This document shows positions 1 to 64,000 of a stretch of DNA of 64,000 nt, in pieces (the stretch's first letter is position 1; every line of letters starts with the position of its first letter). The notes beneath the pieces were generated by a model, which saw only the letters and a list, made by a program, of their open reading frames with translations, made no database searches and was not told the origin of the DNA. Source of the stretch: an uncultured Candidatus Saccharibacteria bacterium (GTDB taxonomy: Bacteria > Patescibacteriota > Minisyncoccia > Minisyncoccales > UBA5738); NCBI GenBank assembly GCA_964603475.1, contig CAZRVG010000001.1, forward strand, positions 63,988 through 127,987, in the 5' to 3' direction. The position numbers were made by a program, and so were the translations under genes.

Positions 1-21
1 GGCATCAATAAAAAACAGGAA

Positions 22-690
22 TTGGAGCTTCTGCGCGAAATTATTGAGACTATCAGCTATAATCTGGACTTAAAAGAAGTTTTGGGGCGTATCGTAAAAA
101 TCGTCAGCGCCGTTACCAAAGCCGATTCTTGCTTTTTGTACCTTGTTGACGGCAATAATCTGATTTTGCGCGCGTCGCTCAACCCCAAACCCATGGAAAT
201 CGGCAATATCAAATTAAAATTAAGCGAGGGCATCACCGGCTGGGTGGCGCGCAATAAAAAAACCGTTACTCTCGCCAAAGAAGCCTATAACGACGAAAGG
301 TTTAAAACCGTCAACAGCCTGCCCGAAGATAAATTTGAAGGGTTTTTGTCAGTACCCATTATTTATCGCGATAAGGTTATGGGGGTGATTAATGTGCAAC
401 ATTCAAAACCGCGAACATATTCCAAGACCGAAACCGCGCTTTTTGAATTGGTGGCCAAAGCCACCGGCGGCGCGATTGAAAACGCCTTGCTTTTTTCGGA
501 AAAGGAAGCGTTAAAAGAGGCGCTGGAAACCCGCAAGCTGATTGAAAAAGCCAAAGGAATTTTAATGAAAGAATTTTCTATCGGCGAAGACGACGCCTAT
601 AAACTTTTGCACAAAAAAGCCATGGACAAGCGCCTGCCGATGAAAGAAATCGCCAACGCCGTTATAATTTCCTCCGAATTTAAAAAATAA
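22..690 (+). CDS. GAF domain plus ANTAR domain RNA-binding antitermination regulator (frame is open to window start, so N-terminus may lie upstream)
   Basis: N-terminal GAF-like fold sequence; C-terminal ANTAR signature KLIEKAKGILM...AYKLL...AMDKRLPMKEIANAVI; sits directly upstream of glnA. Confidence 0.75.
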   Translation: MELLREIIETISYNLDLKEVLGRIVKIVSAVTKADSCFLYLVDGNNLILRASLNPKPMEIGNIKLKLSEGITGWVARNKKTVTLAKEAYNDERFKTVNSLPEDKFEGFLSVPIIYRDKVMGVINVQHSKPRTYSKTETALFELVAKATGGAIENALLFSEKEALKEALETRKLIEKAKGILMKEFSIGEDDAYKLLHKKAMDKRLPMKEIANAVIISSEFKK

Positions 691-740
691 TTTTGACAGC
701 CCAATCTCTTTGTGATAAATTCTTAGCATAAAACACAACG

Positions 741-806
741 ACGTGTTTTAACAGAAAAAGACGATGGCATCTCCGGCATAGCTTGCCCGGAGATTTTTGT
801 TTTGAA
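741..806 (+). promoter_or_regulatory. Two-hairpin leader ending in an intrinsic terminator (candidate ANTAR-controlled attenuator of glnA)
   Basis: hairpin aacac-AACGAC-gtgtt (hexaloop with A1 and G4) then atctccgg...ccggagat followed by TTTTGTTTT. Confidence 0.45.
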
Positions 807-955
807 TTCCAGTTTTCAATTTACAATTTACATTTTTCAATAAATGGACAATTTTCCATTTATCAAACAAAATATACGATTGTATTATTTGTTAAATTGC
901 TACATTGAAAATTCAATGAAAATTGAAAACTGATAACTGAAAATTATTTAACAAT

Positions 956-2359
956 ATGATGGATTACAAAGAAATTATTGAATTGTGCAAGAAGAACGGC
1001 ACGGCAATGATTGATCTCAAATTTTGCGATCTGCCCGGAGCGTGGCAGCATTTTACCATTCCGCTTGGCGAATTTGCCGAAAAAATATTTTCCGAAGGCA
1101 TCGGGTTTGACGGCTCCTCAATCAGAGGATTCAAAAACATTGAAGAAAGCGATATGATTTTGATTCCCGACGCGAAAACTTTTGTAATTGACAATTTTGG
1201 CAAAGAACCCGTTGGCGGCTTGATTTGCGATGTCTACGAACCGGAATCAAAAACCCGCTTTAAAAACGACCCGCGCGCAATCGCGCAAATTGCCGAAAAG
1301 TTCTTGAAAGAAAGCGGCATCGCCGACACAGCATATTTTGGCCCGGAAGCGGAATTTTTCATTTTTGATCGGGTTAAATTCGGCAGCGATCAAAACCATT
1401 CCTTCTATCAAATTGAATCGGACGAAGCCAATTGGGATAATAACGGCGAAGACTCCGGATCGGGATATAAGATTCGCAACAAAGAAGGTTATTTTCCCAT
1501 GTCTCCCGCCGATCAGACAATGGATATTCGCAGGGATATGGTTGCCGAATTGCAACAGCTGGGAATTGAAGTGGAAAAAGAACATCACGAGGTTGCCACG
1601 GCCGGGCAAGCCGAAATTGACATCAAGTATGACGCGCTCACCGCGCAAGCCGACAAATTAATGACGTTTAAATACGCGGTAAAAAATGTGGCGCGCAAAT
1701 TCGGCAAAACCGCCACTTTTATGCCCAAGCCGCTTTTTGGCGACAATGGATCGGGTATGCACACCCACATCTCTCTTTGGAAAAACGGCGCGCCTTTGTT
1801 TTTTGACGAAAAAGGATACGCGCAATTGAGCCAAACCGCAATGTGGTTTATCGGCGGAATGCTGGCACACGGAAAATCGCTGATGGCATTTTGCGCCCCC
1901 ACGACAAATTCCTACAAGCGGCTTGTTCCCGGTTTTGAAGCGCCGACAAATTTGGCCTATTCGGCGCGCAATCGTTCCGCGGCAATCCGTATTCCGATGT
2001 ACGCCAAAACACCGGCGGCAAAACGGATTGAATTTCGTCCGCCCGACGCTTCTTGCAATCCCTACATGGCATTCGCGGCCATGCTTATGGCCGGCATTGA
2101 CGGCATCGCCAAAAAAACCGACCCGGGCAAACCCACCAACGGCAATATCTACAAAAACAGCGATGGCATTCCCCAAGTTCCGGCGTCGTTGGAAGAATCG
2201 CTGACCGCGCTTGAAACCGACCACGAATATCTGCTTCGCGGCGGCGTCTTTACCAAAGAATTGATCAAGACGTGGATTGATTATAAAAAAACCGCTGAAT
2301 GCGATTTTTGCCGCCTGCGGCCGGCTCCGGCCGAATTTGAGCTTTACTACGGAATTTAA
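956..2359 (+). CDS. glnA: Glutamine synthetase type I
   Basis: 467 aa, full-length similarity to GSI (ATP-binding and Glu-binding regions, adenylylation-loop region). Confidence 0.9.
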   Translation: MMDYKEIIELCKKNGTAMIDLKFCDLPGAWQHFTIPLGEFAEKIFSEGIGFDGSSIRGFKNIEESDMILIPDAKTFVIDNFGKEPVGGLICDVYEPESKTRFKNDPRAIAQIAEKFLKESGIADTAYFGPEAEFFIFDRVKFGSDQNHSFYQIESDEANWDNNGEDSGSGYKIRNKEGYFPMSPADQTMDIRRDMVAELQQLGIEVEKEHHEVATAGQAEIDIKYDALTAQADKLMTFKYAVKNVARKFGKTATFMPKPLFGDNGSGMHTHISLWKNGAPLFFDEKGYAQLSQTAMWFIGGMLAHGKSLMAFCAPTTNSYKRLVPGFEAPTNLAYSARNRSAAIRIPMYAKTPAAKRIEFRPPDASCNPYMAFAAMLMAGIDGIAKKTDPGKPTNGNIYKNSDGIPQVPASLEESLTALETDHEYLLRGGVFTKELIKTWIDYKKTAECDFCRLRPAPAEFELYYGI

Positions 2360-2378
2360 CCGCGCGAAAAAATAAAAA

Positions 2379-2409
2379 ACAGGCTGTTTTAACCAAGCCT
2401 GTTTTTTTT
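2379..2409 (+). terminator. Rho-independent terminator after glnA
   Basis: acaggct...agcctgt stem followed by T8. Confidence 0.7.
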
Positions 2410-2437
2410 ATTCCGCGATGTAATAACTTTGCAAATT

Positions 2438-3034
2438 TTATTTTTTTGAAAAAGCCGAAGCAATCCGCTGGACCGCGGTGATATTGGTTAAAATCGCCAA
2501 CACCGCCAAAACAAATACCGCCAGTGTGGCCTCATCAATCGCAAACAAAAAAATAATCGCCGCGTAGACCAGCAAGCGTTCGGCGCGCGACATCAAGCCG
2601 CCTTTCAATTCAATATCAACCAATCCCTTTTCTTTTGCCGCCGCCTTGGCATAGGTGGTCATCACCGACCCCAATAGCGCCATAAATATCCACGCGATCG
2701 GCGGCAGATAAAAATTCGGCATCCAAACAAACAAAAACGAAAAAAGCAAAACCGCCTCCACGTAGCGATCCGCGATCGTATCCCAATAGGCCCCCTTTTG
2801 AGTCGCCAAATTCTTTTTTCGCGCCACCGCCCCGTCAACAAAATCCAACGCCGAGGAAATCGCAAAAAACGCCAACGCCGGCCAATAATCGCCAAAAATT
2901 AAAAAGTAAGCGCAAACAAAAATAAAAACGACCGATAATGCCGTGTATTGGTTGGGTGTCAAAGGAAGCCGCGAAAAAACATCCGCGGCTTTACTTTCCA
3001 AACCTTTGAATAAATCTCTGTGCAAATCAAGCAT
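2438..3034 (-). CDS. CDP-alcohol phosphatidyltransferase family protein (likely phosphatidylinositol-phosphate synthase type)
   Basis: D-x2-DG-x2-AR-x8-G-x3-D-x3-D motif (DFVDGAVARKK...GAYWDTIADR), multiple TM segments; start set at internal Met after the 42-bp palindrome (ORF open to 3139). Confidence 0.7.
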   Translation of the reverse strand: MLDLHRDLFKGLESKAADVFSRLPLTPNQYTALSVVFIFVCAYFLIFGDYWPALAFFAISSALDFVDGAVARKKNLATQKGAYWDTIADRYVEAVLLFSFLFVWMPNFYLPPIAWIFMALLGSVMTTYAKAAAKEKGLVDIELKGGLMSRAERLLVYAAIIFLFAIDEATLAVFVLAVLAILTNITAVQRIASAFSKK

Positions 3035-3042
3035 TTCAATTT

Positions 3043-3084
3043 GTCGAGGTTTCACCTTGCAAGCTTGCAAGGTGAAACCTCGAC
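3043..3084. repeat. 42-bp perfect palindrome (gtcgaggtttcaccttgcaag|cttgcaaggtgaaacctcgac) between MIPS and CDP-OH transferase genes
   Basis: read directly; zero-loop perfect inverted repeat centred on AAGCTT. Confidence 0.9.
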
Positions 3085-3095
3085 AGTTCAACAAT

Positions 3096-4220
3096 TTAAC
3101 GGTCGCGCTTCCCGGCGATAAATTCTTCCACCATCTCATAGGCTTGAGAATCGGTAAATTGAGTCGGGGGGTGCTTCATAAAATAGGATGACGGACTTGT
3201 TAGCGGGCCGCCGATTCCCCGATCTTGGGCAAGTTTTACCATACGGATGGCATCAATCACCACGCCGGCAGAATTGGGCGAATCTTCCACGCTCAAACGA
3301 AGCTCCAAATCAATGGGCACATCGCCGAATTTTCTTCCCTCCATTCTGATATAACAAATTTTGTTATCTTTTAAAAACGGCACCCAATCCGACGGCCCGA
3401 TATGCAAATTGTCATAGCTCAAGCGATTTTTGAGCTGGGACTCCACGCTTTCGGTTTTGGAAATTTTTTTTGATTTCAAGCGTTCGCGGCTAAGCATGTT
3501 CAAAAAGTCGGTATTGCCGCCGAAATTCAATTGATAAGAGCGATCAATCGCCACGCCGCGGTTGGCGAATAATTTGCTAAGCGTTCGGTGCACGATCGTG
3601 GCGCCAATTTGCGATTTAATGTCGTCGCCGATGCAGGGAATGTTTTTTTCTTTAAACTTATTCCCCCACGCCTCGTCGGAAACAATAAATATCGGCATGC
3701 AATTGACAAATCCGCAGCCGGCGTCCAAGGCGGCTTGGGCGTATTGTTCGGCGGCTTTTTGCGACCCCACCGGCATATAGCTGATTAAGACGTCGGCTTT
3801 GACCTTTTTTAACTCTTCGGCGATATCAACCGGCTTTTCATTCGAAACCGCGAACGTTTGGTCTTCGGGGTAATTTTTCATATGATCGGCGACACCGTCC
3901 AACACCGGCGCCATTTGCACTTTCACGCCGATTTGAGGCACGTCTTTGCAAAACACTTTGGTACAGTTGGGCTTTTCAAAAATCGCCCGCGCCACATCTT
4001 TGCCCACCTTGCGCCGATCAATATCAAACGCCGCCACGATCTCAATATCCCGCGGCGCGTAATCGCCGATCACGTTGTGCATCAAGCCGGGCACGGTTTC
4101 ATCGTCCTTGCCGATATATTTATAATAAGTTATCCCCTGCACCAGGCTGGAACAGCAATTGCCGATGCCGGCAATCGCCAACCGAATTTTTTTTCCTCGC
4201 GCGTTTGTATTTTCTTCCAT
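3096..4220 (-). CDS. myo-inositol-1-phosphate synthase (archaeal/bacterial short type)
   Basis: Rossmann GIGNCCSSLVQG, conserved MIPS core (NGSP-like, SYQLNFGGNTDF region); ORF open to 4292 but Met at 4220 fits family length. Confidence 0.8.
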   Translation of the reverse strand: MEENTNARGKKIRLAIAGIGNCCSSLVQGITYYKYIGKDDETVPGLMHNVIGDYAPRDIEIVAAFDIDRRKVGKDVARAIFEKPNCTKVFCKDVPQIGVKVQMAPVLDGVADHMKNYPEDQTFAVSNEKPVDIAEELKKVKADVLISYMPVGSQKAAEQYAQAALDAGCGFVNCMPIFIVSDEAWGNKFKEKNIPCIGDDIKSQIGATIVHRTLSKLFANRGVAIDRSYQLNFGGNTDFLNMLSRERLKSKKISKTESVESQLKNRLSYDNLHIGPSDWVPFLKDNKICYIRMEGRKFGDVPIDLELRLSVEDSPNSAGVVIDAIRMVKLAQDRGIGGPLTSPSSYFMKHPPTQFTDSQAYEMVEEFIAGKRDR

Positions 4221-4364
4221 ATTTTTGTTAATATGTATTATATATTGATTATTTGTTTTACGACCTACAATTATTTTACCACCATAAAACACTCTGTCAA
4301 ATTGAATTATAAAAATGAATTACGATCTTATCAACTTTTGATCTATACTTTTGAATTTTGACTT

Positions 4365-4688
4365 TTGACTTTTGATTTACTTTTTATGCTTCCCATCCAA
4401 AAATTGGAAAAATCAAACACCAAAGAAAATCTCTGGATCTACATCCTGGCGCTTTTGGATAAAAAGCCGCTCTACGGCTGGGAAATTCCCAAATTGATTG
4501 AGCAAAATTTTGGCTTCCGGCCGGGAAAAATCACTCCCTACCGGGTTTTTTACCGCCTCCAAGCCGATGGATTCGTCACGAGCGAAATGGAAAACCGAAG
4601 GCGGATATACAAAATCACCCCAAAAGGCAAAAAGGAATTGACCGCCGCTAAATCATTCTATAAAAATACCCTTTCAAAATTGGATTAG
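4365..4688 (+). CDS. PadR family transcriptional regulator
   Basis: winged-helix PadR signature LYGWEI...GKITPYRVFYRLQADGFV...RRIYKITPKGKKEL. Confidence 0.7.
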   Translation: MTFDLLFMLPIQKLEKSNTKENLWIYILALLDKKPLYGWEIPKLIEQNFGFRPGKITPYRVFYRLQADGFVTSEMENRRRIYKITPKGKKELTAAKSFYKNTLSKLD

Positions 4689-4778
4689 CAGTCTGCTCGG
4701 GCCGTTTTCTGTTGGCATTCCCGTTGAAGTCAAACTTTAACGCGCGCGGCCATAATCTGTTTTTTAATTCAAACAAAT

Positions 4779-5450
4779 ATGGAAAATAAAGAGATTTCCG
4801 ATAAATTTTTGGAAATTGCCCGATTGCTGGAAATTAAGGGCAATGAAACGTTCAGAATAAAGGCATATCGCAAAACCGCCGCGGTTTTGAATTCCTTGGA
4901 GCAAAATGTTGCCGACATTTACAAAAATTTGAAAATCAAAAAAAATTTCAAGATTGCCGGCATCGGAGAAAAAAATATTGAAAAAATAAAAGAATATATT
5001 AAAACCGGCAAAATCAAACGATTTGAAGAATTGATGGAAGAAACCGCCATCCGTCAAATAATCACCTATTTTTTTGAAACTAAGGGAGTAAATCTCGACG
5101 AATTAAAACAAAGCGCGCGCAAGCGCGATATCGTCTATTCGCGATACACCAAGCCGGCAAAGCAATTGATCGAACTGGCCGGATCGGTAGCCGCGGCCAA
5201 AGATGCCATAAAAAAAGTCGCCGATTGGGCGAATTCACGCAAATTGGACTATGCCATTGAAACAGTATTTAAAAAGTGGCTGGAATTGGACCGATTGAAA
5301 CCCAAAGAGATCGTCAAAAAGCCGTTTTACCGCGGCGATCCCATGGTTTGGTCGGAAAACCGCAAAAAGTGGTTTGTCATCACCGACGGCGGCGAATGGC
5401 TGGAATATGCCGATAAAGAAGAGCTGATTGAATGGCGAATTATTGACTAA
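4779..5450 (+). CDS. PolX-like helix-hairpin-helix DNA-binding protein (8-kDa/HhH N-terminal domains of DNA polymerase beta family, no palm domain)
   Basis: FLEIARLLEIKGNETFRIKAYRKTAAVLNSL...IAGIGEKNIEKIKEYIKTGKIKRFEEL matches PolX lyase/HhH motifs. Confidence 0.55.
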   Translation: MENKEISDKFLEIARLLEIKGNETFRIKAYRKTAAVLNSLEQNVADIYKNLKIKKNFKIAGIGEKNIEKIKEYIKTGKIKRFEELMEETAIRQIITYFFETKGVNLDELKQSARKRDIVYSRYTKPAKQLIELAGSVAAAKDAIKKVADWANSRKLDYAIETVFKKWLELDRLKPKEIVKKPFYRGDPMVWSENRKKWFVITDGGEWLEYADKEELIEWRIID

Positions 5451-5641
5451 ATCGCTTGAAATGGATAGAATTGTTTCGTAATAAGTTTAATTTTCAGTTG
5501 CCAGTTTTCAATTTTCATTGAATGTTCCATTTAGCCAATGTGCCAAACAAATACATTTGCGTTTTGTTTGTTAATTGGCTCATTGATTTAATTGATAATT
5601 CAATGAAAACTGATAATTGAAAACTAAAAACTATTAATCTC

Positions 5642-6202
5642 GTGTTAAATTATTCCGATTTGCGCCGCGGCGTGCAATTTATTTTTGACGGCCAGCCCCA
5701 TGAAGTGCTTGAATTCCAGCAAATAAAAAAGGCGCGAGCGGCCGGGCTTTTGCAAACAAAAATAAAAAATCTCATCACCGGAAAGGTTCTTGATCGCACA
5801 TTCCACCAAGGCGACAATTTTGAAGAAACCGAAATTGAAAGAATTTCGGCAAAGTTTATTTACGCCAACCAGGGCAAATTCGTTTTTTCGCGAATCAACG
5901 ACCCGTCAAAAAGATTTGAATTGACCGAAGAACAGATCGGCGCGAGCGCCAAATTTTTGGCGCCTAATATGGAAGTGGAGGCCAATGTTTATGAGGATCA
6001 AATAATCGGCATCAACCTGCCCATCAAGGTGCAGCTAAAAGTTAAAGAAGCCGCGCCCGGAGTGAAAGGCAACCGCGCTCAATCGGGAACCAAAGCCGTG
6101 GTGTTGGAAACGGGCGCCGCAATTCAAGCGCCCTTATTTGTCCAGATCGGCGACACACTGGAAATCAACACTCAAACCGGCGAATATTCCAAACGCGTTT
6201 AA
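5642..6202 (+). CDS. efp: Translation elongation factor P
   Basis: 186 aa, GTG start, EF-P three-domain sequence (KPGKG-like region replaced by GLLQTKIKNL loop). Confidence 0.85.
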   Translation: MLNYSDLRRGVQFIFDGQPHEVLEFQQIKKARAAGLLQTKIKNLITGKVLDRTFHQGDNFEETEIERISAKFIYANQGKFVFSRINDPSKRFELTEEQIGASAKFLAPNMEVEANVYEDQIIGINLPIKVQLKVKEAAPGVKGNRAQSGTKAVVLETGAAIQAPLFVQIGDTLEINTQTGEYSKRV

Positions 6203-6248
6203 TCATTTAATCATACGCTTCGCCAATCATCTAATCATAGAACCATTA

Positions 6249-6280
6249 ACACAAAAGCGCCGCAAGGCGCTTTTGTGTTT
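6249..6280 (+). terminator. Intrinsic terminator after efp
   Basis: acacaaaagcgcc-gcaa-ggcgcttttgtgt then T-rich. Confidence 0.7.
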
Positions 6281-6326
6281 ATATGTTTATATGTTTATAT
6301 GATTATATGATTATATGATTATATGT
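6277..6326. repeat. Tandem 8-mer microsatellite (ATGTTTAT)x3 (ATGATTAT)x3
   Basis: read directly; same ATGATTAT/ATGATTAA arrays recur at 19945-19984, 39275-39312, 61441-61480. Confidence 0.85.
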
Positions 6327-6330
6327 CCAA

Positions 6331-6651
6331 TTATTCTTGGGCGATTTTTTTTGATTTTTCTTCTTTTTTGGGCTTTTTGGGCGCGCCTTTCCGTCCCTTG
6401 GCTTTGTTTTTCAAATCAATCATTTTTTCCAAAAGGGCGACAATACCGGCAATACTGATGGAAAAAGCCGATACTTTGCTTTTCACTTCACCGATCGTGT
6501 TTTTCGCCTCATCAACCGTATTTTTAATTTCGTTTTCAATGGAAATAATTTTGCGCATAATTCTAATCGTGAAAATTAAAATCACGAACAAAATCGCAAT
6601 CCACAAAAAGAAAAACAGCGATCCCAAAAAATAAAAAAATGTTTCCACCAT
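6331..6651 (-). CDS. Small membrane protein (one TM helix plus coiled-coil, Lys-rich tail; DUF948-like)
   Basis: hydrophobic N-terminus, KKPKKEEKSKK tail. Confidence 0.4.
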   Translation of the reverse strand: MVETFFYFLGSLFFFLWIAILFVILIFTIRIMRKIISIENEIKNTVDEAKNTIGEVKSKVSAFSISIAGIVALLEKMIDLKNKAKGRKGAPKKPKKEEKSKKIAQE

Positions 6652-6748
6652 ATGAATTTTAATGATTTATGATTTCATTGTCGCCCAAAAACCATCCCCC
6701 GTCAAGCCAAAGCTATGCAAATATTTTTTTGGTTTCACCTTGCCAAAC

Positions 6749-7267
6749 TTATGGCTGGAATAATTCTTCGGGAATAACGCGAACTTCGTCCACGCCGGCA
6801 AATTGTTTTGCCGTGGCTTCAATTTGCGCGCGCAAAATCCCCGCGCGGCAAGAGCCGCCGCTTGTTTTGTTTCGCGGATCGGCAAATTCCAAAGTTAAAA
6901 CTCCATCGTTCAAATTCGCGCCCTTTAATTCCAACCCTTCAAGCGGAAATTCGGTGGCAACGCCCGCGGCAATTTCTTCTTCTGACAACTCCCCCTTCAT
7001 CAATAGATTTATCGCGCCTTGAACCGGCGTTTGGCTTGCCGTGATTTGGCGTCCGACCGCAACCAACCCCGCCGGAGAACACATTGTATTGCCCGATTCA
7101 TCCTTGTCGTTGGCGGGATTATAATAATAGAGCAAAATTTCGCGCGCTTGCGCTTGGCCATTCCCCGTCGGCGCGCCAACTTTATCCTTTTGATAATTTT
7201 GCCAACCCGCCCATCCAATCGCAACAATAACAAAAGCGGATAAAATAAAAACCATTATTTGTTTCAT
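6749..7267 (-). CDS. GerMN domain-containing lipoprotein-like protein
   Basis: signal/TM N-terminus, GerMN-like core (ILLYYYNP...NLNDGVLTLEFADP). Confidence 0.45.
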   Translation of the reverse strand: MKQIMVFILSAFVIVAIGWAGWQNYQKDKVGAPTGNGQAQAREILLYYYNPANDKDESGNTMCSPAGLVAVGRQITASQTPVQGAINLLMKGELSEEEIAAGVATEFPLEGLELKGANLNDGVLTLEFADPRNKTSGGSCRAGILRAQIEATAKQFAGVDEVRVIPEELFQP

Positions 7268-7872
7268 TTTGATATATTTTTTATTAAGGCGGCAATTTCG
7301 GGAAAAATTTCCAGATTGAAATGCCCACTGTCTTGAAAAATCATTGGTTTTGCCGTTGGCAGCGCTTTTTTGTATTTTTCAAGCTGCAAAAACGGCACCA
7401 CCGGATCATCTTGGCTGTGGAACAAATAAATTTCGGGCGCTTGGCGGGCAAATTCGTCCAAAGATTTTTCCAATGAAAAACTTGCCAGCTTTTCGTCCAT
7501 ATTGTCATCGTCAAAAGGAGCGCCGATTAAAATCGCGGCTTTGATTTTTTTGTTGACTTTGTTTTCCGAAAAATATTTTGCCAAAAATATGCCGCCCAAA
7601 GAATGGCCGATTAAAATCGCGCCGTCATCGGTCAATTCCAATATCCTCTCAAACCAAATCTTCCATTCCCCGTATCGCGCGTTGGATCCGTTGGGCATTC
7701 GCGGCGCCAGCACGTCAAAATCCCCGCCCAAATCATCGGGTAAGCCGTTTTTCCACTCTTTATGCGGCCGCAAACATTCCAAATCAATTTTTTTGTTTTT
7801 TAGGCAAGAAATATACTCTTCATAGCTTTCAAAAGTGTTCCCGCCATGGATCAAAACCACTTGCTGTTTCAT
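7264..7872 (-). CDS. Alpha/beta-fold serine hydrolase (RBBP9/YdeN-like family)
   Basis: VVLIHGG...GHSLGG nucleophile elbow; start set at MKQQVVLIHGG (ORF open to 7941 runs into the palindromic motif). Confidence 0.6.
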   Translation of the reverse strand: MKQQVVLIHGGNTFESYEEYISCLKNKKIDLECLRPHKEWKNGLPDDLGGDFDVLAPRMPNGSNARYGEWKIWFERILELTDDGAILIGHSLGGIFLAKYFSENKVNKKIKAAILIGAPFDDDNMDEKLASFSLEKSLDEFARQAPEIYLFHSQDDPVVPFLQLEKYKKALPTAKPMIFQDSGHFNLEIFPEIAALIKNISK

Positions 7873-7895
7873 ATTTTTGCCTATATTAAACTTGC

Positions 7896-7941
7896 ATGTA
7901 TATACATACAAAAACGAATGTATATACAAATGTATATACAT
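7896..7941. promoter_or_regulatory. Cluster of ATGTATATACAT 12-bp palindromes (candidate operator), copy 1 of 3
   Basis: catgtatatacat at 7896-7907 and gaatgtatatacaaatgtatatacatt at 7916-7941; near-identical paired site at 29467-29492 and 46190-46214. Confidence 0.5.
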
Positions 7942-7955
7942 TCAAAATTCGCGGA

Positions 7956-8138
7956 TTAGAATTCGGCGTTTTGATCGCCCCTTTTCATCCGCTTTTTGCA
8001 GCCGCAAGAACAATCCTCGGAACATTGGCAGCAATGAAAACAAACCGCCGGATTGCACGGACAGGCGTCTTGTTGGTTTTCCAGCGGCATTTTGCAGATT
8101 TTGCACTTGTCAAATTCTTGTTGCGGATCAATAAACAT
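7956..8138 (-). CDS. Small cysteine-rich protein (13 Cys in 60 aa; metallothionein/zinc-ribbon-like), speculative
   Basis: CKICK...CPCNPAVCFHCCQCSEDCSCGCKK. Confidence 0.3.
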   Translation of the reverse strand: MFIDPQQEFDKCKICKMPLENQQDACPCNPAVCFHCCQCSEDCSCGCKKRMKRGDQNAEF

Positions 8139-8184
8139 ATGTTTTTATTAATTTTTAATTTGAAATTTTTAATTTTTAATGGCT

Positions 8185-8967
8185 TTATTCGTCAAAATTT
8201 TTGGCTCGAGCTTTGAGGCGTAATTTTAGGTTTTTAATGGGATGCAAAGATATTTTTTCAATGGAATTTTTTTCATAGTAAGAAAAAGGGTTGTCCAAAT
8301 CACGCAAAAGATAAATCATATATGAAAGAATAAAGGCCACAAACAAAATAAAAAACATGCTTTCGTGAAAAGGATCAAGGCGCAAAAAAATCATCCCGCC
8401 AATCAAAAGAATGCTGATCGTCTCGGCAATCGCGTAGGCGGATTCGGAAAAACTTGTTTCGCGAATGGTGCGTATGCGCAAAACTTGTTTGCGAATTTCG
8501 GCCTGTTCGTGCTTTAGGCGGGTGATAAAAGTGGGCTGGCTGTTTTGATCAATCGCGACAAAATACGCGGTGAATTTATCGATTGATTCCATTATCTTTC
8601 TGGTGCGGTTTTTTTTGTCAACCCACGCCAAAAGATCGTTGGTAAATTTTTGACAATACTCAAAGCCAACGCGCCCGGCGGGATCTTGTTTGCTTTTGTG
8701 AAGATAAATAAACTCATCGGCAATGGAATCAATGTTTGACGCGATTATCCCGGGAATTTTTTCGGCTTCTTTGTAATCGGCCAGCACTCCGGAGAGAATA
8801 AAACCGATTAAAAATATATCGGCCGAAATCAGCGCGCCGAAAAACGTGCTAAAACTCAAAAATTCAAGCCCGAAATAGTGGCTGGCCGCCTTTAATATCG
8901 CCACAAGAAACAAGATCGGGATTATCCGCAGCATCAAGCGCCATTTTTTGTTTAAAAATTTCTCCAT
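8185..8967 (-). CDS. Bestrophin-like (UPF0187) membrane channel family protein
   Basis: 4 predicted TM segments and LRDLDNPF motif resembling bestrophin I/L-x-NPFG region. Confidence 0.45.
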   Translation of the reverse strand: MEKFLNKKWRLMLRIIPILFLVAILKAASHYFGLEFLSFSTFFGALISADIFLIGFILSGVLADYKEAEKIPGIIASNIDSIADEFIYLHKSKQDPAGRVGFEYCQKFTNDLLAWVDKKNRTRKIMESIDKFTAYFVAIDQNSQPTFITRLKHEQAEIRKQVLRIRTIRETSFSESAYAIAETISILLIGGMIFLRLDPFHESMFFILFVAFILSYMIYLLRDLDNPFSYYEKNSIEKISLHPIKNLKLRLKARAKNFDE

Positions 8968-9039
8968 TGAAGCTTTGTTAACTTTTGTTTTATTATTCTA
9001 TCATATTTCAAAAGACAATTCTATTTCGCGCCAGAAACA

Positions 9040-9073
9040 AAAAACAGGGGCTTAACTTGTCCCCTGTTTTTTA
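9040..9073. terminator. Bidirectional hairpin terminator
   Basis: A-run, acaggggc-ttaactt-gcccctgt, T-run. Confidence 0.7.
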
Positions 9074-9091
9074 TTTTTAGAAAGCGAAGAA

Positions 9092-10309
9092 TTAGTCGAC
9101 AAATGTGAGCGCCTTGCCGAATTTGGTTCCCCTGCCGGTGCGCCCGATGCGATGAATGTAATCTTCATAGGTATCGGGAAGATCATAGTTGATCACGTGG
9201 CTGATATCGGAAATATCCAGCCCGCGCGCCGCCACGTCGGTGGCAACCAAAATGTTAACAAAGCTTTTTTTGAACATATCCAGCGCTTTTTGCCTTTTGG
9301 AATAGGTTTTGTTGCTGTGAATCGACTCGGCTTTAAAGCCTTTTTTAACCAATGTTTGGCGCAAAGACTCAACCCCGCGCTTTGTTCTGCCAAAAATCAA
9401 GACTTTGGCAAAATCATTTTGCTCCAAAAGTCCTTGCAAGGTTTCCACTTTGCTTTTTCCGTTCGCAAGCCTCACCACGTCTTGATCCACGTTTTTTGAA
9501 GTGTCGCGCGTTTTGATTGAAATTTTTTGAGGCTCGTTTAAAAACTCGCAAATAAGCCTTTCAATCTCGCGATTCAATGTCGCCGAAAAGAAAAGCGTTT
9601 GCTTGTCTTTGGGCATTCCGGCAATCAAAAGACGCATATCTTCAATAAATCCCATATCCAGCATGCGATCGGCTTCATCCAAAACAATCGTGTTGAATTT
9701 GGCAAGATTGATGCGCCGGCGATTAACCAAATCCTTTAGCCTTCCGGGAGTTCCGATGATAAATTGGTTGTCATGGCGCAATTCATAGATTTGGCGCGAA
9801 ATGTTGGCGCCGCCGATGCAGCACGCCGAATAGATGTGCAACCCCTTGGAAAGGACGCGCAATTCTTCGTTTATCTGCATCGCCAATTCGCGCGTGGGCG
9901 CCACGACCAAAACCTTGCTGTTTTTATCCATTATGACCTTGTTGATCAGCGGGATAAGAAACGCCCCGGTCTTTCCCGTGCCCGTGTCGGCAATACCCAC
10001 CACGTCGCATCCAGCAAGAATATGCGGAATGGCTTTGGCCTGGATGGGAGTCGCGGACACAAAACCGCGGTTTTGCACCTGATGCGCCACCTCTTTTAAA
10101 AGCCCAAAATCGGCGAATTTGCATTCGGCCGCCAAAACTTCGGCTTCATCTTCAACAATCGCCTTGTTCACGAATTTTGAAGGATCAATTTTCGCGCCGC
10201 GAAAATTTCTTTTTTTCGCGAATCGAAAGCGGTTTTTGTTGGAACCGAACGATCGCGATTGCGAGAAAGATCTCTTGAATCTTCCCCGGCTTGCTGTGCT
10301 TGTCTGCAT
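9092..10309 (-). CDS. DEAD-box ATP-dependent RNA helicase
   Basis: Q-motif, GTGKTGAF (Walker A), DEAD, SAT, HRIGRTGR; Arg-rich N-terminal extension (start uncertain). Confidence 0.9.
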   Translation of the reverse strand: MQTSTASRGRFKRSFSQSRSFGSNKNRFRFAKKRNFRGAKIDPSKFVNKAIVEDEAEVLAAECKFADFGLLKEVAHQVQNRGFVSATPIQAKAIPHILAGCDVVGIADTGTGKTGAFLIPLINKVIMDKNSKVLVVAPTRELAMQINEELRVLSKGLHIYSACCIGGANISRQIYELRHDNQFIIGTPGRLKDLVNRRRINLAKFNTIVLDEADRMLDMGFIEDMRLLIAGMPKDKQTLFFSATLNREIERLICEFLNEPQKISIKTRDTSKNVDQDVVRLANGKSKVETLQGLLEQNDFAKVLIFGRTKRGVESLRQTLVKKGFKAESIHSNKTYSKRQKALDMFKKSFVNILVATDVAARGLDISDISHVINYDLPDTYEDYIHRIGRTGRGTKFGKALTFVD

Positions 10310-10494
10310 AACGCTTTTCTAACTTCCGGCGTTTAAACTTTCTCTATGGCTTCGTCAATCCAAACAAAAAAGCAACCGGTTAAATAATTGATCGCCAGTT
10401 TTCTAAATAAAGCTTTTTGCCAAACAAAGCTTGAGTTTAATAATATCGGGCCGCAGGCCCCGACAACAAAAACTAACGAGATTCTTTAAGTTAT

Positions 10495-10578
10495 GCCCCC
10501 ATGATACACCAAATCCCCCCATTGTCAACCCCCGCATACGCGCGAGCTCACCCCCTCCTTTCCCCATAACCCCGCCAC
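10495..10578 (-). other. G-tract cluster (six or more GGGG+ runs on minus strand) with G-quadruplex potential, downstream of hsdR
   Basis: plus strand reads gccccc...cccccc...caaccccc...caccccctcc...tccccataaccccgcc in an otherwise AT-rich genome. Confidence 0.5.
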
Positions 10579-10657
10579 ACGAAATAATCAGTTATAAACC
10601 GCTGTATCCGCGCATGGCGCGGCATATGAATTTTTAGCAAATCGGAAACCAAATAAT

Positions 10658-13600
10658 TCATTTAAAAACATTAGTTAGAGCGCTCATATCACGATAATTC
10701 TCATAAACAAAGTTGTAAACTTCCTGCCCTTTGGCTTCACAATCCCGTTCGGAATAAGTCGGCTCCGGTAATTTTGGATACAAGACATCATTTATTGTTA
10801 TTTTTACTCCTGCCCGCAATGGTTCAAAGTCTCGCCATCCAGGTATCAACTTTTGCATCAATTTTTCCAAAAGCTCTTTTGCCGCTGCTCGAACCTTCGC
10901 TATTTCATCCGGATTCAAATTATCTTTAACTAATAAATCAAAAATTGCTAGTTCGTCTTCGGAAAGACCCTCTTTTGTTGCGCGTTGTTCCTCCGCGTTT
11001 AAATCTTTGGCTAAATCAACCAAATCGCTTAAGAGCTGGTCAATGTCATGCGCCCCGCTATTATATTCTTTAAGAAGCGAATTAAAACGCTCCATAAATC
11101 TTGCTCGTTTTCTATTACGTCTTACCATTTCTTTAATCTTATCCTCTAATTCTGCGCGCAAGCTCTCCGCCTGCAGATTCTTATTTTCGAGCTTAGCAAA
11201 AAAGTCATGGAGCGCATCGGCGTCCAATATACTCAGATCTCGAAGGCGTTTATATTGCGGAATAACATATTCACCCGCTTGAATGGAGCGATCGAGCAAA
11301 TCCTCTAAGTCATTTTTTACTTGCGATACATCAATACTCGCAAGACCAACGTCATACACACGCGAAGCTATTACTCGTATTGCTGTCGCTTGATCGTAAT
11401 AATCATCGGCGGCTGGATCAGGCAAAACTGAACGATAACTACTGTAAACATCGCCCGCGATATTTAACATTTTCTTTTTCTTTTCTTGATCTTGAGTAAT
11501 AGCATTGGCCGCATGTTCTATCAATAGGAGTTTTTCTTCTGCTGGTGCTAAAATAATCTTTTCCAAATGGATACCATTGCCATCTAAAAATTTATTGGCC
11601 AAGCTTAGAACGCTTTTAAGCTCATCAATCAATTCTTCTTTGCTGCGGATTATTTCATCATTTCCTCCCGTGGTTGTAGCATAGAGCGATAATGCTTTTT
11701 CAATATTGCGGAACACACCGATATAATCCACAATTAAACCATTCTTTTTCCCCGGGGAAACCCGATTTGCACGGGCAATTGCTTGCATTAAGGTATGATT
11801 TTTTAATGGCTTGTCCAGATATAAAGTTGAAAGATTGGGTACATCAAAACCCGTCATCCACATTGCGCATACAAAAACAATGCGCAAATTGCTGTCTGAT
11901 TTTTTAAATTCTTCTTCAAGGTTGCCTTGCGCAATGCGCGCGCGTAACGGTCGCATGTCAATCTCAAATGGCTCAAGATCGGCAATTTCATTTTGGCTTT
12001 GGCTTACCATAACCGCCATATCCACGTGTTCGTGTCGGGAAAGCTGTTCTTCTATTTTGCTACGCTGATAATCATCCGTAGCCCGCGAAAGATCCATTCT
12101 TAATTTGGCCAAATATCGTTCCCATTCCGCATGTACTTTGGTATACATCCGCACCGCGGTCTTTTTGTCTACCGAAACCACCATTGCCTTACCATCATAG
12201 CCACGGCCAACGAAATGATTTACAATATCCCGCGCAATAGCGTTTAAACGATCTTCGCGGGTTACCAAGTGATAAAATGTCGAAAACTCTTGCTCTAATT
12301 TTTCCTCTTGATCGTCATTCAAATCATAAAAATCCATCACTTTGCCAATTTCATCTTCGAGGTGATCATTCACATTTTCCAAACGAGGCACCCGGTTTTC
12401 ATAATATAAGGGAACCGTTGCTCCATCACGAACCGAATCGCCAAAGTTATATTGAGAAACATAATCGCCAAAGGTTTCGCGGGTTTTTTCTTCGCCCGAA
12501 GCCATAAGCGGCGTTCCGGTAAAACCGATAAACGAGGCATAAGGCAGCGCGCGCCGCATATTTTGCGCCATACGGTCATATTGGGTGCGATGCGCTTCAT
12601 CAGTCATCACAATAATGTCATTACGTTTCGAAATTGCTCCCGGGATATCCTGAAATTTTTGAATTGTTGTAAAAATTTGGCGATGATCGGCTTGCAATAA
12701 TTCCTTAAGATGAACAATTGATTCGGCGTGCACTTCTTTTTCATATATCGCCCCTACGTTGGCAAAATTTTTATAAGCTTGCCGGTCAAGATCACTGCGG
12801 TCGGTTACAACAACAAAAGTAAAATTACCGTCAAGCTTTCGGAAAACTTTTTGCGAAAGATACACCATTGAATAAGATTTTCCCGATCCTTGAGTGTGCC
12901 AAAAAACGCCAAGCTTGCCAAAGTTGGTTTTGCGATCAATAACATTATTAAACGCCCGGTTAACTCCGTGATATTGAAAATAACGCGGTACGATCTTTTT
13001 TGTTTCTGCGAGCGATTCGTCAAATAATATAAAATTTTCGAAAATATCCATCAAGCGCCGCTTATCGCAAATACCGCTAATGAGCGTTGTTAAATCATTT
13101 TTTGCCGGCTCCTCTTCATTTTCCGCTTTTTTCCATTCATTAAAAAATTCGTAAGGCGAAGTTAATGACCCAAATTTATTTTCGATTCCATTAGAAATAA
13201 CAATCCCCATATTGTACCAAAAAATTTTAGGAATTGTATCTTTGTAATCGCGCAGATTATCTCGGTACGCATCCACTAAACTTTTATGCGCGGCTTTGAG
13301 TTCCATTAGTATCAAAGGAATACCGTTTACGAACAACACCACATCCGGCCGGCGTGTATACATTTCGCCCACAATCCATAACTGCGAAACGCACAGAAAA
13401 TCATTGTTTTCCGGTTTTTTAAAATCAAAAAACCTCACCCGTTCGGTTTTGATTTCTCCGTCCGTCCCGGGAACTTGAACGCTCGCCCCATCGCGCAAAA
13501 GCGCATAAACCTCTTTATTCGCGTTCGCCAAAGAAAGATGCGACCGATCGCGCATTATTTGCTCTATTGCTTGATCCAAAGCCTCGCGCGGCAACCCCGG

Positions 13601-13786
13601 ATTCAATTTTTCCAGCGCCAACATCAATCTTTTCTCAAGCACCACTTCCCCCCGATGCGCCCGCCCCAGTTTGGCATCATCAACATCGGCATAAGCATCA
13701 ATACAACACTCCAAACCGCCCCATAATTCCCTTATGATTTTTATCACCGTCCGCTCCACCAAATTGTCCTCAGAAAATTGATTCAT
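10658..13786 (-). CDS. hsdR: Type I restriction enzyme R subunit
   Basis: 1042 aa; N-terminal nuclease region, SF2 helicase motifs (TQGSGKS, VMTDEAHRTQ, FTGTP), C-terminal HsdR domain. Confidence 0.9.
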   Translation of the reverse strand: MNQFSEDNLVERTVIKIIRELWGGLECCIDAYADVDDAKLGRAHRGEVVLEKRLMLALEKLNPGLPREALDQAIEQIMRDRSHLSLANANKEVYALLRDGASVQVPGTDGEIKTERVRFFDFKKPENNDFLCVSQLWIVGEMYTRRPDVVLFVNGIPLILMELKAAHKSLVDAYRDNLRDYKDTIPKIFWYNMGIVISNGIENKFGSLTSPYEFFNEWKKAENEEEPAKNDLTTLISGICDKRRLMDIFENFILFDESLAETKKIVPRYFQYHGVNRAFNNVIDRKTNFGKLGVFWHTQGSGKSYSMVYLSQKVFRKLDGNFTFVVVTDRSDLDRQAYKNFANVGAIYEKEVHAESIVHLKELLQADHRQIFTTIQKFQDIPGAISKRNDIIVMTDEAHRTQYDRMAQNMRRALPYASFIGFTGTPLMASGEEKTRETFGDYVSQYNFGDSVRDGATVPLYYENRVPRLENVNDHLEDEIGKVMDFYDLNDDQEEKLEQEFSTFYHLVTREDRLNAIARDIVNHFVGRGYDGKAMVVSVDKKTAVRMYTKVHAEWERYLAKLRMDLSRATDDYQRSKIEEQLSRHEHVDMAVMVSQSQNEIADLEPFEIDMRPLRARIAQGNLEEEFKKSDSNLRIVFVCAMWMTGFDVPNLSTLYLDKPLKNHTLMQAIARANRVSPGKKNGLIVDYIGVFRNIEKALSLYATTTGGNDEIIRSKEELIDELKSVLSLANKFLDGNGIHLEKIILAPAEEKLLLIEHAANAITQDQEKKKKMLNIAGDVYSSYRSVLPDPAADDYYDQATAIRVIASRVYDVGLASIDVSQVKNDLEDLLDRSIQAGEYVIPQYKRLRDLSILDADALHDFFAKLENKNLQAESLRAELEDKIKEMVRRNRKRARFMERFNSLLKEYNSGAHDIDQLLSDLVDLAKDLNAEEQRATKEGLSEDELAIFDLLVKDNLNPDEIAKVRAAAKELLEKLMQKLIPGWRDFEPLRAGVKITINDVLYPKLPEPTYSERDCEAKGQEVYNFVYENYRDMSALTNVFK

Positions 13787-13803
13787 AAAATCATATTATT
13801 TTT

Positions 13804-14427
13804 TTATAATTTCAACTCTTCATCTTCTGGCCAATATAATAAAGCCGCCGTTCGTTGTTTCGTCAACAGAACACTAACCCGCACAAAATAATTTGGACAG
13901 CAACCAAGGATATAAATACTTTTGTTATAAGGAAAATGCTCTTTTATATTACGCGGCAAAATGTCAATTTTTAATAATAAAGAATCTTTATAGTTTTTTT
14001 CTATTGGCGTAATGAAGGTTTCTTTTTTGAGTGATTCTTTGCATAAATCGAGCGGTAATGTATAAAAATAAAGCAAATTAAAAGGAGCAACAACCGGAAA
14101 CCAATTCAAAGTTCTTTCGTACAATATTTCGCCAGGGTAATGTCTTCTAAAATGCATTTTCTGATTGCCGGGATGTAGCGTGATATGAAAACCACTCTTG
14201 ACCGGAAAAGACTTTTCAGGTACATGAAAATTGAATTTATTATCTTTAAATCGGCTTATGCCACATTCAACCGCCAATCCAATATTTTCATCACTATGAA
14301 ATTTTGAAATAAAAACCAAAGAGCCGTCGGACGAAAATTTTATACTGCCCAAATTAATTTTTCTAATTCCCTGCTTAATAACAAGCCGAAATTTTTTTGT
14401 ATTTTTGTAAACTAATTGATCCGCCAT
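13804..14427 (-). CDS. Hypothetical protein embedded between hsdS and hsdR (no recognisable domain)
   Basis: 207-aa ORF, 4-nt gap to hsdS stop and 17-nt gap to hsdR start, same strand; no motif recognised. Confidence 0.5.
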   Translation of the reverse strand: MADQLVYKNTKKFRLVIKQGIRKINLGSIKFSSDGSLVFISKFHSDENIGLAVECGISRFKDNKFNFHVPEKSFPVKSGFHITLHPGNQKMHFRRHYPGEILYERTLNWFPVVAPFNLLYFYTLPLDLCKESLKKETFITPIEKNYKDSLLLKIDILPRNIKEHFPYNKSIYILGCCPNYFVRVSVLLTKQRTAALLYWPEDEELKL

Positions 14428-14431
14428 ATAG

Positions 14432-15697
14432 TTATGTTATCTCTCTTTTCCCCGTTACCAATTGCGAAATTAAAAGATCGCGAGTTTTGGCTAAATTTTG
14501 ATTTTTTTCTTGTAACGAAATTATCATATCGAAATACTTTCCAAACAACCCGCTAAATTCATCAAGAATAACTGAATTTGGAATAATAATTTTTATATTC
14601 TTAACTTGTACCGGACTTAAATTTTGTTGCGCTGCTCCGTTAGACATTGCTTCCAATTTTTGCTGAAATTTTTTTTGCCTAAATAGTAAATAAGTAAATT
14701 CTCTATTATTTTTATTCACTAAATCAAGTTTTGCAACTCGCTGATTCAACACATGATCTAACCCGTATACAAGACAAATACGCCCAACATTTCCCGTCAG
14801 TGAAAGTAATATGTCGCCATTTTTTAACACACATGCCGCAGGTAATTTTGCGGGCAACTCGTCAATAAACGAATCAAAATTTAATACAAATTTACCATCA
14901 TGAACATTTTTAATTGTAACAATTTTATATTTACCAATTTTTTTGTATGTTGAACCCTTAAACGGAAAGCCTGAAATTACATTTGCGATTTCTCCAATAG
15001 ACCCGATACTCCACCCTTCAGGGATCATACCGCATTCCTTGCCGGAATCAACCATTTTCACTTTTTCGTGCCCGGGGAATTTAAACTTCACGAACCATTC
15101 GTTATAAAGCCTCTGCGCCATTTCCTCCAAAATCCTGATCCGCTTCTCGTTATTTTCAATCAAATCATCATATGCCGAAAGTACTTCCGCAATTTTGTCT
15201 TGTTCTTTTACTTCCGGCACGTTAAGAGTTATGGTCTTAATTTTATTAAGGCTTAAATTATCTTGAGCGGTTCCTTTTGCGGTTTTCTGAAAACTTTTTT
15301 TTGCGTGATCAAGTGCATATTTAACAAATTTAACGTTCGATTTTTTCGAATCGGCAATAAAGCCAACTACACTATCGGGAAAACACGCCGGATAAGATAA
15401 AATTGCATTTTCAGCAATATTGGCCGCAATTGTTATGCAAAGCGTCTCCGCAGGCCAAAGCTTACTCTGCTTTAATCCGGTTTCATTATAAGTTTGTTCG
15501 TGTTTTGTAACATAAAAATTTGAATGTTTAATATCGGAAGTTTGAATAAATGGATAATCGCCTCCATACAAAAAACTATCGTTGCGCGGTCGATGTTTTG
15601 ATTTCCCACGAGCAACGGTTCCAAGTTTGAATAATGATTGTTTTGTCCAAGTCGCCATATCTAAATTTTTATTCTTTTTAACATAAAACCTTGACAA
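14432..15697 (-). CDS. hsdS: Type I restriction-modification specificity subunit (two target recognition domains)
   Basis: duplicated TRD architecture, conserved central and C-terminal coiled regions (LEEMAQRLYNEWFVKF; ISQLVTGK). Confidence 0.85.
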   Translation of the reverse strand: MSRFYVKKNKNLDMATWTKQSLFKLGTVARGKSKHRPRNDSFLYGGDYPFIQTSDIKHSNFYVTKHEQTYNETGLKQSKLWPAETLCITIAANIAENAILSYPACFPDSVVGFIADSKKSNVKFVKYALDHAKKSFQKTAKGTAQDNLSLNKIKTITLNVPEVKEQDKIAEVLSAYDDLIENNEKRIRILEEMAQRLYNEWFVKFKFPGHEKVKMVDSGKECGMIPEGWSIGSIGEIANVISGFPFKGSTYKKIGKYKIVTIKNVHDGKFVLNFDSFIDELPAKLPAACVLKNGDILLSLTGNVGRICLVYGLDHVLNQRVAKLDLVNKNNREFTYLLFRQKKFQQKLEAMSNGAAQQNLSPVQVKNIKIIIPNSVILDEFSGLFGKYFDMIISLQEKNQNLAKTRDLLISQLVTGKREIT

Positions 15698-15832
15698 TAT
15701 ACCAGCTATGCTGTTATTCTTTATGTAGAAGCATGCAATAATAACTTTGAGCGCGCTTCGGTGCTCCCCCGGAGAATCCGGGGCTTCAGCCGGGGAATTC
15801 CACGCTCTCAGATCGCTGCTTCAACAAAGATC

Positions 15833-16525
15833 TCAATCATCGGATTGAGTTTTTTGTTTTTTGCGGTTGCTTATCCAATAATCTTTGAACAATTCTTTTT
15901 CAGCGACAATATTATTTTTTAAAATTCCATAAAATTCATCGCCGCTTTCCTTTTTGTTCAGATAAGCCGCGACCGCGCCGGCGAGCCAATCAACAATTTG
16001 AATATTCGGATATTGTTTGGAATCCACCGTTTGGATTCTAACTTGCGCTCCTTTTACTAAATTTGGCAACAATCGCGCGGTTAAATTATCAATAAATTCC
16101 TGCTTGCCCACGCCCTTTAATCTTCTTTGATCGCAAAATATATGCAATAAAGATTCTTGCAAGGGCAAATATAAATCCAAAGTTTCCCCAACCAATTGGG
16201 TGTAAAGCAATCCGCTTTTTAACGACTTTTTTCCTCTGAATTCCAGCGGTATATTTTGACAGTCAAGATAGGTGTAAAATATGCGCACATCCATTTTCGC
16301 AATCTGGTGCAAAGTTCGCAATTTTAAATTTTTATCAATTCCCGAATCGGAAAACTTAATTTCCGATTGTTTGCGCATTGCTTTTGGGAATTTTAGCGCG
16401 CACCAAGATTTGAATTTCTTATGAGTTCTTTTGGGTTCGCCAACTGTAAATGACGCGATTAAAAAATAGCGTTCATTTGTCTTTTTATTGAATTGTCCGC
16501 TTTCATCTAAAAAGATATAAGCCAT
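15833..16525 (-). CDS. DUF3800 family protein inserted in the hsd operon
   Basis: N-terminal AYIFLDESG motif typical of DUF3800; between hsdM and hsdS. Confidence 0.6.
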   Translation of the reverse strand: MAYIFLDESGQFNKKTNERYFLIASFTVGEPKRTHKKFKSWCALKFPKAMRKQSEIKFSDSGIDKNLKLRTLHQIAKMDVRIFYTYLDCQNIPLEFRGKKSLKSGLLYTQLVGETLDLYLPLQESLLHIFCDQRRLKGVGKQEFIDNLTARLLPNLVKGAQVRIQTVDSKQYPNIQIVDWLAGAVAAYLNKKESGDEFYGILKNNIVAEKELFKDYWISNRKKQKTQSDD

Positions 16526-16557
16526 ACTTTTTCAACAGATTATTTTGACAATTAAAT

Positions 16558-17613
16558 TCACAAAATTTTTTTCCAATCGTCTTGAATTTTATTTTCAAGT
16601 TCGTGCGCATCTTTAGTTAATGCAATAAACTCACTCATTAATTCTTTCATCCGCGTTTCAAAATCCGCGTTGTCAATTTCATTTTCAATAATCTCCACAT
16701 ACCTCCCCGGATTCAGCGAATAATCATTGGCCCGAATTTCTTCCAATGTCGCCATCTTGCACCGGCCTTTTATATCTTTGTATTTGCCCGCATTTTCCTC
16801 GCCGCGATACCGTCGCACAATTCCCGCGATTTCTTGGATTTGGTCATCCGTCCATTCGCTGTGAGCGCGATCAATTGGCGTGAATATATCCTGCGCGTTG
16901 ATAAACAATACTTTCTTTTCTCTATTTGTTCCGCGCTTGCCTTTGTCAAAAAACCATAACATGCAAGAAAGCGTGGCGTTCATAAACATATTCGTGCCAA
17001 CGGAAATAATCACATCGATAAAGCCGGCTTCAACCATTTTTTGACGAATCTCTTTTTCTTTATTCCCGGCATCGCTGGCGCTATTTGCCATAACAAAACC
17101 TGCGCGCCCTTTGTCATTCAACGCGCTGGCAAACATCTGCATCCAAAGGTAGTTGGCATTGCTGATTTCGTTTTTGCCGGTAAGCGGCAGGCCGTAATTA
17201 TAACGCTGGTCGCCTTGCAGGCGCGCCGGATCAATTACTATTTGCCCGTTTTTATCCTTTCCTTTCACATTAAAGGGAGGGTTTGCAAGGACGAAATCAA
17301 ATTGTCCGATGCTTTTATGTAAATCTTCATAAAACGAATTAGCCAGTTCAATTTTTCCCGAAAGCCCGTGAATCGCCAGATTCATTTTGGAAACTTTCAA
17401 ATTGCTTTCTCCTTTTTCCTGGCCATAAATATGGATTTCTTCCATTATCGGCCGATAGGTTTTGTGCTTGGCGATAAATTTTGCGGATTGGACGAACATC
17501 CCGCCCGAACCGCAAGCCGGATCATAAATCTTGCCGTGATAGGGCTCTATAACTTCCGCTAAAAGCTTAACGATTGATTGCGGCGTGAAAAATTCTCCGC
17601 CAACCCGATATTT
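16558..17613 (-). pseudogene. hsdM: Type I RM N6-adenine methyltransferase subunit, N-terminally truncated (HsdM_N domain absent; first ATG lies after SAM-binding motif I)
   Basis: reading frame open from 17613 encodes ...GGEFFTPQSIVKLLAEVIEPYHGKIYDPACGSGG-MFVQ... then NPPF catalytic motif; in-frame stop at 17614-17616; only about 200 nt to the tRNA, so no room for the 150-aa N-domain. Confidence 0.7.
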
Positions 17614-17785
17614 TCAAAATTTCGCGAAGCCTGCTGTCCTTGATTTATGTTATTTTGCCCGCGTCTAACCTCATTTTTTGGGATAAAACGCGTTGGAGGT
17701 TATTGGTTAGCTTATCATGGCGGCGGGAAAATTTAAAGGTAAAATTTGGGCATTTTGATTTTTTCATTTGCTATTAACTATTAAC

Positions 17786-17815
17786 TAAAACTGCCGCCAT
17801 ATGGCGGCAGTTTTG
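17786..17815. terminator. Perfect palindromic hairpin aaaactgccgcc-atat-ggcggcagtttt just 3' of tRNA-Glu
   Basis: read directly; flanked by A/T runs on both strands. Confidence 0.7.
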
Positions 17816-17820
17816 CGGCG

Positions 17821-17893
17821 GCCCCAACCGGAGTCGAACCGGTGTTCCCTGGCTGAGAACCAGATGTCCTGGGCCGCTAGACGATGGGGCCAA
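17821..17893 (-). tRNA. tRNA-Glu (anticodon CTC)
   Basis: cloverleaf folded by hand: acceptor GGCCCCA/TGGGGCC, D arm GTCT..GGAC, anticodon loop TTCTCAG, T loop TTCGACT. Confidence 0.75.
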
Positions 17894-17920
17894 AAAGTTG
17901 CCTAACAATGCGATTATAAA

Positions 17921-19579
17921 CTAATTTTGGGATTTTTCAATGGTTGCTTCCGTCTCCGGATTATGGGTTTCTTCGCCGGGGGGAAGCTGGGAAGCGTAGA
18001 TCACGTATTGCGCCAATTCGTTGAAAAGAGGGATTGCCGAATATTCGGCGGTGTTGACGTCGGGAGCCACGAGTTTCACCAAAATCAAAAATTTGGGGTC
18101 GTCGGTCGGAAAATAGCCGATGAAGCTTTGCGTGGTTTTATCCGAATAGCCCCTCTCGTCAATTCCCAATGTTGACCACGACATTTGCGCCGTGCCGGTT
18201 TTGCCCCCGATTGAATATCCGTCCACTTTGGCGGACTTGCCAAAACCGTTGTCCACCACGCTGGCCAGCATCATTGAAATCGTTTTTGATGTTTCGCTAT
18301 CAATCACCTGCTTTCTTTTTTGGGCATCAACATTTTTGCGCCCGGTTTTCACCGCCGACGGTTGAACCAAGAATCCGCCGTTGGCCAGCGCCGAATAGGC
18401 GCGCATCAGCTGGATTGAAGTCATCCAAATCCCCTGCCCGTAAGACGCCGTGGCATAATTGATGGCATATCCTTTTTTGAATTCGGCATTGGAAGAATAT
18501 GTCTCGGGCAGATCAATTCCCGTGGGTTCAAAAATTCCAAATTTTTCAATATATTCGGCAAAGGGCTCATCTCCCAATTGTCTTTGCGCGAAAACCGCGC
18601 CGGTATTCACCGAATGTTCCAAAACGTTGGTCATTGTTTGCCGGCCATAGGAGCGATTGCCATAATTGTAGATCGGCCAGCTCCCGATTTTCACCGTTCC
18701 GGTATCAATATACTCCGTTTCGGGCGTCAGCTTTTTTTCATTGAGCGCCGAGGCCATGGTGATCGCTTTAAAAACCGACCCCGGCTCAAACAACGTTTGA
18801 CAGGAATCGTTCTTAAAAATATCCACCCCGTTTCTGGCAATTTCCTTGTACTCGTTGGGATCAAAATTCGGAGTTTTCGCCATTGCCAAAATCGCGCCGG
18901 TTTTGGGATCGGCCACAATCGCCTCTCCGGAAACGGCGTTCAATTTTGACTTGGCGGCAGCAAGCAAGGTTTGCGCCCGATATTGAATATTATAGTCAAT
19001 GTTCAAAAAAATGCTTTCGCCTTGCGTCAATTCATCATTGTAATAATCTTCCAATCCGTAGCGCCCGATGTTATCCTGGTCAACAAAACCGGCCAGCTGC
19101 CCCGCCACCTCTCCTTGGGGATAATAGCGCATCTTTTTTTTATCAATATGAATTCCGGTGATTTTCGCGTTTTCAATTTCCGCGGCTTCTTGCTCGGAAA
19201 TCTTATCTTTCAATAAAAGATTCAAAGAACCACCACTGAATTTTTCTTTTAAATTATTTTTGTCCAGGCTCAAAATTCGGGCGATTTCGGACGCCGCAAA
19301 ATCTTTGTCCTCTATTTTGGATGGCTCAACGTAAACATAGAAAAATTCCTTGTTAATCGCCAATGGCTGGCCGCCGGCAAAAAAAATTTCGCCGCGGTCG
19401 GGCAAATCTTCCCGCGAGAATCTTTCAAATCCCTGCACCCAAACGCGATAATACTCGCCCAAAACAATTTGAACATAATACAGCCGCCCGGCAACGGCAA
19501 CGCACGTTAAAAATAAGCAGATTAAAATAAAAATCGCCCGGTAATCGCGATTGTTTTTTGCCGTTTTTTTTGGCGCCAT
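17921..19579 (-). CDS. ftsI: Penicillin-binding protein 2/3 class peptidoglycan D,D-transpeptidase
   Basis: N-terminal TM anchor, SVFK (SxxK), SVN, KTGT motifs; dcw-cluster context. Confidence 0.9.
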   Translation of the reverse strand: MAPKKTAKNNRDYRAIFILICLFLTCVAVAGRLYYVQIVLGEYYRVWVQGFERFSREDLPDRGEIFFAGGQPLAINKEFFYVYVEPSKIEDKDFAASEIARILSLDKNNLKEKFSGGSLNLLLKDKISEQEAAEIENAKITGIHIDKKKMRYYPQGEVAGQLAGFVDQDNIGRYGLEDYYNDELTQGESIFLNIDYNIQYRAQTLLAAAKSKLNAVSGEAIVADPKTGAILAMAKTPNFDPNEYKEIARNGVDIFKNDSCQTLFEPGSVFKAITMASALNEKKLTPETEYIDTGTVKIGSWPIYNYGNRSYGRQTMTNVLEHSVNTGAVFAQRQLGDEPFAEYIEKFGIFEPTGIDLPETYSSNAEFKKGYAINYATASYGQGIWMTSIQLMRAYSALANGGFLVQPSAVKTGRKNVDAQKRKQVIDSETSKTISMMLASVVDNGFGKSAKVDGYSIGGKTGTAQMSWSTLGIDERGYSDKTTQSFIGYFPTDDPKFLILVKLVAPDVNTAEYSAIPLFNELAQYVIYASQLPPGEETHNPETEATIEKSQN

Positions 19580-19615
19580 AATTTTTAGCGAAGCATTTTA
19601 TCAAAACGATTCACA

Positions 19616-19939
19616 CTATTTTTTGGCAAACTCCTCGGCCGCCGCGCGCACATAATAAACTCCGGAAATGTTGACTCTTTCATAATTTTGCGATTGCGCG
19701 ACTTGGTACTCGTTGAAATTTTCCAGTGAATTTGATTGCGAAAGCCGGTTTTCCAAAACATTATTCTCCGAGGAAACATCAGCCAACTGCTTTTCAAGTC
19801 CGGCCAAAAGCGAAGTTTTGTGAATGTGCGAGTTGAGCTGAAAAACCGCTCCGCTCAAAAGCAAGACCCCCGCCAGCGAGGCAAACAGCCAAAAGTTTTT
19901 TATTTCTCTTTTTATTTTTGATATTCTTCTTTTGCTCAT
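19616..19939 (-). CDS. ftsL: Cell division protein FtsL-like (single TM plus coiled coil)
   Basis: position between rsmH and ftsI, TM helix plus leucine-zipper-like region. Confidence 0.55.
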   Translation of the reverse strand: MSKRRISKIKREIKNFWLFASLAGVLLLSGAVFQLNSHIHKTSLLAGLEKQLADVSSENNVLENRLSQSNSLENFNEYQVAQSQNYERVNISGVYYVRAAAEEFAKK

Positions 19940-19984
19940 ATTTATCTTTTGTTTAAATGTTTAAATGATTATATGATTAAATGA

Positions 19985-20854
19985 TTAAATGACCCTTTCT
20001 ATCGCGCGCAATTTTGCCGAAGCCGCGCGCGAATTGGCGTCAATTTCCTTGGTCGAAGGAACAATCGGCTTTTTAAACAGCAGTTTTGCCCTGCCGGATT
20101 CGGCCAGCTTTTTAAATTCTTCTTTTACGACCTTATCCTCCAAAGAATGGAAAGATATCGCCGCCATTCGCCCCCCCGCGTTCAAAATTTCAAAACCGGA
20201 CACAATCCCCCGCCTGATATTTTCAAACTCATCGTTAACCGCGACGCGCAACGCCTGGAAAATTCTCGCCCGCATGCTTCGAATACGCGGATAAGGCAGA
20301 CCAAAAATTATTCGCGCCAGATCCCGGGTGGTCGTTATTTCTTTTTTGCTTCTGGCATTCACAATCGCGCGGGCAATTTTTTTGGCGCTTTTTTCTTGGC
20401 CGAAATTTTTAAAAATTTCGGTCAAATCCTTCTCGGAGCATCGGTTAATCATTTTTGCCGCGTCAACCCGCGAATCGCTATCATATCTCATATCCAGCGG
20501 TTCGTCTTTGGCAAAAGAAAACCCTTTGCCGCTTTCATCCAAATGCCATGACGACATCCCCAAATCCAGCAATATTCCTTTTATGTTTTCAAAGTCGCGC
20601 GATCGCGCGATATCGGCAATATTGGCATAGGAATCGTTAACAATCGCCAATCTCGGATTTGCCCTCGCTTCTTCGGGCAAAGACAATATGTTTTCTTTGT
20701 CCCGCTCAATCCCCAACACTCTTCCTTTGGGCGCGGTTTTTTCCAAAATCGCCAAACTGTGCCCGCCGCGGCCAAAAGTGCAATCAATAAAGTTCTCATT
20801 GGGTTTGGGATCAAGCGCGGCAATCGTTTCGTTTAATAAAACCGGAATATGCAC
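19985..20854 (-). CDS. rsmH: 16S rRNA m4C1402 methyltransferase RsmH (MraW)
   Basis: MHIPVLLNE...DCTFGRGGHS...DLGMSS signature. Confidence 0.9.
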   Translation of the reverse strand: MHIPVLLNETIAALDPKPNENFIDCTFGRGGHSLAILEKTAPKGRVLGIERDKENILSLPEEARANPRLAIVNDSYANIADIARSRDFENIKGILLDLGMSSWHLDESGKGFSFAKDEPLDMRYDSDSRVDAAKMINRCSEKDLTEIFKNFGQEKSAKKIARAIVNARSKKEITTTRDLARIIFGLPYPRIRSMRARIFQALRVAVNDEFENIRRGIVSGFEILNAGGRMAAISFHSLEDKVVKEEFKKLAESGRAKLLFKKPIVPSTKEIDANSRAASAKLRAIERVI

Positions 20855-20957
20855 TTAAAAATTTCTAATTTCTAATTTCTAATTTCTAATAAATTTAAAA
20901 TTATAAAATTAGGAAATTTATTTTGAAATTAGTAATTGGAAATTTTGACATTATGGT

Positions 20958-21389
20958 TCAAACACCCAGCTCGTTTAATCTTTCGGCGATATTGCCGGCT
21001 TCTTTTTCGGTTTTTTCTTTATACGCCTGCCATTCTTGTTCATCCCAGATTTCAATCCTGTTATAAAGCCCTGCCACCACGGCCTTTTTCTTTAGCTTTG
21101 CGTAGTTTTTCAAATAATCCGGCACCAGAATCCGCCCCAAATTATCAAAGTCAACTTCCATCGCTCCGGAAAGCATTATCCGCGCGAATCCGCGGGCGTC
21201 GGCGCGGGACAGCGGCATTTCGCTGAGTTTTTTGGCCAGCTTTTCCCATTCATCGCGAGAATACAAAAATAAGCAATTATCCAATCCGCGAGTAATCACC
21301 GCCCCCTTCTTTAACTGCCGGCGAAATTTTGGCGGCACGCCCAGTCGTTTTTTGTCATCTATTGAATATGTGTATTCGCCGATAAACAT
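20958..21389 (-). CDS. mraZ: Transcriptional regulator MraZ
   Basis: duplicated DxxxR MraZ motif (SIDDKKRLGVP ... DNLGRILVP). Confidence 0.9.
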   Translation of the reverse strand: MFIGEYTYSIDDKKRLGVPPKFRRQLKKGAVITRGLDNCLFLYSRDEWEKLAKKLSEMPLSRADARGFARIMLSGAMEVDFDNLGRILVPDYLKNYAKLKKKAVVAGLYNRIEIWDEQEWQAYKEKTEKEAGNIAERLNELGV

Positions 21390-21459
21390 AAGGATAATTC
21401 AAAAGTCAAAAGTCAAAAGTTAAAATCTTTCCACTCTTTCCCACAATCAACCACCATGT

Positions 21460-21501
21460 CCCACATATTAATACTCTACTCCCATAAAAAAACAATGTCA
21501 A
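21460..21501 (-). promoter_or_regulatory. Candidate sigma70-like promoter of mraZ operon
   Basis: TTGACA then 17 nt then TAGAGT/TATTAAT on minus strand, then TTTTGAC heptamer repeats before the ATG. Confidence 0.3.
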
Positions 21502-21630
21502 ACACCGCCAAAATAAAGCTAAAACACCCAAGTTTTCCACACCCGGCAGCAGAAATTCGGCCGGCTTTGTCGTTTTATCCCGCCTAAGCGGGATAGCCGA
21601 ATTTTCACTACCGGGCGCATAACGCGTCCC

Positions 21631-21657
21631 AACAAAAAACCGCCCCGAAAGGGACGG
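21631..21657 (-). terminator. Intrinsic terminator after response-regulator gene
   Basis: minus strand ccgtccc-tttc-ggggcgg followed by TTTTTTG. Confidence 0.65.
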
Positions 21658-21686
21658 TAAAGCTCTATTGCCTTAAATCAAAAGAA

Positions 21687-22118
21687 TCAAGCGAGATTGA
21701 CGCGCGGTCGATTGGGGCGGGGAGGCTTTTGCCCCAAATAACGCTCCGCCATATCCAAAAGATCGGCCGGAGTGTGATGCGCTTTGATCAAATATTTTTC
21801 CGGCGCGATACCCGTGCGCGCGAATTCCTGTTCAGTGCCATGGCTTTGATAATTGGTCACCGCGAAAACCGGAACATCTTTTGTTAAATGGCTTTTTTTG
21901 ATCGCGCGCAAAACTTCTATGCCGCGCCCGTCATCAAGCATGAAATCCAAAAGCACCAAATCCGGCTTTGCGGAATCTCCGTTTCGAATGTCGCGCAATT
22001 CTTCCAGCATTTCTTCATGAGTGCGCGCCAATTCAACGTCAAAATCGGACTTTTCAAAAATTCGGCGATAAGCCGCGATATGCTGGGAGTCGTTTTCAAC
22101 AAGAATAATTTTCTTCAT
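21687..22118 (-). CDS. Single-domain response regulator (CheY-like receiver)
   Basis: LVENDS...DLVLLDFML...phospho-acceptor Asp, conserved T/K positions. Confidence 0.75.
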   Translation of the reverse strand: MKKIILVENDSQHIAAYRRIFEKSDFDVELARTHEEMLEELRDIRNGDSAKPDLVLLDFMLDDGRGIEVLRAIKKSHLTKDVPVFAVTNYQSHGTEQEFARTGIAPEKYLIKAHHTPADLLDMAERYLGQKPPRPNRPRVNLA

Positions 22119-22138
22119 TTTAAAAAATACTTATCCTC

Positions 22139-22804
22139 TCAATTTACGGCAATTTTGACAAAACGCCATTTTTTAAATTGGTCTTTGAAAAATTCAAAAG
22201 TGGAATAGCCGCTCTTTTTAATTATCTTCATTATATCTTGTTTTTGGCAAGGATCAAACTCCACGAAAATAAATCCCTCGGGCTTTAAAAAAAATTTCGC
22301 CTGTTTTAGGAATTTTTCAATAATCGCCAATCCTTGATCGGCGGCAAAAAGCGCGCGGCGCGGCTCCCAATCAAGCACCGATTTTTGCACCAAACACGCT
22401 CTCGACGGATCGATATACGGCGGATTTGCCAAAATCGCGTCATAATTGGCGTTTCGGGGAATTTTTTCAAAAACATCGGACTCAAAAATCTTCGCGCGTT
22501 TTTTATCAATGCCGTTTATCCGGCAATTTTTTTTGATTTGAGCAACCGCCGATGAATCAATGTCGGCAAAATCAACCGCCGCGCGCCCGATATTTTTGGC
22601 AACCGCGATCCCAACGCACCCCGAACCCGCGAAAATATCCAGCACGCGGATATCGCCTTTTAGCTTTGCCAAATTGATAATCGCTTGCCGCGCCCAAAAT
22701 TCGGTTTCCGGCCGGGGAATAAGAGTTCTATGGGCAAGATCAATATGGCAATTCAAAAATCGCGTCCATCCTTCTTGGTATTCCTCGGGAATATCGCTTT
22801 TCAT
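22139..22804 (-). CDS. prmC: Release-factor glutamine N5-methyltransferase PrmC/HemK-like
   Basis: LIPRPETE, VLDIFAGSGCVG (motif I), ANPPYI catalytic motif. Confidence 0.75.
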   Translation of the reverse strand: MKSDIPEEYQEGWTRFLNCHIDLAHRTLIPRPETEFWARQAIINLAKLKGDIRVLDIFAGSGCVGIAVAKNIGRAAVDFADIDSSAVAQIKKNCRINGIDKKRAKIFESDVFEKIPRNANYDAILANPPYIDPSRACLVQKSVLDWEPRRALFAADQGLAIIEKFLKQAKFFLKPEGFIFVEFDPCQKQDIMKIIKKSGYSTFEFFKDQFKKWRFVKIAVN

Positions 22805-22836
22805 AAAAAAACCCCGCCTTGGCGGGGAAAGTTAAT

Positions 22837-23595
22837 TTAGCCGTGAACAATCGATCCCTCAAAGTCAAGACCGTCAATCGCCCGGCAAAAACTTTCAATA
22901 TCATTGCCTTTTATCTTTTTTACCGTCAATCCCAGCTTCTTGGCGGTTTTGGCCGCGATCGGATCAATCGGCGTGGAAAGTCCGGGGACCCATTTTGAAG
23001 GTATCAGCTTCTGGTATTCCCTCCAAGTTAAATCTTTTATCGGCTTGGCGTCTTCAAACTTGCGCGGATCTTTGTCGCAGACAAAATGCGCGTCGCTGGC
23101 CGAAATTATTTCGCTTGCTTTGAATATGCGGGCGCATTGTATCGCGTCATAATCGGTGGACCACCCCGGCTCCCACCCTGAAACCATTAAAACTTTCTTG
23201 TTGCTTTTCAAAAACGCGTCTACTTCTTTTTTCCCGGGCTCATGGTCTAAAATTTGCGGGAAAGAAATCTCCCGCAAGATTTTTGCCACGAAAAGCGCGT
23301 TCATTCTTGTCGCCTGAATGCCGATCCAATCCAGATCGGTGTTGTTTTTTTTGTCGCCCAAAACTTCGCGCGCCGCTTTTTGGTATATCCGGCAAGCCTT
23401 TCCGCCGCCCACCACAATGATAAACCGCCGGCTTTTTTTTCTCTGCGACAAGAGAAATTTTCTGAATTCGCGCAAAAACGCGATATCCAATCCGTTATTA
23501 TATTTATCCCCGTAGGGATAAACCACCGATCCTCCCAAAGAAACAATAATAATCTGTTCTTTTTTTGTTGTTTTTTTCACCGGTTTTTTTGCCAT
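22837..23595 (-). CDS. pyrH: UMP kinase, archaeal type
   Basis: IVSLGGSV, IIVVGGGKACRIY, IGIQATRMNAL, DP..AK motifs align with archaeal PyrH; Lys-rich N-terminal tail. Confidence 0.75.
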   Translation of the reverse strand: MAKKPVKKTTKKEQIIIVSLGGSVVYPYGDKYNNGLDIAFLREFRKFLLSQRKKSRRFIIVVGGGKACRIYQKAAREVLGDKKNNTDLDWIGIQATRMNALFVAKILREISFPQILDHEPGKKEVDAFLKSNKKVLMVSGWEPGWSTDYDAIQCARIFKASEIISASDAHFVCDKDPRKFEDAKPIKDLTWREYQKLIPSKWVPGLSTPIDPIAAKTAKKLGLTVKKIKGNDIESFCRAIDGLDFEGSIVHG

Positions 23596-23704
23596 ATTGT
23601 CTTATTTTTGTTTTTCGCCCAAAAAAATTTAGCCTACTAAACTAAATAATATTAAATATACCCCACTGACAATAATAGCGCGTTTCGCCAAACCCTTCAA
23701 CCCC

Positions 23705-24910
23705 CTAGCCAAACATTAGCCATTCGGGACGGAAAATCAGCAGAAGACCGATGGCCAGCATCAAAACGCCGCCGATCAAATGCGACGCTTTTTGATATTT
23801 GGTGGTAATACCGGCCATCTTCAAAGTAATCATGGCCGCAAAGAACACAAACAAATCGTCGGTCATAAAAACCAAAATATAAAGCCCGATATAGGCATAA
23901 TATTGCCAAGCCGCCAAGCCGCTCATTGCCAATATCTGCGTGAAAATCACCGGCAATCCCGCCGAACAAATCAATTCCACAAGATTGACCGCGAACGCCA
24001 GCAAAATAATTCCCCCCAGCGCCAGATAAAAATTGTTTTGCAGGGTAATGTTTTTCAGCCGCTCAAAAACCTTTTTTCTTTTGGGATCGGCAGCATTAGC
24101 GCAAACCGCGGCTTTTTTTGAAAAATAGGCTCGTAAATTATGAATTCCGCCACCGATCGCCACCGCGCCCACGGCAATACGCACCCACAAAATAAAGCCA
24201 ATAAACAAAAGCAAGTTTAGCCATGCCACCATAAATGTGAAATAAACCAAAGACGACGCGACAATAAAAGCAATCCCCAAGATCCACATCCGCTTGCGGT
24301 CTTGCATTCCCAAAAGCAAACTGATCAAAAACAACAGCGTCCACATCGCGCACGGATTAAATCCGTCCAGCGCGCCCAGAATCACGGTGATCGCCGGCAA
24401 AGATAAATTTTTGATTGAAACTTGGCCAAAAAACGGAATATTAACATTTTCGGGAATTTCTTTTTTGTCATCTTTCCCGCAGGTTCCGTTTTCGGGAGGC
24501 GGGCTTTGCGGATTGATAATTCGCGCGGCAATATCAAGACACCCGTCATTAATCGCTTTTACCGCCGCTTCTTCAATCGCATTTCCCGTGGAATCCGCGT
24601 CATACCAGCCGATAAAATACTTATCGCCCACCAAGGTAAAAGGCACCCCCGCGATTTCAACACCCAATTCATTGCCGATATCAATCAAGATTTGGCGATT
24701 GCCGGCATTTTGCCAAACCTCAAAATCCCGCACCGCGATTTCAGGATAGCGCGCCTGCAATTCGGCCAAAAATTCCTTTTCGTGCTCGCAATGCGGACAC
24801 CCCTGCCCCCAAAAAAAATAGACATTCACCGGATTTTGCGCCAAAGCCGCCGCCGGCATAACCGCCGCGACAATTGTTAATAATATTGAAAATAAAACTT
24901 TTCTAAACAT
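23705..24910 (-). CDS. Thioredoxin-fold (CPHC) domain fused to CcdA/DsbD-like transmembrane thiol-disulfide transporter
   Basis: signal peptide, WGQGCPHCEHEK, then polytopic domain with GFNPCAMW and CSAGLPV cysteines; start set at MFRKVL because ORF open to 25024 runs through repeat element A. Confidence 0.6.
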   Translation of the reverse strand: MFRKVLFSILLTIVAAVMPAAALAQNPVNVYFFWGQGCPHCEHEKEFLAELQARYPEIAVRDFEVWQNAGNRQILIDIGNELGVEIAGVPFTLVGDKYFIGWYDADSTGNAIEEAAVKAINDGCLDIAARIINPQSPPPENGTCGKDDKKEIPENVNIPFFGQVSIKNLSLPAITVILGALDGFNPCAMWTLLFLISLLLGMQDRKRMWILGIAFIVASSLVYFTFMVAWLNLLLFIGFILWVRIAVGAVAIGGGIHNLRAYFSKKAAVCANAADPKRKKVFERLKNITLQNNFYLALGGIILLAFAVNLVELICSAGLPVIFTQILAMSGLAAWQYYAYIGLYILVFMTDDLFVFFAAMITLKMAGITTKYQKASHLIGGVLMLAIGLLLIFRPEWLMFG

Positions 24911-24997
24911 AAACGCGAATTTATCTATTATTCGTCCATTTCCCATTATGCCAACTTTCCCCCTTCCTGTAAACCCCGGCAATTTGCCCACAAAAAA

Positions 24998-25150
24998 ACA
25001 CCAACATTCTGCCCTGTCCCGCACCGTGATTTGCCTTTATATTTTATGCTTTAGCATGGCAAATCTCTGGTGCAGGAAGAATGTTGGAATGTTTGCTAAT
25101 CTGATTCTTTAATTCATTTGCCAGAGGACAAAATTCAGATAGCCGGCAAA
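24998..25150. mobile_element. MITE-like inverted-repeat element, family 1, copy A (with conserved 55-bp 3' extension)
   Basis: ccaacattct...agaatgttggaatgtt terminal inverted repeats, internal caccgtgatttgcc / ggcaaatc and atgc-ttta-gcat hairpins; near-identical to copies at 28649-28803 and 39097-39195. Confidence 0.65.
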
Positions 25151-25172
25151 TATTATTATGCAATAAAATTTA

Positions 25173-27317
25173 TTATTCTCCGGAGATAATCTTGTTGATT
25201 TTTTCGCGGGTTAATCGGCCGACATATCCCGATCCATGGCTCAAACCAATGGGTGATAAAATTTCACCGGCATATTTTTCTTGGAATTGAATCACCGCGG
25301 TTTTGGTGATACCGCCAAAATCGCCCGTTGGCACCACGGCAAGGTCTTGTGATTTGAGAACTTCCTGCAAGCATTTTACTTGTGTGTTTCCTCTAATGCC
25401 ATAAAACAAGTTTTCCGTAATCATCCCGCATGAAAATTCGCTGCCTTCACCGGTTAATATTTGCAATTGCCTTGTCAAAGATTCAATCAAATTTTTAATT
25501 TGGTTAATTTTATTGATAAGTTGTTCGCGCGTTATCCCTGCATTATCAGCAAACTCACCAATATTCGCGATATTTGAATTAGCGGTTTGGGGCGCACCCT
25601 TCGTCTGTTGAGAAACGATTTCTACGGCAACGCTATCCGTTGCGGATCCCGCCGAATTGGAACAGGTGATAATATATTCTTTTGGACTACCGATGGTTAT
25701 TCTCATTGCCCCGCTCTTCGTCTTGTTCCCCGACCAACTGCCGGAAGCTTGGCAAATATCAGCATTGGTTGAATTCCAAAGCAGTGTCACGGGTTCGCCA
25801 GCGTTTATCAAGGCTTTTTTTTGATAGCCATCGGCCGTGATATCCACTGTCGGTAAATTGACACCAATATTATTGGTAGTGTCGGTATTGTTATTACCAT
25901 TGATGTTATTATTGTCGCTTACGCTAATATTACTATCGCTAACAATACAAACTCCGTTTGAACAAGCTTCTCCGGTCAAGCATTTTGAATTGTCATCAGC
26001 CCATCCTGTACCCAATAAATTACAAACCTTGCAACCCGAAACCGCCATCGGAACGCAGGCAAAGCAAATTCCGTTTGAACATGTCTGCCCCGATGGACAA
26101 GCGATAATCGTCGACCATTCAACACAAGCGTCATTTTCATAATTTTTGCAAAACTGATAGCCGTTGCCGTTGCAATGCTTCAAGCTGCCGGTAAGGCATA
26201 TTCCCGATGAACAGGCCTTTTCATCCGGGCAAAGAGTAATTTGCGACCACTCCAAACAAGAGTCGGAATCGTAGTTGCCGCAGGTCTGAAACCCATTGCC
26301 GCTACACTGCTTGATGCCCGCAGAAGAACACTCATTAACACATTGCGCAACGCATTGTCCGCTGGAACAGATTTGCCCCGAAGCGCAACTGCCGCAGTTT
26401 AATGTGCCGCCACATCCATTGGAAGCTGTACCACAATTATAGTTCAAAGAAGCACAGGTTTTGGGGACGCAATTGGCAACGCATTGATTTGAGGAACAAG
26501 AATATCCTGTCGCGCAATTTCCGCAATTTAACGCATTACCGCACCCATCGGAAATCGTACCGCAGGCATAACCCAAGGAAGCACAGGTTTTGGGAATACA
26601 GTCGGCAATACATTTATTGGCAACGCAGGTATATCCCGTAGCACAAGTGCCGCAACTTAGCGTGCCGCCACATCCATTGGAAGCTGTACCACAATTATAG
26701 TTCAAAGAAGCACAGGTTTTGGGGACGCAATTGGCAACGCATTGATTTGAGGAACAAGAATATCCTGTCGCGCAATTTCCGCAATTTAACGCATTACCGC
26801 ACCCATCGGAAATCGTACCGCAGGCATAACCCAAGGAAGCACAGGTTTTGGGAACGCATGAATTGACCACATTGATCGATAGATTTGGAGTTTTGTCACC
26901 GAACCACGCCACTCCGTCTTGCACCATTCGCCATTGGAAATTATAAACGCCGGCGACCAAGGGCGCCGTAACGTTAAAGGTGAAGGTTTTGTTTGTGTTG
27001 AATTTAATTATCTCGGAACTGCTCAAATAAACACGGTTAACCCCCCACGTTTTATTATCTTGCGGATTTTGCGAGCCAAGACGACATTTTTTCGCCTCGC
27101 TCCAATAAAGCGCTTGTTCCCATCCCGGTTGTCCCCATCCAGCTATGCTAGGATTTTTCATCGTTATTGAAACCGAATACGTCTTACCCGCATCCATTTT
27201 TGAAGGCACCGACTGAGAAACAAAGTTTGCATACATTGCAAACCCCGCCGCAGGAAAACAAACTATCCCGCAAAAAATTAATAACAGTGATGCCAATTGA
27301 TTTTTTGATTTTTCCAT
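25173..27317 (-). CDS. Secreted cysteine-repeat surface protein with C-terminal peptidoglycan-binding (PG_binding_1-like) domain
   Basis: signal peptide; five or more 37-aa modules CVPKTCASLGYxCGTxSxGCGxxLxCGxCATGYxCxxNxCVAx; Ig-like domain; C-terminal GDFGGITKTAVIQFQEKYAG motif. Confidence 0.6.
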   Translation of the reverse strand: MEKSKNQLASLLLIFCGIVCFPAAGFAMYANFVSQSVPSKMDAGKTYSVSITMKNPSIAGWGQPGWEQALYWSEAKKCRLGSQNPQDNKTWGVNRVYLSSSEIIKFNTNKTFTFNVTAPLVAGVYNFQWRMVQDGVAWFGDKTPNLSINVVNSCVPKTCASLGYACGTISDGCGNALNCGNCATGYSCSSNQCVANCVPKTCASLNYNCGTASNGCGGTLSCGTCATGYTCVANKCIADCIPKTCASLGYACGTISDGCGNALNCGNCATGYSCSSNQCVANCVPKTCASLNYNCGTASNGCGGTLNCGSCASGQICSSGQCVAQCVNECSSAGIKQCSGNGFQTCGNYDSDSCLEWSQITLCPDEKACSSGICLTGSLKHCNGNGYQFCKNYENDACVEWSTIIACPSGQTCSNGICFACVPMAVSGCKVCNLLGTGWADDNSKCLTGEACSNGVCIVSDSNISVSDNNNINGNNNTDTTNNIGVNLPTVDITADGYQKKALINAGEPVTLLWNSTNADICQASGSWSGNKTKSGAMRITIGSPKEYIITCSNSAGSATDSVAVEIVSQQTKGAPQTANSNIANIGEFADNAGITREQLINKINQIKNLIESLTRQLQILTGEGSEFSCGMITENLFYGIRGNTQVKCLQEVLKSQDLAVVPTGDFGGITKTAVIQFQEKYAGEILSPIGLSHGSGYVGRLTREKINKIISGE
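26403..26856. repeat. Intragenic tandem duplication: two identical segments of about 195 bp with a 259-bp period inside the Cys-repeat gene
   Basis: gtgccgccacatccattggaagctgtacc...aagcacaggttttggga occurs at 26403-26597 and 26662-26856. Confidence 0.85.
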
Positions 27318-27465
27318 TTTTATTTTGTTTTTTATTATCTTATTTTTATTATAACTTTTCTCGTTTTACAATCAAATAAAAAATCCGCCTCATGGCTTTG
27401 CCCGCACAAACAATTTTATTTAATGACAGTATTAAACTATTCTATTATTTTACCTCCTCCGTTCA

Positions 27466-27501
27466 AGATCTGGTGGCAGAATGTTGGAATGTTTGCTAAT
27501 C
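27466..27501. mobile_element. Family 1 element, copy B (right-end fragment only)
   Basis: tctggtggcagaatgttggaatgtttgctaatc matches right end of copies A and C. Confidence 0.55.
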
Positions 27502-28629
27502 GTTATACAATGATTCCAGAAAGCGAAAGGCCGTGGGAGGGGCAAACCAAATATATTTTAAATTGGACAATGTGTCGGTGATATCAAAATCTTTTTTTGC
27601 TTCGGGATTGAATTTGGGCGGTTTGAGATCATTTTTTAAAAAGTTTATTGTCATTCCCATCTCGTCAAAAAACGACTCGCGGCTGGTCCACACGCATTCC
27701 ATTCCGCCAAAATAACAATCAATGGGAAAAAGGAAATAGCGGTCAAAAGCAATGCCCAAGCGATGAAAAATTTCGGTTGATTTTTTAAATTCTTTGCTTT
27801 TTTTGCCAAATCGCGCCATTGCCGCTTTATCCATTCGCACCATTTCCTCGTAGCCGGCAAGATTTGGATCAAATTTTTGAAAAATTCCCCAAATCGCGCG
27901 AAAAACCGGATCCATGCCAAAAAAATCATCTTTCCCTTTTCTTTGATGACTAAAAAGCCAGTCAAGGCAGGCATATAATTCAGCGGTCATTTTGACGAAT
28001 TTTTCCTCCCCCAAATTTATGCCGGAATTTAAAATCACCTGCGCCGGCGCGGCATGGAAAAACAAATTAAAATATCGGTCAAAATCACTGTTGAATTTTT
28101 TCACCACTCTGCCAAATTGCGCGCTGATATCCAAAAAATCAATGAACGCGGCAAACTCGCAATCAAAATTAGGCGCCACAGATTTTTTTTGCTTGCCCTC
28201 CCGCAGGTTTTTCAATCCCATTTCAAAAACGCCGCCGCCCGATTCTTGCAATTGCTTTCGGGAAAAATACAGCGGAAACACCACCCATTTTTCATTTTCG
28301 TCTTTTTGCAATTTCACCGAAAAAAAATCTCGCCCCAAGTCAAGGTCGGGATAAAGCGCCGCCAATTCCTGGCGCGAAGTGGCACCGTCAAAATGTTGAG
28401 AATCGCCCTCATTGAGCCACGCGGTTTGCAGCCATTTGCGAAAAATGCGGCTTAATATCCCGCTTTTATCCAAAAGCGCGATATCTTCATCGGTTAAAGA
28501 AACGCGATTGGGATCGTTTGCCAAATCGGGAGAAAATTTTTCCACTTCCATGAACAATAAAATGGCAAACATTTCACACATCTCATACTCATTTCGCTCC
28601 CAAAATTCCTCGCGCTTGATATAAGCCAT
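27496..28629 (-). CDS. Hypothetical protein (377 aa, no recognisable domain) bracketed by family 1 elements B and C
   Basis: long ORF with good coding character; no motif recognised. Confidence 0.5.
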   Translation of the reverse strand: MAYIKREEFWERNEYEMCEMFAILLFMEVEKFSPDLANDPNRVSLTDEDIALLDKSGILSRIFRKWLQTAWLNEGDSQHFDGATSRQELAALYPDLDLGRDFFSVKLQKDENEKWVVFPLYFSRKQLQESGGGVFEMGLKNLREGKQKKSVAPNFDCEFAAFIDFLDISAQFGRVVKKFNSDFDRYFNLFFHAAPAQVILNSGINLGEEKFVKMTAELYACLDWLFSHQRKGKDDFFGMDPVFRAIWGIFQKFDPNLAGYEEMVRMDKAAMARFGKKSKEFKKSTEIFHRLGIAFDRYFLFPIDCYFGGMECVWTSRESFFDEMGMTINFLKNDLKPPKFNPEAKKDFDITDTLSNLKYIWFAPPTAFRFLESLYND

Positions 28630-28648
28630 AATTTTGAAATTATCACCG

Positions 28649-28803
28649 ACATTCCAACATTCTGATTAGCCGCGCGTCGTGATTTGCCTTTGTGTTTTAT
28701 GCTTTAGCACGGCAAATCTCTGATGCGCGAATAATGTTGGAATGTTTGCTATTCCGATTCTTTAATTCATTTGCCAGAGAACAAAATTCAGATAGCCGGC
28801 AAA
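28649..28803. mobile_element. MITE-like element, family 1, copy C (with 55-bp extension, overlaps TspO 3' end)
   Basis: acattccaacattct...ataatgttggaatgtt, extension tgctattccgattctttaattcatttgccagagaacaaaattcagatagccggcaaa. Confidence 0.65.
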
Positions 28804-29307
28804 AGTTACCCACGCGATGTAGGGTAAAAGCAGATATGCCGCGGGTTTTGAAACGCGCCAAAAGCTTGCAACCGTCCATGCAATCGCCGCCCACAAAACC
28901 AGCAATTCAAAAAACGCCAACCCGGGAGATTTTAGCCCGAAGAATATCACCGACCAAAAAACGTTTAAAACCAGCTGGGCGGCAAAAATGGATATGGCGC
29001 CCCGCTTGCGCCAAGGGTCAAAAGAAATTTTTTGCAAAAGCCTCTCCCACGCCGTCCCGATTTTCCCTTGAACCGATTCTTCGGCTTCCTCTTCTTTTTC
29101 CCAAACCAAATACAGGGCAAACCCCATCAAAAGATATAGAATCGTCCACACCGTGCCGATAACCTCGCCCGAAGGCGTCCACGAGGGTTTGGCAAGCGCT
29201 TGATACCAACCGCCCACCGACGACGCCGTGGCCAATCCGCCAATCGCGCCCGCCGCCTGGCAAACCAAAATTGAAACAATCAATTTAAAAATATTTCTCT
29301 TTTTCAT
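28762..29307 (-). CDS. tspO: TspO/MBR family tryptophan-rich sensory protein
   Basis: five TM helices with conserved Trp-rich motifs (GGWYQ...KPSWTP...WTILY...FFGLKS..LLLPYIAW), plus an acidic loop insertion. Confidence 0.8.
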   Translation of the reverse strand: MKKRNIFKLIVSILVCQAAGAIGGLATASSVGGWYQALAKPSWTPSGEVIGTVWTILYLLMGFALYLVWEKEEEAEESVQGKIGTAWERLLQKISFDPWRKRGAISIFAAQLVLNVFWSVIFFGLKSPGLAFFELLVLWAAIAWTVASFWRVSKPAAYLLLPYIAWVTFAGYLNFVLWQMN

Positions 29308-29466
29308 AATTTGTTATTTTATTTCTTCTTACAGGTAGCTTGATTTTAATTCTTTTTAACTTTTTTATCAATTTCCTCGCGATTCCGACCCGCAACTATC
29401 CGCCATATTCCATATGGAATATATGAATAAAAAACAAGCTGGCAAAACCCAATCTTTTGAAATTTT

Positions 29467-29492
29467 GAATGTATATGCAAATGTATATACAT
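29467..29492. promoter_or_regulatory. ATGTATATACAT-type paired palindrome, copy 2
   Basis: gaatgtatatgcaaatgtatatacat. Confidence 0.5.
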
Positions 29493-29660
29493 CGCTCTGA
29501 TTTTCAACCGCCATCGAAAACCATTGCACCTTTCGCGCGAAACATCCCACCAAAGATGACAAAAATAATAAAAGGTGCTATACTCTTTTTGTTGATTGGA
29601 TAATTATATTTTTTCTATCAACTATTAACCATTTTTTCCGCGTCGCGAAAAAATCCGCCC

Positions 29661-29733
29661 CTGTAACTCAATGGTAGAGTAACTGCCTTTTAAGCAGCTA
29701 ACGAGGGTTCGATTCCCCCCAGGGGCACTGCTT
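29661..29733 (+). tRNA. tRNA-Lys (anticodon TTT)
   Basis: acceptor GCCCCTG/CAGGGGC, D stem ACTC/GAGT, anticodon loop CTTTTAA, T loop TTCGATT. Confidence 0.75.
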
Positions 29734-29869
29734 CGCCAAGGCTACGCAGTGCAGGCACTGATATAGGATTGGCTTTGTATATAAATAAAAAAACTCTAAA
29801 AATACTGATAGAAGCAGTGTCCTTCCGTAGCTTTAGCGCAGGAGGGCAAGCGTAGTAAGGCATAAATTT

Positions 29870-30109
29870 ATGTATTACGTTTACATTCTGCAAAGTCAAA
29901 AAGATAATAGTTATTATGTCGGCTCAACTAATGACTTAAAAAGAAGATTAAACGAGCATAACAATGGCGGAAAAAAATTTACTACAATAAAGCGACCATA
30001 CACGATTACATGGTATTGTGCCTTTGGAAGCAAAAAACGAGCTTTAGAATTTGAAAAATATCTAAAACAAGGATCGGGGCTCGCATTTGCGAGGAAAAGA
30101 TTGGTTTAA
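29870..30109 (+). CDS. GIY-YIG nuclease superfamily protein (UPF0213-like), adjacent to tRNA-Lys
   Basis: YYVYILQS...YYVGSTNDLKRRLNEHN GIY-YIG core. Confidence 0.75.
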   Translation: MYYVYILQSQKDNSYYVGSTNDLKRRLNEHNNGGKKFTTIKRPYTITWYCAFGSKKRALEFEKYLKQGSGLAFARKRLV

Positions 30110-30157
30110 ATTCAAAAACGGCTTAAAAAGCCGTTTTTGAATTTGAATTTGATTTTA

Positions 30158-31267
30158 TTACAATCCTTCTCCGCGTAATTGTTCCAAGAGCTCTTTTTGT
30201 TTTTTGGTGAGTTTTTTGGGGATGGCGATTTCGGTTTGGATATACATATTGCCGCGGCCAAAGCTGTTGAATCTGCGGATTCCTTTGCCGCTCACGCGGA
30301 AAATTTTGCCCGATTCGGTGCCGGAGGGCACTTTGAGCAGAATGTCTTTGCCGTCAATCGTGGGCACGTCAATCTCGCCGCCCAATGCCGCGAGCGAAAG
30401 CCCGATATCGCGCGCCACAAACAAGTCATCGCCTTTTCTTTCAAACACAGGATGAGCTTTTAGAAACACCCGCACGTACAAATCTCCGGTTTTGCCGCCT
30501 TTTTTGCCGGCTTCGCCTTTGCCTTCCAATTTGATTACCTGATTATTGTCAACTCCGGCGGGAATTTCCACCGCGATAGCTTCCTCGGTTTTAACGCGTC
30601 CTTCACCATGGCACACATTGCACGGCTTTTCCGGCCGGTATCCCTCGCCTTTGCATTCGGGGCACACCACGTACTGGGTAAACGACCCCAAAAAAGTTTT
30701 TTTAACTTGCTGAACTTGCCCCGTGCCGCGGCAAGAAAAACATTCTTTTATTTTCGTTTGCGGTTCGGCGCCCGATCCGTCACAGCGCGGGCAAACCGCC
30801 TGCTTTTGGATTTTGAACTCTTTTTTAATTCCCGTAAACGCCTCCTCCAAAGTAATTTCGGCATCCACGCGAATATCGCGCCCTTTTTTATGATCGCGCC
30901 GCCGCCGCGTTTGGCCGCCGCCAAAACCAAACATCTCTTGCATTATATCGCCCAAATCCTCAAACTGCACGTCAAATTCCGCGCCGGGCCGGCCCCAGAA
31001 CCAGCCGTCCTGCCCCGCTTGAGCGCCGCCAAAACCGCCAAACCCTCCGGCGCCGGAATTGTTAAACGCGTTGCCGAATTGATCATATTGGCTTCGCTTT
31101 TGCTTATCCGAAAGGATTTGGTAGGCCTCGTTGACCTCCTTGAATTTTTCCGCGTCGCCCCCCTTGTCGGGATGGTATTTGTGCGCCATGGCGCGATAGG
31201 CTTTTTTTATCTCATCGGCGCTCGCGGACTTCTGCACTCCCAAAATTTTGTAATAATCCTTACTCAT
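30158..31267 (-). CDS. dnaJ: Chaperone DnaJ
   Basis: J-domain HPD, G/F region, four CxxCxGxG zinc-finger repeats, C-terminal domains. Confidence 0.9.
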
Positions 31268-31390
31268 ACACTCAGTTTCCAGTTTTCAGTTTTCAGTTTT
31301 CAATAAATTTTCATTGGTCATTGAATCATTGAACATTCAATGAAAATTGATAATTGAAAAATGAAAATTTTGAAACCAAAAATTCAAACT
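31268..31390. promoter_or_regulatory. Intergenic palindrome plus heptamer-repeat element (family 2) upstream of dnaJ
   Basis: cagttttcagttttcagttttcaataaattttcattg...cattcaatgaaaattgataattgaaaa. Confidence 0.6.
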
Positions 31391-31433
31391 TGTGTCCAAT
31401 AATAACCAAACCAAACTCCTTTAATAAATTATA

Positions 31434-33356
31434 TTAGTGTTTTTCTTTGTATTCTCCTTCCGCGGCGCTTTCGTCTTTCTTATCGGCATCTTGCGGCTTT
31501 TCTTGCGCTTCGCCGGCAGAACCGCCGGATTGCCCATCGCCTTGGGAAGACTGCTGTTTATACACTTGTTCCCCTATTTTTGACAGAGTTTGCGATAAAT
31601 CGTCGTTCTTTGCTTTTAACTCTTCCATATTATCCCCATCTTTAACTTTTTTCAAGGCTTCGATCTTTTCCTCAACTTCTTTTTTGATCTCGGCAGCAAC
31701 TTTGTCGCCCGCGTCGCGCAATGACTTTTGCGCGGTATAAATCAAATTATCGGCGGTATTCCGTGTGTTGATCAATTCCTGCTTTTTGCGATCGCTTTCC
31801 GCGTTAGCTTTTGCTTCCTGCTTCATTCGTTCGGCTTCTTCTTTGGAAATTCCCGCCGAACCCTCAATGCGAATGGTTTGAGTTTTGTTGGTGGCTTTGT
31901 CTTTGGCGGTCACGCTCAAAATTCCGTTGGCATCAATGTCAAAAGAAACTTCAACTTGCGGCACCCCCCGCGGCGCCGGCATTATTCCGTCCAAAATAAA
32001 TTTTCCCAAAGACTTGTTATCCGCGCTCATCGGCCGCTCGCCTTGCAAAACATGGATCTCCACCGAAGTTTGATTATCCGCGGCCGTGGAGAAAACTTGC
32101 GATTTTGCCGTGGGCACCGTGGTGTTTTTGGGAATTAAAACGGTATTCACATTGCCCATGGTTTCAATGCCCAAAGAAAGCGGGGTCACATCCAAAAGCA
32201 AAACGTCTTTTACCTCTCCCTGTAATATGCCGGCTTCCACCGCCGCGCCGATCGCCACCACCTCATCGGGATTGATTGATTGGTTGGCCTCTTTGCCGAA
32301 GAATTTTTTCACTTCCTCCTGAATAATCGGCATACGGGTTTGCCCGCCCACCAAAACGATTTCCTCAATGTCTTTTGCCGACAATTTGGCATCGTCAAGA
32401 GTTTGGCGCACCAAATTGATGGAGCGCTCAATCAAATCGCGCACCAAATCTTCCAGCTTGGCGCGGCTTAATTTGTAATATAAATGCTTGGGGCCCGAAG
32501 CGTCGCTGGTGATAAACGGCAGGTTAACTTCGGTTTCCATCGCCGTGGAAAGCTCGATTTTTGCCTTTTCGGCGCCTTCCTTCAATCTTTGCAAGGCCAG
32601 CTCGTCTTTTGACAAATCAACCCCGTTTTCCTTTTTATATTCGTCAACCAGCCAATCCATAATTCTTTGATCCACATCATCGCCGCCCAAATGATTATCG
32701 CCGCCGGTGCCTTTAACTTCCACAGTGTCTTCGGATATATCTAAAATTGAAACATCAAAAGTTCCGCCGCCGAAATCATAGACCAGCACTTGTTCGTTCT
32801 TTTTTTTCGTTAAGCCATATGCCAGCGCCGCGGCCGTGGGCTCGTTGATAATGCGCTTCACTTCAAAGCCCGCGATCTCGCCCGCCAGCTTGGTGGCTTT
32901 TCTTTGCGAGTCATCAAAATAGGCCGGCACGGTGATAATCGCGCCGTCCACCGCCTCGCCCAATTTCGCTTCGGCATCCTGTTTTATTTTTTGCAAAACC
33001 ATTGCCGAAATTTCCGCGGGCGCCAGCCATTTGTCGCCCATTTTAACTTCCACGCCGCCGTCTTGCGCCCGTTCGCGAATTTCATAGGGCAAAAGTTTCA
33101 AATCTTTTTGCACTTCCTGATCGGTGAATCTCCGCCCGATCAAGCGCTTCACCGAAAACAAGGTGTTTTTGGGATTGGTGATCTGCTGGCGCTTTGCCAT
33201 TACCCCCACCAGCCTTTCGCCGATTTTGGTCAATGCCACCACCGAAGGCGTCAAGCGCGATCCTTCTTTGTTTTCCAAAATTTTGGGTTCACCGTTAACA
33301 ATCGCGGCGGTTTCCGACATTGTTGTCCCCAAATCAATACCAATTGTTCTTGCCAT
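31434..33356 (-). CDS. dnaK: Chaperone DnaK (Hsp70)
   Basis: [16 protein letters not shown], full Hsp70 ATPase and substrate-binding domains; start set at [12 protein letters not shown] (ORF open to 33401). Confidence 0.9.
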
Positions 33357-33419
33357 AATTTTATATGATTTATTATATTTATACTTTTTTATTTTTTGCA
33401 AATCTTTTAATTACTGGAA

Positions 33420-33560
33420 GCTTTTAGTCCATTGAAATTTTCAGTTTTCATTGAATTTTCAATATAACAATTACCAAACATAATTCAGCATTTATGTTTA
33501 GATAATTGGCAGAATAATCATTCATTGAAAACTGGAAACTGATAATTGAAAACTGTTTCC
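33420..33560. promoter_or_regulatory. Family 2 intergenic element upstream of dnaK
   Basis: attgaaattttcagttttcattgaattttcaat...core...attcattgaaaactggaaactgataattgaaaactg. Confidence 0.6.
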
Positions 33561-33670
33561 CAAGGTTTGGCGGGGCATTCGCCCCGCCGTTTTTCCAAAA
33601 CAGGTTTTAATATCGTTCCCCATTCTTTCAAAAGAACAGAGAATCTTAAATCTTAAATCTTAAATCTTTT

Positions 33671-34114
33671 CTACTTCCCCTTAATTTCAATCTTTTTCGT
33701 TTTCTCTTCCTCAATTCTGGGCTCAATCTTGGGCACGGTGATTTTTAACATTCCATCCTTGAATTCGGCTTGCGCTTTGTCGGCATCCACTTTCACCGGC
33801 AATGCCACCGAACGTTTCACATAACCATGCCTGATCTCCTTTCGCCAATAGCCTTTCTTTTTGTCTTCTTCCTCTTCTTTTTTTTCCGAACTGCCCTCAA
33901 TCGTCAAAACATTATCCTTGATTTGCGCCGTGATTTCTTCGGGGGCAAAACCCGGCAATTCGGCTTCGGCGCAAACCTTGCCTTCTTTTTCATAAACATC
34001 AACTTTGGGAGCGCCGGGCATCTTCATCAGTTTGAACGACGGCAAATCAAACAAATCATCATCCTCAAACCAACGATCGATATCCCATCCGCCCCCGTAA
34101 GGTATCAATGCCAT
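33671..34114 (-). CDS. Hsp20/alpha-crystallin small heat-shock protein
   Basis: alpha-crystallin domain with GVL-like (GMLKITVP) and IxI-like C-terminal motif. Confidence 0.85.
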   Translation of the reverse strand: MALIPYGGGWDIDRWFEDDDLFDLPSFKLMKMPGAPKVDVYEKEGKVCAEAELPGFAPEEITAQIKDNVLTIEGSSEKKEEEEDKKKGYWRKEIRHGYVKRSVALPVKVDADKAQAEFKDGMLKITVPKIEPRIEEEKTKKIEIKGK

Positions 34115-34306
34115 AATTTTCGCGCTTTTGTTTCGTCCGCAATTTTTAATTTAACATAACCTGTTTTGGATTGCCCGCGAACTTGGCAAAAGCGTTGTTA
34201 AAAAAATTTTAAAATTTCTAATTACTAATTCCTAAATAAATGACTAATTTTAGAATTTTAGAATTTTAAAATTTATTTAGAAATTCAGAAATTAGAAATT
34301 TGTCAT

Positions 34307-34621
34307 TTATTTTATAAATCCTATTTTCCCTTCCGGCGACTCGCCTTCTTTTATCGCGCCGAATTTCTCCTCGTATTTTTTCACGTTCTCGGCCAACGCC
34401 TGCGCGATGCGCTTGGCATGGGCGGGGCTCACCAGCACCCGAGACGCCAGCATCCCCTGCGGCGGCGCGTTGAAAAAGAAATCAAAAATGAACTCCTCTT
34501 TGGTGTGCAATATCTGCATCAAATTGGAATACGCCCCCTTTAACTCCTCATCGCGAACTTTTATCTGCAACTGCTGCTGTTGCCTCTGCCCCTGTTGTTG
34601 ATTTGGTTGATTTTGATTCAT
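34307..34621 (-). CDS. DUF3467-like small protein with Gln-rich N-terminus
   Basis: YSNLMQILHTKEEFIFDFFF core resembles DUF3467 YSN..HS.EF.LDF. Confidence 0.4.
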   Translation of the reverse strand: MNQNQPNQQQGQRQQQQLQIKVRDEELKGAYSNLMQILHTKEEFIFDFFFNAPPQGMLASRVLVSPAHAKRIAQALAENVKKYEEKFGAIKEGESPEGKIGFIK

Positions 34622-34645
34622 TGTATTGACAAATTATTTATTTTA

Positions 34646-34783
34646 TGATATGGTAGCGAAAGGAGGTAAGAAAATAGTTGAACTGTCTATTCTGGGATTG
34701 ATATTGACTGTAGTTGGCATGGGATTATTTATTGTAGCCGAACTTCGGAAAATAAGCCGAAGTCTAGATATTATCGCTAAAAA
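34646..34783 (+). CDS. Possible 45-aa single-TM small protein (MVAKGGKKIVELSILGLILTVVGMGLFIVAELRKISRSLDIIAKK), speculative
   Basis: short ORF below the ORF-track cut-off, hydrophobic core, followed by cccgccgcgc-ttg-cgcggg T-run terminator; only plus-strand ORF in a minus-strand block. Confidence 0.25.
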
Positions 34784-34839
34784 ATAATCCCTTTGCTTTC
34801 TTTTTATTTCCCGCCGCGCTTGCGCGGTTTTTTAATACC

Positions 34840-34980
34840 TCATTAGTTTTCAGTTTCCAGTTTTCAGTTTCCAATGAATGGCCATTTTGCCAATTATCAA
34901 ACAAATTACCAAACTTCTGTTTGAAAAATGAAACATTGAAAACTCAATGAAAACTGATAATTGAAAACTGAAAACTTTGT
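34840..34980. promoter_or_regulatory. Family 2 intergenic element between grpE and the DUF3467 gene
   Basis: cagtttccagttttcagtttccaatgaatggcc...cattgaaaactcaatgaaaactgataattgaaaactgaaaact. Confidence 0.6.
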
Positions 34981-35460
34981 TTATTTGGCAACTTTGACCT
35001 TCGCGGGACGCAACAAGCATCCGTCCATCATATATCCTTTTTGCGCTTCCTCAATAATCGTTCCCGATTCTTGGTCTTCGCAATCCACTGCTTGCACCAC
35101 TTCGTGACATTCGGGATTGAAATTTTTTCCCACCGATTCAATTGCCTTGACGCCATTGGTTCTCAAAAAATCTTCCAATTGCTTTTTAATCATCAAAAGT
35201 CCCTTGACGTGTTCGTTGTTTTGCAAATCCTCGGGCAGATTTTTTTGCGCCAGCTCCAGATTATCAATCATCGGCAAAAGACTGAAAATAAATCCCTGCC
35301 GGCCGTATTTGGCGAATTCCTCCATTCTTTGACTTTCTTCTTTTTTGTAGTTGATCAAATCCGCCTTGGCGCGCTTCCAACCATCCAAATACTCTTGCGC
35401 TTGCCTTTTGGCATCTTCCAATTCCGTTAATTTTTTATCTTTTTGCTGTTTTTCCATCAT
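34981..35460 (-). CDS. grpE: Nucleotide exchange factor GrpE
   Basis: coiled-coil N-terminus, conserved GrpE core (LLPMIDNLE...GTIIEEAQKGYMM). Confidence 0.85.
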   Translation of the reverse strand: MMEKQQKDKKLTELEDAKRQAQEYLDGWKRAKADLINYKKEESQRMEEFAKYGRQGFIFSLLPMIDNLELAQKNLPEDLQNNEHVKGLLMIKKQLEDFLRTNGVKAIESVGKNFNPECHEVVQAVDCEDQESGTIIEEAQKGYMMDGCLLRPAKVKVAK

Positions 35461-35600
35461 TTAATTTTTCAGTTTTCAATTTTCAATTTTCATTGAATTT
35501 TCAATGAATCAATTTTCAAACAAAATTCAGCATTTCTGTTTGGCTAATTGGCAAAATGATCATTCATTGAAAACTGAAAACTGGTAATTGAAAATTGTTT
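35461..35600. promoter_or_regulatory. Family 2 intergenic element upstream of grpE (same core as the hrcA copy, opposite orientation)
   Basis: core ttcaaacaaaattcagcatttctgtttggctaattggcaaaatgatcattc flanked by cagttttcaattttcaattttcattgaa / ttcattgaaaactgaaaactg. Confidence 0.65.
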
Positions 35601-36319
35601 TATATATTTTCAAACATTTTCAACGCTTCGTTGATCAATTCGATGTTTTTATCATAGGCCATTCTTTTGGGACCCACGATGGAAAACACGGTTTCATTTT
35701 CGCGGTCGGGACGGCAAATAAAGGTTATCGCGGCAAATTCATCGGCTTTGTCAAAACAATTCTCTTTTCCGATGTAAATATCCATTCCTTCATTCATCGG
35801 CTTGCGAGTTTTAACGCTGTCTTCCAAATAACCCAGATAGCCGATGAAATTTTCCACCAAATCCCTTTCGCCAAATTCGGGCTTTTGCAATAAGTCCTCC
35901 CAACCGTCTTTTATCATCAAATCCTGCCGGCACAAATATCCCAGCACCAGCGACGATGACGCCGCCGCCAAGCTGTGCGCCAAACTGTTGGCAATTTTGA
36001 AAATATCCTCAAAATCATCTTCAAGCCCCTCAAAGCCAAAATCAAGTTTTCCCGACGGGTTCCGCTGGCTTTTATCTTTCAAAACCTCGTCCACAAACAG
36101 GCGGTAGCCTCTATCGGTGGGAATTCGCCCCGCGGAAGTGTGCGGCTGGGTCAAAAAACCGTCATCGGTGAGCTTTTGCATTTCAATGCGAATGCTTGCC
36201 GGACAGATGCCAAAATCATACCTTTCCCCCAGATATTGCGAAGACACCGGCCGCGCCGATTCCACATATTCCCTGATTATCGTGTCCAATATTGTCCTCT
36301 GCCGCTCGGAAATCTCCAT
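35600..36319 (-). CDS. hrcA: Heat-inducible transcription repressor HrcA (short form)
   Basis: N-terminal winged helix ERQRTILDTIIREYVESARPVSSQ...SPATIRNEM-like ICPASIRIEMQKL. Confidence 0.8.
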   Translation of the reverse strand: MEISERQRTILDTIIREYVESARPVSSQYLGERYDFGICPASIRIEMQKLTDDGFLTQPHTSAGRIPTDRGYRLFVDEVLKDKSQRNPSGKLDFGFEGLEDDFEDIFKIANSLAHSLAAASSSLVLGYLCRQDLMIKDGWEDLLQKPEFGERDLVENFIGYLGYLEDSVKTRKPMNEGMDIYIGKENCFDKADEFAAITFICRPDRENETVFSIVGPKRMAYDKNIELINEALKMFENI

Positions 36320-36470
36320 AAATCACTAATTTTCAATTACCAGTTTTCAGTTTTCAATGAATGATCATTTTGTCAATTAGCCAAACAGAAATGCTGAATT
36401 TTGTTTGAAAATTGATTCATTGAAAATTCAATGAAAATTGGCAATTGAAAACTGAAAACTGTTGGTGTTC
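36320..36470. promoter_or_regulatory. Family 2 intergenic element upstream of hrcA
   Basis: reverse complement of the 35461-35600 copy core. Confidence 0.65.
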
Positions 36471-36477
36471 TCATTCT

Positions 36478-36795
36478 ATCACTCTCAAATTATCAGTCAA
36501 CCCTCGCGAGTGATAATCCGGCAGTAGAGACGCGGCGCGCTAAAGCGCAAAAACACAGAGCCGCGCCACACTGCCGGACAAGTCCCCATGGTGCGAAATG
36601 CCTTTTGTTGAAGTCAATTTTCAACGAGCGCGTTGAAAATTGACTTCAACAAAGTGGTCAACGAAAAAGCTGCGACCTCGCCAAACTTGCATTTTGATTC
36701 TATCTTTGTATTCCCGGGGCTTACCCTCGCAGCTTATCCCGAGGTAATCCGAGGGATACTCGCGAGCGGTTAGACCCCTTCAACAGCATTTTTTC
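36478..36795 (+). ncRNA. rnpB: Structured non-coding RNA candidate, possibly a reduced bacterial RNase P RNA
   Basis: long-range pairing cctcgcgagtgat (5') with atactcgcgagcgg (3') as a P1-like helix; GGAcAAGUCC..CCAUGG resembling the GGAAAGUCCGGGCUCCAUAGG region; 3' CCCGGGGCUUACC resembling CCCGGCUUAUCG; 20-bp hairpin gttgaagtcaattttcaacg/cgttgaaaattgacttcaac; no ORF. Confidence 0.35.
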
Positions 36796-37170
36796 CTTGG
36801 CAAATTTATAACAAAAAAACCGCCTCTCGGCTTCATTTATTATTGTCAAAATTTCAAGATGATATGTGGAGGGTAGCAACTATAACGCCTACCCTCCGCA
36901 AAAGTCAAACGACCTGCAAAGTCGAACCAACGATTCAATATCCTTATTCAATTTCTTTCTTCAAATCTCCTTATTTGCCCTCCTTTCAACACATGCGGCC
37001 AACGCTTCTGCGCCGCCGCAACTCCATCCCCACCTCGCGGGAGCGGATCGCAGACTTTTTCCAAAATCCGCGCTCCGCTCCCGCAAAGCAAATGATAAAG
37101 AACTATTTTCTAACCTGTTAAAACATTAATAGCAAATTCCCGTATTTCTGTAAAGACCCTTTATCCCCAA

Positions 37171-37371
37171 TCACCCCAAACCAGCAAAAACCTCTTCCGC
37201 CTTCTTCTTGCCCGTTTTTTCGCTCACTCCGATAATTTCCAAATAAAGCGACTTGCCGTTTTTATCCACGTCCAAATTAACCTCGGGCGCGAGTTCTATG
37301 GTTTTGTCAACCTTGCCCTTTTTAAAAGTAATCGACAAGGCATCAGCCTTTGAATCATAATTAATCTCCAT
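37171..37371 (-). CDS. DUF2283 family small protein (putative antitoxin partner)
   Basis: MEINYDSKADALSITF...GKSLYLEIIG matches DUF2283 pattern (YD.EADALYI...G.LVGIEIL). Confidence 0.6.
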   Translation of the reverse strand: MEINYDSKADALSITFKKGKVDKTIELAPEVNLDVDKNGKSLYLEIIGVSEKTGKKKAEEVFAGLG

Positions 37372-37375
37372 AAAA

Positions 37376-37639
37376 TTACATTATTTCTTTAACCCAATGC
37401 TGTGTAATAATTATTGTATTATCGTCTTCGTTTTTATACACAACTTTCAGATAAAGCTTGCTAAATTTCTTAAAACAAGTTTTTCTGTTGGAATAACTTT
37501 CGCCGACAAAATCGGGACGATTGATCGTCTCAATGACTTTTCTTTTGGTAATTTGTCTTTGTTCCAATTTTAGCAAAGAATGATTGGTAAAAATTATCAC
37601 GCTTTTCAATTGGCTAACTGATAAAATTAACACTAACAA
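37376..37639 (-). CDS. DUF4258 family small protein (putative toxin partner of DUF2283)
   Basis: FTNHSLLKLEQRQITKRKVIETI...YLKVVYKNEDDNTIIIT pattern; 4-nt spacing to partner. Confidence 0.55.
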   Translation of the reverse strand: MLVLILSVSQLKSVIIFTNHSLLKLEQRQITKRKVIETINRPDFVGESYSNRKTCFKKFSKLYLKVVYKNEDDNTIIITQHWVKEIM

Positions 37640-37736
37640 AATTAATATTTTCCGTCAAAAAAATCCTTTATCCCCACTCACCCAACCTGATTTTGCAATC
37701 GTGTTCACATAAAAAAAGAAGGACATAGTCCCATCT

Positions 37737-38312
37737 TTAACAACTTCGCCCGCCGATAAAGGGATCTTCGCGATGTACCGGAGGATGATAAACGAGAGCG
37801 TCCGCAATTTCTCTTACCCTCTCCTCGTCAATCACCCTTCCCTCTCCCCACCAGAAAAGATATCCACCCGCCACAACTTTTCGCAACACCTCTTGCGGGA
37901 TTGCCATTTCAAGATGTGGAATTGTTTCGGCACGAATGCCAAATAAGAACACTCCCTCTGTCCCGCATTTTTTGCATCCCCGCTGGCTTTCAATTGCCCC
38001 GCCGCATTCCGCGCAGAAATAAAATAGTGGTCTTTCCTTGCGCAATTCATCTTTGTGACCGCCCACAAGCGGCACAAGCGACGAAATATCACTGCTTATC
38101 GCCCGAACATGCGGCATTATCGTTGGATTACGCCAATCATAGCCGGGCAAAAACTGCAGAAACTTCTCAATATCATGCACCCGCGCAGTGAACAATACAA
38201 AAATAGTAGTTACTTTACTAGTACTCTCAACTATCCCCACCGGCACAACCGTTGGCCTGATTTTCGGATAATCCGGCCTCACCGCTTGAACTTTTACCCC
38301 CACTTTCGCCAC
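37737..38312 (-). CDS. Hypothetical protein with CxxC...CxxC zinc-ribbon (CAECGG...CKKCGTEG)
   Basis: ORF with coding character; true start uncertain; overlaps next ORF by 86 nt in another frame. Confidence 0.35.
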   Translation of the reverse strand: MAKVGVKVQAVRPDYPKIRPTVVPVGIVESTSKVTTIFVLFTARVHDIEKFLQFLPGYDWRNPTIMPHVRAISSDISSLVPLVGGHKDELRKERPLFYFCAECGGAIESQRGCKKCGTEGVFLFGIRAETIPHLEMAIPQEVLRKVVAGGYLFWWGEGRVIDEERVREIADALVYHPPVHREDPFIGGRSC

Positions 38313-38742
38313 CTCCTATATCGCTTGGTTTAATTATATATGGTTTTCCGGGCCAAATATGATCCAAAATATCCATGATCATTATTCTCGCATTTGCCCC
38401 GCCATACATATCGCGTAGATGCGCGATACGCCGCCTTGTCACCAAATCTTTATCATAATTGACAATTTTTTCCGGCGACATTAACACATATAAATTTGAA
38501 TCAAAATCAAGCGATTTGTGAAATTCGTTCGGTCTTATCCATAGCCTATACCACCAAAGTAGAGCCCCCCCATTCCAAACTTTCATCTTGATTAAAAATA
38601 ATTGTCGATTGCAAACCATTATTAATGTTTTCGCAAGCAACAAAGACTCAATTTGAAATTTCTGGAATTTAGAACGCTCGTCCCTTGGAATCCTAGATAA
38701 ATCCAGCAATAACATATCTATCCCGTTTCGCATATTTACCAC
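38227..38742 (-). CDS. Hypothetical protein (overlaps previous ORF; possibly one frameshifted gene)
   Basis: 171-aa ORF ending in a Gly/Ser-rich tail inside the next ORF. Confidence 0.3.
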   Translation of the reverse strand: MVNMRNGIDMLLLDLSRIPRDERSKFQKFQIESLLLAKTLIMVCNRQLFLIKMKVWNGGALLWWYRLWIRPNEFHKSLDFDSNLYVLMSPEKIVNYDKDLVTRRRIAHLRDMYGGANARIMIMDILDHIWPGKPYIIKPSDIGGGESGGKSSSGEAGLSENQANGCAGGDS

Positions 38743-38853
38743 TCCATTCTTCGACTTTTTTAAAGGTGCGAATTGAGCTTGCGGCGCGAAAAATCGCGCG
38801 AAAGGCTCGTTTTGAGATTAAAATAAATTCCCCTTTCCGTCAAGCGTTTTAAC

Positions 38854-39034
38854 GGTAACCATTCACTGGGAGTTTCATTCTCCCTTTTTTAAAGGGAAAC
38901 TTGCCCTAAGGCGTTTGGCGAATGGGTGCCCGTAGGGCGAGGGATTTGAATTTTAAATCCTCCGGCGCGATTACGCGCCACCTCCTTTTCCAAAGGAGGA
39001 ATAGATACAAAATGCCAGCCCCAGTGAATGGTTA
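38854..39034. mobile_element. Element bounded by 16-bp near-perfect terminal inverted repeats (gtaaccattcactggg / cccagtgaatggttac) with four internal hairpins; MITE or structured RNA
   Basis: read directly; internal hairpins ctccc-ttttttaaa-gggag, gagggattt...aaatcctc, ggcgcg-atta-cgcgcc, cctcc...ggagg. Confidence 0.5.
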
Positions 39035-39096
39035 CTTTTAACAGAATCATTATTCGCTTATTCGTGCGAATATGCCCATAACTTCAATCCAACAAA

Positions 39097-39265
39097 AACA
39101 TTCCAACATTTTGCCCTGTCGCGCACCGTGATTTGCCCTTGTATTTTTATGCTTTAGCATGGCAAATCTCTGATGCGCGAAGAATGTTGGAATGTCCGCT
39201 ATCGGGCAATGCCATATATTCCATATGGAATATAGAAAGTCCGGTGAGGCTTGATCTCACAGAAT
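39097..39265. mobile_element. MITE-like element, family 1, copy D with tail carrying the attccatatggaat palindrome and ccggtgagg...ctcac hairpin
   Basis: aacattccaacatttt...agaatgttggaatgtccgctatcgggcaatgccatatattccatatggaatata...tccggtgaggcttgatctcacag. Confidence 0.65.
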
Positions 39266-39321
39266 CCAAAATGATTATATGATTGTATGATTAGATGTTT
39301 AAATGATTAAATGCCCGCCAA

Positions 39322-39603
39322 TTAGATTTTCAAATCGGAGTATTCACGGAGGGTTGCCAGAGTTGCCCGCACCGTGGAATTTTCGGTGTTGAGCAATTTG
39401 ATGTTTTCAAATTCTTGCGCCAGCGGAGTGATCACCTCATCCGCCCAAGAAGGCGCCAAAACTTTCACGCCGCCAAAGTCAATTTCCAGCGATTCTTTGC
39501 GGTCAACGCCTTTGGTTAAATATGCCGACAGCGCCAAATATGCCTCCCGCCCGGCGGGCCGCGACATTAACATATCCCCAAATTTTTTAATTTCAATTTT
39601 CAT
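39322..39603 (-). CDS. STAS-like (DUF4325-type) small protein, putative anti-sigma-antagonist-like partner
   Basis: short alpha/beta STAS-like sequence; start set at MKIEIKKFGD to give an 11-nt overlap with the upstream ATPase. Confidence 0.45.
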   Translation of the reverse strand: MKIEIKKFGDMLMSRPAGREAYLALSAYLTKGVDRKESLEIDFGGVKVLAPSWADEVITPLAQEFENIKLLNTENSTVRATLATLREYSDLKI

Positions 39604-40183
39604 ATTTTTTAGTTTCAATAATTGCCAAACATCCACGAATAAACTTATCCGCCGGGTTGATTTCGAAATCTTGGTTTATTTCGGCTTGCGCGTCGCCGGA
39701 AATAAATGTTAAATGGATTTTGGTCGTTTTTACCCCTTCGCGCACAAATTTCAATCCGTTGCCGCGATTTTCAGGCGCGCGCCCGGAAATTCTTTCAAAG
39801 AAAGCGGTTTTCAACGCTTCTTGATGATTTGAAATTTCCGGTTTTATCTTTGCCAATGTCGCCATCACCCCTTGCCCGCGATCCGCCAAAACGATTTGCG
39901 CGCCGCTAGCATCAATATGCCAGCCAAAAAAAACGCCCGGCAAATCAGGCCAGTTGCCGATATTGTGGTCAAAAGAATTGTTGCCGATTTCACCAACCAT
40001 CGCCGCAACCATATAAATATCGTCATCACTCATTTTGCCGCCAGACTTCAAATCCGCCGACAAATTATCAATTCTGGCGCCAAATTCACCGCGGTCGGCG
40101 CAATAATAATTTTCCGGAACATCGCTCGGACTGTCGCTGACGCACCATTCCATTGCCAAATTTTTGATATTATCATCAGGCAT
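39593..40183 (-). CDS. GHKL-family ATPase/serine-kinase-like protein (RsbW/SpoIIAB-like)
   Basis: N box EIGNNSFDH, G1 DRGQG, G2 GNGLKF. Confidence 0.6.
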   Translation of the reverse strand: MPDDNIKNLAMEWCVSDSPSDVPENYYCADRGEFGARIDNLSADLKSGGKMSDDDIYMVAAMVGEIGNNSFDHNIGNWPDLPGVFFGWHIDASGAQIVLADRGQGVMATLAKIKPEISNHQEALKTAFFERISGRAPENRGNGLKFVREGVKTTKIHLTFISGDAQAEINQDFEINPADKFIRGCLAIIETKKYEN

Positions 40184-40328
40184 AATCTAATCGTTATATT
40201 TCCATGATAACAAAAGCCCGCTTCCCGTCAATTTTTGCGCCCCGTCATCGCAAACAAAATATTCCCATATTCTGCCGTCAGATCCCGAACGGAGGGAAGG
40301 GCAAAATACAAGAATAGTTTTTTGCCAC

Positions 40329-40440
40329 AAACATTCCAACACTCTCAAGAATGTTGGAATGTCCGCTATCAGGCAATGCCATATATTCCATATGAAAACA
40401 TCAAACAAAATCCGGTGAGGTTTGACCTCACCAGATTAGA
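40329..40440. mobile_element. Family 1 element copy E: solo terminal-inverted-repeat pair with internal deletion, plus the same tail and hairpin as copy D
   Basis: aacattccaacactct-ca-agaatgttggaatgtccgctatcaggcaatgccatatattccatatg...ccggtgaggtttgacctcaccag. Confidence 0.6.
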
Positions 40441-40469
40441 TAGAAAAACGTCACGCCAATACAAAAAGT

Positions 40470-40508
40470 GGGCAAGGTTTCACCTTGCCCACTTTTTTTC
40501 TTTTGGCA
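40470..40508 (-). terminator. Intrinsic terminator after the major pilin gene
   Basis: gtgggcaagg-tttcac-cttgcccac with T-runs on both sides; its caaggt..caccttg core recurs at 3043-3084 and 59925-59940. Confidence 0.7.
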
Positions 40509-40515
40509 GGCTGTA

Positions 40516-40998
40516 TTAACGGGTGACGCAGATCTCTGTGCTATCGGCGATGGCCGGCTCAATACCATTGGGCGCGCAAACCGTCACCCGCCCATTGGTG
40601 TCCTGATGGACTTTATATTTGGTATTATAGTTTGCCTCATCCCATGCGACACCATCTGTCGGATCAACTGGAATTTCGGAAATATATGTGGGCACAATGC
40701 ATTGGCGAATGTCATAGCCATCTGTACTTTTCATTTCGGTTGCTGCTTCGGGGATTGCGCCCGCGGTGCAAGTGAATACGCCTTTGTTGTCGGCGATATT
40801 TTGGCCGATGGCGTTTAATATGGCGTTGACATTGCTCACCCGCTGGCTGTTTCGGCCCTGCGCGAATTGGCGCGCCGGATTGATGGCGATAATCACCACC
40901 GCCGCCAAAAGCGCGATCAAGCCGATCACCACCAAAATTTCAATCAGAGTGAACCCCGATTGATTTTTGTTTATTTTTTTGTTTTTTGTTTTTTTCAT
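40516..40998 (-). CDS. Type IV major pilin (prepilin with N-methylation motif)
   Basis: Lys-rich leader then GFTLIEILVVIGLIALLAAVVI class III signal; start set at MKKTKNKK. Confidence 0.8.
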   Translation of the reverse strand: MKKTKNKKINKNQSGFTLIEILVVIGLIALLAAVVIIAINPARQFAQGRNSQRVSNVNAILNAIGQNIADNKGVFTCTAGAIPEAATEMKSTDGYDIRQCIVPTYISEIPVDPTDGVAWDEANYNTKYKVHQDTNGRVTVCAPNGIEPAIADSTEICVTR

Positions 40999-41039
40999 TT
41001 TATTTTTTGTTATTTTTTGCAAACTTTCTTCGACCTTTG

Positions 41040-41426
41040 TTAAAACTCCTCCCAATTGGTGATGTTAATTTCCCCGTTTTGCGATTCGGCGGTAATTTTT
41101 AAATTCGCGAATGAATTTTTCCATTTCGCGGACGCGATGATGGTGTATGGATTGCTTCCGTCAATTTGCAAGGTTTGGCAATTTTGCCACATTAAAACAT
41201 TTTCATTTTTGGCAATTCCCAAAAGCGCCTGATGGGCGCATCCTTGCGCCATTGCCGCGGCAATATTTTTGTTCTCTCGCGCCAAAGAAGCAAACCTGCC
41301 CCAAAACGCAGCGCGAGAGATTGATGCCGCCAGCACCAGCAAAATTCCCGAAACCAAAATTGAGGAAATTAACGCTGTAAATCCGTCTTGGCCGCGAATT
41401 GTTTTTGAGCGGTTCGCGCTTTTCAT
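41040..41426 (-). CDS. Minor pilin/pseudopilin
   Basis: GFTALISSILVSGILLVLAAS N-terminal pilin-like helix. Confidence 0.55.
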   Translation of the reverse strand: MKSANRSKTIRGQDGFTALISSILVSGILLVLAASISRAAFWGRFASLARENKNIAAAMAQGCAHQALLGIAKNENVLMWQNCQTLQIDGSNPYTIIASAKWKNSFANLKITAESQNGEINITNWEEF

Positions 41427-41809
41427 TTGGGCAGATAATAAGTCATCAAAAAATCTTGCGAAAAATCTTTGCCCGCGCGATCCTTGGCGGTTAACACGAA
41501 TTTCGCGCGCGCCAATCCATTTTGCAAATCCACAATTTCAAAATCGCCGATCGCGGTTTGCGAATTGTTTAACGCCCTTCCGGCAAGCATCAATGTTCCG
41601 TCAATGTTTTCAAACGCCGTGATATCTTTTTCCCGTTCAATCTTGGCCAATAAAAATTCACCCTCAAAACGCGCCATAATTCGCGCGTCGTTTTTTCCCA
41701 TGGTCTCGGTAATCGCAAAAACCGCGGCAAACAATCCGGAAAAAATAAAGCCGGACAACGCCAAATAAACTAAAAATTCAATGATGGTAAACCCTGAATT
41801 ATTTTTCAT
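41423..41809 (-). CDS. Minor pilin with prepilin-type N-terminal cleavage/methylation domain
   Basis: SGFTIIEFLVYLALSGFIF. Confidence 0.65.
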   Translation of the reverse strand: MKNNSGFTIIEFLVYLALSGFIFSGLFAAVFAITETMGKNDARIMARFEGEFLLAKIEREKDITAFENIDGTLMLAGRALNNSQTAIGDFEIVDLQNGLARAKFVLTAKDRAGKDFSQDFLMTYYLPK

Positions 41810-43275
41810 TGTGCCGTAATAATTGAAATATAGCTCTTCCCCGCGCCGTCAATTGACGCAACATATAAATAATTACCCTCACAATCCAACGCTACTCCAC
41901 CAATTCCGCCAGCCTGACCGGGTAAACCAACCATTTTCTGTTCCACCGCATTGGTCGGATTGAAAATATCTAATATTCGCAGACTGCCGCCTTGGCTGGC
42001 ACTTCCCGCCAACACAAACGCCAGATCGTCTCTAACGAGTAAATCGTTAACACTAAATGGATCGCCGTCCTCCGAATAATTGCCCAGCATATCTATTGAC
42101 GATTGGCCATGGTTGAGCAAATAAAATTCCGGCGAATTGGCAATATATGTCCTGCCAAGATAAATTCTATTACCAATAATTTGAACACTTTTGCCATAGC
42201 CCCAATTGGTCTGATCGGGAAGCAAATCATAGCTGGCAACCAAAGTCGGCGCCAAGGGATCGGCAATATTAAGAATAATCAATTCCCGCGCGCTATCCGC
42301 TGTCGCCAAATAGGCATAATCACCTTTTATATAGACGTCATTAACTTTCGCGCCGATTTCAAAACCGGAAATAAGAGATGGATTATTGATATCGCCAACA
42401 TCAATAATATTGAATTCCGAACAATTATTATCGCGCTCCAATCCCAAATAAATGTAATTATTTTTATGAAAAATAGCGGTAGCCGACTTTTCACAATCAC
42501 CATTATTAATGTTTCCAAGTTCCAATGAGGCAATAAGTAGTCCATTATTGTTAGCAATTTGCAACTGATTCACTGAACTTTTACCAGCCAGATAGATAAA
42601 AGCATCGTTTACTGTAAGCGAGTTTGATTTTTTGATATTAGCGCCGCCCTTTTGAAGCAATAATGGATTTTCGAGATCAATAATATCCAAAATAAAAAAT
42701 ACAGGATCAGTACTAGTCGCAGTGTCATTTATAGAAATATAAAGTTTCCCCTTGTAAGCATCAAGGTCGCTGATTTTATCCCAATCAACTTCGGCAAATT
42801 TGGAAAAATCAATTACTTTTTTTATTTGCGGATTTTTCCAGTCGCCGGTTAAATTTGAATCGCAAGTATCGTTTCCCGCGGTATTGTTATAATCGGCAAT
42901 CAATGTTTCCAACTCGACTTTTTGCGGCCGGTTGCCAATGTTAAAATCAACGCTTGCGTTAACTTTTTTGACAAAAAACGAATGGGGCGATACCTCAACC
43001 TTGGCGTTAAAAATTCCTTCTTGCGTGCTGGTGGCGTTTACCAGCCGAAAATCATTGAGCGCCAAATCCCGCTGACACCAGAGCATTCTTTGCGCCAAAT
43101 CAAGCGCTTCCGAATTTTGCGCCGCGTCCGCGGTGAAAAATTGCCCGCCAAAACACATCAAAACCGCCGCGCTCACGGCAAAAATCATCACCGCCATCGC
43201 CAGCAAAACTTCCATCGTCAAAAATCCCGATTGATATTTTTTATAATCTCGCGAGCTCATAAAAATTATTGCCAA
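41806..43275 (-). CDS. Large minor pilin with beta-propeller-like repeat body (PilY1-like tip adhesin candidate)
   Basis: QSGFLTMEVLLAMAVMIFAV pilin helix followed by 430 aa with repeated hydrophobic-D/N-G strand motifs. Confidence 0.5.
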   Translation of the reverse strand: MAIIFMSSRDYKKYQSGFLTMEVLLAMAVMIFAVSAAVLMCFGGQFFTADAAQNSEALDLAQRMLWCQRDLALNDFRLVNATSTQEGIFNAKVEVSPHSFFVKKVNASVDFNIGNRPQKVELETLIADYNNTAGNDTCDSNLTGDWKNPQIKKVIDFSKFAEVDWDKISDLDAYKGKLYISINDTATSTDPVFFILDIIDLENPLLLQKGGANIKKSNSLTVNDAFIYLAGKSSVNQLQIANNNGLLIASLELGNINNGDCEKSATAIFHKNNYIYLGLERDNNCSEFNIIDVGDINNPSLISGFEIGAKVNDVYIKGDYAYLATADSARELIILNIADPLAPTLVASYDLLPDQTNWGYGKSVQIIGNRIYLGRTYIANSPEFYLLNHGQSSIDMLGNYSEDGDPFSVNDLLVRDDLAFVLAGSASQGGSLRILDIFNPTNAVEQKMVGLPGQAGGIGGVALDCEGNYLYVASIDGAGKSYISIITAQ

Positions 43276-43763
43276 TCAACGCGGCCGGATTCATCAACCG
43301 AAATATCGGCGCGATGGCCGAAATTATCTTGCAAAGTGATCGCCAAAGGATCGGCGTTTCCCGAAGGCGGATAAAAAATCGCGTCCGCGGTTTGAGGCAA
43401 AACAACGCAAACCGCGCGATTTTCAAATTCAACCACTTGATCAAAATCGGAATTTCGGCTCAAAAAATCCGCGCCTTGAAAAATAACAATCTCCGATTTG
43501 CCAGGATCAAAGCGCACCCCGTGCGCCGCCGCCCGCGCGCAAGAATCCCCGCGGCAAACTCCGGCAATCGCCTGCGCCCGGGCATAACGCAAAGCGGATA
43601 GCACCGCGCCGCGATCCGCCGCAAACGACCAAAAACGGGCGTTTTGCGTGTCGGAAAACACGCAAAAACACGCGCAGAGCGTCAACAGCCCCGCCACAAC
43701 TAAAAATTCAAAAATTGAAAATCCCGATTGTAAATTATTTTTGCAGTAATTGCGTGATGCCAT
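43266..43763 (-). CDS. Pseudopilin (GspH/FimT-like)
   Basis: QSGFSIFEFLVVAGLLTL; start set at MASRNY. Confidence 0.6.
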   Translation of the reverse strand: MASRNYCKNNLQSGFSIFEFLVVAGLLTLCACFCVFSDTQNARFWSFAADRGAVLSALRYARAQAIAGVCRGDSCARAAAHGVRFDPGKSEIVIFQGADFLSRNSDFDQVVEFENRAVCVVLPQTADAIFYPPSGNADPLAITLQDNFGHRADISVDESGRVDWQ

Positions 43764-44898
43764 AAATAGGTGTGATAATCGCCACCGCCACAAATCCCAC
43801 CAACAACCCCATAAAAACCATCAGTATCGGTTCCACACTCACGGATAAATTTTTCACCGCGGCATTCATTTCATCTTCACAGATTTGCGCCAAATAAACG
43901 AGCGAATCTTCCAAGTGTCCCGACAATTCGCCGGCATAAATCATTTGCGCGGCCAATACCGGAAAAATTTTTTCTTCTTCCATATTTTTACCGATTGATT
44001 TTCCTCGGGCAACTTCTTGGGCAATCTTTTCAAGCGCGGCGCGGTAAGCCAAGCTACCCGACGTTTTTCCGGCAATTTCCAGCGCCGAGACAACCTGCGA
44101 CTTGCCCTTTAAAAGCAAGGAAAGCGCGCGGCTTAAATTGGCAATGTGATAATTTTTAAATATCGGGCCGACCAGCGGCAAAGCAAGCAAACAACGAGCA
44201 GAAAGCATTTGTAATTTCTCAATTCTTGCCAAAACAAGCGACAGCGCGCCGGCCAAAATAAACGCGGCTAAAATAAACAGCCAGTAATCGCGCGCCGCCG
44301 TGCCAACCGCGATTAAAATTTCGGTGGCCAGCGGCAGATCTCCTTTTAGGCTCGCGAAAATCGGTAAAATTTTGGGGAAAATATAAACAGAGAGCAAAAT
44401 CACAACGCCGATCGTGGAAATTAAAATAAAAACCGGATAAACCAGCGCGCCGGTGATATTCCTTTTTAACTCCCGCCTTTTTTGCAGTTCGCCGGCAAGA
44501 TACTGCAAATTTTGCGGCAAAGCGCCGCCGGCTTCGCCGACGCACACTATATTCACCGCAAAATCGCCAAAAGCACGAGATTCTTCCATGGCTTTGGCAA
44601 GCGGCTTCCCCCGCTCCACGGTAAAACGCAAATCAGCAATCAACTTTTTCGATCCCGATGAAACGGCTTGTTTCTCCAATATTTCGAGCGCAACAACAAT
44701 TGAAATTCCAGCTTTAATCAATATGGCTAATCTTTTGATAAAAATAATTCGTTCGGTTTCTGAAATCCGCGGGCGGATGGCGGATTTTATCGCCGCGGCA
44801 ACGGCATCGCCAAGCACCGCTTCCTGCCGCGGCGCCAGTAAAAGTATTGTTTTTTTAACAGATAGAACAATTTTGTTCATAATTTTTGACAATCTCAT
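43735..44898 (-). CDS. pilC: Type IV pilus assembly platform protein PilC / GspF family
   Basis: two GspF repeats, three TM segments. Confidence 0.85.
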   Translation of the reverse strand: MRLSKIMNKIVLSVKKTILLLAPRQEAVLGDAVAAAIKSAIRPRISETERIIFIKRLAILIKAGISIVVALEILEKQAVSSGSKKLIADLRFTVERGKPLAKAMEESRAFGDFAVNIVCVGEAGGALPQNLQYLAGELQKRRELKRNITGALVYPVFILISTIGVVILLSVYIFPKILPIFASLKGDLPLATEILIAVGTAARDYWLFILAAFILAGALSLVLARIEKLQMLSARCLLALPLVGPIFKNYHIANLSRALSLLLKGKSQVVSALEIAGKTSGSLAYRAALEKIAQEVARGKSIGKNMEEEKIFPVLAAQMIYAGELSGHLEDSLVYLAQICEDEMNAAVKNLSVSVEPILMVFMGLLVGFVAVAIITPIYGITQLLQK

Positions 44899-46097
44899 TT
44901 TATCCGCAAAATTTCTTCAATTGTGGTAATGCCGGATTGAACTTTTATAAATCCGTCCTCAATCATCGGCATCATTCCGTGCGCAACGGCAATGCGTTTC
45001 AAAACCGCCGAAGATTCGCGGCGCAAAATCGCCTCCCTGATTTCGGAATCCAAAATCAAAACTTCGTGGATTCCCGTGCGCCCCGAATATCCCGACTCAT
45101 TGCATTGAGAGCATCCCCGTCCGTAAAAAAATTTTTGACCGGCAAAAATTTTTTTTGGAAACAACAGATTCAAATTATCAGCCTCCGCCCGGCTGATTAT
45201 TTTTTCCGTTTTGCAACGCGGACATATTTTTCTCACCAAACGTTGGGCAATAATAATATTGACCGTGGAAGCGATCAAATAACTTTCCGCCTTCATATCC
45301 AAAAGGCGCGGCAAAGCGGTTGCCGCGTCGTTGGTGTGTAAAGTTGAAAGGAGCAAATGACCGGTGAGAGCCGCGTTCACCGCGATGCCCGCGGTTTCCG
45401 AATCGCGAATCTCTCCCACCATGATAATGTTGGGATCTTGGCGCAATATTCCCCGCAGTCCGGAGGCAAAAGTCAGTCCGCCGCGCGAATTTGTTTGAAT
45501 TTGCCGAATTCCCGAAATTGAATATTCAACCGGATCCTCAATGGTCACAACAGAAACTTCTTTGGTATTCAATTGCTTAAGCAAGGCATAGAGCGTAGTG
45601 GTTTTTCCGCTGCCCGTGGGACCGGTGGCCAAAATCATTCCGTGGGACTTTTTTGCCGCAGATTGAATTTTGGCATTATTTTCTTTTGAAAAACCGATTG
45701 TTTCCAAATTGAAACCCTCGGCGTTGTCGGAAAGCAAACGCAAAACCGCGTTTTCTCCGTGATATGTGGGCGCCACCGACACCCTCACGTCCACGGGACA
45801 ATCTTTTGCCAAAATTCTAAAGCGGCCGTCTTGCGGGATTTGATGCTCGTCGGTGCGCAATCCCGCCAAAATTTTAACGCGGCTTATGATTTCTTCTTGT
45901 TTTTGCCGCGGCAAAAAATAATAATCTTCCAAATAGCCGTCCACCCGATAGCGCACACGGATATTTTCGTTTTGCGGATCAATATGAATATCGCTAGCAC
46001 GCAATTTATGAGCCTCCTCAATGATTGAATCAATGATTTTTACCGCCGAAACATCCGCCCCGTCGAAAATCTCGGTTGCCATTGAACCGCTTGGCAT
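44895..46097 (-). CDS. pilB: Type IV pilus assembly ATPase PilB / GspE family (ATPase domain only)
   Basis: Walker A GPTGSGKTTT, Asp box, Walker B, His box, tetracysteine CxxC...CxxC. Confidence 0.9.
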   Translation of the reverse strand: MPSGSMATEIFDGADVSAVKIIDSIIEEAHKLRASDIHIDPQNENIRVRYRVDGYLEDYYFLPRQKQEEIISRVKILAGLRTDEHQIPQDGRFRILAKDCPVDVRVSVAPTYHGENAVLRLLSDNAEGFNLETIGFSKENNAKIQSAAKKSHGMILATGPTGSGKTTTLYALLKQLNTKEVSVVTIEDPVEYSISGIRQIQTNSRGGLTFASGLRGILRQDPNIIMVGEIRDSETAGIAVNAALTGHLLLSTLHTNDAATALPRLLDMKAESYLIASTVNIIIAQRLVRKICPRCKTEKIISRAEADNLNLLFPKKIFAGQKFFYGRGCSQCNESGYSGRTGIHEVLILDSEIREAILRRESSAVLKRIAVAHGMMPMIEDGFIKVQSGITTIEEILRIK

Positions 46098-46189
46098 ATT
46101 GGATAATTAAAATTATAAAATTAAAAACAAATTACTCCATTATAAAACACCGCCAAACCGATTACAATAGCCCGCCCCCGCAAATTTTT

Positions 46190-46214
46190 GAATGTATATA
46201 CACGTGCATATACA
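46190..46214. promoter_or_regulatory. ATGTATATACAT-type paired palindrome, copy 3 (upstream of pilB)
   Basis: gaatgtatatacacgtgcatatacat. Confidence 0.5.
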
Positions 46215-46359
46215 TTACTCCGCCGGTAAATTATGTTTAACCATAGACAAATTTACACATCAAAAAATAAAAAAGCGAAATATAAACAAAACCCGCCTTC
46301 GCGCGGGGCTATGGCGGGTTGAGAATCGCTTTCGCGTAAAGCTAGGGCGTATCAAAGGC

Positions 46360-46435
46360 GGACCCGACGGGATTTGAACCCGTGATCTCTTCCGTGACAG
46401 GGAAGCGTGTTAACCGGGCTACACTACGAGTCCAA
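46360..46435 (-). tRNA. tRNA-Asp (anticodon GTC)
   Basis: hand-folded cloverleaf: acceptor GGACTCG/CGGGTCC, anticodon loop CTGTCAC, T loop TTCAAAT. Confidence 0.75.
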
Positions 46436-46505
46436 CAAGTATGTTCTACACTTTTTGCAAAAAAAATCAACCTCTCCTAATTTTACACCCAAATACATTG
46501 CCGGG

Positions 46506-46577
46506 TGCCGACGGTTGGATTTGAACCAACGACCTCGGCCTTATGAAGACCTCGCTCTGCCCCTGAGCTACGCCGGC
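46506..46577 (-). tRNA. tRNA with anticodon CAT (elongator Met or lysidine-Ile2)
   Basis: acceptor GCCGGCG/CGTCGGC, D stem GCTC/GAGC, anticodon loop TTCATAA, T arm GTTGG-TTCAAAT-CCAAC. Confidence 0.7.
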
Positions 46578-46683
46578 AAAATTTCCGAAAGGAAATTTTA
46601 CCAAATTACAAAACAGTCACACTAAATACAAAATGTAATTCGTGCGCGGAATTTGTAATTTGGGAAACTTGCTTCGCAAATTT

Positions 46684-46758
46684 GTCGCGGGGCCCGGAAT
46701 TGCACCAGGGCCTCCAGCTTATGAGACTGGCGAGATACTACTTCTCCACCCCGCAAAA
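46684..46758 (-). tRNA. Second CAT-anticodon tRNA-like gene with atypical features (candidate initiator or pseudo-tRNA)
   Basis: anticodon arm CCAGT-CTCATAA-GCTGG clear; possible U1-G72, non-canonical T loop TGCAATT, D loop without GG. Confidence 0.45.
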
Positions 46759-46845
46759 TCAAATATCAAAAAGATATTTTTTTTTAAACACCCGTTGATT
46801 TTAACTCAAAACCGGATTTTGGTCAACTTCACTACGCACTTCACA

Positions 46846-47370
46846 CTACGCTTTATAGGTGAACGCGGCGACGTCTTTTAATCCTTGCTCAAATGTTAAA
46901 ATCGTTTTTTTGGCCTCGCTATAATCAAGATCGGCGGATTTATCAACAGCAACGCGGCGATAAACGCCAGCCGCTTCGGTCATCGCGGCCAAATCGGAAA
47001 ACATTCGCGCGCGAGGCTTTTCCAATTTGTCCAACAAAGTTTTCCCTTCAAATGTGAGCCGTTTGAGCACGTCATTAACCAAGCGCCCGGCTTCAACCAC
47101 TGCCGCTTTCCATTCGGAATCGTTTTTTGAAAGAAGGCGTTTTTTAATTTTTATCCAATCCTTGTCGATCACGCGCGTGCCATAGGGACGAAAAGTTAAA
47201 AATTCAACAAAATCAAAAATCCACAAACGCCGCAAATACACCGTGGCCACCCACACGTAAACAATAAAAGCGACCACTCCCAAATCAAAAAGAATGAAAA
47301 ATATTTTTGCCGCCAAAAGCCATCCGGTCATTTCGGGAAACAAAATTTTTTCAATTTGAGATAAATCCAC
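46846..47370 (-). CDS. Hypothetical membrane protein (two N-terminal TM helices)
   Basis: ORF with coding character; no motif recognised. Confidence 0.45.
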   Translation of the reverse strand: MDLSQIEKILFPEMTGWLLAAKIFFILFDLGVVAFIVYVWVATVYLRRLWIFDFVEFLTFRPYGTRVIDKDWIKIKKRLLSKNDSEWKAAVVEAGRLVNDVLKRLTFEGKTLLDKLEKPRARMFSDLAAMTEAAGVYRRVAVDKSADLDYSEAKKTILTFEQGLKDVAAFTYKA

Positions 47371-47428
47371 GATAATATTTCAAAAGTCAAAAATCAAAAG
47401 TCAAAATTAAGGATTGATTTTTGATTTT

Positions 47429-48877
47429 TCAATTTTGATTTTCGACGGTTCTGCCAATGGCAAAAAGAGTCGCTTCGTCAAAATGCTTGCCCATAATTTG
47501 CAGGCCAGTCGGCAGTCCTTCGACTTCCCCGCAGGCAAGCGCCAGCGAAGGAACCGCCGCCAGATTGGCCGAAATGGTAAAAATATCAGCCAAATACATT
47601 TGCAAAGGATCGTTGAATTTTTCGCCAATCTCAAACGGCATCACCGGCGACACCGGCGCGATTATCGCGTCAACAATTTCAAACGCCCGATCAAAATCGC
47701 GCTTGATTAAATTGCGCACTTTTTGCGCGCGCACGTAATAGGCGTCATAATACCCCGCGGAAAGCACATATGTTCCCAGCATTATCCGACGCCTCACTTC
47801 GGCCCCAAATCCCTTGCCCCGGCTTTCCAGATAGATATCGTCAATGCCGCCGCCCTCCTGTTCGGAACGGCCATAGCGAATGCCGTCAAAACGCGCCAAA
47901 TTGGAACCGGCTTCGGAAGTGGCAATGATATAATAACATGCCAGCGCGTATTCGCTGTGCGGCAGACTGATTTCAACAATCTCATTTCCCTTCTCTTGCA
48001 ATTCTTTTAATTTGGCGCGGATCACAGATTCAATTCGAGGATCAATGCCTTCGATAAAATACTCCTTGGGAATGCCTATTTTATGGGTCCTTTTCGGAAC
48101 ACTGTCGGGCGCGATATCAATCGAGGTGGAATCCATCTCGTCTTTGCCGCAAATCGCTTCAAAAACCGCCTGCACATCGTCAACATTTTTTGCCAGCGGA
48201 CCGATCTGATCCAAAGATGAGCCAAAAGCGGTGCAGCCATGGCGGGAAACCGCGCCATATGTCGGCTTGAGCCCCGCGACTCCGCAAAAACAAGCTGGCT
48301 GGCGGATGGAGCCGCCCGTATCCGAACCCAAAGCGGCAACGCATTGGTTTGCCGCCACCGCCGCGGCCGATCCGCCCGACGATCCCCCGGGCACGCGCTT
48401 TGTGTCGCGCGGATTGCGCGTTTGCCCGAACGCGGAGGTTTCGGTGGAGCTCCCCATAGCAAATTCATCCATATTGGTCTTGCCCAAAATCACCGCGCCC
48501 CGGTTTTTTAATTTTTTAATAACCGCGGCATCATAAGACGCGGCGTAATTTTCCAAAATTTTGGAAGCCGAAGTGCACTTTTGGCGTTCCACCATAATGT
48601 TGTCTTTAATCGCCATGGGAACACCCGCCAAAAGCGGAATTTTTTCTCCGTTTTTGATTTTATCATCAACTTCTTTGGCCTGCCGCATCGCCGAATCGCG
48701 CGCCAGACTCAAAAACGCGAAAATTTCTTCGTTTTCTTTTTCGATTTTATCCAAATAGGCATCAGCCAATTCGGCGGCGGAAAACTTTTTTCCAACCAAC
48801 CCCTCATGAACTTGATTAATCGTAAAATCGCTCAACTCCATAAAATTTGAAATTTTTAATTTGAAATTTTTAAACAA
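47429..48877 (-). CDS. gatA: Glutamyl-tRNA(Gln) amidotransferase subunit A
   Basis: amidase signature GGSSGGSAAAVAA, Ser-cisSer-Lys triad context. Confidence 0.9.
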   Translation of the reverse strand: MFKNFKLKISNFMELSDFTINQVHEGLVGKKFSAAELADAYLDKIEKENEEIFAFLSLARDSAMRQAKEVDDKIKNGEKIPLLAGVPMAIKDNIMVERQKCTSASKILENYAASYDAAVIKKLKNRGAVILGKTNMDEFAMGSSTETSAFGQTRNPRDTKRVPGGSSGGSAAAVAANQCVAALGSDTGGSIRQPACFCGVAGLKPTYGAVSRHGCTAFGSSLDQIGPLAKNVDDVQAVFEAICGKDEMDSTSIDIAPDSVPKRTHKIGIPKEYFIEGIDPRIESVIRAKLKELQEKGNEIVEISLPHSEYALACYYIIATSEAGSNLARFDGIRYGRSEQEGGGIDDIYLESRGKGFGAEVRRRIMLGTYVLSAGYYDAYYVRAQKVRNLIKRDFDRAFEIVDAIIAPVSPVMPFEIGEKFNDPLQMYLADIFTISANLAAVPSLALACGEVEGLPTGLQIMGKHFDEATLFAIGRTVENQN

Positions 48878-48980
48878 TTTTTAATGTTATAATTTTTAAA
48901 AATTCAATGCCATAATTATAATTTAACGAAGTAAAAGAAATTTGTTTTTTTGTTTAAAAATTTCAAATTAAAAATTATTT

Positions 48981-49268
48981 TTAGAGGATTGTTTTCACTT
49001 TTAAATAGCCGTCTTTTTTTTGCGGCATTTGCGCGGTGAGCTTTTCCAATTCTTCTTTTGTCCGCTTGACGGCAGAATCCTCGCGCAGAACATTGCCCGC
49101 CGCCACCGAATGGGTAAAAGGTTCCACTCCGCCAATATCAACTTCCTGCAATTTGTCTATATATTCCAAAATCGCCGAAAGCTCTTTTTGGTATTTCTCA
49201 ATCTCGACATCGTCCAATCCCAACCGCGCCAACTTGGCGATATGCTGTGTTTCTTCTTTTGAAAGCAT
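48981..49268 (-). CDS. gatC: Glutamyl-tRNA(Gln) amidotransferase subunit C
   Basis: 95 aa GatC family (IAKLARL...LxxIL.YIDKL). Confidence 0.8.
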   Translation of the reverse strand: MLSKEETQHIAKLARLGLDDVEIEKYQKELSAILEYIDKLQEVDIGGVEPFTHSVAAGNVLREDSAVKRTKEELEKLTAQMPQKKDGYLKVKTIL

Positions 49269-49276
49269 TGCATTTA

Positions 49277-49342
49277 AAAGGTCGTTCCTTGCTGGCTTGT
49301 CCCGATTACGCCCGAGGAATAATCGTCAAGGCGCGACCTTGA
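49277..49342 (-). promoter_or_regulatory. Conserved 65-nt three-hairpin leader element abutting the gatC start codon (copy 1; RNA-level cis-regulator candidate)
   Basis: minus-sense tcaaggtcgcgccttg-acgattattcctcgggcgtaatcggg-acaagccagcaaggaacgaccttt; second copy at 59923-59988 with loop-only changes. Confidence 0.5.
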
Positions 49343-49378
49343 TAAACTTTTTAATTTTTAATTTGAAATTTGAAATTT

Positions 49379-49603
49379 TTAAACAATGTTCAATATTGCC
49401 AATCGCGATTGATTTTCTTTTTCTTCCAAGACCAGCTCAATCGCCTCGCGGATATTTGCCATTGCCTCATCAATTGTTTCTCCTTGCGTAAAACATCCCG
49501 AAAAAAGCGGGCATTCAATCACGAAAAACCCATCCTCGCCTTTTTCAACCAGCAAAGGAATTTTCTTGCCCTGATATTTTTGATAAATATTTACCTCTTC
49601 CAT
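49379..49603 (-). CDS. HicB-like (UPF0150) antitoxin-family protein, orphan (no adjacent HicA)
   Basis: PLLVEKGEDGFFVIECPLFSGCFTQGETIDEAMANIREAIELVLEE. Confidence 0.6.
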   Translation of the reverse strand: MEEVNIYQKYQGKKIPLLVEKGEDGFFVIECPLFSGCFTQGETIDEAMANIREAIELVLEEKENQSRLAILNIV

Positions 49604-49816
49604 AATTTTAGCGAAAACTAATTTTTAATTTTTAATTTGAAATTTTTAAACAATTTTTAATATCCTAATTTTCAAACAAAATCCAAATACCCAATACCTA
49701 AAAACTTTTAACTTAAAATTTTGACTTTTGACTTATTCTCCATCATACCCCAATTATTATCTCTTGTTAACCTTGACAAAACCTAAATAATATTATACGC
49801 GGAGGTTTTTAAAAAT

Positions 49817-49879
49817 ATGAGAACGTCAGGATGCCGCGGAAGCAATCGGATCTATGAAGAAAAAGTGAGAAAAGCGTAA
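49817..49879 (+). CDS. Possible 20-aa peptide ORF (MRTSGCRGSNRIYEEKVRKA) with GGAGG upstream, speculative
   Basis: GGAGG 11 nt upstream, TTGACA-like -35 at 49773, hairpin cgcctcc-gatacat-ggaggcg downstream. Confidence 0.2.
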   Translation: MRTSGCRGSNRIYEEKVRKA

Positions 49880-50038
49880 CTCTTCTTCTTTTTTTTATAC
49901 AAACGCCTCCGATACATGGAGGCGGGTTGATTCGTATTTATTCTTAAATCTTAAATCCTAAATCTCATCTCTATTTTCATTCGCAAATGGTGAGGTGCAA
50001 ACCTCGGCGATTACGCCGAGGATTGACCTCCCCGTTTG

Positions 50039-51148
50039 CTATTTCGGTGGTTCCAATTCTTTGGTTTCAATGAGCACTTCGCGCAGTTGATCCAGATTTT
50101 CCAGCACCATTCCCGCGCCGCGCACCACGGTGGTTTTGGGATCTTCCACGGTTTTCACCGGCATTCGGGTCTCCTTGGCGACCAATTCATCCAAACCGCG
50201 CAGTTGGCTTCCCCCGCCGCACAAATAAATGCCGTTGGCCATAATATCGGCGACAAGTTCAGGCGGAGTTTCTTCAATGGCCATTTTTATTTCGTGGACA
50301 ATTTGGCGCACCGATTTATCAATCGCGCGCCGAATTTCCTCTTCGCAAATCACGATTTCCTCGGGCAAGCCCGTCACCAAATTGCGGCCGCGCATTTTAA
50401 AATCGCGCTTTATTATTTTTTCTTTTTTGTTTCCGGAAGTCGCTTTTTTGGCGTTATCATTTTTTTCCGCGGTATAAGCCAGCCCGATGCCGATTTTGAT
50501 ATTCTCGGCCATTCGTTCGCCGATAAGCAATTTATATTCTTCTTGCACAAATTGCATAATATCCTCGCACAATTTGTCTCCGGCAATACGCAAACTTTTT
50601 CCCAAAACGATGCCTCCCAAAGAAATCACCGCGATTTCGGTGGTGCCGCCGCCCAGATCAACCACAAAATTGCCTTGCGCTTCCTGCACCGGCAGGCGAA
50701 TTCCGATTGCCGAGGCCATGGGCTCGTCAATCAAAAACACTTCCCGCGCCCCCGCCGATTTGCCCGCGTCAATCACCGCCTTTTTCTCCACTTCGGTCAC
50801 GCCGACGGGCACGCCCACAATCACGCGCGGGCGCAAATTAAAAAGCAATTTTCGCTTGCGGGATTTCTCAATAAAATAGCGAAACATCTGTTCGGTCACC
50901 TCAAAATCCGAAATCACGCCGTGGCGCATCGGCCGCACCGCGACGATATGCGAGGGGGTGCGCCCCACCATTTTTTTCGCTTCCTCGCCCACCGCCAAAA
51001 CCTGGCCGGTTTTTTGGTTCACCGCCACCACGGATGGTTCCAGCATCACAATCCCCCGCTCCCGCACATAAACCACGCAATTGGCCGTGCCCAAATCAAT
51101 GGCCATATCCTCGGAAAAAAGTTTTGTTAAATTATTCCAAAATTTCAT
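50039..51148 (-). CDS. mreB: Rod-shape determining actin homologue MreB
   Basis: IDLGTANC, DLGGGTTE, actin-fold phosphate and adenosine motifs. Confidence 0.85.
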   Translation of the reverse strand: MKFWNNLTKLFSEDMAIDLGTANCVVYVRERGIVMLEPSVVAVNQKTGQVLAVGEEAKKMVGRTPSHIVAVRPMRHGVISDFEVTEQMFRYFIEKSRKRKLLFNLRPRVIVGVPVGVTEVEKKAVIDAGKSAGAREVFLIDEPMASAIGIRLPVQEAQGNFVVDLGGGTTEIAVISLGGIVLGKSLRIAGDKLCEDIMQFVQEEYKLLIGERMAENIKIGIGLAYTAEKNDNAKKATSGNKKEKIIKRDFKMRGRNLVTGLPEEIVICEEEIRRAIDKSVRQIVHEIKMAIEETPPELVADIMANGIYLCGGGSQLRGLDELVAKETRMPVKTVEDPKTTVVRGAGMVLENLDQLREVLIETKELEPPK

Positions 51149-51163
51149 CCTAACATTTATCAA

Positions 51164-51290
51164 TTATCAGTTTTCAATTTTCATTGAGTTTTCAATTATC
51201 AATTTTCAAACAAAAAGCAACGAATCATTTTGTTTGAATCATTGAACAAATGAATCATTCAATGAAAACTGTTAAATGAAAACTGAAAAA
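51164..51290. promoter_or_regulatory. Family 2 intergenic element upstream of mreB
   Basis: cagttttcaattttcattgagttttcaattatcaattttcaaacaaaaa...gaatcattcaatgaaaactgttaaatgaaaactgaaaa. Confidence 0.6.
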
Positions 51291-52547
51291 TTAAAATTCA
51301 AATGCACCAAGCTTATTTAACGAAATCAGTTTTGATTCTTTTTCGCTTCTCTTTTTTAACTCGGCGCCATCTTTTTCCATCGTTCTTGGACTGATTACTA
51401 TTCTGCGGGGTATGCCGATTAAATCGGCATCGTTGAATTTTTCACCCGCGGATTTTTCTTGCCGGTCATCATATAGTACGCCGATATTTCTTTTTTGTAA
51501 ATCTTGGTATATTTTTTCGCAAGCCTCTCTTATTTTTCTTGCCTCATCGGAATTTTTTGATTCCAACTCAATCAAATGAACGGCAAACGGAGCAATATTC
51601 TCGGGCCAAACTATTCCGTTGTCATCGCGGCTTATTTCGGCGGCCGCGCCCATCAGGCGCGTCAAGCCGATGCCGCAGCAGTTCATCAACACCGGCAATT
51701 TGCCGCCATCGGCGGCCGTGGCTTCAAAACCGAAAGGCGCGCTGTATTTTGTTTCCAGCTTAAAAATATTGCCCACTTCAATGGCCTTTTTTTCATCAAA
51801 ATCATCTTTGCCGCATTCCGGACATTTTGGATGATTGTCTTTAATTTCTTTGTTAATCGCAAAACCGCAATTGCCGCAATGATAAATCACGTCTTCACCC
51901 GCCGCGGTCTCGGTTTGGAATTCGTGGGAAAATTCGGAAAAAGTGCCGCCGCTTGCCAATGTTAAATAGGTATTAGCCACAATGCCGACCTCTTTGAAAA
52001 TTTCAAAATACGCTTCTTTAACCTTTTCATAATAATCATCGCAATCCCTTTGTTCAATGTGAAAAGAATATAAATCTTTCATCAAAAATTCCCGTCCGCG
52101 CAACAATCCCGACTTGGCGCGCAGTTCATCGCGGAATTTGGTTTGTATTTGATAAACCGCGAAGGGAAAGTCTTTGTATGATAGCGCGAATTTTTGCGCC
52201 AGGGGTGTAACGACTTCTTCATGGGTGGCGCCCAGCGCGTATTCGGAATCGCGGCGGCTTTTTATTTTATACAAAACATCCAATTCATTCCAACGTCCGG
52301 TGACATCCCAGCTTTTTTTGGGAGTGAGCGCGGGCATTAAAATCCTTTGCGCGTCCAGCGCGTCCATTTTTTTAGCGATTATGCTTTCAATTTTTTGCAA
52401 AACCAAAAGCCCCATCGGCAACATTGTGTAAATTCCGGCCGCGGTTTTATCAATAAATCCGGCGCGCGCCAAAAGGCGCGTCCCCGCGCTGGCCTCATCG
52501 GCGCCCGCCTCCTTTTTAGTTTTGGTAAAAAGCTTGGATTGTTTCAT
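51291..52547 (-). CDS. proS: Prolyl-tRNA synthetase (short form without editing insertion)
   Basis: class II motifs 1-3 (FRDELRAKSGLLRGREF; GGTFSEFSHEF), C-terminal anticodon-binding domain. Confidence 0.85.
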   Translation of the reverse strand: MKQSKLFTKTKKEAGADEASAGTRLLARAGFIDKTAAGIYTMLPMGLLVLQKIESIIAKKMDALDAQRILMPALTPKKSWDVTGRWNELDVLYKIKSRRDSEYALGATHEEVVTPLAQKFALSYKDFPFAVYQIQTKFRDELRAKSGLLRGREFLMKDLYSFHIEQRDCDDYYEKVKEAYFEIFKEVGIVANTYLTLASGGTFSEFSHEFQTETAAGEDVIYHCGNCGFAINKEIKDNHPKCPECGKDDFDEKKAIEVGNIFKLETKYSAPFGFEATAADGGKLPVLMNCCGIGLTRLMGAAAEISRDDNGIVWPENIAPFAVHLIELESKNSDEARKIREACEKIYQDLQKRNIGVLYDDRQEKSAGEKFNDADLIGIPRRIVISPRTMEKDGAELKKRSEKESKLISLNKLGAFEF

Positions 52548-52692
52548 AAAATAACAAATTTCTAATTTCTAATATCAAAATAAATGCCGAAATATTAAAA
52601 TGTCAAAATTTTTAATTTTAGTATTTTTTAATTTTGAAATTTATTGGAAATTGGTAATTGGTAATTTTAACATTTCGATTATTTCAGCCTTG

Positions 52693-53784
52693 CTAAAATA
52701 ATCTAATTACGTCTTGCACGGTTACGATAATGGCAAAAAGCATCAGCGCGCCAAAAAATACCGCGGTTAACGTTTGTTCGATCTTTTCCGAAACCGGCTT
52801 TCTGCGAATCGCTTCCAGCGCCAAAAACATCAGCCGCCCGCCGTCTAACGCGGGAATGGGCAAAGCGTTGAACACCGCCAAATAAACCGAAATCATCGCC
52901 GTGAACTGCAAATAATAATTCCAGCCCATCTGCGCTTGCTTGGCCATCATTTCCATAATCCCCACCGGACCCACCAGCTGCGTGCCCGCGGGCAAATTCT
53001 CGCGTTTCACCAAGCGGCCGATAATTTGCCCCCATCCGTCAAAAACGCTCGCCGTCATATTCCATGTTGTGGTAATTCCGGCGCCAATTGCCGGCAATAA
53101 AGAATATGATTGTTGGGCGATGCGCGCCAAAGCCACGCCCATGGAACCCTCTCCCGCCGGCGGATTTTGGCGCGGAGTTATCGGCACGTCAAAAGATTCT
53201 CCGGCGCGCTTAATCTGTAAAATGAGCTCTCTTCCTTGGGCATTTTGGCTGATTTCCTGCACCTGCGCCACTTTATCGATTTCTATCGCGTTTTCCGGAT
53301 CATCAGAAAACGCGATCTCCTCAATGATGTCGCCCATTTCCAACCCGGCCGAAAGCGCCGGCGATTCGCCGGCGACAATGATAACTTGCACCCGGGCATT
53401 CTCCGCCGGATCATTGTCGCCCACCCCGACCATCGCTCCGGACATATAGTTAAAGCTCAAAATCACCGCCGAAATTATCCAAAACGAAACCACGCCCGCG
53501 GCGACAATAATCATTCTTTGCCAAATCGGCTTGGCGGCAAAACTTCTCTCGTCTTTTTGGCTGTTATCGTCTTCCCCCTGCAATTTCACGAACGCGCCCG
53601 CCGGAATCCAATTGACGGAATATAAGGTTTCACCGAATTTTTTGCCCCAAATCCGCGGCGGCAAAAAAATGCCAAACTCTTCAACCTTCACGCCAAATTT
53701 TTTGGCAAACACAAAATGCCCCAACTCATGGAGCACGATCAATCCCATTAAAGTGAAAAAAACAATAAAAATAGTGGCAACCAT
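52693..53784 (-). CDS. rseP: Site-2 protease RseP (M50 zinc metalloprotease with PDZ domain)
   Basis: HELGH, PDZ region, LDGG motif. Confidence 0.85.
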   Translation of the reverse strand: MVATIFIVFFTLMGLIVLHELGHFVFAKKFGVKVEEFGIFLPPRIWGKKFGETLYSVNWIPAGAFVKLQGEDDNSQKDERSFAAKPIWQRMIIVAAGVVSFWIISAVILSFNYMSGAMVGVGDNDPAENARVQVIIVAGESPALSAGLEMGDIIEEIAFSDDPENAIEIDKVAQVQEISQNAQGRELILQIKRAGESFDVPITPRQNPPAGEGSMGVALARIAQQSYSLLPAIGAGITTTWNMTASVFDGWGQIIGRLVKRENLPAGTQLVGPVGIMEMMAKQAQMGWNYYLQFTAMISVYLAVFNALPIPALDGGRLMFLALEAIRRKPVSEKIEQTLTAVFFGALMLFAIIVTVQDVIRLF

Positions 53785-53934
53785 TAGTTACAATTTTCAG
53801 TTTTCATTTATCAGTTTTCAATAAATGGAATAATGTTTCAATGATACAAACAATTACCAAAAATTGCGTCTGTTTGAAAATTGAATCATTGAAAATTCAA
53901 TGAAAATTGAAAATTGAAAATTGAAAAATTTATT
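53785..53934. promoter_or_regulatory. Family 2 intergenic element upstream of rseP
   Basis: ttttcagttttcatttatcagttttcaataaatgg...cattgaaaattcaatgaaaattgaaaattgaaaattgaaaaa. Confidence 0.6.
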
Positions 53935-54492
53935 TTATTCGGCGATTTCTTTTTTCTTGCGCTCGCCGGATTCGTCGATTTTTTTTGAGTAGCCGTCGAT
54001 TAACTTTTGCAATTCGTCTTTGGCGCGGAATTTGTCGTCCTCGCGGATTTCTCCGGCGCGCTCCAGCCGCTGGATCTGCGACCACGCATCATCGCGAGCG
54101 CGGCGCATCGTTTGACGGCTATCCTCCTGCGTCTTGGAGATTAGCCGCACCAAGTTTTGCCGGTATTCGCCGGTGAGATCCGGAATCATTACTCGGATTA
54201 CCGCGCCCTCAACCGCCGGCGACAATCCCAATTGCGAATTTTCGATCGCTTTTTGTATCGGCGCGATATAGGATTGATCCCACGGCTGAACCACAATTTG
54301 GCGCGCCTCGGGTACCGAGATCATCGCCAATTGCTTTAGCGGAAATTTTTGCTCAAAGCACTCCACCGTCAAATCCTCAACGATTGAAGCACTGGCGCGC
54401 CCGGTGTGCAGTTTTGCCAACTCCCGATCCAAATACTGCAGCGCCTTGTCAAACTCCGGCTCCAATTTCTTAATTATATCTTTATATTCCAT
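53935..54492 (-). CDS. frr: Ribosome recycling factor
   Basis: 185 aa RRF family, conserved hinge and Arg-rich helix. Confidence 0.9.
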   Translation of the reverse strand: MEYKDIIKKLEPEFDKALQYLDRELAKLHTGRASASIVEDLTVECFEQKFPLKQLAMISVPEARQIVVQPWDQSYIAPIQKAIENSQLGLSPAVEGAVIRVMIPDLTGEYRQNLVRLISKTQEDSRQTMRRARDDAWSQIQRLERAGEIREDDKFRAKDELQKLIDGYSKKIDESGERKKKEIAE

Positions 54493-54559
54493 AAATAGCC
54501 GCCACAGGCGGAATTACCAGTTTCCAATTACTCCCGCTATCGCGGGATCCCGCCGAGGC

Positions 54560-54680
54560 GGTGACAATTTCCAATAAATGACCAATTGACCAATGATTCA
54601 AACAAAAACAATGAATTCCGTTTGGGAATTGTTGCATTGAAAATTCAATGAAAACTGAAAACTTAAATGTATTTCCATTC
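54560..54680. promoter_or_regulatory. Family 2 intergenic element upstream of frr
   Basis: aattccgtttgggaattgttgcattgaaaattcaatgaaaactgaaaact (same core as holB copy). Confidence 0.6.
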
Positions 54681-54708
54681 TACCAGATTTTCCCTTAATT
54701 TCTACCCC

Positions 54709-54738
54709 TTGACAAATTTATATAAATATGATATAAAT
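54709..54738 (+). promoter_or_regulatory. Near-consensus sigma70-type promoter (TTGACA, 17 nt, TATAAAT) firing into a region with no convincing ORF
   Basis: cccTTGACAaatttatataaatatgaTATAAATcagctATG; predicted +1 coincides with the A of an ATG at 54744. Confidence 0.5.
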
Positions 54739-54743
54739 CAGCT

Positions 54744-55010
54744 ATGCCTGAAGATTTCGCGCGCTATAAATGTTGCGGCATGCCAATAGAATATTGTATT
54801 AGAAAGCCTGACCAGCTCTCTTTTTTATTTGAACGATACTTTCAGCTCCGAATCAAGGGCGCGAGCGACTTTGCGTCATATCCCTTTCTATCCTTTTGGC
54901 AATCACCATTTTTGCAAAATCAAACTCCGACCCAGGCTACTCATAGACCTTGGCAAATTCCTTATTTTTTAATAATTCTTTCTTTAAGTCGGCCCAATTG
55001 ATTGTTTCCA
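54744..55010 (+). ncRNA. Transcript of unknown nature downstream of the strong promoter: either an sRNA or a leaderless mRNA for a low-complexity 85-aa ORF
   Basis: promoter geometry; ORF 54744-55001 has atypical composition and no motif. Confidence 0.25.
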
Positions 55011-55024
55011 TAGTTTTTGTTTAT

Positions 55025-56059
55025 TTACAAATCCAAAAAGAAGTTTTCAATGGCCAGGCGCGGATGGGCGTTGGTGGCGCGCAACATCAAATCCAGTTCC
55101 TGGATTTTTTTTAATATCGCCGCGATTTTTTCCGGTTCTTGCCCGACCTCCTTTTCTTTTAATTTTGAAAAAACAAAATGTTCTTTGCCTGAATTGCGCG
55201 GGTCTGACCCGCGCTGATCTTGCGCGAGTCTGACCCGCGCTGAATCATCTTTATTTTCCAAAGATTGCAAAAGGCGATTGCGAAAATGGTATTGCCAAAT
55301 TTCAATGAGTTCGCGCAAACTTATCGGTTGCGCTTTTTCTTTTTCATTGTCGGTGATTTTTTTGGCATAGGCGAATTTTTCCGCCAAATCACCGTCAATA
55401 ATTTTGGCGAATTCTTTTGCCGCCGATTGCCATTCACGCGACAAATTCGGATTTTGCAAAAAGTCAGCCAAGCGGCCGGGGCGGCCGAACGACAACTCCG
55501 CAAGTTCTTTGATTTGCTCCGCGCCGATTTTCAATCCCCGATCGGCGGCATATCCAATGCCGAAATTTTGCAAATCCTCGACCGCGACAAAGCCGAATTT
55601 TATCACCTGCGCGCGCGAACGCACGGTTTCCAGCAGGCGCGCTTCATTTTCGGCGATCAAAATTATAACAATTTTTCCGGGAGGCTCTTCCAAGGTTTTT
55701 AACAAGCAATTTTGCGCCTCGCTGTTCATTAAATGGGCGCCGTCAACAATCGCGGCCTTATAGCCGCCGGCCGAAGCCGTGAGCGAAAGCTTGCCGATCG
55801 CCTCGCGAATTTGCCCCACAGTAATCTCTTTGGCAATCTTTTGGGTTTTTTCGTCAACAAGCGGCGCCAAAAACAAAAAATCCGGATGCGCGGTGCCGGG
55901 CTTTAAATCAACATTAAAAATGGATGAAAGCCATTTTAAAGCAAGCGTTTTTTTGCCGACTTTGTCCGGACCGGAAAAAATGTGGGCATGCGCCATTTTT
56001 CCGGAATCAAACGCCCCCCGCAAAGATTCAAATTGTTTTTGATGACCCACAAGTGCCAT
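55025..56059 (-). CDS. holB: DNA polymerase III delta-prime subunit (clamp-loader AAA+)
   Basis: HAHIFSGPDKVGKKTLA Walker A-like, SRAQ/SRC-like motif VRSRAQVI; start set at MALVGHQ. Confidence 0.75.
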   Translation of the reverse strand: MALVGHQKQFESLRGAFDSGKMAHAHIFSGPDKVGKKTLALKWLSSIFNVDLKPGTAHPDFLFLAPLVDEKTQKIAKEITVGQIREAIGKLSLTASAGGYKAAIVDGAHLMNSEAQNCLLKTLEEPPGKIVIILIAENEARLLETVRSRAQVIKFGFVAVEDLQNFGIGYAADRGLKIGAEQIKELAELSFGRPGRLADFLQNPNLSREWQSAAKEFAKIIDGDLAEKFAYAKKITDNEKEKAQPISLRELIEIWQYHFRNRLLQSLENKDDSARVRLAQDQRGSDPRNSGKEHFVFSKLKEKEVGQEPEKIAAILKKIQELDLMLRATNAHPRLAIENFFLDL

Positions 56060-56099
56060 TTTGCTGAAGCAAAATAAATTTTCCAATTTCCAATTTCCA

Positions 56100-56215
56100 A
56101 TTTCCAATAAATTATCAATTAATCAATTAGCCAAACAAAAACACTGAATTCCGTTTGGGAATTGTTGCATTGAAAATTCAATGAAAACTGAAAACTGAAA
56201 ACTGAAAACTCTATT
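56100..56215. promoter_or_regulatory. Family 2 intergenic element upstream of holB, with (GAAAACT)x4 and (GGAAATT)x4
   Basis: cattgaaaattcaatgaaaactgaaaactgaaaactgaaaact; ttccaatttccaatttccaat. Confidence 0.6.
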
Positions 56216-57209
56216 TTTTGGTCATTATTGATTTTTTATAGAAGTCCAGATTTTCCAAGACCGCGCCCGTGCCTTTTGCCACGCACAAAAGCGCGTTGTC
56301 CGCCAAGGCGCACGGCACTCCGATTGAACTGCTGATCATTTCCGAAAGATTGGCAAGCATGCCGGATCCGCCGGCCAAAACCATTCCCTTGTCCATAATA
56401 TCCGCGGAGAGTTCGGGCGGAGTTTCGCGCAAAACCGCTTTTATCGTTTGATTGATCTCGGCAAGAACATCTTGCAGCGATTCGCTCACTTCGTTGGAAT
56501 TGATTTTAATATTGCGCGGCAAACCGCTAATCAAGTCCCGCCCGCGGATTTGCAGTGTTTTGGGGTCTTTTTCCGGAATCGCGGTGCCGATATTGATCTT
56601 TATATCTTCGGTGGTTTGATCGCCGATCGCCAAATTATGCTTGCGCTTGATATAGTCGGCAATCGCCGCGTCCATTTTGTCGCCCGCGGCGCGCAATGAC
56701 TGGAAATTAACAATTCCTCCCAAGGAAATCACCGCCACTTCGGTGGTGCCGCCGCCGATATCAACAATCATATTCCCCGAACAAGAATGAATGGGAATTC
56801 CCGCGCCAATCGCCGAGAGAATCGGCTCCTTGCACAAATAAACCGCCTTGGCACCGGCGTTCATCCCCGCCTCAATCACCGCGCGCCGCTCCGTGGAAGT
56901 TATTCCCGCCGGCACGCTGATCACCAATTCTGGTTTGAAAAAATTGAATTTCCCCGCCACTTGATTGATAAAATAGCGAATCATTGCTTGAGTCACAACA
57001 AAATCGGCGATCACGCCGTCTTTCATCGGTCGATAAACACGGATGGTATCAGGGGTGCGCCCGATCATTTCGTTGGCTTCTTTTCCCACGGCCAAAATTT
57101 TGTTCTCGTCCAAATCAACCGCCACCACCGACGGCTCCTGCAGAACCACTCCCTTTTTGGGAACAAACACCAACGAGTTTCTTGTTCCAAGATCAATGCC
57201 CAGCTTCAT
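56211..57209 (-). CDS. Second MreB/Mbl-like actin homologue
   Basis: GIDLGTRNS, DIGGGTTE, same fold motifs as mreB. Confidence 0.8.
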   Translation of the reverse strand: MKLGIDLGTRNSLVFVPKKGVVLQEPSVVAVDLDENKILAVGKEANEMIGRTPDTIRVYRPMKDGVIADFVVTQAMIRYFINQVAGKFNFFKPELVISVPAGITSTERRAVIEAGMNAGAKAVYLCKEPILSAIGAGIPIHSCSGNMIVDIGGGTTEVAVISLGGIVNFQSLRAAGDKMDAAIADYIKRKHNLAIGDQTTEDIKINIGTAIPEKDPKTLQIRGRDLISGLPRNIKINSNEVSESLQDVLAEINQTIKAVLRETPPELSADIMDKGMVLAGGSGMLANLSEMISSSIGVPCALADNALLCVAKGTGAVLENLDFYKKSIMTKK

Positions 57210-57303
57210 AAAAGTGTAAAACTTAAAGCGTAAAACAAAAACACAAATTCAAGTTCACATTCTCGTTTTACATTTTTCGCTTTTCATTTTAAGTTCCTTT
57301 ACC

Positions 57304-58503
57304 CTATCTCATTTCTCCGTTTTTGGCAATTGAAACGATAAAATACGCCGCCAACATCATCGCTCCGGTAATCAGCAACAGCCACTGATAATTTAAATAT
57401 TCAATAATATAACCGCCAAGCATTGCCGATATGGCAATCCCCAGAGGAGCAAAAATCGTGTCCAGCGCCGCGCCTTCCGCCGGACGACTTTTCAATTCTT
57501 TGGCCAAAAGCGCGGATCGGCCGGTGTTGGCAAAAAACCCGCCCACACTGCGGGCAAGCTCAAGAAAAAAGGCGCCGACATACGACAACACGGGTAAAAA
57601 TACCGCAAATATTATCGTTGACGCGCCGGCAACTTGCGCGCCGCGCAAAATTCCCGCTTCAGGATGGCCGTTCTGCCGCCGGCGCAAAACGAAAAAATAC
57701 AATATTGAAAACGCCGCCGCCATAATCGCGGTGAAGTGCAAAACTTGCGCTTGCGACAATCCAATATCGTCGCGCAAAAATAGCACAAAGAAAGGATGCA
57801 GAGCGTTGGCCGCCAAAAGCACAATAAAAGAAAGCGCAATATAGCCCGCCGCGGATCTGGGAAACGCCAATTTGAACGCCTTTTCCCACCCGTTTTTGAA
57901 ATGCCCCCAGGTTAAATGGCCGTGTTTCATATGCCACGAATTGGTGATCATCCCCGCCGAAACCAGTGCCGCCCAAACGCATATTGCCGCGCTTGTCATA
58001 AACGCCGCTTCAAAGCCAAACCGCCAAACAATAATCGCGCCTGCGGCGGGGGCCAAGGCTGCCGACCAAAAACTGGCGTTGTAAAACCACGAAAAATCAT
58101 GTTCAACATCGCCGTCGGAGTCGGCAATCAGCAAAGCGCGCGACGCGGTGAAAAAAAACGCCGCCGAGATTCCCAGCACAATTTGCCACAAGTATGCCAT
58201 CGCGGCGCCGCCCCAAAAAGCCATTCCCAGCGCATAGGCCGCGTAGCCCGAACAAGCGGCCGCGGCCATAATCGCCGGGTGGATCACGCGCGACAAAAAG
58301 CCGGCCAAAGGCGCGGCCAGCGCCATGGGAAAATAGATCCAAAAATAAACTTTGCCGATTTGCGTCAAAGAAAGCCCGGCAGCGGCCAAAAACAGCGGAT
58401 AATAAAGCGAAAATATCTTATACCCGAACATCAGCGAAAAATGCGCCAGCGCCGCCTCCCGCGCGATATGATTGCAATGATTATTATTTTCAACGCCCAT
58501 CAA
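57304..58503 (-). CDS. Major facilitator superfamily transporter
   Basis: 12 predicted TM helices, MFS loop motifs. Confidence 0.75.
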   Translation of the reverse strand: MMGVENNNHCNHIAREAALAHFSLMFGYKIFSLYYPLFLAAAGLSLTQIGKVYFWIYFPMALAAPLAGFLSRVIHPAIMAAAACSGYAAYALGMAFWGGAAMAYLWQIVLGISAAFFFTASRALLIADSDGDVEHDFSWFYNASFWSAALAPAAGAIIVWRFGFEAAFMTSAAICVWAALVSAGMITNSWHMKHGHLTWGHFKNGWEKAFKLAFPRSAAGYIALSFIVLLAANALHPFFVLFLRDDIGLSQAQVLHFTAIMAAAFSILYFFVLRRRQNGHPEAGILRGAQVAGASTIIFAVFLPVLSYVGAFFLELARSVGGFFANTGRSALLAKELKSRPAEGAALDTIFAPLGIAISAMLGGYIIEYLNYQWLLLITGAMMLAAYFIVSIAKNGEMR

Positions 58504-58918
58504 GATATTTCATTATATAATCGCAGTATAATTTGTATTGCCCAATTGCCTGCCCCACGGTTTTATAGACCGCGCTTTTATCCAAATTGTTGTATTCGTG
58601 AACAATCGCGTTGCGAAATCCGGCGCTTTTGGCAACTTCGCGCGCGAATTCCGGCGGCAAAACACCGATTTGCTCCATTGCCAAAAAGGTGGTTCTGTAA
58701 GTTATCGGAACATCCAAATTTTTTCCCGAAGCGTTGATTAGGTGCTCATTAATGTCAATCGCCCGGCCGATAGTTTCCATCAAAATGTTTTTTAGCGCCG
58801 AATATTTGATATAATCGCCGGCAACCTCGGCAAATGTCATATTCTCAAAGCTTTTTAATTGCTCCAATCCCTGGCTTATCAATTTTATTTTTTCAACGAC
58901 AAAATTTTTGTTGATCAT
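58490..58918 (-). CDS. hepT: HepT-like HEPN-domain toxin (DUF86)
   Basis: Rx4-6H motif RNAIVHEY; adjacent minimal nucleotidyltransferase. Confidence 0.7.
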   Translation of the reverse strand: MINKNFVVEKIKLISQGLEQLKSFENMTFAEVAGDYIKYSALKNILMETIGRAIDINEHLINASGKNLDVPITYRTTFLAMEQIGVLPPEFAREVAKSAGFRNAIVHEYNNLDKSAVYKTVGQAIGQYKLYCDYIMKYLDGR

Positions 58919-58928
58919 AATTCTTTGA

Positions 58929-59339
58929 TTACAAATTTTTGATTTGTTTTTTCACCATTTTTTCTTTCAAGTCAAACAAGCTCTTGCTGTCAACATAATC
59001 GCGAAACGCGTATGCCCGAAATTTGACAAAATCAAGCTCATCGCCATAAAGCAAAATCCCCCGCTCCATCACCTCCCAGCGAAAAAGCGGATTGGTTTTG
59101 TGCAGCGACTTAACATCAACCTCGTTGATCTTCAGCAAGTCCATAAATTCGTTGATAATATCGGTGATTTGGCCCAAATCCAAAGCCTTTTCGCCCAAAA
59201 CCGCGATATCAACATCGCTATTCTTTTTCGCCATCCCCTTGGCATGCGACCCGTAAAGCACCATCAGCCGCAAACTGTGCCTTGCGCCGACTTCCCGCGC
59301 CGCGATTTTTATTTTTTCAATAAATTCTCCCTTTTTCAT
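58929..59339 (-). CDS. mntA: MntA-like minimal nucleotidyltransferase antitoxin
   Basis: GSHAKG...DVDIAV NTase signature. Confidence 0.7.
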   Translation of the reverse strand: MKKGEFIEKIKIAAREVGARHSLRLMVLYGSHAKGMAKKNSDVDIAVLGEKALDLGQITDIINEFMDLLKINEVDVKSLHKTNPLFRWEVMERGILLYGDELDFVKFRAYAFRDYVDSKSLFDLKEKMVKKQIKNL

Positions 59340-59581
59340 AATTCCTTTACATGAATTGCATATGGCTTGCGCATAACTTGATTATACCAAACCCAAACAA
59401 AAAAACCACCTCCCACCGGCGGAATGTTTGCGTTCTTGAGGTCGTTGCTTGCCGATTATCCCGAGTTTTTGCGAGCGATAACAAAATTCTCACATTTTTT
59501 GCGACCGCAAAAAATGTAAGATTTCAATAAAAAAGAAGCACCTTCATCCAATCTCCCAAAAAAAGAAATGAATGAAAGCAC

Positions 59582-59896
59582 CTAACATGAGGATGACTTT
59601 TTGAGCCTATCCTCTATATCCCTTAACATTGACAAGAGATGGCACCTATCCATAAGATTGATTCCATCTAGGATAGATTTTTTGAATATATTCGCCAACA
59701 ATATGGCGATTTGGTCAATAATTACCTCATGAAACCGCCATGCCTTATATGTTTCACCCCTTTCAAGATGCCCAAACATCTCAGTCGCTACAATTTCTAT
59801 CGAACTTGTGTCCAAATGAAATCCTCCTAAATTAGGATAAACACATTTTGCAGGTTTTGTCAAATTTATTTTTGGCAATTTATTTTTGGCAATCAT
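59582..59896 (-). CDS. Hypothetical small protein (true start probably TTG near 59815 after an AGGAGG; ORF-track N-terminus is a translation artefact of the leader element)
   Basis: coding-like region ...VATEMFGHLERGETYKAWRFHEVIIDQ...; TTGACAaaacct -35-like box upstream. Confidence 0.3.
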   Translation of the reverse strand: MIAKNKLPKINLTKPAKCVYPNLGGFHLDTSSIEIVATEMFGHLERGETYKAWRFHEVIIDQIAILLANIFKKSILDGINLMDRCHLLSMLRDIEDRLKKSSSC

Positions 59897-59922
59897 ACAC
59901 TGGGGATATAAATAAAAGTTGG

Positions 59923-59988
59923 TCAAGGTGGCACCTTGCCGATTATCCCTCGGACATAATCGGGACAAGCCTTCAAGGAACGACCTTT
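59923..59988 (+). promoter_or_regulatory. Conserved 65-nt three-hairpin leader element, copy 2, at the predicted 5' end of the PEGA-gene transcript
   Basis: tcaaggtggcaccttg-ccgattatccctcggacataatcggg-acaagccttcaaggaacgaccttt; TTGGCA, 16 nt, ATAAAT promoter-like boxes end about 8 nt upstream. Confidence 0.5.
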
Positions 59989-60081
59989 GAATTTCAAATC
60001 CCTCCTTTTCGTTTCACTCAAAGTGCTCCCTTTTCCAAAGGGAGAATCAATGCCGGCTTGGATGGTTGAAAAAATGGGGCG

Positions 60082-61437
60082 ATGGGATATGATGGATTTA
60101 TGAGCAAGGGGTTTAGGACATTTTTGTTCGCGTTTTTTTTGCTGTTGTTTGCCGCAGCCGCGCCGGCGATAGTGTTTTACGCGCAGGGATATCGGCTGGA
60201 CTGGCCGCCCGAATCGGGCAAAAAGCTAATTGTTAAAACCGGCGGGATTTTTGTTAAAGCTCATCCCAAGCAAACCGACATTTACATTAACGGCAAATTA
60301 AAAAAGAAAACCGACTTTTTCTTCAACTCGGCATTGGTGGAAAATCTTTTGCCCCGTCAATATCAAGTGGAAATTAAAAAATCCGGCTACCATGCCTGGT
60401 CAAAAACTCTGGAAGTCAAAGAAAAAGAAGTGGTTGAGGCTTCAAATATATTTCTCTTTCCCCAAAATTCAAAATTCTCATTAATTGAACAAAATATCAG
60501 CGGCATTTTGCCCTCGTCGAACGGAAAAGAAATTATTTTGCGCCAGCCCGGCGATGCCGGATGGAACATTAAAATGTATGATGTCGGCCAAGAAGTTATG
60601 GTCAAACTGGCCGAGCCAAAAAATTTTTCCGCCAAAGATCCAACATTTAAAGAATGGGCTTGGGCAAAAAACGAAGTTTTGGAAATCACCGTTGGCACAG
60701 AAACCGGCGGCGATATTGTTTACCAAATTGAAACCGGCAAAATCCCGGCGCAAATTACGACAAAAAAAACCGAGGCGGAAAATGCCGCGGCAAACAATGG
60801 CAACGGCCAAACCTCGTCCCCAAGACTTGCCGAGCAATCTATGGGCCAAGCAACATATTATTTGGCCGAAGACGGATTCGTTTATAAACAAGATTTGCTG
60901 CAAACAACAAAAATCGCGAACGCGCCGCTTGATATAATCCCCGAGGTAAACTATGATTTGTGGATTTTTGACGGCAATTGCTTTGTTGCCGCCGATTCAG
61001 AATTGTTTTTCTTTAACGAAAAAACCGAATCTTGGGAAAAGCTGGTTTTGCAAATCTCTTCAACCCCCGAAATTTCGCCCGACGGCAAAAAAATCGCCTA
61101 TTGTTCAAATTCCGAAATCTGGACTTTGTTTTTGAAAGACAACGCCAACGCGCCAAAAGCGGTTTTTGGCGATAAAATTTTTATCGCGAGATTTTCCGAA
61201 AACGTGGCCGATTGCCAATGGTTCAACAATGATTATTTAATCTTCACCGCCGGCGACAAAATCAAAACCGCCGAGATCGACAACCGCGGCAAAATCAACA
61301 TTGCCGACATTGCCGAAATTTCAAAAATAACCGGACAAGATCAAAACGGCAAAACGCGAATGCTTTTTGATTCCAACAAAAAAACAATCTATCTTTTCGC
61401 CAATAACACCCTCTACAAATCCGAACCCGTGGAATAG
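60082..61437 (+). CDS. PEGA domain plus TolB-like beta-propeller protein (secreted/membrane-anchored)
   Basis: N-terminal TM; PEGA-like IFVKAHPKQTDIYINGKLKKKT...LPRQYQVEIKKSGYHAW; C-terminal SPDGKKIAY-type propeller blades. Confidence 0.6.
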   Translation: MGYDGFMSKGFRTFLFAFFLLLFAAAAPAIVFYAQGYRLDWPPESGKKLIVKTGGIFVKAHPKQTDIYINGKLKKKTDFFFNSALVENLLPRQYQVEIKKSGYHAWSKTLEVKEKEVVEASNIFLFPQNSKFSLIEQNISGILPSSNGKEIILRQPGDAGWNIKMYDVGQEVMVKLAEPKNFSAKDPTFKEWAWAKNEVLEITVGTETGGDIVYQIETGKIPAQITTKKTEAENAAANNGNGQTSSPRLAEQSMGQATYYLAEDGFVYKQDLLQTTKIANAPLDIIPEVNYDLWIFDGNCFVAADSELFFFNEKTESWEKLVLQISSTPEISPDGKKIAYCSNSEIWTLFLKDNANAPKAVFGDKIFIARFSENVADCQWFNNDYLIFTAGDKIKTAEIDNRGKINIADIAEISKITGQDQNGKTRMLFDSNKKTIYLFANNTLYKSEPVE

Positions 61438-61488
61438 AAAATCATATAATCATATAATCATTGAAGCATATAATCATTGGAATGAAAA

Positions 61489-61512
61489 AAAACGGGACTC
61501 CCCCGTTTTTTT
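61489..61512. terminator. Hairpin terminator after the PEGA gene
   Basis: A8-acggg-actcc-cccgt-T7. Confidence 0.55.
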
Positions 61513-61609
61513 CATTTCAAAATTTATTCTGCCATTCGCGTAAAATACACCAACAAAAATCTGGTGAGGTTTGACCTCACCAGATTTCACTTGTGCTTTA
61601 TTCCAAACG

Positions 61610-61721
61610 CTTGGATTGAAGCGCGGCGCGCGGAATCCGAGCGGATCCCCGAGGAAAGATTTATCCTCCGTAGCTTTACGCGAAGGAGGGGTTTGGCACC
61701 GCTCCCCAATCCAAACATCCC
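61610..61721. repeat. 112-bp direct repeat, copy 1 (flanks the hicBA cassette)
   Basis: cttggattgaagcgcggcgcgcggaatccgagcggatccccgaggaaagatttatcctccgtagctttacgcgaaggaggggtttggcaccgctccccaatccaaacatccc identical at 62362-62473. Confidence 0.9.
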
Positions 61722-61791
61722 TTTGATTTTTATATTTTGTTTCATTTGACTTGGTTGTTTGCTTTTGATAGCATGACCTTATCCACTTAAT

Positions 61792-62019
61792 ATGAAAAAC
61801 ATCATTCAATTTCATATCCACAAGGGCGAAAAATACTATGTGGCGCAAGGCGTTGATTTTCCAGTTGTCACTCAAGCTAAAACCCTGGACGAGCTGGCCA
61901 AAAATATTAAAGAGGCCGTGGAGCTGCATTTGGAAGATCAAGATTTGTCCGAACTTGACCTTGCCCCCAATCCGTCAATCCTGCTCAATATGGAATTGGG
62001 CAACGCCGTTTATGCCTAA
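61792..62019 (+). CDS. hicB: HicB family antitoxin (UPF0150)
   Basis: FHIHKGEKYYVAQGVDFPVVTQAKTLDELAKNIKEAVELHLE. Confidence 0.7.
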   Translation: MKNIIQFHIHKGEKYYVAQGVDFPVVTQAKTLDELAKNIKEAVELHLEDQDLSELDLAPNPSILLNMELGNAVYA

Positions 62020-62254
62020 ACTGAAAATCATCTCCGGCAAAGAACTCGTCAAAATTCTTGGCGATTTTGGTTTTGCTATTGCCGGACGCAAAGGAAGCCA
62101 CATTAAATTAAGACGAATTACTGCCGATTCGCGGCAAACGCTCACCATACCCGACCATCAAGAATTGGATAAAGGAACATTAAAAGCGATTTTCAATCAA
62201 GCCGCCAGATATATCCCCGATAACGAACTGCGTAAATATTTTTATTCCGAATAA
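62012..62254 (+). CDS. hicA: HicA family mRNA-interferase toxin
   Basis: GKELVKILGDFGFAIAGRKGSHIKLRR...TIPDHQELDKGTLKAIFNQA; 8-nt overlap with hicB; start is an internal Met of the listed 138-aa ORF. Confidence 0.7.
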   Translation: MPKLKIISGKELVKILGDFGFAIAGRKGSHIKLRRITADSRQTLTIPDHQELDKGTLKAIFNQAARYIPDNELRKYFYSE

Positions 62255-62263
62255 CACCACAAA

Positions 62264-62300
62264 AAACGGGGTACAGATTAAATCTGCACCCCGTTTTTTT
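62264..62300 (+). terminator. Intrinsic terminator after hicA
   Basis: acggggtacagat-taa-atctgcaccccgt then T7. Confidence 0.65.
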
Positions 62301-62361
62301 CATTTCAAAATTAATTCACCATCTATTCACTAATTCGCGCGAATAGGCCTGTAGCAAGAAA

Positions 62362-62473
62362 CTTGGATTGAAGCGCGGCGCGCGGAATCCGAGCGGATCC
62401 CCGAGGAAAGATTTATCCTCCGTAGCTTTACGCGAAGGAGGGGTTTGGCACCGCTCCCCAATCCAAACATCCC
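62362..62473. repeat. 112-bp direct repeat, copy 2
   Basis: identical to 61610-61721. Confidence 0.9.
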
Positions 62474-62871
62474 AACCGATTTTCGCGTTGAAATTTGGAA
62501 GGTCTGTCCTCGGCGTAATCGCCGAGGTCTGCCCTTGCCAAATTTCGCATTTCAACCGCCGGCTATAAAACACTTTGCGCGATTTGCATTTTACCCCCCT
62601 CACAATCACAAACAAACAAAAATCCATTCCACCTTTCGCACGAAACATCCCATCCCCGCGTTTCAAAAAATACCTCCCCTGCCAAATTCATCCAAAGCAT
62701 AATTTGGCTTTATTATCGCGCTTTGCCGTGTCAAAATTCTGCTGCCAGATCCTCTGATTCAAGTCACAATCTTTCAATTATGATCTGAATAAAGAATGGA
62801 AGTTTTTAAAAAATGAGATGCTTCCGAAACTCTTAACCCTTCCGCGCGAAACCACTCGCACAGATTAAAAC

Positions 62872-63138
62872 TTATTCCACCGGTGATTCATATGAAAAAA
62901 CCTTTTCAAAAAAATTGCGGGCAGATTGCCTGACCTCATTTTCAAAAGATGGTTTTGATTCTTGATTTTCAGCCAAAACCAACTGGCTAATCGCCGTTTC
63001 TTTATTTTCGCCCCCTTCCGATTCCGTCCAGCCGTTATTTTCAAAATTTTCTGACATATATTTATCGTAATACTGTTTTGATATTACTTTATTCCACCAT
63101 TTTTTGACCCAAAAATCAATCTTGGCCATAAAACACAA
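62872..63138 (-). CDS. Hypothetical acidic small protein
   Basis: 88-aa ORF, weak support. Confidence 0.25.
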   Translation of the reverse strand: MCFMAKIDFWVKKWWNKVISKQYYDKYMSENFENNGWTESEGGENKETAISQLVLAENQESKPSFENEVRQSARNFFEKVFSYESPVE

Positions 63139-63218
63139 AAGCCGCCCCGAACGGGACGGCGGTATTATTCTATCAACTATTGACTATAAACTATCAACTA
63201 ACATTAATCGCAAAGCGA

Positions 63219-63818
63219 TTAACGTTTGGCCCATTGGGGGGCTCGGCGGGCTTTTTTGAGGCCGGGTTTTTTGCGTTCTTTCATTCGGGGATCGCGGGTT
63301 AAATATGCGGATTTTTTCAAGCGTTTTTTGAAATCGGCGTTAAAAAGCACCAGGGCGCGGGCAATGCCGTGGCGCAACGCCTCGGCTTGCGAATTGCTGC
63401 CCCCTCCGGAAACTCTCGCGGTCACGCGAAAACGGTCGGTGCAATTCATTTTAACCAGCGGCGCTTCAACGATTTCTTTGAAATCTTCGTTTTTGAAATA
63501 ATCGCCGAATTCTTTTTCATTGACCAAAAAAACCTTGTCGCCTTTGGTATAAAGGCGCACGCGCGCCACCGCGGTTTTGCGCCGCCCCACGGCTTCATAA
63601 TATTTGTCGGGCTTTTTCTTCGGAGCGGATTCGACTTGAGCGGGCTTGGCCGCCGGCTTGGCCGCGGTTTTCGCTTTTGCCGCCGGAGCTTTTTTTGCCG
63701 TCGCCGGCTTTTTTGCTACTGCCGGCTTGGCCGCGGCGGTTTTTTTAACCGCCGGCTTGGCTGCCTCCTTTTTTTCTTTTATTTCTTTTTTTTCTTCTTT
63801 GATTTCTGCCATATTCAT
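63219..63818 (-). CDS. rpsI: 30S ribosomal protein S9 with a 70-aa Lys/Ala/Pro-rich N-terminal extension
   Basis: GRRKTAVARV...GGG.SQAEALRHGIARAL...LTRDPRMKERKKPGLKKARRAPQWAKR. Confidence 0.85.
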   Translation of the reverse strand: MNMAEIKEEKKEIKEKKEAAKPAVKKTAAAKPAVAKKPATAKKAPAAKAKTAAKPAAKPAQVESAPKKKPDKYYEAVGRRKTAVARVRLYTKGDKVFLVNEKEFGDYFKNEDFKEIVEAPLVKMNCTDRFRVTARVSGGGSNSQAEALRHGIARALVLFNADFKKRLKKSAYLTRDPRMKERKKPGLKKARRAPQWAKR

Positions 63819-63847
63819 TAAAATTACAAAATTCTAATTTAAGATTT

Positions 63848-64000
63848 TTATTGGCACACTTTGAGCCGCTTGATCATTTTGTCGCGCAATTTATTGCTGG
63901 GAAGCATGCGGTAAACCGCGCGGCGCAAAACCTCATCAGGTCTTTCATCCATTAATCTTGCCATCGTTTTTTCCCTCAATCCGCCCATATAGCCGCTGTA
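63848..64000 (-). CDS. rplM: 50S ribosomal protein L13, C-terminal part (gene continues beyond window)
   Basis: ...AVYRMLPSNKLRDKMIKRLKVCQ stop; classical rplM-rpsI order. Confidence 0.7.
   Translation of the reverse strand, partial: YSGYMGGLREKTMARLMDERPDEVLRRAVYRMLPSNKLRDKMIKRLKVCQ

Follow-up and report, generated by a model that had tools for sequence, protein, structure and literature searches.

The 100–154-bp repeats found in this 64-kb stretch of DNA (hereafter the window) are probably MITE-like forms, devoid of an ORF, that derive from a known selfish foldback element, the 23S rRNA intervening sequence (IVS). Comparison of related genomes shows a family that is dispersed in the intergenic DNA of many Patescibacteria (CPR), turns over fast at orthologous gaps and is neutral with respect to orientation. 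The predicted heat-shock operator is retained as a variant upstream of hrcA, and the headline of the initial annotation, according to which the regulon lacks CIRCE, is wrong because a conserved CIRCE-type operator and promoter lie upstream of the hrcA copy of the repeat.

The repeat family in the window

A profile search recovered exactly 11 copies of about 100–154 bp each in the 64-kb window, with no twelfth copy at E<0.01 (nhmmer). Five of the 11 sit in the hrcA–grpE–DUF3467–hsp20–dnaK–dnaJ cluster. This bears out the initial description of an element family in these gaps, as well as before glnA, efp, mreB, rseP, frr and holB.

809..945, + strand: E1, between the ANTAR/GAF regulator gene and glnA (nhmmer E 7.6e-25)
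5489..5633, + strand: E2, upstream of efp (2.6e-29)
31272..31370, + strand: E3, dnaK–dnaJ gap (5.3e-17)
33432..33556, - strand: E4, hsp20–dnaK gap, upstream of the dnaK promoter-like site (1.1e-29)
34844..34978, + strand: E5, abutting the grpE stop codon (1.5e-33)
35464..35597, - strand: E6, filling the whole hrcA–grpE gap (2e-36)
36327..36462, + strand: E7, separating the hrcA start codon from its promoter/operator (4.6e-36)
51154..51291, - strand: E8, between the proS stop and the mreB start (4.3e-27)
53791..53930, + strand: E9, frr–rseP gap (4.5e-27)
54515..54668, + strand: E10, upstream of frr (1.1e-27)
56078..56211, + strand: E11, mreB–holB gap (5.8e-33)

Motif searches of the window gave 18 matches to the 16-mer palindrome where 0.44 were expected, and 42 matches to the double heptamer where 1.4 were expected. 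The core comprises about 50 nt and carries a small CAAAC...GTTTG hairpin at the place where full-length members of the family have a gene. E1 lies in forward orientation with its palindrome adjoining the glnA start, and the arms of E2 span 59 nt and are 76% complementary (inverted-repeat search). The core of E3 is truncated by a central deletion visible in the alignment, and 5 nt separate the end of this copy from the dnaJ start codon. In E10, a GC-rich double hairpin of 31 nt (54533-54563), lacking in L095, breaks the left heptamer array. E7 and E6 are 94% identical in the identity matrix and mutually inverted, in agreement with the opposite core orientations previously noted before grpE and hrcA.

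The palindrome, of the form 7-2-7 (CATTGAA-AA-TTCAATG), is the best-conserved part of the aligned window copies, and its form suits a dimeric protein, while the heptamer arrays resemble iterons. Both might thus be read as protein-binding sites through which a global regulator controls the adjacent genes. However, we consider this operator reading very unlikely, since copies also follow stop codons and occupy convergent gaps and the loops of 23S rRNA, their distance to start codons varies from 4 to 76 nt in either orientation, the adjacent genes are functionally unrelated (glnA, efp, mreB, frr, holB and the chaperone genes), and relatives lack the element at orthologous genes. An element-binding protein that serves the propagation of the element itself is possible.

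The heat-shock cluster and its predicted CIRCE-type operator

As initially annotated, hrcA, grpE, dnaK and dnaJ are all present, and all lie on the - strand.

35600-36319, - strand: hrcA
34981-35460, - strand: grpE
34307-34621, - strand: DUF3467 gene
33671-34114, - strand: hsp20
31434-33356, - strand: dnaK
30158-31267, - strand: dnaJ

The HrcA protein encoded here is short (239 aa).

The occupation of the gaps is less uniform than had been described. Instead of one family member in every gap, the DUF3467–hsp20 gap carries a different flavour of foldback element (34188-34325), and the grpE–DUF3467 and hsp20–dnaK gaps also contain other features. Moreover, the arrays do not end 10–30 nt from the start codons: the distances at hrcA, grpE and dnaJ are 4–8 nt, the dnaK copy stops 76 nt upstream with a promoter-like site intervening, and the copy at 34844-34978 adjoins the grpE stop and not any start codon.

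A search that allowed up to 3 mismatches found TTATCAGTC-N9-GAGTGATAA at 36490-36516, where 0.01 matches are expected by chance, although no CIRCE had been reported.

36490..36516, - strand: CIRCE-variant inverted repeat TTATCACTC-N9-GACTGATAA (gene strand), predicted HrcA operator (single match, 3 mismatches to CIRCE)
36473..36500, - strand: hrcA promoter-like site TTGACT-N16-TAGAAT with TG (promoter scan, 10/12 matches)
33372..33401, - strand: dnaK promoter-like site TTGCAA-N18-TATAAT, between E4 and the dnaK start codon (promoter scan, 10/12 matches)

Like CIRCE, the site consists of two inverted 9-nt arms around a 9-nt spacer and overlaps the hrcA operon promoter, and it matches TTAGCACTC-N9-GAGTGCTAA at 24 of 27 positions when the nine unspecified spacer bases are counted, or at 15 of the 18 specified arm positions. 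It differs from CIRCE in the fourth base of both half-sites, which is altered symmetrically (G to T, C to A), and in the right arm, which reads GACTG instead of GAGTG and thereby creates the -35 box TTGACT, located inside the operator. The heptamer element itself is unrelated to CIRCE. The exact variant occurs once upstream of hrcA in each of six related loci (L001, L003, L004, L005, L006 and L029), two of which lack the repeat element, and the hrcA promoter-like site is also conserved in relatives. Conserved regulatory DNA (the CIRCE promoter and the hsp20 leader) falls outside the elements, and the element has not taken over the promoter, as a conserved operator and promoter are found upstream of the hrcA copy.

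Two further readings concern gene expression. The repeats might enhance translation initiation in place of Shine–Dalgarno (SD) sequences, with A-rich GAAAAYT repeats recruiting ribosomes, since an A-rich arm stands immediately before the hrcA, grpE, dnaJ, glnA and efp starts in a genome nearly devoid of SD motifs. This is highly improbable: an SD-like motif occurs in 1 of 46 predicted genes and is missing from the other 45 whether the element is present or not, E5 and other copies come after stop codons, and the orthologues in L004, L005 and L095 manage without the element. Moreover, whichever strand is read, the A-rich arm of an inverted repeat always comes last, at the 3' side, and its position before start codons is therefore a trivial outcome of gap filling. 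The least probable reading of all is a mobile promoter, in which TTGAAA-type heptamers and the A/T-rich DNA that follows would act as -35 and -10 boxes for downstream genes. Weak sigma-70-like matches (9/12) exist within E7 and E6, but the better 10/12 sites at hrcA and dnaK are located outside the elements and conserved in relatives, copies also occur in convergent gaps and rRNA, and A/T-rich repeats yield many chance matches (25 sites versus 10 expected in the whole region). The element appears to replace neither CIRCE, nor the promoter, nor the ribosome-binding site.

Turnover and orientation in relatives

In the hrcA leader, the window, L029 and L003 carry a copy and L004 and L005 do not. 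The hrcA–grpE gap of L005 measures 14 nt only, an empty site with respect to E6. Similarly, E8 is absent in L095, where the gap measures 11 nt, while E9 has a counterpart at the same position in L095 with 84% identity. At the E5 site, L029 bears a copy in the opposite orientation, and orientation is flipped at three orthologous sites; furthermore, the same gaps are occupied by other flavours in L002, L003, L029 and L095. Among 128 copies surveyed, no preference for orientation or gap type was found, with 32 forward versus 29 reverse copies in co-directional gaps, 8 copies in convergent gaps and 5 in divergent ones. A role as a heat-shock regulator was rejected because the corresponding gaps of relatives lack the repeats, hold another flavour or hold them inverted, and because the repeats occur in both orientations in every kind of intergenic gap.

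Orthologous gaps differ in the presence, flavour and orientation of the copies, and this, together with the lack of orientation bias, the use of all gap types, the ORF-bearing full-length partners and the rRNA-borne copies, favours a selfish element. Hence, from the three readings initially offered, the "REP/MITE-like selfish element" stands, while the "global operator" and the "Shine-Dalgarno replacement" fall. The term mobile is applied here on the basis of comparative patterns.

The 20-mer CATTGAAAATTCAATGAAAA matched more than 115 stretches, nearly all of them in records labelled Patescibacteria and with identical architecture throughout. Copies are up to 93% identical between two genomes whose coding DNA is 74–79% identical, and across phyla the right arm hardly varies. 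This degree of sequence conservation could reflect a function or constraint at the level of the host and not selfishness alone.

Relationship with 23S rRNA intervening sequences

Copies of the family are also located inside the 23S genes of L096, L109 and L080, with three copies in L096 alone, and these occupy the loops of 23S rRNA helix 25 and helix 45, the classical IVS sites. Full-length copies with a PF05635 ORF between the same ends are found in L002, L037 and L088. They consist of a heptamer array, a CAAT(A/C/G)AAT box, a 23S_rRNA_IVP gene of about 120 codons, TTRAAAATTRAWT, the palindrome CATTGAAAATTCAATG and a reverse-complement heptamer array, and the gene encodes a four-helix-bundle protein (PF05635, Avd-like). 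Among 70 IVP genes taken from metagenomes, 55 were flanked on both sides by 7-nt periodic arrays, and the arms of each of these IVP elements were more complementary to one another than arms paired across elements (p=3.7e-7). In the CATTGAAAATTCAATG sub-family, own arms pair no better than the arms of other elements (19.0 vs 19.2 of 28). The 64-kb window holds neither an IVP gene nor an RNase III gene.

Like the IVSs of Salmonella, Leptospira, Coxiella and others, with their IVP/S23p ORF, the elements end in inverted repeats that pair into a long stem, and short ORF-less forms are known in both. In Coxiella, the helix-45 IVS has a 28-bp terminal stem, tandem heptameric repeats (GACAGAT x3) precede the IVP ORF, and RNase III cleaves at the first of these repeats (PMC4990558). 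Many short ORF-less insertions have been described at classical IVS sites in CPR 23S genes (PMC11270868), and IVP genes occur as insertions within cas operons (PMC3936711). The window copies differ from classical IVSs in lying outside rRNA, where they are scattered over intergenic spacers and a predicted 5' UTR at a density of 11 per 64 kb, and RNase III excision is demonstrated for classical IVSs only. No description of dispersed IVS-type copies was found in the literature searched.

RNA folding and proposed mechanism

All 11 copies are predicted to fold as long RNA hairpins, with z from -2.6 to -8.0 (E1 -5.7, E2 -6.5, E3 -2.6, E4 -3.7). For E11, the predicted MFE is -51.5 kcal/mol on the sense strand versus -18.3 on the antisense strand, and the gene-sense RNA forms a nearly continuous stem through G-U pairs. 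RNAalifold did not find a consensus long stem with covariation.

These stable hairpins might be domesticated operon punctuation, which the host would keep as signals for RNA processing or stability. They would then uncouple the expression of neighbouring cistrons or protect upstream mRNA 3' ends, like REP and Correia elements. Copies do fill gaps in likely operons, ending a few nt from start or stop codons, full pairing of E11 is restricted to gene-sense RNA, and the flanking coding DNA is less conserved between genomes than the copies are. Nevertheless, punctuation is unlikely, as the same gaps in relatives lack the element or hold it in another flavour or in the opposite orientation, sense folds show no overall energy advantage over antisense ones (32 vs 22, p=0.35), and copies are also found in convergent and divergent gaps and within rRNA.

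According to the preferred reading, that of ORF-less IVS derivatives, each copy would be co-transcribed with its host genes, E7 as the predicted 5' UTR of hrcA downstream of the intact CIRCE-type operator and promoter, and E6 and E3 in presumably intercistronic positions. Each copy would then form a long imperfect hairpin within the host transcript. By analogy with the IVSs in the rRNA of Salmonella, Leptospira and Coxiella, RNase III probably excises this hairpin, and such removal would account for the host's tolerance of the element. It may be speculated that the IVP protein acts in trans on the heptamer arrays or the palindrome to move the element; IVP is not known to be a transposase.

Comparison with other repeat systems

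The elements resemble bacterial MITEs and operon palindromes (Correia/NEMIS, RUP, BOX, ERIC) in being short, non-coding and multicopy, with terminal inverted repeats, in their intergenic, putatively co-transcribed positions that are polymorphic between relatives, and in sharing their ends with a larger partner that bears an ORF. RNase III acts on Correia elements. However, no target-site duplication was recognised at the copies studied here, the partner ORF encodes an Avd-like four-helix bundle and no known transposase, and the arms are made of degenerate 7-nt tandem units in many co-varying flavours. Eukaryotic foldback (FB) transposons have long inverted arms of short tandem repeats, the whole element forming a hairpin; the likeness is one of architecture only, as FB transposons are eukaryotic, far larger and unrelated in sequence. 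REP/BIME sequences with RAYT transposases are likewise abundant extragenic palindromes between operon genes, but no feature typical of REPs (GC-rich units of about 35 nt, the conserved GTAG end, an associated Y1 transposase) was seen here.

Other foldback flavours

Five foldback elements of other flavours, unstranded, were located in the window.

20856..20963: AATTTCT flavour, between mraZ and mraW (TRF, 4.4 perfect AATTTCT copies; hairpin fold)
34188..34325: AATTTCT / TTAGAAA flavour, DUF3467–hsp20 gap (inverted repeats I3, I6 and I10; period-7 arrays; fold)
47372..47440: short element, TCAAAAG / TTGATTT flavour (inverted repeats I14 and I16; period-7 arrays; fold)
48840..48985: AATTTGAAATTTTT flavour (inverted repeat I4, 27-nt perfectly complementary arms; fold)
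52550..52670: AATTTCT ... ATTGGTA, rseP–proS gap (period-7 arrays; fold)

The rseP–proS gap of L095 lacks such an element, and at the DUF3467–hsp20 site L029 bears a CATTGAAAAYTCAATG-family copy in place of the AATTTCT / TTAGAAA foldback.

The Element Family in the Window

The repeats that occupy the gaps of the heat-shock cluster are ORF-less foldback elements of the IVS/IVP type, i.e., of the type of 23S rRNA intervening sequences (IVSs) and the 23S_rRNA_IVP protein (IVP; PF05635, Avd-like). The genes of this cluster are arranged as follows:

35600-36319, - strand, hrcA
34981-35460, - strand, grpE
34307-34621, - strand, DUF3467 gene
33671-34114, - strand, hsp20
31434-33356, - strand, dnaK
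30158-31267, - strand, dnaJ

With a profile derived from the copies, exactly 11 members are detected in the window at E<0.01 (E1-E11), all of them intergenic and non-coding, with terminal inverted repeats and a length of about 100-154 bp. Five of the 11 lie in the gaps of the cluster where the initial annotation had placed a repeat family, and the remaining six adjoin, upstream or downstream, glnA, efp, mreB, rseP, frr and holB, genes that it had also listed. Two motifs of the family are strongly enriched with up to 2 mismatches, namely CATTGAAAATTCAATG (18 matches in the window, 0.44 expected) and GAAAACTGAAAACT (42 matches, 1.4 expected), and at least five foldbacks of other flavours, i.e., with other heptamer types in their arms, are present beyond the 11 family copies.

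All copies share one layout, in which a T-rich heptamer array (AGTTTTC or AATTTTC types) is followed by a CAAT(G/A)AAT box, a core that bears a small CAAAC...GTTTG hairpin, TTGAAAATTGATT, a 16-bp palindrome and, finally, the reverse-complement array (GAAAACT or GAAAATT). Period-7 arrays occur at both ends in 11/11 copies, the terminal arms reach 59 nt with 75-76% complementarity, and each copy folds into a long hairpin (z from -2.6 to -8.0 against shuffles). RNAalifold on 17 copies recovered the small palindrome hairpin alone; a long stem supported by covariation did not emerge, and slippage of the heptamer register is the probable reason. No Rfam family matches at the elements at the gathering threshold in a scan of the whole window, which detects no rRNA gene either; moreover, the window holds no PF05635 ORF and no IVP, RNase III or transposase gene, including Y1 transposases. 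An assignment of the arrays to TIGR-Tas systems was dropped, since the repeat unit is different and a Tas gene is absent.

Two copies display peculiarities of their own. E6 (35464-35597) and E7 (36327-36462), which are 94% identical, flank hrcA in mutually inverted orientation, and the gene could be turned around by recombination between the two copies. The left heptamer array of E10 is interrupted at 54533-54563 by a 31-nt GC-rich double hairpin (cccgctatcgcggg / cccgccgaggcggtg); this hairpin is missing from the orthologous copy in the related locus L095 and may represent a second, tiny insertion element.

The hrcA Operator and Neighbouring Promoters

The initial annotation was largely correct in what it saw in the sequence, but its headline, that the entire HrcA regulon lacks CIRCE, does not hold. 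A search allowing 3 mismatches yields a single match, at 36490-36516 (0.01 expected by chance), consisting of a 9-nt inverted repeat with a 9-nt spacer that resembles TTAGCACTC-N9-GAGTGCTAA with 3 mismatches. On the gene strand this site reads TTATCACTC-gcgagggtt-GACTGATAA, its arms are complementary at 8/9 positions, and the right arm contains the -35 box of TTGACT-N16-TAGAAT, a promoter-like site of hrcA that scores 10/12 and ranks among the best on the - strand between 30 and 37 kb in a promoter scan. The exact variant is conserved once upstream of hrcA in all six related operons fetched (L001, L003, L004, L005, L006 and L029), whose HrcA proteins are 65-100% identical where identity is known. 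The lineage uses this symmetric CIRCE variant as its predicted operator, together with a short HrcA of 239 aa. In L004 and L005 the leader that follows the hrcA promoter spans just 26-31 nt and lacks any repeat, whereas an element copy separates promoter and start codon in the window, L029 and L003. Since the variant operator and promoter lie upstream of E7 and short repeat-less leaders exist in L004 and L005, E7 is an insertion into the predicted hrcA 5' UTR and not a replacement of the operator. For dnaK, a separate TTGCAA-N18-TATAAT site lies in the stretch from E4 to the start codon.

In several genes a -10-like box lies no more than about 15 nt from the start codon (e.g., 54706-54746, and dnaK), a spacing suggestive of mRNAs with no leader or a very short one. 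Additionally, the first half of the hrcA promoter/operator (cccattatcactcggggggcttgactgctaattt) recurs in L005 (7297-7323) and L006 (4453-4479), ~2.6 kb upstream of hrcA, in a gap without an obvious downstream gene. Upstream of the hrcA promoter of the window, the stretch 36520-36840 is GC-richer and hairpin-rich, with a perfect 23-bp hairpin at 36604-36653, a promoter-like site at 36908-36879 and a terminator-like site at 36834-36816, the latter two on the - strand. This stretch has no Rfam match and may be a small RNA; an E-value scan of 36440-36960 against Rfam gave chance miRNA-like hairpin matches and nothing else.

Turnover at Orthologous Gaps

Whereas the order of the operon is kept in relatives, the contents of its gaps are not. 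The hrcA-grpE gap measures 14 nt in L005, holds a family copy in reverse orientation in L004 and carries other heptamer flavours in L003 and L002. Besides this 14-nt gap of L005, empty sites occur in the hrcA leader of L004 and L005 and at the position of E8 in L095, whose mreB start is just 11 nt away from the proS stop; related genomes are thus polymorphic for the insertion. At the DUF3467-hsp20, dnaK-dnaJ and holB-mreB gaps the flavour in the window differs from that in L029 or L095, and at three shared sites the orientation is inverted, flips that fit either recombination between the inverted arms or re-insertion. No consistent target-site duplication was detected in the flanks of the 11 copies or in filled/empty pairs, comparisons in which element boundaries are fuzzy and the relatives just ~75% identical. 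By contrast with the gap contents, the CIRCE promoter, the 85-nt hsp20 leader and the hairpin after hsp20 are almost unchanged across the window, L029 and L002, so that the conserved regulatory DNA lies outside the elements.

The copies of L029 are 92-93% identical to E6/E7, against 74-79% for the coding DNA of the two genomes, and the right arm is nearly invariant across phyla. Together with the similarity of E6 to E7, these values fit recent spread, gene conversion or a conserved recognition factor.

The hsp20 gene has further particularities. Its leader (cgcttttgccaagttcgcgggcaatccaaaacaggttatgttaaattaaaaattgcggacgaaacaaaagcg; 34115-34200, - strand) and the hairpin that follows it (cctgttttggaaaaacggcggggcgaatgccccgcc; 33565-33600) are near-identical in the window, L029 and L002, whereas the coding DNA in that comparison is just 72-81% identical. 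The gene is flanked by an inverted repeat (CCAAAACAGG before, CCTGTTTTGG after), and L003 lacks hsp20 altogether. These conserved flanks could constitute a heat-shock control region, an RNA thermometer or a gene cassette.

Relationship to rRNA Intervening Sequences and IVP Genes

The family is linked to rRNA IVSs by three kinds of evidence: copies borne by 23S rRNA genes, full-length copies with a PF05635 gene, and the flanks of IVP genes. Firstly, the same profile finds family copies inside the 23S rRNA genes of the comparison loci L096, L109 and L080, in all of which a copy occupies the loop of the hairpin located immediately 5' to GGUAGGGGAGCG and identified as helix 45 by covariance-model alignment. 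Other copies are located in the loop of helix 25 (L096) and in one further hairpin loop, and L096 bears three copies in a single 23S gene. Both helices, 25 and 45, are known as the classical sites of IVS insertion (PMC11270868, PMC4990558). At the helix-45 insertions of L109 (4640-4900) and L096 (3860-4050), similar small hairpins, CGATGCtttGCATCG and CGATGCagaGCATCG in L109, flank the element on both sides, as if the original helix-45 stem-loop had been duplicated where the element inserted.

Secondly, full-length copies in L088, L037 and L020, and one of another flavour in L002, contain a PF05635 23S_rRNA_IVP gene exactly in place of the core of the short copies (E of 1.2e-15 in L088, 2.9e-13 in L037 and 2e-13 in L002). 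Thirdly, 80 metagenome loci were fetched from 568 confirmed IVP relatives, and 70 ORFs with complete flanks were counted. A 7-nt periodic array is present upstream in 59/70 and downstream in 63/70 of these IVP ORFs, with both sides occupied in 55/70; period 7 stands out with 16/21 self-matches, compared with 12 at most for other periods in the 4-11 range. Moreover, the arms of an IVP element are more complementary to each other than in cross-element pairings (p=3.7e-7), and thus the arms co-vary between flavours (AATTTTC/GAAAATT, AATTTTG/CAAAATT, AAATTTT/AAAATTT and AAATCCA/TGGATTT). The same test for compensatory arm evolution was negative within the palindrome sub-family.

The IVP ORF is optional, as many classical IVSs have none. 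The helix-45 IVS of Coxiella resembles the elements described here in its 28-bp terminal stem and in three tandem heptamers before the start codon of the IVP (S23p) gene, and RNase III cuts it at the first heptamer repeat (PMC4990558). In CPR (Patescibacteria), Tsurumaki et al. noted that the IVS sites of 23S genes bear numerous short insertions lacking an ORF and that some insertions carry IVP ORFs, with no account of dispersed copies (PMC11270868). IVP genes have also been found inserted between cas genes (PMC3936711), and the retroelement accessory protein Avd belongs to PF05635 (PMC10053308).

The copies of the window neither lie in helix 25/45 loops nor encode PF05635, while the family elsewhere does both. 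In being short, non-coding, multi-copy and insertion-polymorphic, with terminal inverted repeats, they resemble MITEs; a longer partner with the same ends exists, and its sole ORF is the IVP, for which, to our knowledge, no transposase activity is known. On the other hand, REP/BIME elements, GC-rich palindromes of about 35 nt with a GTAG end and a RAYT transposase, are unlike these longer A/T-rich elements with heptamer arrays. The selfish-element option raised in the initial annotation was right, and the IVS/IVP assignment makes it precise.

Distribution across CPR

The 20-mer CATTGAAAATTCAATGAAAA has matches in >115 stretches of a species-representative genome collection, and the matches listed are nearly all labelled Patescibacteria, from many classes, with a few records under other, unconfirmed labels; their flanks display the same architecture. 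Among 128 copies, those in co-directional gaps are oriented forward in 32 cases and reverse in 29, while convergent gaps account for 8 copies, divergent gaps for 5 and predicted ORFs for 6, and the arrays stop a few nt from the adjacent start or stop codons. Such a lack of preference for orientation or gap type is unfit for a promoter, an operator or a translation signal. The regulatory readings that had been proposed for the repeats are thus wrong, given copies in convergent and divergent gaps and in both orientations, and relatives without the element. The A-rich arm before start codons, considered as a translation signal, is a trivial property of a gap-filling inverted repeat. An SD-like motif precedes 1/46 predicted genes irrespective of the element, so the lineage is SD-poor as a whole. 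No earlier account of IVS-like or MITE elements dispersed in CPR came up in literature searches, and the occurrence of the IVS family mainly as a dispersed intergenic repeat in this group appears to be undescribed.

Possible Mechanism and Significance

The elements make up a foldback family of many copies that turns over fast and shows no preference for orientation, and that includes members borne by rRNA as well as partners carrying an ORF. Copies would be transcribed within host RNAs and folded, and RNase III may excise them without re-ligation, by analogy with rRNA IVSs; such excision would render them tolerable in rRNA, in UTRs and between cistrons. A function for the host is disfavoured by the relatives that do without the element, by the missing arm co-variation in the palindrome sub-family and by fold energies, which show no consistent difference between sense and antisense in the window and none in 54 co-directional CPR copies (p=0.35), with E11 alone strongly sense-biased. 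Conversely, the high identity among E6, E7 and the L029 copies, together with the near-invariant right arm, favours some constraint.

IVSs have been on record since 1990. Where they came from, how they spread and what the IVP/S23p protein does have yet to be settled (PMC4990558). A tentative proposal, which we regard as rather unlikely, is that IVS/IVP elements are a distinct prokaryotic class of mobile foldbacks, whose heptamer arms and CATTGAAAATTCAATG box would be recognised by an Avd-like IVP pentamer or a recruited host factor. Mobilisation in trans would have let ORF-less copies spread into the intergenic DNA of CPR, rRNA IVSs being the subset that landed in tolerant loops. If true, this proposal would explain the origin of IVSs and give PF05635 a function outside diversity-generating retroelements. 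Here, an IVS-type element is found mainly outside rRNA, in an abundant, fast-turning-over and MITE-like form with clear IVP-bearing full-length partners, and hundreds of natural insertions, empty sites and arm flavours provide material for studying mobility and processing. For CPR genomics, these elements occupy a large share of the intergenic gaps and can mislead the prediction of promoters, RBSs and operons, as well as repeat and CRISPR finders.

Other Features of the Window

In the grpE-DUF3467 gap, a small opposite-strand ORF (34626-34832, + strand) that is missing from L029 encodes a hydrophobic peptide (..ILGLILTVVGMGLFIVAELRK..); it possesses a TTGACA-N17-TATGGT site, a GC hairpin with a T-run behind it and the one clear AAAGGAGGT motif that was observed. 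Next to gene ends (6276-6326, 19953-19992, 39269-39313 and 61440-61477), 8-nt units (TGTTTATA, TTAAATGA, AAATGATT, AATCATAT) make up single arrays that have no paired counterpart and form a repeat class separate from the heptamer foldbacks; the small ORFs that adjoin these octamer arrays (TTTATATG) were suspected to be IVP genes and are not.

A dispersed repeat of 60-155 nt (..TTTTATGCTTTAGCATGGCAAATCTCTG..GGAATGTTTGCTA..), with copies 86-93% identical, occurs near genes without a Pfam match at 24987-25155, 28640-28808 and 39089-39204, and in shorter pieces at 27475 and 40345. Tandem 129/258-nt repeats lie at 26377-26858 within a 714-aa ORF (25173-27317) without a Pfam match, the two 258-nt units being 96% identical, and a 112-nt direct repeat is 100% identical at 61610-61721 and 62362-62473, 752 nt apart. 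Finally, a DUF3800-V RNA (15727-15823; Rfam, 69.5 bits) immediately precedes a DUF3800 gene (15833-16525), and a type I restriction-modification cluster (10658-17499) surrounds the two.

Follow-up and report, generated by a model that had tools for sequence, protein, structure and literature searches.

MITEs that carry structured cargo include the Correia elements of Neisseria, the ERIC elements of enterobacteria and the RUP and BOX elements of pneumococci. In the IS200/IS605 group, a single-strand HUH transposase recognises imperfect hairpins of the kind described below. Families of stem-loop repeats have been catalogued (PMC2267715), and REP and BIME elements have been surveyed (PMC3733652). 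[quoted passage not shown]

Here we analyze an element that lies upstream of gatC in the window, by which we mean the whole stretch of 64,000 nucleotides under study, and again upstream of a gene for a PEGA-domain protein. An earlier note had taken it for an RNA structure under selection rather than a DNA repeat. One part of that reading stood, as the element does fold back on itself with compensatory pairing, but it belongs to a dispersed repeat that is present in several copies per genome.

This repeat family resembles REP and BIME elements (PMC3733652) in many respects. REPs are imperfect palindromes of 20–40 nt, and the short form of our family has 38 nt. It occurs in many copies per genome, almost all of them intergenic and in both orientations, as singletons, tandem copies and inverted pairs; mismatches define the orientation of the hairpin, mosaics with other small motifs are formed, and many copies lie just past stop codons and are plausibly transcribed as RNA hairpins. 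Unlike REPs, the family has no GTAG/CGTC tag, its flanks reading ..GUUU(G/A)(C/U)C (e.g., GUUUGCC..) and UUAAAU.., and a crude motif scan of ~0.45 Mb of partial genomes found no REP-associated transposase. Of the copies that lie between co-directional genes, about half are placed close to the start of the gene that follows. Copy number is modest, at about one per 10–15 kb of the window, and the host phylum, Patescibacteria, is outside the published survey (PMC3733652). Searches of the full-text literature returned no description of this family.

Two long-form copies precede gatC and a PEGA-domain gene

We confirmed two homologous copies where the earlier note had placed them. Copy A occupies 49278..49340 on the minus strand (reading 49340..49278), in the hicB-gatC spacer, and copy B occupies 59925..59987 on the plus strand, upstream of the PEGA-domain protein gene. 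They share 58 of 66 bases (87.9%, E 1.7e-14, blastn), and a 32-nt degenerate core pattern matches exactly these two copies in the window and nothing in 100 shuffles. Each indeed has the sense orientation of the gene that follows it: copy A ends 9 nt upstream of the gatC ATG at 49268, and copy B ends 94 nt upstream of the PEGA gene ATG at 60082. The homology extends about 10 nt further on each side than had been proposed, to ~84 nt in all, from AAAAGTT (5′) to ..TNCAA (3′). The covariance-model matches with flanks span 49364-49262 for copy A (61.7 bits, E 2.9e-15) and 59903-60003 for copy B (57 bits). Copy A is identical in three further assemblies of the same species (L002, L004 and the JGI contig L003). 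By its GatA matches, the organism is a Patescibacterium near Minisyncoccales or Nealsonbacteria-like bins.

The promoter-like pair reported 5′ of copy B, TTGGCA-16 nt-ATAAAT, is present at 59886-59913, but it is absent from the listing of a consensus promoter scan, and the TTGGCA taken for a -35 element is the start of the left terminal repeat of a MITE-like composite described below. The peptides read antisense across the two copies, said to be the same, are similar but not identical (LSRLRPRNNRQGATL in copy A, (M)SRLCPRDNRQGATL in copy B). Spurious ORFs of this kind across the long form, sought in a set of 5.8 billion proteins, gave no matches; with no further long-form copies from this search, the tip hairpin of the long form is known from five sequences.

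The family folds as one nested hairpin with covarying stems

The minimum-free-energy fold of each copy is one nested hairpin, not the three side-by-side hairpins drawn before. It consists of an outer helix (AAGGUCG/CGACCUU), a 2x2 internal loop, an inner helix (CCUUG/CAAGG) and a tip hairpin (CGAUUAU/RUAAUCG). In copy A (predicted energy -24.1 kcal/mol) the outer helix pairs 49340-49334 with 49284-49278, the inner helix 49331-49327 with 49291-49287 and the tip hairpin 49325-49319 with 49309-49303, with an internal loop of CG/AA. In copy B (-19.6 kcal/mol) the corresponding partners are 59925-59931 with 59981-59987, 59934-59938 with 59974-59978, and 59940-59946 with 59956-59962. The sequence differences between the copies had been thought to fall in loops or to keep pairing; a change of C to G at 59930, however, leaves a G.G mismatch and breaks an outer pair of copy B. 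Both strands fold about equally well (z about -2.4 on either for copy A).

The usual form of the family is a 38-nt imperfect palindrome, AAGGUCG-CA-CCUCGSCG-AUUA-CGSCGAGG-AA-CGACCUU, with an outer helix of 7 bp, a 2x2 internal loop with CA opposite AA, an inner helix of 5–8 bp that drifts in sequence while staying complementary, and a GAUUA-type tip. A rare long form, seen in copies A and B, in L045 and L018 and at 36716-36778 of the window, has a tip insertion of ~25 nt, which in copies A and B adds the small hairpin. That tip hairpin carries a U.C mismatch in L045 and L018, and 36716-36778 pairs otherwise (UAUCCC/GGGAUA). Stem stabilities among the folded family copies range from -19 to -27 kcal/mol.

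We aligned 36 sequences and then 47, the latter with a covariance model. The nested structure pairs 95% of the cells, versus at most 45% when the partners are slid, and compensatory changes occur in 9 of the 15 pairs; the covariation score of the alignment is reached by none of 500 shuffles. Alignment columns 37 and 75 co-vary near-perfectly (CG in 28, UA in 15), a coupling that only the nested helix explains. The first of the previously drawn hairpins would instead pair column 37 with column 25, which form an A.C mismatch in 24 of 45 family members. Likewise, the syntenic relative L008 has an inner helix of CCUCG/CGAGG where the window has CCUUG/CAAGG, a compensatory change explained by the nested fold alone. 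A covariance-model search, as the earlier note had proposed, did return many copies and a covarying helix, but the helix is that of the nested hairpin.

CA/AA forms the internal loop of 39 of the 47 copies. Covariance models score the forward strand about twice as high as the reverse strand, so the asymmetry is conserved and the family element has a definable orientation. With the loop-adjacent pair set aside, neither strand is favored by the wobble statistics. The conservation of the outer stem is partly by construction, because the search pattern fixed 21 bases, and compensatory changes in DNA palindromes can also come from templated repair without selection on RNA.

With Rfam 15, no family matched at gathering score in the window or in 16 loci, and nothing relevant emerged at E up to 10 for both long copies and one short copy in this check, which the earlier note had suggested. 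The Rfam 15 matches in the window are one DUF3800-V RNA (15727-15823) and five tRNAs. Like Rfam riboswitches and cis-regulatory leaders, copies A and B lie sense in a 5′ leader and have covarying pairs; unlike them, the element forms one hairpin and no junctioned aptamer, half of its copies run antisense, and the downstream genes share no function. The idea that the third hairpin hides the gatC start region did not hold either, as the last helix contains neither a Shine-Dalgarno sequence nor a start codon. A Shine-Dalgarno-like tetramer occurs at only 4 of 62 called window genes, whose start regions are A/U-rich. The window genome is essentially SD-less; a gatC without Shine-Dalgarno sequence is therefore normal there, and a third hairpin would have nothing to sequester. 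The A/U-rich flanks of the element resemble the ordinary SD-less start regions of this genome.

Further members in the window and in other Patescibacteria

The count of two copies was too low: in addition to the two long forms, the window holds 4–6 more diverged or broken members or fragments. A short-form member, GAGGUGCAAACCUCGGCGAUUACGCCGAGGAUUGACCUC, lies at 49992..50030 on the plus strand (covariance models 27.6 and 33.7 bits, E 4.5e-6; predicted fold -25.2 kcal/mol), 8 nt past the stop codon of the MreB-like gene (50039..51163, minus strand) and antisense to it. It is also found in L002, and L050 has a copy in the same MreB-like/HicB spacer and in the same orientation. Beyond it, at 49924-49904 on the minus strand, stands a canonical, terminator-like GC hairpin with a T-run. 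A second short-form member, AAGGGCAGACCUCGGCGAUUACGCCGAGGACAGACCUU, lies at 62499..62536 on the minus strand (35.2 and 41.9 bits, E 2.4e-8); it has canonical flanks, sits within a long non-coding stretch and recurs in the JGI contig L052.

Other members are more altered. The diverged long-form relative at 36716..36778 (minus strand), which the covariance models do not call and which was read from the sequence, has a different outer stem (GGGGUCUAACC...) and the same tip module as the family, GAGUAUCCCUCGGAUUACCUCGGGAUAAGCU. Next to it, a broken copy at 36594..36701 (minus strand; 19.6 and 24.9 bits) keeps the canonical 5′ flank and the start of the stem, AAAAUGCAAGUUUGGCGAGGUCGCA, at 36695-36671; an unrelated 20-bp hairpin (36650-36607) takes the place of its interior. 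BLAST detected a half copy consisting of one arm, TTGAGGTCGTTGCTTGCCGATTATCCCGAG, at 59436..59465 on the plus strand; 15 nt of it are identical to copy B (E 0.004), and on the opposite strand it also matches the 3′ arm. A perfect 36-nt palindrome at 3046..3081, GAGGUUUCACCUUGCAAGCUUGCAAGGUGAAACCUC, is a distant relative of ambiguous strand (37.1 bits on plus, 28.2 bits on minus; predicted fold -27.3 kcal/mol).

Scanning a pattern derived from the window copies and L008 against species-representative genomes returned 37 matches in 35 DNA stretches, nearly all in Patescibacteria bins and several per genome, one bin contributing at least 11 matches and two further bins 5 each; the matches in L011 and L038 look like chance. 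Pattern scan and covariance model together gave ~49 unique copies at the loci examined, from ~15 Patescibacteria genome bins labeled Minisyncoccales, Paceibacterota, Nomurabacteria or "Saccharibacteria". The variable core is more similar within a genome bin (0.76) than between bins (0.60). An exact pattern for the 3′ half, TCGGGACAAGCCNNCAAGGAAC, had no match in genome contigs, and its sole match among metagenome contigs (L001) lies inside a high-GC coding region and was rejected as chance. Since that metagenome scan missed L003, which carries copy A, the pattern scans are not exhaustive. Viral contigs gave no matches with the short-form and long-form patterns, and extending the genome sequence of the window brought no further copies. 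When 400-nt flanks were compared all against all by BLAST, the sequence 5′ of the hairpin showed just orthologous coding sequence and other small repeats, without a longer conserved element.

Copies are intergenic, of mixed orientation and patchy among relatives

Genes at all loci, which come from partial genomes, were called by a codon-usage-based heuristic made for this analysis. Outside called genes lie 43 of 48 unique copies, dispersed and without regular spacing of the CRISPR type. By orientation, ~14 are sense and ~16 antisense between co-directional genes, 3 lie between divergent and 3 between convergent genes. The earlier note had held that random orientation relative to genes would speak against its reading, and the mixed orientation, with sense and antisense copies at ~50:50, is of this kind. 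Within the window, the copies at 49278 (minus) and 49992 (plus), 650 nt apart, show no strand bias in a 57-kb co-directional block.

Sense copies lie 8–51 nt before start codons, with the exception of copy B at 94 nt, and the genes that follow have no common function: they encode S12 (rpsL), L27 (rpmA), Hsp70 (dnaK), dCTP deaminase (dcd), RRF (frr), GatC, a class II aminoacyl-tRNA synthetase, a POR gamma-like (iorB-like) subunit and the PEGA protein. Many copies are situated between a promoter-like site and the start codon of an essential gene. Among the 16 antisense copies between co-directional genes, 12 are found at -2 to 60 nt past a stop codon. Position and orientation are thus coupled, sense copies hugging start codons and antisense copies hugging stop codons (Fisher p 0.0025); the 3′ side of the element is near a gene boundary (median 42 nt) and the 5′ side faces a long run of non-coding DNA (median 295 nt; Wilcoxon p 0.002). 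L017 and L036 contain tandem copies, with the conserved flanks of the element itself lying between them, and L017 has two antisense copies in an iorA-iorB-like spacer. The same type of spacer in L043, L029, L045 and L034 holds back-to-back pairs ~450–580 nt apart. The site in the iorB-like 5′ UTR is common to five bins with 81–88% coding identity.

The presence of the element varies at orthologous sites. L008, whose GatA is 75% identical, has a short form before gatC, CAAGGTCGCACCTCGCCGATTACAGCGAGGAACGACCTT, directly after a promoter-like TTAACA-17-TATTAT, where the window has the long form. No copy precedes gatC in L009, L046, L048 or L050, and L009/L010 have the same promoter as L008 yet lack the element before gatC. 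In L046 and L048, no copy was found within 10–20 kb, and L050 carries one before frr in addition to that in the MreB-like/HicB spacer. The PEGA-gene orthologue in L010 has no element upstream; the spacer 5′ of this gene is 742 nt long in the window versus 69 nt in the relative L009/L010.

A minority of copies is borne by MITEs

Several copies of the family are nested between inverted 17-nt repeats, GTAACCAYTCACTGGGG. All four intact pairs of terminal repeats have flanking direct repeats of 6–8 bp, which is a MITE signature, and two of the four carry the family hairpin as cargo: L036 61-173 (direct repeat CTTGATG) and L031 3257-3368 (direct repeat GACATA). The other two contain three small hairpins. 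One is a 181-nt unit at 38855..39035 on the plus strand of the window, with 17-nt terminal inverted repeats GTAACCATTCACTGGG(A/G) and the direct repeat TTTTAAC, in which one of the small hairpins has the family's GCGAUUACGC tip; the other is L033 1062-1242, with the direct repeat TGGAGCTG.

Copy B is enclosed by a decayed 181-nt MITE-like composite at 59889..60069 (plus strand), which aligns with 38855-39035 and L033 1062-1242. Its left terminal repeat, GCAATCATACACTGGGG at 59889-59905, matches at 14 of 17 positions, the homology to the intact MITE continues inside across TTTGAATTTCAAATCCCTCC and the small hairpin CTCCCTTTTCCAAAGGGAG (60026-60044), and its right repeat is degenerate (CCGGCTTGGATGGTTGA at 60053-60069). 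No target-site duplication was recognisable around the composite, and copy A has neither terminal inverted repeats nor a target duplication. The hairpin of copy B is intact although the surrounding MITE has decayed.

The carriers are like the structured-cargo MITEs in being short and non-autonomous, in having terminal inverted repeats and target-site duplications, in their stem-loop folds, insertion into 5′ and 3′ UTRs and plausible co-transcription with neighbors, and in their variable presence among relatives. In contrast to such MITEs, recognisable terminal repeats remain at only ~8 of 49 hairpin copies, most copies showing neither these nor a target duplication, and the hairpin module is also found solitary and in a second MITE cargo context. 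The element further resembles IS200/IS605 ends and palindrome-associated elements in its imperfect hairpin with conserved mismatches and conserved short flanks, and in solitary copies without obvious target duplication. It differs in that no TnpA or TnpB gene is near and in showing no strand bias; across ~0.45 Mb of partial genomes, the crude motif scan revealed no transposase of the REP-associated tyrosine or IS200 type.

DISCUSSION

The family described here is dispersed, multi-copy and intergenic, with covarying stems, mixed orientation, a patchy distribution, decayed copies and a minority of MITE-borne members. We put a probability of roughly 0.65 on the reading that the element before gatC is a long-form copy of a hairpin repeat dispersed in many copies through a Patescibacteria clade, spread as mobile or mosaic intergenic DNA. 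The repeat would spread and persist as such DNA, some copies probably traveling as internal cargo of MITEs that are presumably mobilised in trans by a transposase, and its complementarity may be upheld by foldback selection or by intrastrand templated repair. Where copies are transcribed, as expected for the gatC and PEGA-gene leaders, they would form a stable stem-loop (-20 to -25 kcal/mol) 9 or 94 nt before the start codon. Any effect on the gene would be generic at most, such as protection or processing of the transcript end or damped access of ribosomes, with no sensing of a ligand or of temperature tied to gatC. Filing the element under a new REP/MITE-like mosaic repeat family, with any RNA effect secondary, is our best reading of the data.

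Some observations hint at selection on the hairpin itself: its intactness in the decayed MITE around copy B, its retention at the same 5′ UTR sites across species (before gatC in the window and L008, before the iorB-like gene in five bins), the CA/AA loop, and the coupling of position and orientation, which pure selfish spread does not predict. The same observations would suit a second explanation, which we regard as rather unlikely, namely that the element is a portable hairpin of RNA or single-stranded DNA under selection, at which a lineage-specific protein binds or cuts, with mobile carriage as the means of delivery. Such a site might serve RNase III-type processing, stabilize 5′ ends or modulate translation in an SD-less system, and recognition by the protein would rest on the outer stem and the CA/AA loop, the inner stem just having to pair. 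This would fit an inner stem that covaries beside a near-invariant outer stem and internal loop, the conserved asymmetry seen in the doubled forward score of the model, and the location of sense copies shortly (8–51 nt) before the starts of housekeeping genes, downstream of promoter-like sites. It would also fit copies kept at orthologous 5′ UTR sites between species, a hairpin that outlasts the decay of its MITE, and an orientation that depends on position. Yet about half of the copies are antisense to local transcription, where the RNA shows UU/UG and not CA/AA; syntenic relatives do without the element at the same genes; wobble pairs show no strand preference with the loop-adjacent pair excluded; conservation of the outer stem is in part a product of the search pattern; and the partner protein is purely hypothetical.

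A narrower version, which we consider doubtful, holds that the hairpin is a phylum-specific, portable UTR module under selection in an SD-less translation system, placed sense before housekeeping starts (8–50 nt) and antisense past stops and read by a Patescibacteria protein. If this were true, the family would constitute a genome-wide post-transcriptional or single-stranded DNA signal, with mobile elements as mere disseminators, and a nuclease, a chaperone or a HUH enzyme would be candidate readers of the outer stem and the CA/AA loop.

It is very improbable that the family consists of transcription terminators, factor-independent or bidirectional, that have been reused at many 3′ ends. The antisense copies just past stop codons (12 of 16 in the co-directional class, at -2 to 60 nt) and the stable stems (-19 to -27 kcal/mol) are what terminators would show, but whichever way the stem is read, there is no U-tract behind it, the flanks being UUAAAU.. 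or GNCAAACUU.., and a separate hairpin with a T-run at 49924-49904 lies beyond the 49992-50030 copy, both of which make this reading weak. Many copies, moreover, lie between the promoter and the start of an essential gene, a harmful place for a terminator.

A gene-specific cis-regulatory leader of three hairpins for gatC and the PEGA gene, whether riboswitch, thermosensor or autoregulatory protein site, has next to no probability: both window copies are sense in 5′ leaders, the L008 orthologue has its copy before gatC directly after a promoter-like site, and the helices can be drawn in both copies, but the family is multi-copy and runs in both orientations, before unrelated genes and past stop codons, 24 of 45 members have a mismatch in the first hairpin, L009, L046, L048 and L050 lack the element before gatC, as L010 does before the PEGA gene, the fold is a simple hairpin without multi-helix junction or conserved pocket, and its last helix holds no Shine-Dalgarno sequence or start codon. 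Because the repeat is multi-copy and scattered in both orientations, it is not a riboswitch-like leader for gatC, and a gatC-specific riboswitch or thermosensor is effectively excluded. An attC site, a CRISPR array, type III toxin-antitoxin repeats, a DNA uptake sequence and a kink-turn were rejected, their core sites, spacing, copy density or loop geometry being unfit.

Taking the element as a mobile or mosaic repeat removes a false riboswitch candidate and adds what is apparently the first documented REP/MITE-like mosaic repeat system of Patescibacteria, ultra-small bacteria with streamlined genomes. Repeats of this type enlarge intergenic DNA, as in the PEGA-gene spacer, put stable stem-loops into the leaders of essential genes, and can lead motif searches and genome binning astray. 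The tie between orientation and position, together with a hairpin that survives the decay of its carrier, hints that the hosts may use the mobile hairpin.

Long spacers and their contents

Four non-coding stretches of the window, at 36320-37170, 38313-39321, 59340-60081 and 62020-62871, are unusually long for a streamlined genome (740-1000 nt), and they contain copies of the hairpin family (a dispersed imperfect palindrome, usually of 38 nt), MITEs and other small hairpins. The spacer at the PEGA-domain gene, for example, measures 742 nt in the window versus 69 nt in the relative L010.

An intact MITE of 181 nt lies at 38855-39035. Inverted repeats of 17 nt, GTAACCATTCACTGGG(A/G), form its termini, and the direct repeat TTTTAAC flanks it. 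Its cargo consists of three small hairpins; one of them, GGCGCGATTACGCGCC, has the tip GCGAUUACGC in common with the hairpin family. Homologues are found in L033, L036 and L031. Upstream of the PEGA-domain gene, ATTTATTTTTGGCAAT occurs twice as a tandem duplication with a 2-nt overlap (59864-59893). The duplication runs on into the composite around copy B, a decayed MITE-like unit, at its left terminal repeat; copy B is a long-form family member preceding this gene.

In iorA-iorB-like spacers the hairpin family is adjoined by a second, GTAG-tagged repeat type, GTAGGGGCG...CGCCCCTAC, which resembles classical REP sequences in appearance (L043, about 3640-3740; L045, about 4780-4880; L029; L034). 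The window also holds a strong match to the DUF3800-V RNA motif (RF02964) at 15727-15823 on the plus strand, with 69.5 bits where the gathering score is 37.4; both flanking genes are on the minus strand, and the RNA is therefore on the strand opposite to them.

Two family members apparently lie within long ORFs, at 3490-3526 of L042 (349 aa) and at 3055-3090 of L027 (677 aa, on the other strand). The bins of L027 and L029 are labelled Pseudomonadales and Gastranaerophilales, respectively, and these labels may be binning errors. The pattern scan of metagenome contigs missed L003 (JGI Ga0172382_10024120), which has an exact copy of the pattern, so a lack of hits in such scans does not prove that an element is absent.

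Gene neighborhoods and start regions

The MreB-like gene and gatC are separated by a gene for a HicB-like antitoxin (49379-49603, minus strand). The gene content of this spacer varies among syntenic relatives: L008 has a Polbeta-domain gene, L050 has HicB and HicA, and L046 has no gene.

A promoter-like architecture, TTGTCAAGGTT(A/G)(A/G)C followed after 17 nt by TAnnAT, is common to several genomes and precedes different genes in L008 (9452-9490), L009 (8880-8917), L021 and L032. Across the 62 called genes of the window, start regions are A/U-rich with recurring words of the GAAAAYUGAAAA type, and an SD-like tetramer is present in only four; the genome is essentially without Shine-Dalgarno sequences.
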